From contig JBIJBE010000046.1 of NCBI GenBank assembly GCA_044345405.1, positions 1 through 26,581 on the forward strand: a DNA stretch of 26,581 bases. Reading direction: 5' to 3'. The notes under the pieces were generated by a model. It did not search any database. It saw only the letters and a list, made by a program, of their open reading frames with translations, and was not told the origin of the DNA. Within the stretch, counting starts at the first letter, position 1, and each line of letters opens with the position of its first letter. Source of the DNA: Bdellovibrionota bacterium (GTDB lineage Bacteria; Bdellovibrionota_C; UBA2361; OMII01). Of this stretch, positions 1-26,581 are shown one piece after another. Position numbers and translations under genes: made by a program.

Positions 1-200
1 CCGGTGTACGCCTCCTGTAGTGTTGGAGCTTCTCCTTTGCCTTCTCCCATATGTAGCGCCTGAGCATGCAGGCTGATTCGGGAGGGGGAGGGGATGGTGT
101 GTGTTAGATGCGGGCAGAATAGATGCGGAGCATTCAGGAGTTGGTTCAGAGCGTGCTCAGATGGAGCTCCTCAACGAATACTAAGATGGTGCGGAGGCTC

Positions 201-740
201 TTATAATCGTGAATTTCCGAGCTGAGGGAATATAGAGGCGTAGGTTGCTCCCAGCTCTTGATACCCTCTCGCCGAAGCCAGAAGGCTCTCTATCTCATCC
301 TCCGTAAGAGAGCGCACAACCTTCGCCGGTGTACCAATCACTAAACTTCGCGATGGTATCTTCATCCCTTTAGGGACGAGAGTGTGTGCGCCGATAATGC
401 ACTCCTCTCCAACCTCAGCGTTATCAAGAACGGTCGCCCCCATTCCGATCAGGCACCGATCGCCGATCGAGCATCCGTGGATGATGGCGCGGTGTCCAAC
501 GGTTACGTCTTCACCGATGAGGGCAGTGGACATCCCGTGGCTTGTGTGTACGAGGGTGTGCTCCTGCAGGTTTGTGCCGCGACCTACCTTGATAGCTTGG
601 ATGTCGCCTCGAAGTACGGCGTTAAAAAAGATCGAGACGTTATCGCCGATGGTGGTGTCTCCGATGATCCACGCGTCCGGCGCCACAAAAGCAGAGGCGC
701 TGACAACCGGGGTCTTCTCTTTGAAGGGAATAACCGGCAT
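201..740 (-). CDS. gamma-class carbonic anhydrase family protein (YrdA/PaaY-like, hexapeptide left-handed beta-helix)
   Basis: Contains AFVAPDAWIIGDTTIG, LRGD, TNLQE..VH, VTVGHRAIIHGCSIG (His ligands) and GTPAKVVRSL. Start moved to ATG 740 (MPVIPF) because the longer ORF overlaps pdhB. Confidence 0.9.
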   Translation of the reverse strand: MPVIPFKEKTPVVSASAFVAPDAWIIGDTTIGDNVSIFFNAVLRGDIQAIKVGRGTNLQEHTLVHTSHGMSTALIGEDVTVGHRAIIHGCSIGDRCLIGMGATVLDNAEVGEECIIGAHTLVPKGMKIPSRSLVIGTPAKVVRSLTEDEIESLLASARGYQELGATYASIFPQLGNSRL

Positions 741-774
741 ATCAGCGCCTCGCTTTTTTCTATGAGTGTTCGCG

Positions 775-1779
775 TTATCCGCAGATAGCTCGCACTTCCT
801 GACAGATTCTCTCAACGCTTGGAAGGAGAACAACCTCAAGCGCCTTCGAGTATGGCATCGGAGCCTCAAGGGTCGAGACCAATCCTACTGGCGCGTCGAG
901 CTCGTCGAAGATCTCACGTGTAATGAGGTGTCCGAGGAACGCTCCGTAGCTTGCTACTTCGTGTTGCTCTTGAACTACAACGCAACGGTGAGTCTTGGCG
1001 ACCGAGGTGAGCAAGGTCTCCGTATCGAGAGGACGAAGGGTTCGAAGGTCAACGACCTCCGCCGAGATACCTTCCTTCTCGAGTTGCGCAGCGGCATCCA
1101 ACGTGATGAAGAGATTCTTAGACCATGTAACGAGGGTTACATCGGTTCCTTCGCGCTTGATGTCAGCTTTTCCGATCGGAACGAGGTACTCTTCAGTTGG
1201 AACTGGACCACGTAATCCGTAGGTAAGCTCTGACTCAAAGAAGCACACGGGGTTGTCGTTTCGGATCGAGCTCTTGAGCAATCCCTTCATGTCGTACGGT
1301 GTTGCTGGAGCAACAACGATAAGACCTGGGGTGTACGCGTAGAAGTGTTCGAATGAGTTCGCGTGTTGAGCTCCCAACTGGAACGCTGCTCCACCAGCTC
1401 CTCGGAATACGATTGGACACTCGATCTGACCTGCCGACATGAGTCGAGACTTAGCGGCGGTGTTCAGGATCTGGTCGATCGCGACGAGCGAGAAGTTGAA
1501 GGTCATGAACTCAACGATCGGGCGGAGTCCTGCCATCGCGGCGCCGATACCGATGCCGGCGAAGCCGGTTTCAGCGATCGGTGCGTCGATAACGCGCTTT
1601 GAGCCGAACTGCTCAAGCATGCCCTTAGAGCACTTATATGCTCCGTTGTAGTGTCCGACCTCTTCGCCGACGAGGAATACGCGCTCATCGCGCACCATCT
1701 CTTCCGTCATCGCCTCTTTGAGGGCGTCTCGAATCTGAATCTCACGAACTGCTGATTGAGCTGATGTATCGTTTAACAT
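775..1779 (-). CDS. pdhB: pyruvate dehydrogenase E1 component beta subunit
   Basis: Contains GEEVGHYNGAYK, DAPIAETGFAG, EFMTFNF..AIDQI, GAQH and VVDLRTLRPLD. Start taken as ATG 1779, just after the pdhA stop (ATG 1791 is an alternative). Confidence 0.93.
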   Translation of the reverse strand: MLNDTSAQSAVREIQIRDALKEAMTEEMVRDERVFLVGEEVGHYNGAYKCSKGMLEQFGSKRVIDAPIAETGFAGIGIGAAMAGLRPIVEFMTFNFSLVAIDQILNTAAKSRLMSAGQIECPIVFRGAGGAAFQLGAQHANSFEHFYAYTPGLIVVAPATPYDMKGLLKSSIRNDNPVCFFESELTYGLRGPVPTEEYLVPIGKADIKREGTDVTLVTWSKNLFITLDAAAQLEKEGISAEVVDLRTLRPLDTETLLTSVAKTHRCVVVQEQHEVASYGAFLGHLITREIFDELDAPVGLVSTLEAPMPYSKALEVVLLPSVERICQEVRAICG

Positions 1780-1783
1780 GGCA

Positions 1784-2731
1784 TTAGGCATAGGTGTAAT
1801 CCATTGCTGTTTCTGGGGCTGGGAATGGGGATTCTTCGGCGAATCGAACGGCATCTTGGATCTCCTCCTCGATCTCGTTCTCAATCTGTATGCGAAGGTC
1901 CTTCATGCCCTGAGCGTCCATGGTCTCTCCGAGAACCTTGATCGGGTCTCGGGACTTCCACTCGTCGACATCAGCCGCGGTTCGGTACTTGGCAGGATCC
2001 GCCATGGAGTGCCCACGGTAGCGGTAGGTCTTCGCCTCGATGAGGGTTGGAAGGTGTTGCTCTCGAGCGCGTTTCGCCGCTGCGTGCATCGTAGCGCGAA
2101 CTGCGTAGATATCGTGACCATCAACGGTTTCACGAGCCATCGGATACGCAAGCGCGCGGATCGAGAGGTCGTCGGTTGGAGCTGTTCGCTCAAGCGGCGT
2201 TCCCATCGCATATTGATTGTTCTCGATGATGAAGACCGCTGGGATGCCCCAGAGTGCTGAGAGCGCGAGTCCTTCGTGGAATGCTCCGATGTTGATGGCG
2301 CCATCACCAAGGTAGCATACAGCGATATTGTCGTCGCCCTTATACTTCTCAGCGAACGCGAGCCCCGCTGCGACAGGAACCTGTCCGCCCACGATGCCCC
2401 AACCGCCCATGAAGCGACGCTCTACGTCGAAGAAGTGCATGGAACCACCGCGGCCCTTGGCGCAGCCGGTCTCTTTACCCATCAGCTCGGCCATTCCAGC
2501 GCGAGCCGATCCGCCGCGAGCCAGGTAGTGTCCGTGGCAGCGGTAGCCGGTCATGATGTAATCGGTGTCCTTCAATACTGAGATCGTTCCGACTGCGACC
2601 GCCTCTTGTCCGATATAGAGGTGTAAGAATCCTCCGATCTTCTTCTCGGTGTAGAGGCGTGCGGCCTCCTCCTCGAAGCGACGGATGCGCAGCATCTTCG
2701 CAAACAGGTCAGTTAGAACTTCATGTTCCAT
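1784..2731 (-). CDS. pdhA: pyruvate dehydrogenase E1 component alpha subunit
   Basis: Contains RRFEE, IGGFLHLYIGQEA, GRGGSMH, the TPP motif GDGA..N..ENNQY, and TYRYRGHSMADP. ATG 2731 is preceded by a GGAG RBS. Confidence 0.95.
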   Translation of the reverse strand: MEHEVLTDLFAKMLRIRRFEEEAARLYTEKKIGGFLHLYIGQEAVAVGTISVLKDTDYIMTGYRCHGHYLARGGSARAGMAELMGKETGCAKGRGGSMHFFDVERRFMGGWGIVGGQVPVAAGLAFAEKYKGDDNIAVCYLGDGAINIGAFHEGLALSALWGIPAVFIIENNQYAMGTPLERTAPTDDLSIRALAYPMARETVDGHDIYAVRATMHAAAKRAREQHLPTLIEAKTYRYRGHSMADPAKYRTAADVDEWKSRDPIKVLGETMDAQGMKDLRIQIENEIEEEIQDAVRFAEESPFPAPETAMDYTYA

Positions 2732-3046
2732 CGTTTTCTCCGCGTGGGAAGGAATCTGTGGGTCGAGCTTTGAAACTACTACGACCGACCAACAGAAAAA
2801 ATGTAATACAACGTGGGGCTTACTTGAGCGCCGCCACTGTGAGTTCCGGAGGTAAGCGAACACCGCTTCGACCGGAGACCCGACGGGGCTTTATACCAGC
2901 CGCTCTGGGGGCTGTCCACCCGGGGAGAGGTCAGAGAATGGGGGGAGGCGGGAGCGATAGAGCGTGGTCAAAAAAATAGGCCATCATGTTGATTATACTA
3001 AGAGAGTATATAGCGGGTTGGTCCCAGAAGGTCGTAGTATGGGGCC

Positions 3047-3682
3047 ATGTCCGGTTTGCGATATCTCATGGCTGTTGACCCGAGTCTGACCTGTTCCGGT
3101 TGGGCACTCCTCTCGATAGGAGATGGGGAGGTGTTGACAGTCGGGAAGATTAAATCTGCCCCCCCCTCGATACCGCTGGCTACCCGCCTCGAGCGTCTCC
3201 AAGGCGCCATCAAGAAGGTGATCGAAAATCTCGCGTTGGGGGAGCTGGATGTGCTCGTATGTGAGGCGCCCACGACGATGAAGGACCCGCACAACGCCAT
3301 CAAGGTGGAACAGGTGCGGGGATTGTTTGAGTCCACCGGCAGAAGTAGGGGGGTGGTTGTGCCCGGTAGGGTCAATCCACGCTCCGTTCAGTTCGAGGTC
3401 ATGGGATTGACCGGTAAACAGGTAGGTCGCACGGAGGTAAAGGCGGCGGCGGTTCGAACGGTTCAGTACCTCTACACTCCCGCGTTGCGACGACTCGGGT
3501 TGGCGACAACGGCAGAGGACCTTAAAAAACATCAGGATATCGTCGACGCGGTTTTGATCGGCCGTTTCGCGGTGCTGCGAATTCAGGGTGCGCTCGACGC
3601 GCGACAAGCCCTTGAGTCTGTCTTTGAGACGCAGAGCAAGCAACAACGAGCTTCATGGAGGGTGCGATCATGCGCAGTGTAA
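3047..3682 (+). CDS. ruvC: RuvC-like crossover junction endodeoxyribonuclease
   Basis: RNase H-fold catalytic pattern: MAVDPSLTCSGWA (D), VLVCEAP (E), P..V....G.TG.....K, and DIVDAVLIG (D..D). Has a C-terminal extension; no ruvA/ruvB in the window. Confidence 0.78.
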   Translation: MSGLRYLMAVDPSLTCSGWALLSIGDGEVLTVGKIKSAPPSIPLATRLERLQGAIKKVIENLALGELDVLVCEAPTTMKDPHNAIKVEQVRGLFESTGRSRGVVVPGRVNPRSVQFEVMGLTGKQVGRTEVKAAAVRTVQYLYTPALRRLGLATTAEDLKKHQDIVDAVLIGRFAVLRIQGALDARQALESVFETQSKQQRASWRVRSCAV

Positions 3683-4860
3683 ATAGATCAGTGATACGGG
3701 CGTGCGCGTTGTTCGGTGTGTTCTTCGCGTGCTGCGCTTCGCCCTTCGTATCGTTTGGCTCGGATGAGCCAAAGAAGGAGTCCGCTGAGAAGGCGGCTGA
3801 GGGAGAGGCGGCACCGCAGAAGCCAAAAGTGAAACGCACTCCGTTGACCGGAGAGGACCCTCGAGGTCCGAGTGATCTCACCGTGTGTTCGCAAAATTTA
3901 AAGATGTACGGAACCTTTAGCACGCTGAAGGTTCGAAATCCCGCGTACACCCGTCAGGAACACGCCGAAAAGATCGCCGCCCTCGTTGAGCGGTTCGACG
4001 CCGTGAACTGTGATGTCATCTCGCTTCAAGAGGTGATGGGGGAAAAAGAGGCTGACGCTAAGGCCGCCTTGGATGAACTTGCGGCCCAGCTCGGAAAGAA
4101 AGACAACCGAGTATTCTCATCGAGGGTCGCGCCTCCTGCCGAAGGCGGAATGACCCTTGGCTTTCTCATCGCGAACGACCGCGCCACGATCCTCAACGCG
4201 GTTTCGTACGCCAAGGTTGAGCTTCCGAAGTTAGCTGAGAAGCAACGACCGAGGCTCTTCCTTCGAACCCCGATGGAGCTTCAGATCTCAGTGCCATCTC
4301 GGAACGGACACGAGCTAAAAACTATCTCGGTCGTCAATTTTCACTTCAAATCGAAGCGAGGCGCTGCGTCTGATCCAACCGGCCTTGAGTGGGAGACCTA
4401 TCGAATGGAGATGGCTGAAGCTCTGCGTCGCATCATTGACCATCGACATAAGCAGGCGTTCGCCTCTTCCGATTCTCTCTTACTCGTGATGGGTGACCGG
4501 AATGGAAATTACGATGTCGCGAGCGCGCGTATCCTTGAGGGCTCTCTCGTTCTTCAGGAGTTTCGCGCCAAAGGGGGGTGCCGTTTGAGCAAGCGCGGAG
4601 TTCCGATCTGTAAGACGGGAACCTCACTTCCGCAACGGCTCTTTAGTGTGTTCGCCCGAAATGAGCGGGTGCATTCACTTCCCGGAACCTTTAGTTACGA
4701 GGGTGAGTATTCATGGCTCGATGATATCTTGATGCCCGCGGAGTCATTGCCCTTCGCCTGGAAGAGTCCGTACGTTGAGGGTGAGTACGATTCTGGGGTG
4801 GTGTACGCTCCGAAGAACGCCTCTGACCACGCGCTCGTGTACGTCCAACTTAACTGGTAG
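3670..4860 (+). CDS. secreted endonuclease/exonuclease/phosphatase (EEP) family protein
   Basis: EEP motifs SQNL, SLQEV, NFHFKSK, MGDRN, LDDIL and ASDH. N-terminal hydrophobic signal-like segment. ATG 3670 follows GGAGG and overlaps the end of the ruvC-like gene. Confidence 0.85.
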   Translation: MRSVNRSVIRACALFGVFFACCASPFVSFGSDEPKKESAEKAAEGEAAPQKPKVKRTPLTGEDPRGPSDLTVCSQNLKMYGTFSTLKVRNPAYTRQEHAEKIAALVERFDAVNCDVISLQEVMGEKEADAKAALDELAAQLGKKDNRVFSSRVAPPAEGGMTLGFLIANDRATILNAVSYAKVELPKLAEKQRPRLFLRTPMELQISVPSRNGHELKTISVVNFHFKSKRGAASDPTGLEWETYRMEMAEALRRIIDHRHKQAFASSDSLLLVMGDRNGNYDVASARILEGSLVLQEFRAKGGCRLSKRGVPICKTGTSLPQRLFSVFARNERVHSLPGTFSYEGEYSWLDDILMPAESLPFAWKSPYVEGEYDSGVVYAPKNASDHALVYVQLNW

Positions 4861-5800
4861 CTTTCGAAAGCTGTCGCATTACCGCTTTGAAGGAGCGATC
4901 AAGGCTCTCAGAGTGGCAGTAATCGTTCGATGTGGAGGTATAGAACGCGGCTCGTACCTGCTCCTCTATCTCGGTCTCTGTGAAGCCATCTTTTCGCGCT
5001 TTCGTAACCTCAGTGATGAGATCCTCGGTGTTCTGAGGGATAGCGAGAAGATGACGCTTAGTTAAAGCTCCAGTGACTGCCCCACCGTAGCTAAATCCAA
5101 GTCCGTTTAATTGGATATCATTAAATTTTCGAATAGAGGCGAGCGCCTCATGGAGATTTGTGTCTCCGCCTGGCGCGGCGAGGTTTCGCCCGTGAAAGTA
5201 TCCGAACGTCTCGTCGACGATGGCAAACTCGTGCGGTACCACAAGATACGCGACTGAGTGGGGACGGTGACCGGGGGTCGACACACTTCTGATCGTTATG
5301 TCCTCATCGAGGTGAATGGAATCTGTCTCTACAAGGTGCTTATCGATCTTAAGTCCCTTGGAGAACTCCTCAAAGGATAGATCTTCGGATGGCGGGGTCG
5401 CTCCCACGGTTTTTGAGAGTTGTCGATCTTGGTCGAAGAGATCTCGTACGAAGGATTTGTCGGCGAGCTGGTTATGCATAGCCACCGTTCCGTATACCTT
5501 GAGCGATGGATTCAGTCGCCTCAGAAGTGGGATTCCCGCCACTCGATCCGCGTCCAGATGGGTCACGAATATCTGTCGAATGTTCGCGAAGGGGAGCTTT
5601 AACCTGTCGAAGCGCTCCTTAAGCGCATGCACATGCATGGTGGCTCCAGGATCGCTGAGCGCGATATCGCCGCTCTCGGCGACGATGGCGTAGCGGCAGG
5701 TCGCGCCCAAAGTAATAAGGTAAAGGCGTTCGTAGATGAGGCCCGAGGATCTAAGGAACATGGTAACCCGTTTGAAACAACTCGTTACCAACTCTGCCAT
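4850..5800 (-). CDS. metallo-beta-lactamase fold protein with degenerate metal-binding motif
   Basis: Contains LSDPG, IRQIFVTHLDADRVAG (at the HxHxDH position) and STPGHRPHSVAY. The start may instead be ATG 5761. Confidence 0.75.
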   Translation of the reverse strand: MAELVTSCFKRVTMFLRSSGLIYERLYLITLGATCRYAIVAESGDIALSDPGATMHVHALKERFDRLKLPFANIRQIFVTHLDADRVAGIPLLRRLNPSLKVYGTVAMHNQLADKSFVRDLFDQDRQLSKTVGATPPSEDLSFEEFSKGLKIDKHLVETDSIHLDEDITIRSVSTPGHRPHSVAYLVVPHEFAIVDETFGYFHGRNLAAPGGDTNLHEALASIRKFNDIQLNGLGFSYGGAVTGALTKRHLLAIPQNTEDLITEVTKARKDGFTETEIEEQVRAAFYTSTSNDYCHSESLDRSFKAVMRQLSKATS

Positions 5801-5944
5801 GCACCTGAGTCAGGTCTACATGAGAGAGCAGGTTTTTCTATTGTTTCACGGGAAGGGGAGGGAACTCAACTAAGAGCGAGTGGGTAGGCCAGAAAAATGC
5901 CGCTTGAGACTGGTAGGATCTCAAGCGGCACAGAAGAAAAGATA

Positions 5945-5988
5945 ACGAAGAAAACGAAAGGTTCGCACCCTTGTGTAAGGGTGCGAAC
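5945..5988 (-). terminator. intrinsic terminator downstream of recA
   Basis: Perfect 12-bp inverted repeat GTTCGCACCCTT-gtgt-AAGGGTGCGAAC (5961-5988), 3 nt after the recA stop, followed on the minus strand by U-rich CTTTCGTTTTCTTCG. Confidence 0.85.
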
Positions 5989-5991
5989 GTA

Positions 5992-7101
5992 CTATCCATT
6001 CGCGACAGCCTTTTTCTTGCTCTTGGAGGTCTTCTCGGTGATCGTAAGATCCTCATTCGTTGCATCCGCCAACTGTTTAGGGGTAGCGCCAGCTAAGTGA
6101 GAGTCCAAGATGAGGCTTCGGATCTCCTTGGCCATCTCTGGGTTCTCACGGAGGAACTGCTTAGCTCCCTCGCGTCCCTGACCGATTCGCTCACCCTTGT
6201 AGCTGAACCATGCGCCAGCCTTGTCGATGATGCCTTTGTCGCTACCGATATCGATGATTTCACCGAGCAAGCTAACGCCCTCGTTGAAGATGATATCGAA
6301 CTCGGCTTCACGAAACGGAGCCGCTACCTTGTTCTTAACAACCTTCACCTTAACTCGGTTACCGGTTACGTCGTTAGCGTCCTTAATCTGTCCGATACGA
6401 CGAACGTCCAATCGAACTGACGCGTAGAACTTAAGCGCGTTACCGCCGGTGGTTGTCTCTGGGCTTCCGAACATAACGCCGATCTTCATACGGATCTGGT
6501 TGATGAAGATGATGGTCGTGTTCGACTTCGCAGTGATAGCGGTGAGCTTTCGGAGCGCCTTGCTCATCAGGCGAGCTTGCAATCCTGGTTGCTGATCACC
6601 CATCTCACCTTCGATCTCGGCCCTCGGAACGAGCGCCGCGACGGAGTCGATGACGACAAGGTCCACCGAATTTGAGGATACGAGCGCTTCCGTAATCTCA
6701 AGCGCTTGCTCTCCACAATCCGGTTGGCTGACAAGAAGCTTTGAGGTGTCTACGCCAAGACGCTTTGCGTAGTTTACGTCGAGAGCGTGCTCCGCATCGA
6801 TGTACACCACTGTGCCACCTGCGCGCTGAACCTCTGCGGTTGTGCTTAGGGCGAGAGTCGTCTTACCTGATGACTCAGGACCGTAAATCTCACAGATACG
6901 TCCCTTTGGAATTCCACCGATACCGAGTGCTAAATCAAGGGAGAGACTTCCCGTTGAGTAGCTGTCCATTACTTGGCCTTCAGTCGCCTCAAGGTTCATG
7001 ATGGCGCCCTTGCCGAACTTCTTCTCAAGTTGAGAGATCGCGGTTGAGAGAGCTTTTCCCTTTTCTCCGCCTGTCTCACCGTCTCTATCGTAAAGTTCCA
7101 T
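5992..7101 (-). CDS. recA: recombinase RecA
   Basis: Contains GPESSGKTT (P-loop), [26 protein letters not shown] and the signature [22 protein letters not shown] upstream. Confidence 0.99.
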
Positions 7102-7234
7102 TCTGTATCTCCTGTTGTTTGGTTAAATCTTACTATTTATTTGTGGTTCAATCGTGCGGTGCTTGAGATCCTCTATGAACACTACCATGCCTTAAAACAG
7201 TGGTATGCTAAAGAGAGAAAATCCTTCCACCTTA

Positions 7235-7891
7235 CTAGTGAAGCTCTCGGATAACACCGATGAGTCGACCCTGGATCGTTACCTTGTCCACCGTGATCGG
7301 TTGCATCGTTGGGTTCGCCGGGATGAGCATCACCGAGCCGTTCTTTAATCGACGATACCGCTTCAAAGTTGCGCTTCCATCCTCTAGAAGAGCAACGACG
7401 ATCTGTCCATCTTCAGCGTTCTCTTGTTTCTTAATAACGACAATATCCCGGTCGCATATGTGCTCGTCGATCATTGAGTTTCCACTCACCTCGAGGCAGT
7501 AGACCTCGCCACGACCGTTGATCATATTCGGAGGGATATCGATGGTGGCGGCCTGTTCAACCGCTTCTATGGGTCGTCCCGCCGCGATAACACCGACGAG
7601 TGGAACCGCTGTAGGTCCAAGTTCGGGGGTTACACGGTCGAGAAGCTCCAACATTCCATCCACACCCCGTCGAATGAAGCCTTTCTGCTCCAATCTCTCT
7701 AGGTGGAAGTGCGCTGTTGAAGCGGATTTAACCCCGATAAACTCCGCGATGTCCTTAAGGGAAGGGGCATAGCCCTTTTCCGCAAGGAATTTTCTCAAGA
7801 ATTCAAGGGTTTGCCGCTGTACTGGGGCAAGGGTGCTGGATTGGTACGACGAGGCGTCCTCTCCGATCTGTTTACGCGATTTAGCTTTCAT
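7235..7891 (-). CDS. lexA: SOS transcriptional repressor LexA
   Basis: N-terminal wHTH (GYAPSLKDIA..HLERLEQKGFI), Ala-Gly cleavage site IAAG, catalytic Ser (GNSM) and Lys (ATLKR). Lies directly upstream of recA. Confidence 0.96.
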   Translation of the reverse strand: MKAKSRKQIGEDASSYQSSTLAPVQRQTLEFLRKFLAEKGYAPSLKDIAEFIGVKSASTAHFHLERLEQKGFIRRGVDGMLELLDRVTPELGPTAVPLVGVIAAGRPIEAVEQAATIDIPPNMINGRGEVYCLEVSGNSMIDEHICDRDIVVIKKQENAEDGQIVVALLEDGSATLKRYRRLKNGSVMLIPANPTMQPITVDKVTIQGRLIGVIRELH

Positions 7892-7922
7892 GAGGGTCCT
7901 TTTAAAAGCCGTCTATGGGCGT

Positions 7923-7951
7923 ACTATATAGAAAAAGGATAGAACCCACAA
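7923..7951 (-). promoter_or_regulatory. putative sigma70 promoter of lexA(-recA)
   Basis: Minus strand reads TTGTGG-N17-TATAGT, with the -10 element about 30 nt upstream of the lexA ATG. Confidence 0.55.
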
Positions 7952-8100
7952 CCTAAATGTATAGCTTAGTGCCTTTTTTTCAGGAAAAGGTTCGGAGGGT
8001 CCATTTTTAGCTTCATTATTCCGTCCGTCGTTCCGACCATTATCTTTAACGGGGCGAATGTGCCTTCGGTTATTACAGCGCTCAAGGAGCGAGAGATTTG

Positions 8101-8535
8101 ATGCGAATGATTCCGGGCGGAGAAATGGTTGGAGGCGGCGCACGCAAGGAGGTTAAGCTCCTTGTTGTTGACGATCAGTCCGATCATTTCGAGCAGATCC
8201 GTTCGTTCGCTGATATGTATAGCTCGCAGTTCGTTATCGAGTGCAAGCTGGCCCAGGATAAAGATGAAGCCCAGCAGGTAATGGAATCGTGGAGCCCCTC
8301 CGTGGTGCTCGTTGATGTCCATCTCATTTCGGATGCCCTCAGCCTCATTCAAGAGATTAGTCATAAGGGTGCATCAGTTGTCGCGGTGAGCGAGGCTCGA
8401 ATCCCTCAGCTCACAGAGACAGCCCAAACCTATGGCGCGGTTGGATGCCTTACGAAGAGCGATAATCCAGATGATGTTGAGCACCTTGTGGGGTATATCG
8501 CGTCTATAGCCACCTCCTCAGTTGTAAGTCACTAA
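8101..8535 (+). CDS. single-domain response regulator receiver (CheY-like)
   Basis: LLVVDD acidic pocket, VLVD phosphoacceptor Asp, AVS (Ser/Thr) and GAVGCLTK (Lys). No output domain. AGGAG upstream. Confidence 0.85.
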   Translation: MRMIPGGEMVGGGARKEVKLLVVDDQSDHFEQIRSFADMYSSQFVIECKLAQDKDEAQQVMESWSPSVVLVDVHLISDALSLIQEISHKGASVVAVSEARIPQLTETAQTYGAVGCLTKSDNPDDVEHLVGYIASIATSSVVSH

Positions 8536-8638
8536 CACCACTAGCTCGTTTCGATGAATTCCTCTTTTTAGAACGGGATTCTCGGGCTACTCTACTGCAT
8601 TACGAGAGTTGATAAGTTTCTCGCCGGTGGAGATGTGT

Positions 8639-9562
8639 ATGACGGATAAGTCACTGTTGGAGAAGGTCGCTGGGACGATCGCCCTAATTTCAGTCGCGGT
8701 AGCGGTCGCCGGTACCAAGGGCTGTCAGGAAGACTACTCGGTTGGGGGGCAAACATCGGTCGCGACCAAGACGCCAACGGATACCGCTACGGTGGTAACC
8801 ACAGCCACGAACTCTCCAGACGGTAGTGTCACCGCCGTGGCCGGGACAGCAACGGTGGAGGCAACTCCTACGGATGATGTGTCGGCTGGGGACATTGACT
8901 CAACTGGCGCGGAAGATATCGGTCTTCTCGAGGAGCTCTCGGTGTTAGGCGATAAGGGCGATGACACCGCTCCTGACGCCTCCGTGGGTAGCCGCAGTGC
9001 CCAAAAGGCCGCCGGAAACTGGCTTGGTAAGGGCTTTGACGGTTCGCAAGGTGCGAATGGCGAGTGGGAAGATGGTGACGGTGATGGATTCTCGAATTCG
9101 CGCGAAGAGACATCCGGCTCCGATGCCAATGACGCGAACTCAGTCCCGAGTGACGCCGAGCGGGGCCAGCTAGAGTCTCGTATCCGACAAATCGATCAAG
9201 ACATGGATGGTTTGCTGAATGATGATGAGACCAAGCGGGGCACAAATCCAAACCTCTCCGACTCGGATGGTGATGGGCGTCCGGATGGCGCGGAGGTGTT
9301 GTCCTCCTCCGATCCGCTCGATGCCACAGCGATCTACGTTGATGTAGACAGCGATGGATTGAGCGACTCGTTTGAGCAGGGGCGAGGGATGAATCCCAAT
9401 AGCAATGATACAGATAGCGATGGATTACGTGACGACCTTGAACTCGTGGTGGGTAGTAATCCCTCGAAGGTGGATTCAGATGGGGATGGAATTTCGGATG
9501 GTAGAGAATACGATCTGAATAGCGATCCGCTGCTCGGTCAGCCGGATCGCGCAGCGAACTGA
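8639..9562 (+). CDS. exported/lipoprotein with thrombospondin type-3-like Ca-binding repeats
   Basis: Signal-like N-terminus ending ..AGTKGC (atypical lipobox), a Thr-rich linker, then six DxDxDG...E....xxP/A repeats. GGAG precedes ATG 8639. Confidence 0.8.
   Translation: MTDKSLLEKVAGTIALISVAVAVAGTKGCQEDYSVGGQTSVATKTPTDTATVVTTATNSPDGSVTAVAGTATVEATPTDDVSAGDIDSTGAEDIGLLEELSVLGDKGDDTAPDASVGSRSAQKAAGNWLGKGFDGSQGANGEWEDGDGDGFSNSREETSGSDANDANSVPSDAERGQLESRIRQIDQDMDGLLNDDETKRGTNPNLSDSDGDGRPDGAEVLSSSDPLDATAIYVDVDSDGLSDSFEQGRGMNPNSNDTDSDGLRDDLELVVGSNPSKVDSDGDGISDGREYDLNSDPLLGQPDRAAN
9071..9537 (+). repeat. six protein-level DxDxDG (bacterial TSP3-like) repeats of about 22 aa
   Basis: DGDGDGFSNSRE, DQDMDGLLNDDE, DSDGDGRPDGAE, DVDSDGLSDSFE, DTDSDGLRDDLE, DSDGDGISDGRE. 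Confidence 0.85.
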
Positions 9563-9847
9563 AACTAAGCGAACAAACCATCTTGGCCTGCTCTCCTTTG
9601 GGCCGCGGGTAGGGGATTACAATCTCACATCGAGAGTGGGCGTAGTATCCTTGTTCCTGGCCCGCAACGACTGATGCTCCTTTTCATATGCATCGTGGAG
9701 CTTTTCGCCCCTTTCTCTGGCTACACTAAGCCCCCAGAGCGAGCTTTTAACCAGTGATCTCGCGAACATGGACCCACCCGTGAGGGTGTGACACTTTCGT
9801 TATACATTTGTTCTCTCTGGGTGAACTTTTCTTCCCGAGGTCTCCCC

Positions 9848-9890
9848 ATAACCTCCTTTGTAATTTGTTTATCTCTTTTACGGAGGTTGT
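9848..9890 (+). promoter_or_regulatory. hairpin sequestering the Shine-Dalgarno sequence of the 9893 gene
   Basis: ATAACCTCC (9848-9856) pairs with GGAGGTTGT (9882-9890), and GTAA (9860-9863) pairs with TTAC (9878-9881). The loop is U-rich. Confidence 0.5.
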
Positions 9891-9892
9891 TT

Positions 9893-10426
9893 ATGAATCG
9901 TTGTATGTCATTCGGAATTATTCTTGCGGTTAGTTTGATGGGTGTGTGCTCAGCGCATAGCCAAAGCCAAATACCTCAACCGAAAAAGGAGTCGGTGCGT
10001 GCGCTTCTGTCGAAGGTTTCGAGCATCGGAACCGCCCGGTATAACTCTAGCGCAAAGGCTGCGTCCGCGAAGGGCGTTCGTATGTCGACGTTGGTGACCG
10101 GAGAGAGATGGACGCAGGCGAGTGGGGGCAGTTTCTCGGCGACAGAGAAGATTTCGCAGCTCAACTTCGTTCTTCCGTCTCGCATGTCGAATGTCGATAT
10201 AACTACGACCATCTGTCTTGATCGTTTAGAGGCTCTGAGATCGAGTAGCTCGACGAAGGGTAGGCTTGAGCTAAACTTTACTGGGTTTCGGGAGGGGACC
10301 GGAAACTACATCGTGACTGAGGTGCTCGGGTGTGGAGAGGTGGCGCCGGTGAGTACGCAGCCTGTTGTGAAGCCAAAAGCTACTCCAACGCCGAAGCCGA
10401 CAGCGACCCCTACGCCAAAAAAATAA
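9893..10426 (+). CDS. hypothetical secreted protein with Pro/Thr/Lys-rich C-terminal tail
   Basis: GGAGG RBS before ATG 9893, signal peptide ending ..CSAHS, two Cys in the mature part, and tail KPKATPTPKPTATPTPKK. Confidence 0.7.
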   Translation: MNRCMSFGIILAVSLMGVCSAHSQSQIPQPKKESVRALLSKVSSIGTARYNSSAKAASAKGVRMSTLVTGERWTQASGGSFSATEKISQLNFVLPSRMSNVDITTTICLDRLEALRSSSSTKGRLELNFTGFREGTGNYIVTEVLGCGEVAPVSTQPVVKPKATPTPKPTATPTPKK

Positions 10427-10461
10427 GGTGAGCTGGGGCTTGAAGGCTTATTGCCTACGGA

Positions 10462-10503
10462 GGTGGGAGAGAGCGCGAGGGAGACCTCACGTTCTCTCCC
10501 ATC
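10462..10503. terminator. long stem-loop between convergent genes
   Basis: GGTGGGAGAGAGCGcGAGG-GAGA-CCTCaCGTTCTCTCCCATC forms an 18-bp stem (two G-U pairs, one mismatch) with a GNRA loop. No clear U-tract on either strand. Confidence 0.55.
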
Positions 10504-10620
10504 ATCACGCCTGCCGAATGATGCGAGGCTCCCCGTGATATATTGCTCGTTTGAATGAGCAAACTTCGGCAACGCTTACTAGATATCGGTCACAGAGACA
10601 GCGAAACGTGCTCGAGATCG

Positions 10621-12702
10621 TTACGCCGATCTCACGGCTTGCCCCTGAGTCGCCCGAATAACTTGCTCACACACATCCTGGATCTGTCCAGCCATGGTGT
10701 CCCACCTGAATTTTTCTATCTGCTCATAGCCAGCGGCGATGAGCATCTCTCGTGTCCCTGGGCGTTGAATCTCAACCATCGCGTTGGCGAGGCTTCGCGC
10801 GTCGTTAACGTACATCACTGAGCTCCCTCCCACCTCTGGAAGTGAGGTCCATGGTGTGGTGATAACGGGACATCCACACGCCATCGCCTCGAGGATGGGA
10901 AGACCGAAGCCCTCGTATTTCGAAGGATAGACGAGAGCCAAGGCTCCGGTGTAGGCCGCGTTCAGCTCATCGTTAGTGAGGGTCGCGACGACGATATCGC
11001 ATCCTGTTTTAAGCCCGTTGAGCTCCGACTCCGAGAAGCTACCCGTGACGAGTACCTTAAAGCCGTGCTGCGTTGGAATGGTCTTCATCGCCTCAAAGAA
11101 CATCGGCGCGTTCTTGTATCCCGCCCTACTACCGACGAGCATGAAATAGGGGCGATCGAGGTCGAGCCGTTGGCTCAAGGCCATGACCTCGCTCACCGGA
11201 GCTGGTTTGAAGCGTTGGCGATCGACTCCGCAGTGCGTAACAACCGCGCACGATGGATTGATATCTGGGAATACCTCAAGGAGGTCGTTGCGCGTTGAAT
11301 GCGAGATACAACAGAACGCGGACGCTCGCTTCACCGCCAGATGCTTCGCTACCCAATCAGGCTCCATGAGATCGAAGCCTGTCTTCTCAGGGATCATGTC
11401 GTACACCGGCATGACCGAGGGAACGGTCTCAACCGAGGTATAGTACGTTGAAACGAAGAGAGCGGCGTTCTCTTGCTCACAGATGGTTTCGAGGAGTTTC
11501 TGCTCACCTTTGAGGTTAGTCGTGTCAGCACGGGGAACTACTCGATATTGAATGCCAGGATGTCGAGGAGCGTGTCCACTTCGATCCAGCACGACTATTC
11601 GTCGAGCGAACGGCGTAGTCGACCACTCCTTCAGGATTGAGTCCCACATGCGGAATATTCCGGTGCGTCCACGCTCGAAGAAGATACCGTCAATCACGAT
11701 AGATTTTTCAGGATTGCTTCGGCGAACCGACAATTCGCGGTCAGGAACCGAGATAAGCTCGGCCTCCTCAAAGTAGAGTCCACGAGCGGCGAGCAGCTCC
11801 GCCACCGCCACGAGCGCTTGCTCCTCTGGGAAGAGGTAGCGCAAGATGCCGAGCGCGCGCTTGTGAAGCGTGATCGCTCGTACGACACCAAGGAGCGCCT
11901 CCTCTGAGTCAGGGAAGCGTGGATTCTCAAGGTGATTATGACCGTTTAATCCGGAGAGGCGGCCGATATAGTAGTCGCCCCAGAAGTCGACCCGTTCATC
12001 GAAGGAGAGATACGAAAGGAATGGAATGAGCACCTTCCAATGACTCTTCACCTGCTCAACCTCGGTTCCTTCCGATTTGCAATCGGTGCGTTGTGTGGCG
12101 CACGAGAGGGTGCGATCGATGAAGTGAAGACGTGTTTCAACGGCGCATCGCAACCACAACTCAAGGTCGATCGAGAAATGGAGCTCCTCATTGATTGGGC
12201 CAACCCTATCGAGCAGTTTCTTTGTGAAATACATCGATGGTTGATGGGGCATAATCGCGTGCTCCCACCACTTCACCAAAGTTTTCACCGAGGCATTCGC
12301 AACCGATTGCTTCACCCACAAGACCGCGCCGTGAGGGGTCACCATGTCGGTTTTGCCGTAGACAAGCTCCCAGTCAGGATTGCGCGCGAAGGCTTGTCCG
12401 ACCGGAATCATGGCTTTGGGGCTCATGAAGTCGTCGGCGTTAAGCCAACACACGATCTCACCTGTGACCATCTTGATACCTTTGTTGAGGGCGTTCGCCT
12501 CACCGTTATCCTTTTCGGATACCCATCGCACGTGGGGATATTTTTTCAGGATCTCAACCGTGTCGTCCGTGGAGCCTCCGTCCACAACGATGTGCTCGAA
12601 GTTTGGATACTCCTGCGCCATGACGCTCTCGATGCAGCGACGGATGTACCGACCGCAGTTGTAGGCCGGGGTTACGATGGAGATCTTTGGCAGCGTTCTC
12701 AT
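10621..12702 (-). CDS. bifunctional glycosyltransferase, GT2 N-terminal plus GT4 (GT-B) C-terminal
   Basis: GT2 part: ISIVTPAYN, VVDGGSTDDT, WLNADD. GT4 part: CISHSTRNDL, YKN, YPSKYEGFGLPILEAMACGCPVI. Confidence 0.92.
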   Translation of the reverse strand: MRTLPKISIVTPAYNCGRYIRRCIESVMAQEYPNFEHIVVDGGSTDDTVEILKKYPHVRWVSEKDNGEANALNKGIKMVTGEIVCWLNADDFMSPKAMIPVGQAFARNPDWELVYGKTDMVTPHGAVLWVKQSVANASVKTLVKWWEHAIMPHQPSMYFTKKLLDRVGPINEELHFSIDLELWLRCAVETRLHFIDRTLSCATQRTDCKSEGTEVEQVKSHWKVLIPFLSYLSFDERVDFWGDYYIGRLSGLNGHNHLENPRFPDSEEALLGVVRAITLHKRALGILRYLFPEEQALVAVAELLAARGLYFEEAELISVPDRELSVRRSNPEKSIVIDGIFFERGRTGIFRMWDSILKEWSTTPFARRIVVLDRSGHAPRHPGIQYRVVPRADTTNLKGEQKLLETICEQENAALFVSTYYTSVETVPSVMPVYDMIPEKTGFDLMEPDWVAKHLAVKRASAFCCISHSTRNDLLEVFPDINPSCAVVTHCGVDRQRFKPAPVSEVMALSQRLDLDRPYFMLVGSRAGYKNAPMFFEAMKTIPTQHGFKVLVTGSFSESELNGLKTGCDIVVATLTNDELNAAYTGALALVYPSKYEGFGLPILEAMACGCPVITTPWTSLPEVGGSSVMYVNDARSLANAMVEIQRPGTREMLIAAGYEQIEKFRWDTMAGQIQDVCEQVIRATQGQAVRSA

Positions 12703-13174
12703 AAGTGTCCTGTGAGGTGCACGGGTGGTCCGGAGGTAAGATGCTGTTACGGGTCGCTCGGATGCGTTTCATGTCATCGGTGCCGCAGTGGGAGAGGCGC
12801 TCCTAACCACCTGAAAGGTATGCTAAAAAATCCGGTAGCGCGGTCCTCCCATACCTGCTGTTCCGTTTTACTTCCGTGACGCCGGTACTTTATCGAGTCA
12901 AAGCCCTGACGCCCCGCATCACAACTAGTGCCTCCATAAGAAAGTTTTCACCTCTCGGCGAAGTTTGGTCGCAAGAGGCACTAGTTCATTCTGTAGTGTT
13001 TTCGCCGCGATGGGCGGCGAAAACGAACAGCCTCAGTGCGGCTTATTGGTCGGGAATGAGTGAAAATTCTTACGGGGAGCCGCACTGGTTGCGAATAGTG
13101 GGGAAGTGCGCCCGAAGTGTATCGACCGCGCCTAACCCGTTCACGTGATTGTTTTTTAATTTTCGGTTCTCTCT

Positions 13175-14113
13175 ATGACCACGCACGTTCTCGTTACCGG
13201 CGGCGCCGGATATCTCGGTTCAGTTCTTTGCGAACATCTTCTCGACGCTGGCTATAAGGTCACCGCGTTGGACTCGCTCTTGTTCGGACAGAACAGCTTG
13301 TTTCATCTCTGCGGCAACCCAAACTTTGAGTTCATCTTCGGTGATTGTCGAGAGGAGCAGGTGATCAAGAAGGCCCTCAAGGGGGTCGACGTGATCATTC
13401 CACTCGCGGCGGTGGTTGGAGCTCCCGCGTGCGATCGAGATCCGTGGCTCACAAAGGAGCTCAACTACGAATCGATCAAGATGCTCAACCGTTTACGGAG
13501 CAAGGAACAGCGGATCGTCTACCCTACCACGAATAGCGGCTATGGAACGAAGTCGGGCAGTATGTTCTGTACTGAGGATACCCCACTTGAGCCGATCTCA
13601 CTCTACGGTCAAACGAAGTGCGACGCTGAGAAGGAACTTCTCGACTCGCAGAACGCGGTGACCCTTCGTTTGGCTACGGTGTTCGGTCTCTCCCCTCGTA
13701 TGCGACTGGACCTGTTGGTGAATCACTTTACGTACATGGCGGTTACTGAGGGATACCTTGTGATCTTCGAGAAGGACTTCAAGCGAAACTTTGTGCACAT
13801 CCGCGACGTGGCGGATTGCTTTATTCACTGTATTCGCAACTTCGACCAAATGAAGGGGCAGCCGTACAACGTTGGCCTCGACGCCGCGAACATCTCCAAA
13901 GAGGAGCTCGCGCTCGCCATCAAGGAACACGTCCCGAACTTCTTCATTCACTTCTCTGAGGTTGGTTCTGATCCAGATAAGCGTAACTACATCGTATCGA
14001 ATCAACGGCTTCGGGAGGCGGGATTCGAGGCGAAGCGATCGCTTTCCTACGGTATCCAGGAGCTGATCAAAGGATATCGTATGTTGAAACGTAATCCGAT
14101 GAGGAACGTATAG
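13175..14113 (+). CDS. extended SDR, GDP-D-glycero-alpha-D-manno-heptose C4-dehydrogenase-like (Cj1427/WcaG type)
   Basis: TGGAGYLG and YGQTK SDR motifs. IIPLAAVVGAP, YPTTNSGYG, RLATVFGLSPRMRLDLLVN and DPDKRNY closely match C. jejuni Cj1427 as recalled. First gene of the heptose operon. Confidence 0.8.
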   Translation: MTTHVLVTGGAGYLGSVLCEHLLDAGYKVTALDSLLFGQNSLFHLCGNPNFEFIFGDCREEQVIKKALKGVDVIIPLAAVVGAPACDRDPWLTKELNYESIKMLNRLRSKEQRIVYPTTNSGYGTKSGSMFCTEDTPLEPISLYGQTKCDAEKELLDSQNAVTLRLATVFGLSPRMRLDLLVNHFTYMAVTEGYLVIFEKDFKRNFVHIRDVADCFIHCIRNFDQMKGQPYNVGLDAANISKEELALAIKEHVPNFFIHFSEVGSDPDKRNYIVSNQRLREAGFEAKRSLSYGIQELIKGYRMLKRNPMRNV

Positions 14114-14115
14114 AT

Positions 14116-14832
14116 ATGATAGGCGAGGTTACCGCGGTCATTCTCGCAGGCGGACTTGGAACGCGACTCCGCGCGGCGGTATCCGACCGTCCGAAGGTGT
14201 TAGCGGATGTCGCTGGTCAGCCCTTCCTTGAGAGGATATTCGAGCAGCTGAGTGGCTTCGGCATCCGAAAGGTGGTGGTGTGTACCGGCTACATGGCTGA
14301 GCAGATTGAGCACCTCTATCCCGCCTCATACAAGGAAATCTCGATCTCGTACTCCCGCGAGCACGCCCTCCTTGGAACCGCTGGAGCCGTTCGCTTCGCC
14401 CTCGAGCACATTCAGACCGACCGGGCGTTGGTTCTTAATGGCGACTCGTACTGTGACTTCGATTATCCGGCGTTTAAGACGTTTCATGAGGGGAAGGACG
14501 CGGATGCCTCGATCCTTCTGACCTACGTTGACGACTGCTCTCGCTACGGCTCTGTTGTTCTCGACGGGAATGGAAAGGTCGAAAGCTTCATCGAAAAGTC
14601 GGGCGCCGGAGGCGCCGGTTTCATCAACGCTGGTGTCTACATGATGGAGCGAGCGCTCATCAAGGAGATCCCGCCGGGTCGGGTACTCTCGCTAGAGAAG
14701 GATATCTTTCCGAAGTGGATTGGACGTCCGTTCTTTGGTCACGCCAGCAACGCACCGATGTTCATCGACATCGGGACTCCGCAATCGTTTGAACACGCGC
14801 AGAGCCTCTTTGCAGGGAGAACAAACTCATGA
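14116..14832 (+). CDS. hddC: D-glycero-alpha-D-manno-heptose 1-phosphate guanylyltransferase
   Basis: Contains ILAGGLGTRL..DRPK, LGTAGA, VLNGDS, INAGVY and FIDIGTP. Adjacent to gmhA and hddA. Confidence 0.85.
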   Translation: MIGEVTAVILAGGLGTRLRAAVSDRPKVLADVAGQPFLERIFEQLSGFGIRKVVVCTGYMAEQIEHLYPASYKEISISYSREHALLGTAGAVRFALEHIQTDRALVLNGDSYCDFDYPAFKTFHEGKDADASILLTYVDDCSRYGSVVLDGNGKVESFIEKSGAGGAGFINAGVYMMERALIKEIPPGRVLSLEKDIFPKWIGRPFFGHASNAPMFIDIGTPQSFEHAQSLFAGRTNS

Positions 14833-15431
14833 AGGACGCGCTTTCCGTTGTGCAACAACGCTTGAGCGAGAGCAACGCCGTTCGTCAGATGGTGATGGAA
14901 CGGTGCGCTCCTCAGATCGTTGATGCGGCCCGGTTGGTAGCCGCGGCCTTCCGTGATGGGAAAAAGCTTCTCTTGTGCGGAAACGGTGGAAGCGCCGCGG
15001 ATTGTCAGCATATGGCGGCTGAATTCGTGAGCCGCTTGACGAAAGAGGTGCAACGTCGGGCTCTCCCCGCGATCGCGCTTACAACAGACACGAGCTTTCT
15101 TACCGCCTTCGCGAACGATTGTGGATACGAGGGTGTGTTCGAGCGTCAGGTGGAGGCGCTCGGTGAGCGTGGCGATGTTCTTCTTGGTATCAGCACGAGC
15201 GGCTCATCGAAGAACGTTGTGCAGTCTATGAAGCTCGCCAAGCAGAAGGGGTTGAAGTGTGTCGCCCTTATGGGTGAGGGGGGCGTTATGAAGGAACTCG
15301 CCGATGTCGCTATCGCTGTTCCGAGTTCCCAAACTCAGTACATTCAAGAGAGTCACCTGAGCATTGAGCACCTGATCTGCGAGCTCGTGGAGCGGGAGCT
15401 GTTTAGTGAAGCATATGAGAGGAAGGTATGA
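14829..15431 (+). CDS. gmhA: phosphoheptose (sedoheptulose 7-phosphate) isomerase
   Basis: Contains CGNGGSAADCQH.AAE, ANDCGY..VFERQVEA, ISTSGSSKNV and IQESH. ATGA overlap with hddC. Confidence 0.95.
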   Translation: MKDALSVVQQRLSESNAVRQMVMERCAPQIVDAARLVAAAFRDGKKLLLCGNGGSAADCQHMAAEFVSRLTKEVQRRALPAIALTTDTSFLTAFANDCGYEGVFERQVEALGERGDVLLGISTSGSSKNVVQSMKLAKQKGLKCVALMGEGGVMKELADVAIAVPSSQTQYIQESHLSIEHLICELVERELFSEAYERKV

Positions 15432-16492
15432 TCATCTCGCGCACACCGTATCGCATTTCGCTCTTTGGCGGAGGGACTGATTTCCCAGCGTGGTATCTCC
15501 GTCACGGTGGCTCGGTAGTTGCCTCATCTATCGACAAGTACTGCTACCTTACATGTCGTCACCTCCCTCCGTTCCTTGAGCACAAGTACCGTGTCGTGTG
15601 GTCCAGGATTGAGCAGACCAACACGATTGATGAGATTCAACACCCAGCGGTTCGCGCGGTTCTCAAGCACGTCGAAATTGACCGAGGTCTTGAGATTCAC
15701 GCGGTAGGTGACCTTCCAGCTCGAAGTGGTATGGGAACGAGCTCCGCTTTCACGGTGGGGCTCCTGAACGCCTGTTACGGCCTCGCGGGAAGAATGATAT
15801 CGAAGAACGATCTCGCGATGGAGAGTATTCATCTGGAGCAGAACGTTCTCAAGGAAGCTGTTGGATCCCAAGACCAGGTATCCGCGGCGTATGGTGGCCT
15901 CAATCGAATTGATTTCCACACAAACGGCGAGATTACCGTGACGCCTGTGACTATTTCGGGCGATCGTATCCGCGAGCTGAATTCGCACCTGATGTTGTTC
16001 TACACAGGAATCGCTCGTACCTCCGCGGAGGTTCAGTCCAAATTCGTGCAGAACCTCGGCGCCAAGAAGCGACAGCTTCGAATTATGAAGGATCTCGTGG
16101 ACGAGAGCATCGCTATCCTCAACAGCCGCGCCGATATCAACGAGTTCGGTGAGCTGCTTCAAGAGGCGTGGGACGTGAAGCGTGGATTTAGTTCTCTCGT
16201 GTCAAACCCTGATGTGGATGATATACACAGTGAGGCTATGGCCGCCGGAGCTATCGGCGGCAAGATAACAGGAGCGGGTGGGGGAGGTTTCCTTCTTCTC
16301 TTCGTTCCCCCAGAGCGACAGCAGAGGGTCAAAGAGGCGCTTCATCGCTTCCTTCACGTTCCCTTCAAGTTCGATTTCGGCGGAAGTCAGATTATATTCG
16401 CCGATCGGGACGCTGACTACTCCTCTGAGGAGAAAGCGCGAGAGCTGAAGAGCCTCACGCCGTTTCGTGAATTAAACTATGGAAAGATTTAA
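15428..16492 (+). CDS. hddA: D-glycero-alpha-D-manno-heptose 7-phosphate kinase (GHMP family)
   Basis: Contains RTPYRISLFGGGTD, DLPARSGMGTSS, GSQDQ and GGKITGAGGGGF. ATGA overlap with gmhA. Confidence 0.9.
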   Translation: MIISRTPYRISLFGGGTDFPAWYLRHGGSVVASSIDKYCYLTCRHLPPFLEHKYRVVWSRIEQTNTIDEIQHPAVRAVLKHVEIDRGLEIHAVGDLPARSGMGTSSAFTVGLLNACYGLAGRMISKNDLAMESIHLEQNVLKEAVGSQDQVSAAYGGLNRIDFHTNGEITVTPVTISGDRIRELNSHLMLFYTGIARTSAEVQSKFVQNLGAKKRQLRIMKDLVDESIAILNSRADINEFGELLQEAWDVKRGFSSLVSNPDVDDIHSEAMAAGAIGGKITGAGGGGFLLLFVPPERQQRVKEALHRFLHVPFKFDFGGSQIIFADRDADYSSEEKARELKSLTPFRELNYGKI

Positions 16493-17147
16493 AGCGGTTC
16501 TCTTCGACTTTGATGGCGTTATCGGAAAGACGATGGAGGATAGCTGTCGGGCTTGGGCACAGGCGTGCACCGAGTTCGGTCTCACCTTTGATCCAGAGGA
16601 GTTCTACCTCTGTGAGGGGATGAAGTCGACCGAATACGCCGCTCGTTTGGTGAAGCGTCATGGACGGGACGCCGCCGAGGCCGGAAAGCTCGTCGCTCGG
16701 AAGAACGAGATCTACTCGTCCAATAATCAGTTCTCATTTTACGTCGGTATCGAGAGTCTCGTGGAGCGCCTCCGAGATGACGGCATCAAGGTTGGCGTTG
16801 TATCTGGCGGGAGTCGGCAGCGTCTTCTCTCTGGTCGCTCCGGAGAGCTCCTCAAACGGTGCGATACGGTGGTTACAGGGGATGAATTGAAGCAGGGGAA
16901 ACCATCACCTGAGGGGTATATGCGTGCCGCTCATGAGCTTCAGGTGTCCCCAGCCGAATGTCTCGTAATCGAGAACGCGCCTCTTGGCATCGAGTCCGCC
17001 AAGAACGCTGGCATGCGGTGTATCGGAGTGTGCTCGACCCTCTCGTCTAGCCATTTACGGCAGGCCGATGAGGTTGTGACCGATCACGCTGAATTAGTGC
17101 AGCTCTTTGTTGATGGGGGCTCGGGTTGCCTCAAGGCGGCCCAGTAG
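16479..17147 (+). CDS. HAD-superfamily phosphatase, subfamily IA (beta-PGM/CbbY-like cap)
   Basis: Motif I FDFDGVI, motif II VVSG, motifs III/IV GKPSPEGY and VIENAPLGIESAKNAGM. Overlaps the hddA stop. Confidence 0.88.
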   Translation: MERFKAVLFDFDGVIGKTMEDSCRAWAQACTEFGLTFDPEEFYLCEGMKSTEYAARLVKRHGRDAAEAGKLVARKNEIYSSNNQFSFYVGIESLVERLRDDGIKVGVVSGGSRQRLLSGRSGELLKRCDTVVTGDELKQGKPSPEGYMRAAHELQVSPAECLVIENAPLGIESAKNAGMRCIGVCSTLSSSHLRQADEVVTDHAELVQLFVDGGSGCLKAAQ

Positions 17148-17182
17148 GATTTAGAAGGTCTCGGAGAGGAAGAGGAGGGGAT

Positions 17183-18385
17183 ATGCAATGTAGAATTTGT
17201 GACAGTACGAACCTCGTACCGGCGTTGGACCTCGGGTTGCAACCGTGGGCTAACCACTTCCTCTCATCAGAAGAGGTCGGGAGTGAGCCGAAGTACCCCC
17301 TCTCGCTCGTCTACTGTAACGACTGCTCTTGCGTGCAGCTCGACTATACCGTGCCGAAAGAGGTGATGTTCGCGGACCACACCTACGTATCCGGAACCAC
17401 CAAGACCCTCGCGCAGCATTTCATGAACACCGCTAAAGAGGTGGACAGACTCTTCACCGCCGGCAAGGCTCATAAGAGTGTGCTTGATATCGGCTCTAAC
17501 GATGGAACCCAGCTCAAGCAGTACAAGGAATTAGGCTTTGAGGTGAAAGGAGTGGAATCGTGCGCGAAGATCGCCAAGCTCGCTAACGACGCTGGTGTTC
17601 CAACGGTCGCGGAGTTCTTCAACGAGGAAACAGCTGCGAAATTAGATCAAAAATTCGACGTTATTAACGCCTCAGGTGTGTTTTTTCATCTAGAGGAGCT
17701 TCACTCCGCCACTAAAGGGATCAAGCGAGCGCTCAAAGAGGATGGCGTGTTCGTGATTCAGTTCCTCTACATGAAGAGCATTGTGGAGAACCTCGCGTTC
17801 GATCAGATTTATCATGAGCACCTTCTCTACTATACCCTTAAGACCGTTGAGAAGCTCCTGGCGCGTCACGGACTGACCGGATTTGATGGGTATCTCTCAC
17901 CGATTCACGGTGGTTCGATGATCCTCTACGTCACCCATCAGGAGGCGAACCGTCCTACGAGTGAGCGCTTGAAGGCTCTTATCGCGGAGGAGGATAAGGC
18001 GCGCTCAAATGAGCTCTCAACGTATCAAAAGTTCGCCGAGCGAGTAGCGGCCATGAAGCGTGAGACCCTCGCGTTCCTTGAGGGCGCTAAGCGAGAGGGG
18101 AAGAAGATCTTCGGATTTGGGGCTCCCGTCAAAGGAAACACCTTCCTTAACTACTGCGGAATTGGGCGTGACTACCTCGATTGTCTCGTTGAGAAGAACG
18201 AGTTGCGTCGTGGCTTGTACTCGCCGGGGATGCATATCCCGCTCGTGATTGAGAAGGAGGTATCAAACCATCCGGATATCTACTTCTGTCTCGCATGGAA
18301 CTTCAAGGACGAGATCCTCAAAAATAACAAACACCTCATCGATCAGGGGGTGAGCTTCTTTTTCCCGGTTAACCCTAAGGAGTAG
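17183..18385 (+). CDS. SAM-dependent NDP-sugar C-methyltransferase
   Basis: Zn site CRIC...CNDC, SAM motif DIGSNDG, catalytic FDQIYHEH, HGGS, GAPVKG and LAWNFKDEI, i.e. TcaB9/KijD1/EryBIII-type architecture. GGAGG RBS before ATG 17183. Confidence 0.88.
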   Translation: MQCRICDSTNLVPALDLGLQPWANHFLSSEEVGSEPKYPLSLVYCNDCSCVQLDYTVPKEVMFADHTYVSGTTKTLAQHFMNTAKEVDRLFTAGKAHKSVLDIGSNDGTQLKQYKELGFEVKGVESCAKIAKLANDAGVPTVAEFFNEETAAKLDQKFDVINASGVFFHLEELHSATKGIKRALKEDGVFVIQFLYMKSIVENLAFDQIYHEHLLYYTLKTVEKLLARHGLTGFDGYLSPIHGGSMILYVTHQEANRPTSERLKALIAEEDKARSNELSTYQKFAERVAAMKRETLAFLEGAKREGKKIFGFGAPVKGNTFLNYCGIGRDYLDCLVEKNELRRGLYSPGMHIPLVIEKEVSNHPDIYFCLAWNFKDEILKNNKHLIDQGVSFFFPVNPKE

Positions 18386-18387
18386 GT

Positions 18388-19314
18388 GTGAAGATATTCA
18401 TAACTGGCGCCACAGGATTTTTGGGCACCCATCTCGTGAAACACCTTCGCGGAGCGGGGCATGATGTCACCGCGGTTGGGTCTAAGGAATGTGACTTGAC
18501 GCGACAGGGCTCTCTTCAGGCTTTTAATCACACCAAGTGGGACCATATCTACCACCTCGCCGCGTGGACGCAGGCCGGTGATTTCTGTCTTAAGCACCCC
18601 GGGGAGCAGTGGATCAAGAATCAACAGATCAACACGAATGTGCTGGAGTGGTGGCACACATCGCAACCTCAGGCGAAGATGATAGCGATTGGTACGAGCT
18701 GTTGCTATGAACCCGGAACCCCTCACGTCGAGGAGCGCTTTCTCCTGGGAATGCCAACGGAGAGCCTCTACACCTACGCGATGACGAAACGGATGTTACT
18801 CGTTGGTCTTCAGTCACTGGCGCGACAGTTCGGTCTCACATATCTCTTCGTGGTTCCCTCAACGCTGTACGGTCCGGACTATCATCTCGATGGGCGACAG
18901 ATGCACTTTATCTTCGATCTTCTTCGGAAGATCGTTGATGGTAAGTACAAGGAGACTCCAGTTGAGCTCTGGGGAGATGGTACGCAGAAGCGGGAACTTA
19001 TTCACGTCGACTCGTTTGTCTCAACTATGACCTACCTCGCGCACAACGTGGATAACGAGGTCTTCAACATCGGTGGCGGCGAGGAGCATCCGATCCGATC
19101 TTTTGCTGAGATGCTCGCTGAGTATGTAGGGTATGACGCCTCGAAGATTACCTATGACACCACGAAGTATGTGGGCGCGACTTCGAAGTTTTTGGTTGTT
19201 GATAAGGTTCGCAAGGCGGTTCCCTCCTTCAATCCGATTCCCCTCGATCAAGGCTTGCGGGAGATCGTGAACTGGTACCTCGCGGCCCAAAAGCTCGCAA
19301 GGACCGCCGCCTAA
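18388..19314 (+). CDS. GDP-L-fucose synthase-like epimerase/C4-reductase (Fcl family SDR)
   Basis: Contains TGATGFLG, HLAA, GTSCCY, YAMTK, LYGP and WGDGTQKRELIHV. GTG start after AGGAG, 2 nt after the previous stop. Confidence 0.82.
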   Translation: MKIFITGATGFLGTHLVKHLRGAGHDVTAVGSKECDLTRQGSLQAFNHTKWDHIYHLAAWTQAGDFCLKHPGEQWIKNQQINTNVLEWWHTSQPQAKMIAIGTSCCYEPGTPHVEERFLLGMPTESLYTYAMTKRMLLVGLQSLARQFGLTYLFVVPSTLYGPDYHLDGRQMHFIFDLLRKIVDGKYKETPVELWGDGTQKRELIHVDSFVSTMTYLAHNVDNEVFNIGGGEEHPIRSFAEMLAEYVGYDASKITYDTTKYVGATSKFLVVDKVRKAVPSFNPIPLDQGLREIVNWYLAAQKLARTAA

Positions 19315-19437
19315 CAGGAGCGCGTGTCCAGGTCATTGGTTTGACTGACGATATGGTCGATCTCGTGGTAGGACGGGAGCCGGTTCCCGCGTGTGGTCGT
19401 TGATTCGTGGTTGTGTGTCTGCCATGCTCCTCTTCCC

Positions 19438-20595
19438 ATGACGAGTAATTGCTCCCCTTCAAGCACTGCCCATGAGCACGTGACCGACCAACCGGTTTGT
19501 TTGAGTGCGTTGTCCTGTTCGCCTGTCGAGGCCGAAGCGTTTCGCGCGGCTCTCCCGCGTGGGAGTCATCTTAGAAACTTCGCGGTAGGTTGTCTCTCCG
19601 CCTACGCTCAATCTGGTGGGTTGGTTGGACTTGATCCAGCGGTGTTTAGCGCCGCGAACGATCTTTCTGGGAATCTCTCACGGGCTATCATTCCGGCGCT
19701 TCTTCGTGATCTCGGTGAAAGCGGGGTTGTTGTAAAGGGGATCACACCCTTTGACGCTTATGTTGGCGTTTTTCCCTCATCTTCGTTTATCCGAGCGGCA
19801 CTGCACGACTCGTCGTTCTTGGGCCACGTTTCTCCGGCTGAAATGAAATACCTCGGGCAGCTATCTTCCACGCTTTCGGATACATCGCGTCATGAGGTGG
19901 AGGCGCGATGGCTCAATCAGATCAGCTCGGCTTTCTTATGCGTCGCCTATGGAAGTGGACTTAGCGTCTCAAACCTGTCGAAGTTTCTTCCGGATTTCGA
20001 TGGTAAAGAGAAACGTATCTCGACGGTCCTCGCAGCGTTGCATGATAGTGAGGTGTTCACCCTATCAACCGCTGGAGTTCAGCCCGAGATTTTTGTTTCG
20101 GAAGCTCTATTCGAACGGCTTGAGGATGGAAATCTCGCCGAGACATTGAGGCGCCCTACACGAGAGCCTATTCCCTTTCCGTTCGTGATGCGTGAACGTC
20201 AGCGGTTGGAGGAAGCTGTCACGGCCACTGATGGTAGTGGTGACACGCAGCGCCCAGTTGGTGTGGCGCGCGATATGAAAACGGTCGGACGCCCTCGTGT
20301 AACAGCCCCCCGGGCGGAATGTAAGGTGATGCCCGTCTCCGTTGCGAGTGCTGATGCTCCCAAAGATGGCAATAGAGCGGGACGGGAGGTTCGTGACCGT
20401 ATCTTAGGTGTATTCGAGAAAGCTCCCTCTCTTAGCATGGGAGATCTCATGGCGTCCCTCACTGATCTCAACCTCACCGACGCGAACGTTCGGTATCACG
20501 TTGATTTACTCTGCGAGAAGGGCGCGCTCACGCGAACGGGGCGAGGGCGTGGGGCTCGGATATCTCGTATTCGGGGGACCGAAGGGGTGTTCTGA
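19438..20595 (+). CDS. hypothetical protein with C-terminal winged helix-turn-helix
   Basis: Long ORF whose C-terminus (RDRILGVF..LSMGDLM..LTDANVRYHVDLLCEKGALTRTGRGRGAR) fits a wHTH with wing. The N-terminal 250 aa are unrecognised and the start is uncertain. Confidence 0.6.
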   Translation: MTSNCSPSSTAHEHVTDQPVCLSALSCSPVEAEAFRAALPRGSHLRNFAVGCLSAYAQSGGLVGLDPAVFSAANDLSGNLSRAIIPALLRDLGESGVVVKGITPFDAYVGVFPSSSFIRAALHDSSFLGHVSPAEMKYLGQLSSTLSDTSRHEVEARWLNQISSAFLCVAYGSGLSVSNLSKFLPDFDGKEKRISTVLAALHDSEVFTLSTAGVQPEIFVSEALFERLEDGNLAETLRRPTREPIPFPFVMRERQRLEEAVTATDGSGDTQRPVGVARDMKTVGRPRVTAPRAECKVMPVSVASADAPKDGNRAGREVRDRILGVFEKAPSLSMGDLMASLTDLNLTDANVRYHVDLLCEKGALTRTGRGRGARISRIRGTEGVF

Positions 20596-20716
20596 TCTGT
20601 TCCTGATGGAGCGTCTCGGGGTGTTCCTGTCGCTGCTCCCCGTTTTGCAAGCGGGGGCGACCGTGAAATAATCACAATAGATTTTTATTCGTCTCCGTAG
20701 GGACTTTTTATACATC

Positions 20717-21949
20717 ATGTCATCCGTGAACACCGCCCCCTCGAACACGGCTATCTCGCTTGAGTCGCTTGCTCTGTCTCCGGTGCAGCAATTTATTCAG
20801 TCCGAGCTCACCGCTCTTCAACAAGGGGAGCTTCGGGGAGAGCGTCAGATTAAAGCGCTCTTTGACCTCTTGCCGGAGGGAACGGCGTCTCAGATCGCGC
20901 TTGCTGAGCGCTTGCAGTTAGCGCTTTTGGCGGAGGGATGCCCTTTAGCCCAACTGCCGAGTCTTGGTATCGACATAGAAAGCCAACCCGATGGATCGAA
21001 AACGATATCCTATTATGAGGTGATTCATCCGTCGACTCCGTTGACCGAGGAACAACTGAATCCGAGCTCCGAGGATTCGCCACTCTTTGCCCGGGAAGTC
21101 CCCATGGAGCTGCTCGGTACTGTACGAGACGCCCGATTAGTCACTCCGCGAGTCTCTGTGCTCAGCCAGTGGACAAATCAGCTCGGCGCCGAGCGCGTAC
21201 TCGATCTTATCGGCGATCAATCCCGTCTCACCTATCACAACGGTCTTCCGATTACGTGGGACAAGAATATCGATGGGAAGGCGTGGAGTACCAACATCGA
21301 CACGGTGTACTTCAGCGATTGGTTGCGGGAGTTTGGTGCTCTCAATGGCTCGGTGAAGGTCTCCGCTGAGGTAGGCTGTGGGGCGGGTGGGATCTCCCAG
21401 GCGGTACTGGCGAGCTGCCCGAATCTGACTAAGCATATCTACACCGATATCGATCCCAACGCGATAAACTGCGCTCGTCGCAATCTGACTCCACTCGCTG
21501 GAGACGCGGAGGTGTCGTGGCTGCTCGGGAAAGGTATTCAAGGGATCGTGGCGCCAGGAACGCTCGACCTTCTCGTTACGAATCCACCCTATATTCCTAC
21601 CCCTTCGGGTGACGGTGATAAGGATCATTACAGTGGCACCAAATTGATTAAGCGGCTTTTTGAGGACGGGATGCATCTTCTTAATCCCAACAACCCTGAT
21701 GCCGCCATCTATGTGCAAATGAGCAGTGTAACTCTGCCGGACTTCGCCCGGTACCGCGCGGAACACCCAGAGGTAGAGGTAACGAGTATCTGTACCCCCG
21801 TTCGCGTTCCACTTCGGATCTCCGGTCTGTTGCGTGAGCCCGAGGTTTTGGACTTTGTTACTCAGCAGGGTGGTCTTGAGGTGGTTGAGAACGATCCCCT
21901 TAGATACTACCACCGGATCATGGCTTTCCGGTTGAAGCCGAGAGCGTAG
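20717..21949 (+). CDS. class I SAM-dependent methyltransferase, HemK2/PrmC-like, with long N-terminal extension
   Basis: Motif I AEVGCGAGGIS, motif II YTDIDPNA, and DLLVTNPPYIPT. Confidence 0.78.
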   Translation: MSSVNTAPSNTAISLESLALSPVQQFIQSELTALQQGELRGERQIKALFDLLPEGTASQIALAERLQLALLAEGCPLAQLPSLGIDIESQPDGSKTISYYEVIHPSTPLTEEQLNPSSEDSPLFAREVPMELLGTVRDARLVTPRVSVLSQWTNQLGAERVLDLIGDQSRLTYHNGLPITWDKNIDGKAWSTNIDTVYFSDWLREFGALNGSVKVSAEVGCGAGGISQAVLASCPNLTKHIYTDIDPNAINCARRNLTPLAGDAEVSWLLGKGIQGIVAPGTLDLLVTNPPYIPTPSGDGDKDHYSGTKLIKRLFEDGMHLLNPNNPDAAIYVQMSSVTLPDFARYRAEHPEVEVTSICTPVRVPLRISGLLREPEVLDFVTQQGGLEVVENDPLRYYHRIMAFRLKPRA

Positions 21950-21954
21950 AATTG

Positions 21955-22102
21955 GAGACGGAAACGTAAACGTGACCGTTTACGTGGACGTAAAAATGAA
22001 CGACCTCAAAGCGCTCGGCCTAGGTTCCCTTCGGTGTGCCGTCCACGGTGAATCGAAGGGCGTCATCGTTCGGGTACGTTCACGTTTACGTGCACGTTCA
22101 CG
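21955..22102. repeat. inverted arrays of degenerate hexamers (TRNACG / CGTNYA) flanking a central hairpin
   Basis: Left arm GAGACG GAAACG TAAACG TGACCG TTTACG TGGACG ...... TGAACG. Right arm CGGGTA CGTTCA CGTTTA CGTGCA CGTTCA. Central stem CCCTTCGGT (22027-35) / ATCGAAGGG (22052-60). Confidence 0.75.
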
Positions 22103-22126
22103 GGGCAATATCTACGGGCCTGAGAG

Positions 22127-23089
22127 TTATACCTCAGGAAACCACCGAACCTTTGGATATCGAAATTTGGTGAGGAGCTTAATGTTGGTGACCGAGCTCC
22201 CAAACGCTTCGTAGATCTCCTGCATAATAACGCTGACATCTTCTTGCGCGGGAACCTCAACACCTATCTCGAATCCCCATACGCCGAAGCACTCGAATAG
22301 ATACACCACATCAGGGTGTTGGGAGCAGAAGGCGTGCATCTTCTTGCTCATATCGGGATCGATACCCTTGGTATAGATGAGAAGCTTATAGCTTTGCCTC
22401 TCAAATTTTGACGGGCTTACGACGTAGATATCCCCAACGATGACCTTCCTTTCTCGGAGCTTTTTGATTCGTAGTTCAAGTGTCGAGAGGGGAACTCGAA
22501 CCTTGCTCGCGAGTTGGCGGTGGGAGAGATCTCCAAAGGTTGAGAGCGCGCCGAGTACACGCATATCGAGTTCGTCGACCTCCACAGGCTCGTCGGTGTA
22601 TCGGATGTGAATCGGGTCCACCGAAAATTTTCGAGAGGAGAGGTATCGTCGTGGATAGAGCGTGGAGGAGATAGTGAGAGAGACCGCTTTCTCAAGGAAG
22701 ACATCTTTGTGTTTCCGAGAGATAGAGTGGAGGAAGTCGATCACGTGGGCGGGGCGTCTGGCGCAAAACGCGACGCCGTAGTGATACTCCCCGCCGAATT
22801 CACCAACCCACAGTACCTCTGGCGAGGAGACGAACGATTTCACAAGCGCCTGTCGCGCGGTCTTTCCCAAAGCTGCGGAGGAGAAGAATACGTTGTATAC
22901 GGAGAACCCGATCTGATGAAGGTTGATGACGGGGAGCGGTCGGATAATCTCCCGTTCCCTCAGGCGCCGGAGAGCGTGCCGAACGATATGTTCACGATAC
23001 CCTGACTCCTTACGCAGTACCTCAATCGGCGCGTGAGCTCGAAGCTCGGCGGCCGCCAGAATCGTCGCCTCTTTGTCGCTTAACTTCAT
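22127..23089 (-). CDS. tandem (double) Lrp/AsnC-family transcriptional regulator
   Basis: Two HTH+RAM units: MKLSDKEATIL..VRHALRRLREREII..INLHQIG..EFGGEYH, and VDELDMRVLGAL..SHRQLASKVRVPLSTLELRIKKL..ECFGVWG. GGGGAG RBS before ATG 23089. Confidence 0.82.
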   Translation of the reverse strand: MKLSDKEATILAAAELRAHAPIEVLRKESGYREHIVRHALRRLREREIIRPLPVINLHQIGFSVYNVFFSSAALGKTARQALVKSFVSSPEVLWVGEFGGEYHYGVAFCARRPAHVIDFLHSISRKHKDVFLEKAVSLTISSTLYPRRYLSSRKFSVDPIHIRYTDEPVEVDELDMRVLGALSTFGDLSHRQLASKVRVPLSTLELRIKKLRERKVIVGDIYVVSPSKFERQSYKLLIYTKGIDPDMSKKMHAFCSQHPDVVYLFECFGVWGFEIGVEVPAQEDVSVIMQEIYEAFGSSVTNIKLLTKFRYPKVRWFPEV

Positions 23090-23184
23090 ATCTGAAAATC
23101 TCCCCTGTTTTGGGGTTCGAAGCAACGACGATTTCAGAAAGGTTTGGGAATCCCTGGACGGGTCATCAATAATTAGGTGAGTTC

Positions 23185-24717
23185 TCATCGGTACAAACCT
23201 CGCTCCTTTGTGTAGTGGGGTACCCCGGGGGGAAGTGGAAGTTTCTCCTCGCCGCGCGCGATTCGCTGACGCAGTTCCGTTGAACTGAGTGGTTGCCCCT
23301 CGTAGGGCACCACGTTGGCTACAAGGCTCTCGACAGTTGAGGGTCCCAGCTCCCGCGTCAACTTTTCGAGGAGTTTATGATCGTTCGCGATATCACTGAC
23401 GCCAGGTCGTTCAACAGGGATAAGCTCCGCGAGGTTCGGAATGCGGAGGTAGTCCTTCCATCGAGAGAACGTGACGAGGCTGTCAGCACCCACGATGAGA
23501 AAGAGTCGACATTGCTCGGGTGAGAGCTCTTTGCGGAGGCGTTCGAGGGTTTCAATCGTATACGCGACCCCTGCGGTCCTCGACTCAAAGGTTGAGACGA
23601 ACATCCGAGGATCGTTTCGAAGGGCGTAGAAGAGCATATCGACCCTCTCAAGGGGAGACGCGTGAGGTTCGCGCTCCTTGAGGGGGTTATGTCCCGTTGG
23701 GAGGTAGATAACGGCGTCGAGGTGATGGTGCTCAGCCGCGCGTCGTCCGATCTCGATGTGCGCGTTATGGACGGGGTCGAAGCTGCCTCCAAGGATTCCC
23801 ACACGCCCGGTAAGATGCGCTACGTTCGTGAGCAGAGGCGAAGGAGGAACCTCAGCGAGTTGGTTTCGTACCTCAACGGATATCTCTGGATGGATAATTC
23901 GAAATTGCGAGAGCGCCATCGAGAGGAGTTCCCCGTGATTCGCGTACAACGAGCGGATTAGATCAGGGGTCACGGTCATCCATCTGGCGTCCAGGGCGTC
24001 TGATAATCCCGTTGGTGCGGAGTGGTGAATCGCGCTCTGGGGTGAGAGATGAAAGTGATAGGCACTCGTCTCCACCCACGCGTTGTCCGTCACTCGGGGC
24101 CCATCGCCGACGCCTTGATAGACAACGTGAGGAGATGTTTCATCCATCGTTATGCCGGTCTCCTCGGTTAATTCGCGGTACGCGGCGGCAAGTGGTGTTT
24201 CTCCATCATCAACCATGCCACCAGGGATCGCCCATGCGCCACACCCTCGCTGAATGAGAAGGATCTCGAGGAATCCGGTGGTAGGAGATACGCGTGTCAC
24301 GATGGCGTCAGCGGCGTGATTCGGTCCCCATTTTCCGAGCAACCCTCGACCCTGGATACCCGTGCGGCCAAGAGGATTGAGGGGGCGTCCCGTTTCCTGG
24401 TCATGCTCAATCGGTCCTTCAAAGCTCTTCATCTTTCCTGTCGCGCTCCACTCCAGGAACTCATCGCGGGAAACGGTGGCGGGATCCGCCCATCCGCCAG
24501 GAACTACGGTTCGGTCGTTCAAGGCGAGTTTTGGAGACTCGTAGAAGGGGGGATCGTACTGCTGATGTTCGTGTCGCCACGCACGTACGTGTGGTGGGAC
24601 GTGGGTGCGTTCCGGGTAGCCCGCCGCGGTCGTGAGCGGCTTCTCTGAGCGAGGCGGGAAGGTGAGAGCGGACTCGGTTCGATGTTCAACGGTGTGCGTG
24701 CGGTTTACTGCGAGCAT
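23185..24717 (-). CDS. nadD: fusion of NUDT9-type ADP-ribose pyrophosphatase (N-terminal) and nicotinate-nucleotide adenylyltransferase NadD (C-terminal)
   Basis: N part: WADP, NPLGRTGIQGRGLLGKWGPNHAADAIVTR, Nudix box GMVDDGETPLAAAYRELTEETG, TDNAWVET, LYANH. C part: GILGGSFDPVHNAH, NPLK, YTIETL, IVGADS..F.RW, LSSTELR. AGGAGG RBS before ATG 24717. Confidence 0.9.
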   Translation of the reverse strand: MLAVNRTHTVEHRTESALTFPPRSEKPLTTAAGYPERTHVPPHVRAWRHEHQQYDPPFYESPKLALNDRTVVPGGWADPATVSRDEFLEWSATGKMKSFEGPIEHDQETGRPLNPLGRTGIQGRGLLGKWGPNHAADAIVTRVSPTTGFLEILLIQRGCGAWAIPGGMVDDGETPLAAAYRELTEETGITMDETSPHVVYQGVGDGPRVTDNAWVETSAYHFHLSPQSAIHHSAPTGLSDALDARWMTVTPDLIRSLYANHGELLSMALSQFRIIHPEISVEVRNQLAEVPPSPLLTNVAHLTGRVGILGGSFDPVHNAHIEIGRRAAEHHHLDAVIYLPTGHNPLKEREPHASPLERVDMLFYALRNDPRMFVSTFESRTAGVAYTIETLERLRKELSPEQCRLFLIVGADSLVTFSRWKDYLRIPNLAELIPVERPGVSDIANDHKLLEKLTRELGPSTVESLVANVVPYEGQPLSSTELRQRIARGEEKLPLPPGVPHYTKERGLYR

Positions 24718-25727
24718 GGTGTGCCTCCTGGGATAATCACCTGACATGGATGGGGATCGAGGGAGATCTCAGCGACCGTGCCTCGTGGAAAGGGAATTGA
24801 GTCGAGGGAATCGCGACTGGCGATCCCCTCATCGTCGTTCAGTGATGTAATACGAAGGGATTCTCCCTCAAGGAGGGATCCCTCAACGAGCTTCGGAAGC
24901 TTAGTCACCCGTTTCCCGTCGACCTCCTCCACCGTTACCGATGGCTCTCGCAGTTCAAATCGAGCGAATCGAGCGGTTTTCGGAAATGAGCGATCCTGCT
25001 CACCAAGGTAGAGACCCGCGCTCGCGTACCAACCGGTGGATCCTACGCCGGTGCTGATAAGGAGCCCTGAAGACCTTTGTGTGATCTTCTCTCCCCGATA
25101 CTCGAGCTCGTGTCGTGAGGTCAGTCGAAAGTCCCGTTTCCCCAAAACGATATCGTTAATCGCGGAGCCCCGCTCGATCCCGTCTACGGTGAGCGCGAGC
25201 TTGGTCCACTCCTCAACACGATAATCGCCGGTTTCCAGTCGATGTAACGCGTCTGGAAGTCGCTCGATCGTTATCGGTAGAAGGGCTCCGACGCTGGAAG
25301 CTGGATCGGAGTTTACCCCGAGAATCGGGAGATCGCTCGGGGCTCGATGGCTTAGTAGTTTAAAGAAATCATCGCCCCCAAGCGCGATAATCACCTTACA
25401 TCGAGAGAGTATCTCCGTTCTCTCAAGCTGCTCCAAGGAGATGATCTGTTCCGAGCCTAATTCCGCCGCGCACAGTGTGAGCGCCTGCTTGTGGCGCAGG
25501 TGTGCCCCGAGGATCCGCAGACCGCTCTCCCCGAGGGAGTTGTAACGAGCGACGAGGTCGTCATCTGAGAGCTTCGTTTCGAGCTGCTCCCGCTCAAATC
25601 GACTCATCTTGCTCACGACGATGATCTGATCTCGAGCGATGATGGGAGCGCGTCCAGCGCGGGTGTTGGACGCCTGAGGCATCGTCAGTCCGCTAGGTTC
25701 CGGTATTCCGATCTCCTGTCTTAGCAT
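24705..25727 (-). CDS. NAD kinase family protein, NADK2 (mitochondrial-type)-like
   Basis: Contains IALGGDD, PILGVNSDP..SVGAL, AIND and QRSSGLLISTGVGSTGW. GGGAGG RBS. Sits between pncA and nadD. Confidence 0.82.
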   Translation of the reverse strand: MLRQEIGIPEPSGLTMPQASNTRAGRAPIIARDQIIVVSKMSRFEREQLETKLSDDDLVARYNSLGESGLRILGAHLRHKQALTLCAAELGSEQIISLEQLERTEILSRCKVIIALGGDDFFKLLSHRAPSDLPILGVNSDPASSVGALLPITIERLPDALHRLETGDYRVEEWTKLALTVDGIERGSAINDIVLGKRDFRLTSRHELEYRGEKITQRSSGLLISTGVGSTGWYASAGLYLGEQDRSFPKTARFARFELREPSVTVEEVDGKRVTKLPKLVEGSLLEGESLRITSLNDDEGIASRDSLDSIPFPRGTVAEISLDPHPCQVIIPGGTPCSQ

Positions 25728-25747
25728 GGTCCCTCCCTTGTATGACC

Positions 25748-26431
25748 TTAAGGACGTAACTCAACCCGGCGTGTTGGTGCTCGCTCGGGAACGAGCGAAC
25801 CGCTGGTTACAACTCCTACACCGATATTTGTGAGGTCTCGCAACGTGCGTAAATCATCTCCGGGCGTGATGTTGACGGCGCGACATCCGTCGATGACTAC
25901 TTGAGTTTTGAATCCGAGACCGGCGGCGTCGCGCGCTGTCGCGGCGACGCAGTAGTCAAGGGCGAGGCCGCATATCGAGAGCTCGACATCTTTGAGTTCG
26001 ACTCCTCGGCTGATCGCCGCTTGGGCGATTATCGAGCGAAGCTGAGTCTCTTTATCGTGGTTGTTATCGAAGAACCCGCTATAACTGTCGACCGACGGTG
26101 ACGTGCCTTTCTCAACTATGTAGTTGATAGACGCCCTGTCGAGGAGTGGATGGAGCTCGGCGCCTAAACTTCCTTGCGCGCAGTGCCTTGGCCACAACGT
26201 TTGGGGCCCGCTCGTGTTCTCTACCCGTTCAAAGACCGAGCGTCCCTCATGGTTGTCCGCGAAGCTCACGTGATCGGCCGGGTGCCAATCCATTGTCGCT
26301 ACCACCAGGTCAAAAGCGCCTGATCTCATCAGGGCATTTGCTACAGGCACCACCTGATCGCCCTCTGGTACCGCGAGCGATCCACCGGGACAGAAATCGT
26401 TTTGAATGTCGACCAGAACCAAGACCTTCAT
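25748..26431 (-). CDS. pncA: nicotinamidase/pyrazinamidase
   Basis: Contains VDIQNDFCPGGSLAVP, DWHP..H.SF, WPRHC, KG...DSYSGF and GLALDYCV (catalytic D/K/C). AAGGAGG RBS. Confidence 0.96.
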   Translation of the reverse strand: MKVLVLVDIQNDFCPGGSLAVPEGDQVVPVANALMRSGAFDLVVATMDWHPADHVSFADNHEGRSVFERVENTSGPQTLWPRHCAQGSLGAELHPLLDRASINYIVEKGTSPSVDSYSGFFDNNHDKETQLRSIIAQAAISRGVELKDVELSICGLALDYCVAATARDAAGLGFKTQVVIDGCRAVNITPGDDLRTLRDLTNIGVGVVTSGSLVPERAPTRRVELRP

Positions 26432-26440
26432 GATGCCTCC

Positions 26441-26581
26441 TTATTTCTTTGAGTTATAAAAGCCGTGAGAGATCGGCATACGCCTTCCGATTCCGAATGA
26501 GTGCGGCGTTACCCGGATTCCTGGCGCCGCTTGACGTCTCTTCCATTCCGAGCGGTCTATTCGAGCGAACGTTCGGCGGAT
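26441..26581 (-). CDS. nadE: NAD+ synthetase (glutamine-dependent type), 3' end only; gene runs off the window
   Basis: Manual minus-strand translation gives IRRTFARIDRSEWKRRQAAPGIRVTPHSFGIGRRMPISHGFYNSKK*, matching the C-terminal E.KRRQ..PG..FG..RR.PI motif of Gln-dependent NadE. The stop is 9 nt before the pncA ATG. Not in the ORF track. Confidence 0.88.
   Translation of the reverse strand: MRRTFARIDRSEWKRRQAAPGIRVTPHSFGIGRRMPISHGFYNSKK

Follow-up and report, generated by a model that had tools for sequence, protein, structure and literature searches.

Operon structure and gene content

The window, i.e., the whole stretch of DNA analysed, is the entire contig C4 (26,581 nucleotides) of an uncultured lake bacterium, whose genome is 99.4% complete. 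Its 3' end holds genes for NAD and NADP synthesis followed by a gene for a double Lrp/AsnC-type protein, all on the minus strand. The features are presented in Table 1.

Table 1. Operon features in the window (C4) and on the adjoining contig C30.
Feature	Position	Strand	Details
pncB, archaeal-type (nicotinate phosphoribosyltransferase)	C30 15223..16506		4 nt upstream of nadE
nadE, remaining part	C30 16511..18343 (L005)		NF010588; CN_hydrolase + NAD_synthase
nadE, 3' tail (glutamine-dependent NAD+ synthetase)	C4 26441..26581	-	46 codons + TAA
pncA, nicotinamidase	C4 25748..26431	-	227 aa; NF008623, isochorismatase domain
NADK2-type NAD kinase-like protein	C4 24705..25727	-	340 aa; GGDG motif reads GGDD
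NUDT9-type Nudix::NadD fusion	C4 23185..24717	-	510 aa; Nudix ~35-280, NadD ~305-510
Spacer before the Lrp gene	C4 23090..23184	-	95 nt; conserved stretch CGTTGCTT...AAACAGGGGA
Tandem Lrp/AsnC-type protein, candidate operon regulator	C4 22127..23089	-	320 aa; two-copy profile match

The nadE and pncA genes are separated by 9 nt (GGAGGCATC), and pncA and the kinase gene by 20 nt; the kinase and fusion genes overlap by 13 nt, and the Lrp gene follows the fusion gene after 95 nt. Shine-Dalgarno-like sequences precede pncA (AAGGAGG), the kinase gene (AAGGGAGGG), the fusion gene (CAGGAGG) and the Lrp gene (CAGGGGAG). The gene set, strand, spacing and ribosome-binding sites proposed in an initial annotation, which was made from the sequence alone, are thus confirmed by the coordinates. 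Between positions 21900 and 26581, no terminator-like site was found on either strand (shuffle mean of 4.5), and the two promoter-like sites are not above chance (shuffle mean of 1.5). We infer that the genes are co-transcribed.

The reverse complement of the 3' end of C4 overlaps the end of C30 by 127 nt without mismatch, and the nadE frame is continuous across the junction. The complete unit therefore reads pncB-nadE-pncA-NADK2-like-NUDT9::NadD, followed by the tandem-Lrp gene. The initial annotation was right that pncB and prs, both needed for the pathway, lie outside the window; pncB is nevertheless not missing, given that an archaeal-type gene stands directly upstream of nadE, and the genome does encode prs, on contig C76.

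Family assignments of the pathway enzymes

NadE scores 507.8 bits against NF010588 (cut-off of 479) and has both Pfam domains, CN_hydrolase and NAD_synthase. PncA exceeds the cut-off of the NF008623 equivalog (220.3 bits versus 174). It matches the Acinetobacter nicotinamidase 2wt9 with an E-value of 9.5e-46 over residues 3-189, its ...DYCV segment, whose cysteine we take to be the catalytic one, being aligned with ...DFCV.

PncB is less regular. A profile search of the genome with the Pfam NAPRTase family PF04095 yielded no match, and the protein matches PRK08662 with an E-value of 6.8e-48 but only 163 bits, below the curated cut-off of 243. It carries a QRPTase_N domain, and its best PDB match is the Pyrococcus structure 2i14 (E-value of 4.8e-22), followed by the Thermoplasma NAPRTase 1ytd. 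It is hence described as an archaeal-type NAPRTase-like enzyme, with nicotinate specificity assigned on context.

The start of the fusion protein, at 24717, coincides with that of its 510-aa database orthologues, and the architecture is present in about 60 protein clusters. NadD enzymes bind nucleotides through the motifs GxFxPxH..H and SxTxxR, and the window protein has GGSFDPVHNAH and SSTELR; its NadD half scores 137.1 bits against TIGR00482 (cut-off of 112.45), and residues G310, D314, H320, S478 and R483 are invariant among 27 aligned fusions. The Nudix half matches human NUDT9 (1q33) with an E-value of 3.8e-33 over residues 45-279, including the NUDT9 N-terminal region. The Nudix box consensus is Gx5Ex7REUxEExGU; the box is intact in the fusion (GGMVDDGETPLAAAYRELTEETGI), and E173, R181, E185 and E186 are invariant in the same 27 proteins. 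The Nudix half is thus a predicted ADP-ribose pyrophosphatase of the NUDT9 type, as had been proposed. In the Atlas feature comparison, the fusion comes closest to phage cytidylyltransferase/Nudix proteins, with scores of 0.88-0.89, which we note as a lead only. A literature search combining NUDT9, NadD and bacteria found no paper.

The NADK2-type kinase-like protein

The best PDB sequence match of the kinase-like protein is human mitochondrial NADK2 (7r4j, E-value of 6.2e-10), and the best fold match of its model (pLDDT of 88) is NADK2 7r4l, with an E-value of 1.6e-20 and a TM-score of 0.66. NADK2 chains occupy Foldseek ranks 1-7 (E-values from 1.6e-20 to 5e-19), although their margin over the canonical bacterial NADKs, which start at 1.7e-18, is small. 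Where canonical NADKs have an Asp and a Tyr, human NADK2 has a Ser and a Trp (S306 and W319; PMC3535332). Their counterparts here, S220 and W233, show the human spacing of 13 residues and are conserved without exception among the 27 aligned relatives. A NADK2-like assignment therefore holds by both sequence and fold.

Whether the protein phosphorylates NAD is a separate matter. It may not be a NAD kinase, the GGDD motif reflecting another substrate or phosphoryl donor (NADH, NaAD, ADP-ribose or polyphosphate) or a non-catalytic role. GGDG is named as a conserved NADK motif (PMC3535332), and the relatives have GGDD (25/27) or GGDN (2/27) but never GGDG; their NE/D motif is also variable. Scores are far below all curated cut-offs: the best NCBIfam NADK equivalog gives 47.6 bits (cut-offs of 211-493), and the N and C domains of PF01513/PF20143 give 15 bits (gathering scores of 25.5 and 23.7). 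Moreover, a canonical NadK with GGDGTL is encoded in the genome. Against this, NAD kinases, led by NADK2, provide both the fold and the top sequence matches, and the Ser/Trp pair shares its invariance with the glycine-rich GxGSTGW segment. Strict GGDG is also missing from 7 of 65 eukaryotic NADK2 homologues (PMC3535332), and roughly one in two relatives with sufficient flanking sequence adjoins NAD-synthesis genes. We thus regard another role for the protein as a minor though appreciable possibility, and NAD as its presumed substrate.

The initial annotation had called the kinase and the NUDT9-like protein eukaryote-like. Both assignments stand, yet the label does not: NUDT9-type proteins are numerous in bacteria, so it reflects which members were studied.

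The tandem Lrp protein and a candidate operator

As had been annotated, the last gene encodes a double Lrp. Regulators of the Lrp/AsnC family combine an N-terminal winged HTH with a C-terminal alpha-beta (RAM) domain. Residues 3-122 match PH1519 (E-value of 1.1e-13) and residues 171-287 match ST1022 (7e-13), HTH_24 is detected in the second half (25 bits, cut-off of 21.9), and the model (pLDDT of 90) has two HTH and two beta-alpha-beta-beta-alpha-beta units, i.e., the Lrp/AsnC fold twice. An alternative ATG at 23188 was rejected as the start, given the N-terminal extension it would add is not conserved among relatives. In the upstream regions compared (own, L105, L106, L107 and L120), the conserved stretch of the 95-nt spacer runs into the Lrp ribosome-binding site.

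A palindrome, GGTAAT-N10-ATTAGC, lies about 85 nt upstream of pncB (C30 15136-15157). Of 14 pncB orthologues, 4 have an exact copy upstream and 11 a copy with at most two arm mismatches (8 of 11 without three near-duplicates), whereas 500 shuffles averaged 1.0 and never exceeded 4; these counts come from related loci and from the same sequences that supplied the pattern. The whole genome has one occurrence, where about one is expected by chance. No riboswitch was found at Rfam gathering scores, and neither NrtR nor NiaR was found in the genome. For NrtR, model NF050029 gave no genome match at E-values up to 0.001, although it is a narrow model that a distant NrtR could escape.

The tandem Lrp is probably the regulator of the operon, acting on the candidate palindrome. 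Alternatively, the protein could use its Lrp fold as an enzyme or scaffold, in the manner of the siroheme decarboxylase NirDL, or be a neighbour regulating other genes; its best whole-length fold match is indeed NirDL (4czc, E-value of 3e-13, TM-score of 0.60). However, none of the other listed matches is a tandem protein of this fold, so that a whole-length ranking favours NirDL; both halves match DNA-binding Lrp/AsnC proteins, neither matches NirDL or AhbA/B at E-values up to 1, and a winged-helix HTH is detected. As for the neighbourhood, NAD genes are not the only companions: an uncharacterised protein of about 1020 aa follows in three same-genus relatives, and a convergent methyltransferase gene is retained in each of the four loci with sequence beyond the tandem-Lrp gene, namely L106, L107, L109 and the window. 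Yet the tandem Lrp adjoins NAD genes in nine genome loci fetched from relatives and four metagenome loci, across several families of the order, and the palindrome upstream of pncB is conserved. A role unrelated to the operon is hence unlikely.

Distribution and the housekeeping gene set

The gene order recurs in relatives, patchily. The NADK2-like kinase is present in 26 of the 124 genomes of the phylum and this type of PncB in 27, with 19 genomes having both. The order pncB-nadE-pncA-kinase-fusion-Lrp is found on a single contig in three loci (L106 in genome G014, L120 in G107, and L129), and contig-cut or rearranged versions in six more (L105, L107, L108, L109, L110 and L116). Among metagenome loci of the kinase family of at least 6 kb, 18 of 37 contain another NAD or ADP-ribose gene. 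The neighbourhood survey proposed earlier thus bears out conserved clustering and, because the order recurs in relatives, it is far above chance. In one relative, SLOG/LSDAT proteins, which represent the other ADP-ribose module of TRPM2, are encoded close to the operon.

Each operon enzyme is a member of the universal NAD pathway, which would fit these being the organism's only NAD genes, adjacent by chance and of ordinary housekeeping function. This is contradicted by the rest of the genome, which encodes the whole de novo route (nadA, nadB and nadC) and, beside the canonical NadK, a second nadD-nadE pair on contig C79; the operon is not the sole nad set, and its NadD and NadE are only 25-29% identical to that pair. 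In addition, two queries of 34 same-genus genomes, many of them over 90% complete, show the kinase to be absent from 26 and the PncB type from 27. We therefore give the housekeeping explanation almost no credence. The accessory reading, in turn, does not explain why a second NadD, NadE and NadK are needed beside a complete de novo route.

Proposed function

The locus likely represents an accessory Preiss-Handler operon, complete in itself and under separate regulation, that leads from nicotinamide or nicotinate to NAD and NADP. Nicotinamide would be deamidated by PncA, nicotinate would be joined to PRPP by the archaeal-type PncB, and the resulting NaMN would be adenylylated by the NadD half of the fusion. 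The glutamine-dependent NadE would amidate NaAD to NAD, which the NADK2-type kinase would convert to NADP. Enzymes that consume NAD, among them the CobB-size sirtuin of this genome, would also release ADP-ribose, which the NUDT9-type half may hydrolyse to AMP and ribose-5-phosphate, thereby clearing it and supplying both the ATP pool and Prs, whose gene lies elsewhere. Control would probably be exerted by the tandem Lrp through the palindrome upstream of pncB.

This agrees in part with the initial annotation. The proposal of a single compact NAD(P)-rebuilding module is supported, whereas the recycling of both halves of cleaved NAD is not a new idea, having been published for NadM-Nudix and COG1058-PncC (PMC3680494), and the suggested link to defence, NADases and phages found no support in this analysis. 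According to that suggestion, the operon would be an emergency module restoring NAD and NADP after attack by NADase toxins or defence effectors, a cellular counterpart of phage NARP. In its favour, the module is accessory and patchy and would yield both NAD and NADP, with its own regulator and ADP-ribose hydrolase. A homologous kind of cluster in Pseudomonas aeruginosa counters NAD(P) loss caused by a toxin: NatT, which degrades NAD(P), is more toxic to strains lacking pncB, nadD2 or nadE, and repression of the cluster is lifted while NatT is active (PMC11535050). However, a domain search of the 99.4% complete genome found no RES, TIR_2 or SIR2_2 NADase domain, its one SIR2 match being in a 250-aa frame. 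PADLOC assigned neither the operon proteins nor their neighbours to a defence system, the similarities it gave being generic ones to methyltransferase, Nudix and HTH proteins, and recA and sugar-nucleotide genes surround the operon. Viral contigs yielded no real match to the kinase family, with a single marginal one of 37 residues. Finally, the chemistry is that of an ordinary, PRPP-dependent Preiss-Handler route, unlike that of NARP1 (10.1101/2024.02.11.579819). An emergency role is hence improbable, and an accessory Preiss-Handler operon is preferred.

As a speculation that we consider doubtful, the tandem Lrp could form a fourth or fifth class of bacterial NAD regulator beside NadR, NiaR and NrtR, sensing a pyridine or ADP-ribose signal and switching on a complete stand-by NAD(P) factory, with the NADK2-type kinase and the NUDT9-type hydrolase as bacterial kin of enzymes used in animal mitochondria. 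If this were true, the module would be a bacterial ADP-ribose/NAD homeostasis system, ancestral to the eukaryotic parts.

Comparison with known systems

Human NUDT9 (1q33), the best solved relative of the Nudix half, also has an intact Nudix box, and together with the NUDT9-homology domain of TRPM2 it counts among the closest known systems. Human NADK2 (7r4j, 7n29) shares the signature Ser and Trp with the window kinase, which has GGDD for GGDG and about 18-20% identity across the fold alignment.

Phage NARP1 consists of Adps and Namat, and NARP2 of Nampt and Nmnat (10.1101/2024.02.11.579819). The window operon resembles them as a compact gene set for the net remaking of NAD from cleavage products. 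However, the genome has neither the Nampt/Namat family (PF04095) nor Adps, and its sole Prs match is far from the operon. Moreover, ADP-ribose would be hydrolysed instead of being pyrophosphorylated and re-joined, and the route is deamidated, NadE-requiring and chromosomal in a bacterium.

An ADP-ribose pyrophosphatase is linked to NAD salvage in NadM-Nudix and COG1058-PncC, the proposed benefit being reuse of AMP and ribose-5-phosphate via ATP and PRPP (PMC3680494). As here, its fusion partner is an enzyme that channels pyridine by-products back into NAD. In the window protein, however, the adenylyltransferase is a bacterial NaMN-type NadD rather than NadM, and it follows an N-terminal Nudix part that belongs to the NUDT9 type and has the extra N-terminal region of that type.

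NrtR-controlled accessory pncA-pncB-nadD-nadE clusters are already known from Pseudomonas aeruginosa and Clostridium (PMC2330246, Table 1). They share with the window operon an accessory Preiss-Handler route with its own nadD and nadE beside pncA/pncB, a dedicated regulator, and coexistence with de novo synthesis. In contrast, the PncB of the window operon is archaeal/QRPTase-like rather than PF04095, and a kinase gene is added, so that the output would reach NADP. Their Nudix protein is the ADP-ribose-sensing repressor NrtR, whereas here a catalytic-looking NUDT9 type is fused to NadD, and a tandem Lrp takes the place of candidate regulator in a genome without detected NrtR or NiaR. Hence, the pathway is of a known kind, and what is new are three undescribed parts: a NadD-fused predicted ADP-ribose hydrolase, a mitochondrial-type putative NAD kinase and a candidate double-Lrp regulator.

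Extent and layout of the operon

The operon lies on the minus strand between positions 22127 and 26581, laid out exactly as the initial annotation had it, and its features are presented in the table together with the other loci discussed here. Good Shine-Dalgarno sequences are found 5' of pncA, the NAD-kinase-like gene, the Nudix::NadD fusion gene and the tandem Lrp gene. No terminator-like sites were found inside the 22127-26581 region, promoter-like sites in the operon region are at chance level, and the promoter scan of the operon strand 5' of pncB yielded nothing exceeding chance. Two longer frames given by the ORF tool are unlikely starts: the fusion frame from 24747 is disfavoured because the database orthologues are 510 aa long, and the Lrp frame from 23188 because its 33-residue extension is unconserved in relatives and the DNA just 5' of the MKLS start is conserved. 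Of the runs listed as containing the stretch, 20 are DNA runs with the label lake water metagenome and none is an RNA run.

The window is all of contig C4 in an assembly of 85 contigs and 3.59 Mb, rated 99.4% complete. Another contig, C30, ends in 127 bases that are identical to the terminal 127 bases of C4 read as the reverse complement, and the nadE reading frame is continuous across this overlap, with C30 holding the first 611 codons. The nadE product contains CN_hydrolase and NAD_synthase domains (Pfam) and is a glutamine-dependent NAD+ synthetase (NF010588, 507.8 bits, cut-off 479). A 427-aa pncB-like gene ends 4 bases upstream of nadE; hence pncB, which the initial annotation sought beyond the contig end, is the first gene of the unit. 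The best family for its product, which carries a QRPTase_N domain, is the archaeal-type nicotinate phosphoribosyltransferase PRK08662 (E 6.8e-48), at 163 bits and thus below the 243-bit cut-off. Among solved structures, the product comes closest to Pyrococcus 2i14 (E 4.8e-22) and the Thermoplasma NAPRTase 1ytd. This genome has no member of the canonical Pfam NAPRTase/Nampt family. The join is corroborated by relatives, given that pncB, nadE and pncA share a single contig in five of their loci (L106, L108, L110, L120 and L129). The overlap, the frame and the relatives therefore give the unit as pncB-nadE-pncA-kinase-Nudix::NadD, followed by the Lrp gene.

Features of the operon, of the rest of the genome (C contigs) and of relatives' loci (L)
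Feature	Sequence	Position	Strand	Size or detail
nadE, last 46 codons + TAA	window	26581..26441	minus	
nadE-pncA gap	window		minus	9 nt
pncA	window	26431..25748	minus	227 aa
pncA-kinase gap	window		minus	20 nt
NAD-kinase-like gene	window	25727..24705	minus	340 aa
kinase-fusion overlap	window		minus	13 nt
Nudix::NadD fusion	window	24717..23185	minus	510 aa
fusion-Lrp gap	window		minus	95 nt
tandem Lrp/AsnC gene	window	23089..22127	minus	320 aa
repeat-rich spacer	window	21950-22126		
HemK/MTS-type methyltransferase	window	20717-21949	plus	410 aa
protein without family match	window	19393-20595	plus	400 aa
palindrome	C30	15136-15157		66 nt ahead of pncB ATG
nadA	C50			
nadB	C72			
nadC	C64			
prs	C76			
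canonical nadK	C48			
adjacent nadD-nadE pair	C79			
tandem-Lrp paralogue and half-size fragment	L106 (G014)	445-1401, 3513-3872		
1006-1033-aa protein	L108	9679-12744	minus	
1006-1033-aa protein	L111	1329-4430	plus	
1006-1033-aa protein	L120	13620-16637	plus	
922-aa protein	L126 (G033)	12821-15589	minus	922 aa
aldehyde dehydrogenase	L115	2877-4523		
aldehyde dehydrogenase	L118	7990-9546		
aldehyde dehydrogenase	L126	10291-11901		
SLOG/LSDAT_prok pair	L118 (G080)	13656-14639, 14818-15828		E 0.037, 3.7e-10
EamA transporter	L118 (G080)	12522-13307		

A second set of NAD genes

The initial annotation would have been undermined had these been the sole housekeeping nad genes with no conserved clustering in relatives, yet nadA, nadB, nadC, nadK and a nadD-nadE pair, as well as prs, are found elsewhere in the genome. 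The operon copies present just 25-29% identity to these counterparts, which indicates old, distinct lineages rather than recent duplication; in GC and GC3 the operon genes lie near the genome mean. The operon is a real, conserved, accessory Preiss-Handler-plus-NADK unit with an ADP-ribose hydrolase, all of its activities being inferred, and it most likely constitutes a separately regulated route of salvage and recycling. Three of its parts are undescribed: the NUDT9::NadD fusion, the bacterial NADK2-type kinase and the candidate Lrp-type regulator. None of the three was found in the freely available main-text literature searched.

Component proteins

PncA and the NadD half of the fusion pass their curated equivalog cut-offs. 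The Nudix half aligns over residues 45-279 with human NUDT9 (E 3.8e-33), the TRPM2 NUDT9-homology domains coming next. In 27 aligned fusions, with identity down to 37%, neither the residues of the Nudix box nor the nucleotide-binding motifs of NadD vary. Around 60 protein clusters hold the fusion, all of them metagenome- or MAG-derived.

Of the operon's parts, the kinase-like protein is assigned with the least certainty, and it scores under all Pfam and NCBIfam NAD-kinase thresholds. By sequence, its closest solved relative is human mitochondrial NADK2 (E 6.2e-10), with M. tuberculosis PpnK at 3.3e-8. When its model (pLDDT 88) was searched with Foldseek, ranks 1-7 were NADK2 (E 1.6e-20, TM 0.66) and bacterial NADKs came next (1.7e-18). 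According to PMC3535332, NADK2 has Ser-306 and Trp-319 where canonical kinases have Asp and Tyr; S220 and W233 of the window protein have the same spacing and are invariant in 27 relatives. In these relatives the GGDG motif is GGDD in 25 and GGDN in two, and the canonical NadK of this genome has GGDGTL. PMC3535332 and PMC9245612 treat NADK2 as animal and protist, and the latter has bacterial cells using a single NADK. The human NADK2 structural paper assigns bacteria one canonical NADK, while the family described here is bacterial and NADK2-type, with a systematic GGDD active-site motif. If active, the kinase would have implications for where mitochondrial NADK2 came from. Among IMG/VR viral contigs, the sole match to the kinase family spans 37 residues and is not real.

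Seven of twelve kinase loci (L113, L117, L119 and L121-L124) are without any operon gene in the fetched stretch, which extends up to about 10 kb per side and is limited to contigs of 2.6 and 4.8 kb for L123 and L124.

Distribution and variants

The neighbourhood survey was based on a search of the phylum's genomes (124 GTDB species genomes in the collection) and on a metagenome scan, not on the scan of genome contigs with the fusion alignment, since the latter was dominated by the universal NadD motif and yielded 80 NadD-only loci. Among the first 24 same-genus genomes sampled, four present the full-length fusion, one a contig-cut copy, and one a stand-alone NUDT9-type gene beside pncA; the fusion extends to a further family of the order (G040). 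The kinase is found in 26/124 phylum genomes (E up to 1e-25) and archaeal-type PncB in 27/124 (E up to 1e-40): 19 have both, seven the kinase alone and eight PncB alone, and every positive genome belongs to one order. Variants within the order include NadD in unfused form (G092, G097), a short Nudix with an aldehyde dehydrogenase gene after it (G033), and rearranged gene orders (G080, G097). The kinase-alignment search yielded 80 metagenome loci, 37 of them at least 6 kb long, and 18 of these 37, some being near-duplicates, hold at least one further NAD or ADP-ribose gene. Given that kin are non-independent, these counts are descriptive and not tests. Database homologues are named 'Pseudomonadota bacterium', 'Deltaproteobacteria bacterium' or 'Bdellovibrionales bacterium'.

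Three other families of the order have an aldehyde dehydrogenase gene within their NAD cluster or adjoining it (L115, L118, L126). In G080, two tandem SLOG/LSDAT_prok ('SLOG in TRPM') proteins and an EamA transporter are located between nadE and the tandem-Lrp gene. SLOG and NUDT9, the two kinds of ADP-ribose module in TRPM2, are hence both represented in the vicinity of these bacterial NAD clusters.

Candidate regulator

Both halves of the tandem Lrp match DNA-binding Lrp/AsnC regulators (E about 1e-13 each). The best whole-length fold match of its model (pLDDT 90) is the enzyme NirDL, which alone of the listed matches is a tandem Lrp-fold protein. The gene adjoins NAD genes in nine fetched loci of relatives (L105-L109, L111, L115, L118, L120) and in four metagenome loci (L129, L133, L135, L136). 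A palindrome, GGTAAT-N10-ATTAGC, precedes pncB. The pattern G[GC]TAAT-N10/11-ATTA[GC]C, derived from the same, related sequences in which it was counted, is exact in 4/14 of the 300-nt regions upstream of pncB orthologues and has up to two arm mismatches in 11/14, always 82-132 nt from the start; removing the near-duplicates L129, L135 and L136 gives 4/11 and 8/11. In 500 shuffles the mean was 1.0 locus and the maximum 4. The G009 palindrome retains the arms with a wholly different spacer. Genome-wide, the exact palindrome occurs once, versus about one occurrence expected by chance. NrtR and NiaR (3H) were not found in this genome, and Rfam at gathering scores returned just a tRNA, and no riboswitch (NAD included), in the window and C30. 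The tandem Lrp is a candidate regulator of NAD salvage, with the palindrome as its predicted operator.

Upstream of its pncB, G014 has one more tandem-Lrp paralogue, at 25% identity, together with a fragment of half the size. In three same-genus relatives, a protein of about 1006-1033 aa directly follows the tandem-Lrp gene. Its copies share 41-43% identity, and searches returned no Pfam family at E up to 1e-4 (sub-threshold matches alone at E up to 1), no PDB sequence match (E up to 1) and no homologue in the window's genome. A 922-aa protein by the G033 cluster has a weak C-terminal match to it (E 4e-5).

Surroundings and the question of defence

The operon neighbours recA, a sugar-nucleotide/glycosyltransferase cluster, a HemK-like methyltransferase and an unknown 400-aa protein, and PADLOC gave generic matches only for the operon and its neighbours. 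The initial annotation had proposed possible recovery from NAD-depleting toxins or defence effectors and a check for TIR and SIR2 NADases. The search of this genome for TIR_2, RES and SIR2_2 domains found none, and there is one SIR2 match, in a 250-aa frame. Taken together, the searches for these three domains and for NrtR, NiaR and LSDAT_prok gave nothing, or just a weak match elsewhere. An anti-NADase role is plausible by analogy, without support in this genome.

The methyltransferase carries an NPPY motif; its gene lies convergent to the Lrp gene, and this arrangement is conserved, in another family too (G040, 42% identity). No Pfam or NCBIfam family matches the 400-aa protein, for which G011 encodes a homologue at 46% identity in the same relative place. 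The spacer between the methyltransferase and Lrp genes holds five copies of ACGT-rich repeats with a 12-nt period, which make 27-nt and 16-nt inverted arms flanking a central hairpin; in shuffled sequence its 22-nt core pattern is not expected by chance. This element may be a bidirectional terminator or REP-like element.

Comparison with known systems

The rationale of recycling both halves of NAD, which the initial annotation put forward, is not new, having been published for NadM-Nudix and COG1058-PncC (PMC3680494). The phage NARP pathways, as described in bioRxiv 10.1101/2024.02.11.579819, consist of Adps and Namat or of Nampt and Nmnat; none of these components is present here. The operon provides a clean natural example of six NAD(P) steps, including ADP-ribose disposal, in one transferable unit. 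For P. aeruginosa, PMC11535050 reports that deletion of pncB, nadD2 or nadE makes the NAD(P)-degrading toxin NatT more toxic, and that the NAD cluster is derepressed while NatT acts. If NAD loss induces the present operon, the NatT/NSPI observation would extend to a lineage that is unrelated and uses other parts.

Follow-up and report, generated by a model that had tools for sequence, protein, structure and literature searches.

A NUDT9-type ADP-ribose pyrophosphatase and NadD, the nicotinate-mononucleotide adenylyltransferase, are joined in a single polypeptide in some freshwater bacteria, a fusion that is rare but real. We describe it from one window (the whole stretch of DNA analysed, 26,581 nt), which is the entire contig C4 of the metagenome-assembled draft genome G000 (3.59 Mb, 85 contigs). 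There the fusion is the final enzyme gene of a six-gene NAD module, an accessory one in a genome that also has another set of core NAD genes. The best explanation overall, to which we assign a probability of about three in four, is that the protein has two enzymatic activities and belongs to a self-contained module in which both NAD cleavage products are recycled. The gene and its parts are as follows.

23185..24717, minus strand: NUDT9-like Nudix-NadD fusion gene, 510 aa, stop codon included in the coordinates; homologues are 510 aa
24747, minus strand: alternative upstream ATG of the fusion gene, product 520 aa
24724..24729, minus strand: Shine-Dalgarno AGGAGG of the fusion gene (spacing to the ATG at 24717, 7 nt), inside the 3' end of the kinase gene
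23863..24660, minus strand: NUDT9-type ADP-ribose pyrophosphatase part, cap and Nudix core, residues 20-285 (1q33 and 1qvj matches, domain envelope)
24307..24378, minus strand: NUDT9 signature NPLGRTGIQGRGLLGKWGPNHAAD, residues 114-137, near-invariant among 36 aligned fusions
24154..24222, minus strand: canonical Nudix box GGMVDDGETPLAAAYRELTEETG, residues 166-188, fitting GX5EX7REUXEEXGU with the catalytic glutamates
23821..23862, minus strand: ordered, conserved inter-domain linker, residues 286-299, P294 near-invariant, consensus PHxPLLT, AF2 pLDDT 90-95
23188..23820, minus strand: NadD part, residues 300-510 (TIGR00482, 5deo)
23758..23790, minus strand: GGSFDPVHNAH, (H/T)xGH-type nucleotidyltransferase motif, residues 310-320, HNAH being 317-320
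23269..23286, minus strand: SSTELR, ISSTxxR-type motif, residues 478-483, conserved among the 36 fusions

The minus-strand frame 23185..24747 is unbroken and gives 520 aa when counted from its first ATG. Homologues are 510 aa long and the ATG at 24717 is preceded, at a spacing of 7 nt, by AGGAGG, which makes the 510-aa frame the likely gene. The single uninterrupted 510-aa reading frame reported in the first-pass annotation is therefore confirmed, and the motifs quoted there (cap, WADP, NUDT9 signature, Nudix box, HNAH and SSTELR) were all located in the protein.

Given that the source is a metagenome-assembled draft in 85 contigs, the fusion could in principle be a misassembly, or the product of a sequencing error that masks a stop codon or frameshift between adjacent genes. 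The window is present in 20 lake-water metagenome runs. In four of these, chosen among the runs not flagged as possible sources, the Logan contigs of every run (4/4) cross the junction (about 23820-23862) without inserted or deleted letters; the stop or frameshift between the domains that had been named as a threat to the claim was not found. Nine further genomes of the order carry the fused frame too, bringing the count to 10 of 91, and it is also present in 60 of the best 120 clusters and 19 of the best 150 50% representatives of the protein searches. The artefact reading is already refuted, and we give it practically no weight.

Rarity emerges from the same searches. Both domains are present in 60 of the best 120 90%-identity clusters (374 at E <= 0.001), some of which are incomplete gene calls, and the source names of these 60 never go beyond 'ADP-ribose pyrophosphatase' or 'nicotinate-nucleotide adenylyltransferase'. 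Among 1.84 billion 50%-identity representatives searched with phmmer, 19 of the best 150 matches span the junction, as read from the matched ranges. Within the order, the 10 fusion-bearing species-level genomes (G000, G020, G014, G011, G047, G009, G003, G040, G078 and G081, the gene of G003 being cut by a contig end) fall under four family codes, and stand-alone NUDT9-like genes are found in 8 of the 91 genomes. The remaining 33 of the 124 species genomes of this small phylum gave no match. An architecture that is already common, another of the threats named, is not what these counts describe. The ESM Atlas holds no cluster of at least 50 members for the fusion. Its nearest clusters by features are phage NadM-Nudix proteins of 352-367 aa (0.88-0.89), which we mention as a lead only.

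The N-terminal half belongs to the NUDT9 type in both sequence and fold, cap included, as the first-pass annotation had proposed. In a PDB sequence search, its first 320 aa match human NUDT9 (1q33) with E 6.7e-34, residues 45-279 of the query aligning with 17-274 of the chain. The alignment spans the cap domain and NPLGRTGIQGRGLLGKWGPNHAAD, which pairs with NUDT9's own copy of that stretch. TRPM2 NUDT9H domains are the next-ranked matches, and the similarity of other ADP-ribose pyrophosphatases (NUDT5 and bacterial enzymes) is confined to the surroundings of the Nudix box, with E about 1e-5. Pfam reports PF00293 NUDIX with E 4.9e-15; PF25969 is annotated on every NUDT9-like match among the 90%-identity clusters and was not returned by the local Pfam search of the fusion protein. 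Further N-terminal landmarks are GYPER at residues 33-37 and GGWADP at 74-79. The Nudix box was correctly described as fully canonical: GGMVDDGETPLAAAYRELTEETG fits the consensus and keeps its glutamates in the 36 fusions, E173, R181, E185 and E186 being invariant and E182 at least 90% conserved. The Nudix half would be an ADP-ribose hydrolase of the Mg-dependent type that yields AMP and ribose-5-phosphate.

A complete C-terminal NadD domain was likewise borne out. The NCBIfam NadD model TIGR00482 gives 137.1 bits (cut-off 112.45), with model positions 1-194 covered, and Pfam places PF01467 CTP_transf_like in the fusion protein with E 2.5e-17. The NadD halves of the G047, G009, G078 and G040 fusions also pass the TIGR00482 cut-off; that of G081, at 109.2 bits, is below it. 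Both nucleotidyltransferase motifs, of the (H/T)xGH and ISSTxxR types, are in place: H320 and R483 are invariant in the alignment of 36 fusions, and conservation is 90% or more for H317 and S478. A preference of the NadD half for nicotinate mononucleotide (NaMN) over NMN is suggested by gene context, namely the PncA, NAPRT-like and NadE genes of the operon.

Conservation was read from an alignment (A1) of 36 fusions that are 36-80% identical to its first row, and an AlphaFold2 model built from this alignment has mean pLDDT 91.1 and pTM 0.90. Foldseek searches of the PDB recover a NUDT9 fold for the N half (1qvj: E 1.2e-19, TM by target 0.67, 32% identity) and a NadD fold for the C half (Mycobacterium abscessus 5deo: TM by target 0.90, rmsd 2.4; Bacillus subtilis 1kaq: TM by target 0.89). 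The N half also matches the TRPM2 chanzyme. No PDB chain among the Foldseek matches listed covers both halves, the best TM by query being 0.40. As the catalytic residues are kept in the 36 fusions, both halves look catalytically competent family-wide.

The genes around the fusion read, in order, NAPRT-like phosphoribosyltransferase, NadE, PncA, NADK2-like kinase, fusion and Lrp-like regulator. Those within the window are the following.

26444..26581, minus strand: 3' end of glutamine-dependent NadE, last 46 codons, in the contig's last 138 bases; the remainder lies on the end of contig C30 (tblastn)
25748..26431, minus strand: PncA nicotinamidase (NF008623, 220.3 bits, cut-off 174)
24705..25727, minus strand: NADK2-like divergent NAD-kinase-family gene, 340 aa, with a 13-nt overlap with the fusion start
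22127..23188, minus strand: 353-aa Lrp/AsnC-like regulator in which one wHTH is detected (residues 205-250); start codon ATG overlapping the TGA stop of the fusion gene as ATGA

The 13-nt and 4-nt gene overlaps indicate translational coupling. NadE scores 507.8 bits with NF010588 (cut-off 479) and is preceded on the end of C30 by the NAPRT-like gene, for which NAPRT models give 163 bits, below cut-off. The kinase is divergent: among PDB sequences, human mitochondrial NADK2 (7r4j) matches it best, with E 6.2e-10, NCBIfam NAD-kinase models match it with E about 1e-12, far under their cut-offs, and no Pfam family is reported. Seven orthologues carry GGDD or GGDN as against GGDG. Given this divergence and the GGDD in place of GGDG, the substrate of the kinase is not certain.

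The synteny of PncA, NADK2-like kinase and fusion holds in all six fusion loci first examined, and also in G047 and G081. In every locus whose contig extends far enough, NadE is found upstream of these genes. It is preceded in turn by the NAPRT-like gene in G000, G014, G009, G047 and G078, as well as in G003 by coordinates; in G040 an opposite-strand UDPGP-family gene takes its place. The G078 module is without the NADK2-like kinase, and G019 and G045 have only PncA and a stand-alone NUDT9-like gene; the module is therefore no fixed unit. The Lrp-like regulator beside it is 55-91% identical in five loci and 50-56% in three more. At E <= 1e-60, none of five module-less genomes of the genus (96-98% complete) yielded an orthologue of this regulator, which therefore travels with the module.

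Several observations establish the module as accessory. G000 also has NadA, which is present in all five genomes tested. The same genome carries a stand-alone NadD on contig C79 (106.8 bits, slightly under cut-off) that adjoins a second NadE, and a canonical NadK on contig C48. Of 9 fusion-bearing genomes checked, 8 have a stand-alone NadD as well; G009 showed a 43-residue fragment only. The NAPRT-like gene is found in 8 of the 35 genomes of the genus. It is this operon context, a complete Preiss-Handler pathway plus an NAD kinase in accessory form, that makes the function of the fusion legible; the first-pass annotation missed it.

Separate phylogenies of the two domains were a check proposed along with the original claim. 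For the Nudix half, a quick maximum-likelihood tree was built from 95 NUDT9-like domains (unrooted, sampled nearest to the query, and omitting truncated domains and fusions outside A1). In it, the 36 NadD-fused Nudix domains form one side of a branch with SH-aLRT 84, which is not strong. This is compatible with a single fusion event. The sole eukaryotic row groups with other bacterial architectures, apart from the NadD-fused set. In the NadD tree (119 rows, unrooted, also sampled nearest to the query), the fused NadDs group with stand-alone NadDs of the order's other families and one from G019 (SH-aLRT 94), and the C79-type NadD that belongs to the genus itself falls apart from them, in a clade on a long branch. 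As the fused NadDs cluster with stand-alone NadDs of the same order, the fused NadD looks native to it.

We propose that the NUDT9-type domain would split free ADP-ribose, and probably also O-acetyl-ADP-ribose, into AMP and ribose-5-phosphate, and that the NadD domain would adenylylate nicotinate mononucleotide to NaAD. Nicotinamide would pass through PncA, NAPRT, the NadD domain and NadE, and perhaps on to the kinase. The module would then cover all steps from nicotinamide to NAD, and probably NADP, together with disposal of the other NAD cleavage product; we draw this recycling logic by analogy with NadM-Nudix and COG1058-PncC. Fusion would most likely provide one-to-one co-expression and co-localisation, not channelling: because no intermediate is common to both domains, it probably serves stoichiometry. 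The selective reason for physical fusion is not accounted for in this scheme, the Nudix products not being NadD substrates, and allosteric coupling would equally fit the high pTM and the conserved linker.

Other roles for the Nudix domain deserve consideration. It may be a pool-controlling pyrophosphatase that acts on NAD(H), NaAD or 2'-phospho-ADP-ribose, in which case a synthase would be joined to its antagonist and NAD(P) would be buffered. Such a role is stated for the Nudix domain of NadM in the relevant passages of PMC9503650, and the NAD-kinase-like gene directly upstream makes 2'-phospho-ADP-ribose, derived from NADP, a plausible substrate. Yet the domain is NUDT9-type along its whole length, cap included, and the operon is built for net synthesis, so that we regard pool control as unlikely. 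Counter to it as well, NUDT9 is a highly ADP-ribose-specific enzyme.

The confident inter-domain geometry (pTM 0.90) and the ordered, conserved linker could also be expected if the NUDT9 domain were mainly an ADP-ribose sensor that switches NadD allosterically, in the manner of NUDT9H in TRPM2 channels or the Nudix-like domain in NrtR, its hydrolysis being slow or vestigial. NUDT9H is the ligand sensor of TRPM2, chanzyme structures are among the best matches, and Nudix-like ADP-ribose sensors control NAD genes, according to the sections of PMC2330246 on this topic. However, the full Nudix box is kept in all 36 fusions, which makes a predominantly sensing role very unlikely. The Nudix boxes of sensor-only NUDT9H and NrtR domains are degenerate. 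Quite unlikely too, in our estimation, is an ADP-ribose-gated NAD synthase, in which the NUDT9 domain would both sense and slowly clear ADP-ribose and O-acetyl-ADP-ribose, as in the choanoflagellate TRPM2 chanzyme, and would turn NadD on only during NAD cleavage through a rigid conserved inter-domain interface. If true, the accessory operon would be an autonomous response to NAD loss, and in related genomes that loss might stem from an NAD-consuming process tied to a GNAT-containing module protein of ~1030 aa.

The recycling enzyme that we favour resembles several known systems in part. For NadM-Nudix, a structure was reportedly described by Huang et al. in 2008. The likeness is that a PF01467-superfamily pyridine-mononucleotide adenylyltransferase and a Nudix ADP-ribose pyrophosphatase share one polypeptide, and that a matching phosphoribosyltransferase is co-encoded, an arrangement read as coupling NAD consumption to regeneration in the parts of PMC3680494, PMC9503650 and PMC2330246 that deal with it. 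In contrast, the order is reversed here, the Nudix domain being N-terminal, of NUDT9 type and equipped with a cap domain; NadD takes the place of NadM as adenylyltransferase; and the route is the deamidated one (PncA/NAPRT/NadE), not NadV. NadM-Nudix models (PRK05379) give the fusion 27.5-36.9 bits against cut-offs of 354-449, and only residues about 161-275, the Nudix core, align. The first-pass annotation had held that the domain order and both domain families differ from NadM-Nudix. This stands, with the limit that NadD and NadM share superfamily PF01467 and differ only in family.

The passages of PMC3680494 that treat ADP-ribose pyrophosphatases state that their products, AMP and ribose-5-phosphate, can be used again as ATP and PRPP, and that these enzymes, in both types, tend toward fusion with NAD-recycling enzymes, as NadM-Nudix and COG1058-PncC. 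The latter (CinA) is alike in that an ADP-ribose pyrophosphatase is fused to an NAD-recycling enzyme, NMN deamidase, by the same account; its pyrophosphatase has a MoeA-like fold unrelated to Nudix, and the partner enzyme is another. The cap and Nudix core, the signature and the Nudix box are shared with human mitochondrial NUDT9 (1q33/1qvj) and TRPM2 NUDT9H. However, NUDT9 stands alone and NUDT9H is joined to an ion channel, whereas the partner here is a biosynthetic enzyme. NrtR-type clusters group pncA, pncB, nadD and nadE, with a Nudix-family gene adjoining nadD, in the clusters as PMC2330246 presents them. The Nudix-like protein there is a DNA-binding repressor, whereas the NUDT9 domain fused to NadD here appears, from its sequence, to be of catalytic type, and the cluster has an Lrp/AsnC-like regulator and an NADK2-like kinase. 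The fusion scores 29.1 bits with the NrtR model NF050029 (cut-off 400), and Pfam finds no HTH family in it.

The proposed independent coupling of ADP-ribose disposal to dinucleotide synthesis holds as a new pairing and not as a new principle, being a third instance of a theme already set out in the portion of PMC3680494 concerned with such fusions. That the first-pass annotation knew of no characterised example agrees with the literature searched, in which none was found. A search of the open literature found no description of a NUDT9-NadD architecture and no paper naming both NUDT9 and NadD, and the passages found of the Nudix-clan review PMC5389931 mention neither NadD nor such a fusion. Among independently evolved unions of an ADP-ribose pyrophosphatase with an NAD-rebuilding enzyme, the protein would be the third, and no earlier one would involve a NUDT9-type domain or the deamidated (NadD) route. 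This would lend weight to the idea that, for bacteria, getting rid of ADP-ribose and making NAD anew are a single task. The locus also offers a compact bacterial NUDT9 homologue together with an NADK2-like kinase, which can be compared with the human mitochondrial enzymes and the ligand-sensing domain of TRPM2. The module would be a nicotinamide-to-NAD, and probably NADP, cassette that is an extra in some freshwater bacteria already capable of de novo NAD synthesis, and one is led to ask what NAD-consuming process it is there to serve.

A defence origin and a phage origin were considered and rejected: PADLOC returned one 23.6-bit Nudix-box match and weak HTH matches only, and PHROGs returned generic Nudix families only. 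No riboswitch was found, Rfam at gathering threshold giving one tRNA only across L100 and the window. In related genomes, an orphan protein of ~1030 aa is encoded within the same module. Neither Pfam nor a PDB sequence search gives a match for it, and its AF2 model is poor (pLDDT 46.5); only residues about 44-276 can be assigned, to a GNAT fold.

The surroundings of the NAD module in the window are ordinary chromosomal context: recA and lexA are followed by a cluster for sugar-nucleotide and heptose-type biosynthesis, and no mobile-element genes were found near the module. The window features considered here are as follows.

5992-7891, (-): recA and lexA, adjacent and on the same strand
13175-19314: sugar-nucleotide and heptose-type biosynthesis cluster
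22127-23188, (-): Lrp/AsnC-like regulator
24705-25727, (-): NAD-kinase-family protein of 340 aa

For the regulator's family, tblastn gave at least nine paralogous places in the draft genome, G000; the query was a 325-aa relative encoded by G014, a genome of the same order. Between G000 and G040, another genome of the order, the regulator orthologue is 72% identical and is thus better conserved than the module enzymes (43-51%). The region upstream of the NAPRT-like gene, the first gene of the operon, carries a conserved motif.

L100 (contig C30 of G000):11130-11200: conserved motif, based on alignment A3 of the upstream region

In this alignment the pattern reads TAATTCATACAC..ATTAGC..(12-14)..AAATTAGCATA, with a short GC hairpin after it, and is kept ahead of the operon's first gene in five genomes from two families. 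The motif is a candidate promoter, or a candidate operator of the Lrp-like regulator.

Among solved structures, the closest to the 340-aa NAD-kinase-family protein is human mitochondrial NADK2 (7r4j, E 6.2e-10). In seven orthologues GGDD or GGDN replaces GGDG, and in the ESM Atlas the protein lies closest to clusters of unnamed 'sugar kinase / polyphosphate kinase' families from Actinomycetota, Verrucomicrobiota and Spirochaetota. The canonical NadK of G000 is encoded separately, on contig C48. The core NadD and NadE of the genus are also found elsewhere in the genome, as neighbours.

G000 contig C79:22722-25288 (L101:4708-7304): core NadD and NadE, adjacent

Both are unusually divergent: NadD, at 106.8 bits, falls slightly below the TIGR00482 cut-off, and NadE reaches 261.6 bits where the cut-off is 479. 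The C79-type NadD forms a long branch of the unrooted NadD tree, separate from the NadDs found elsewhere in the order.

In five related genomes the Lrp-like regulator is adjoined, within the module, by a gene for an orphan protein of ~1030 aa; this gene is absent from the module of G000. In G019 and G045 the gene set is minimal, comprising the regulator, the orphan, PncA and a stand-alone NUDT9-like gene.

Genes for the ~1030-aa orphan (genome stretches):
L097:1329-4430
L094:9679-12744, (-)
L116:1554-4646
L115:10698-13673
L113:14167-17196, (-)

The orphan family is small, with only 14 clusters in a set of 5.8 billion proteins; no Pfam family was assigned, and a PDB sequence search gave no match. 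The structure model is poor (pLDDT 46.5), with a fold assignable only at residues ~44-276, which model as a GNAT acetyltransferase fold (VIA Z 14.5, rmsd 2.7, 162 aligned).

Among the matches listed, bacterial NUDT9-like domains occur in many further architectures (proteins P0258, P0261, P0100, P0102 and P0097), with fusion partners that include inosine-uridine nucleoside hydrolase (PF01156), PF15891 and a Mu-F-like head protein domain (PF04233). The same matches include giant proteins of 2900-4000 aa in which up to four stretches match the NUDT9-like domain.
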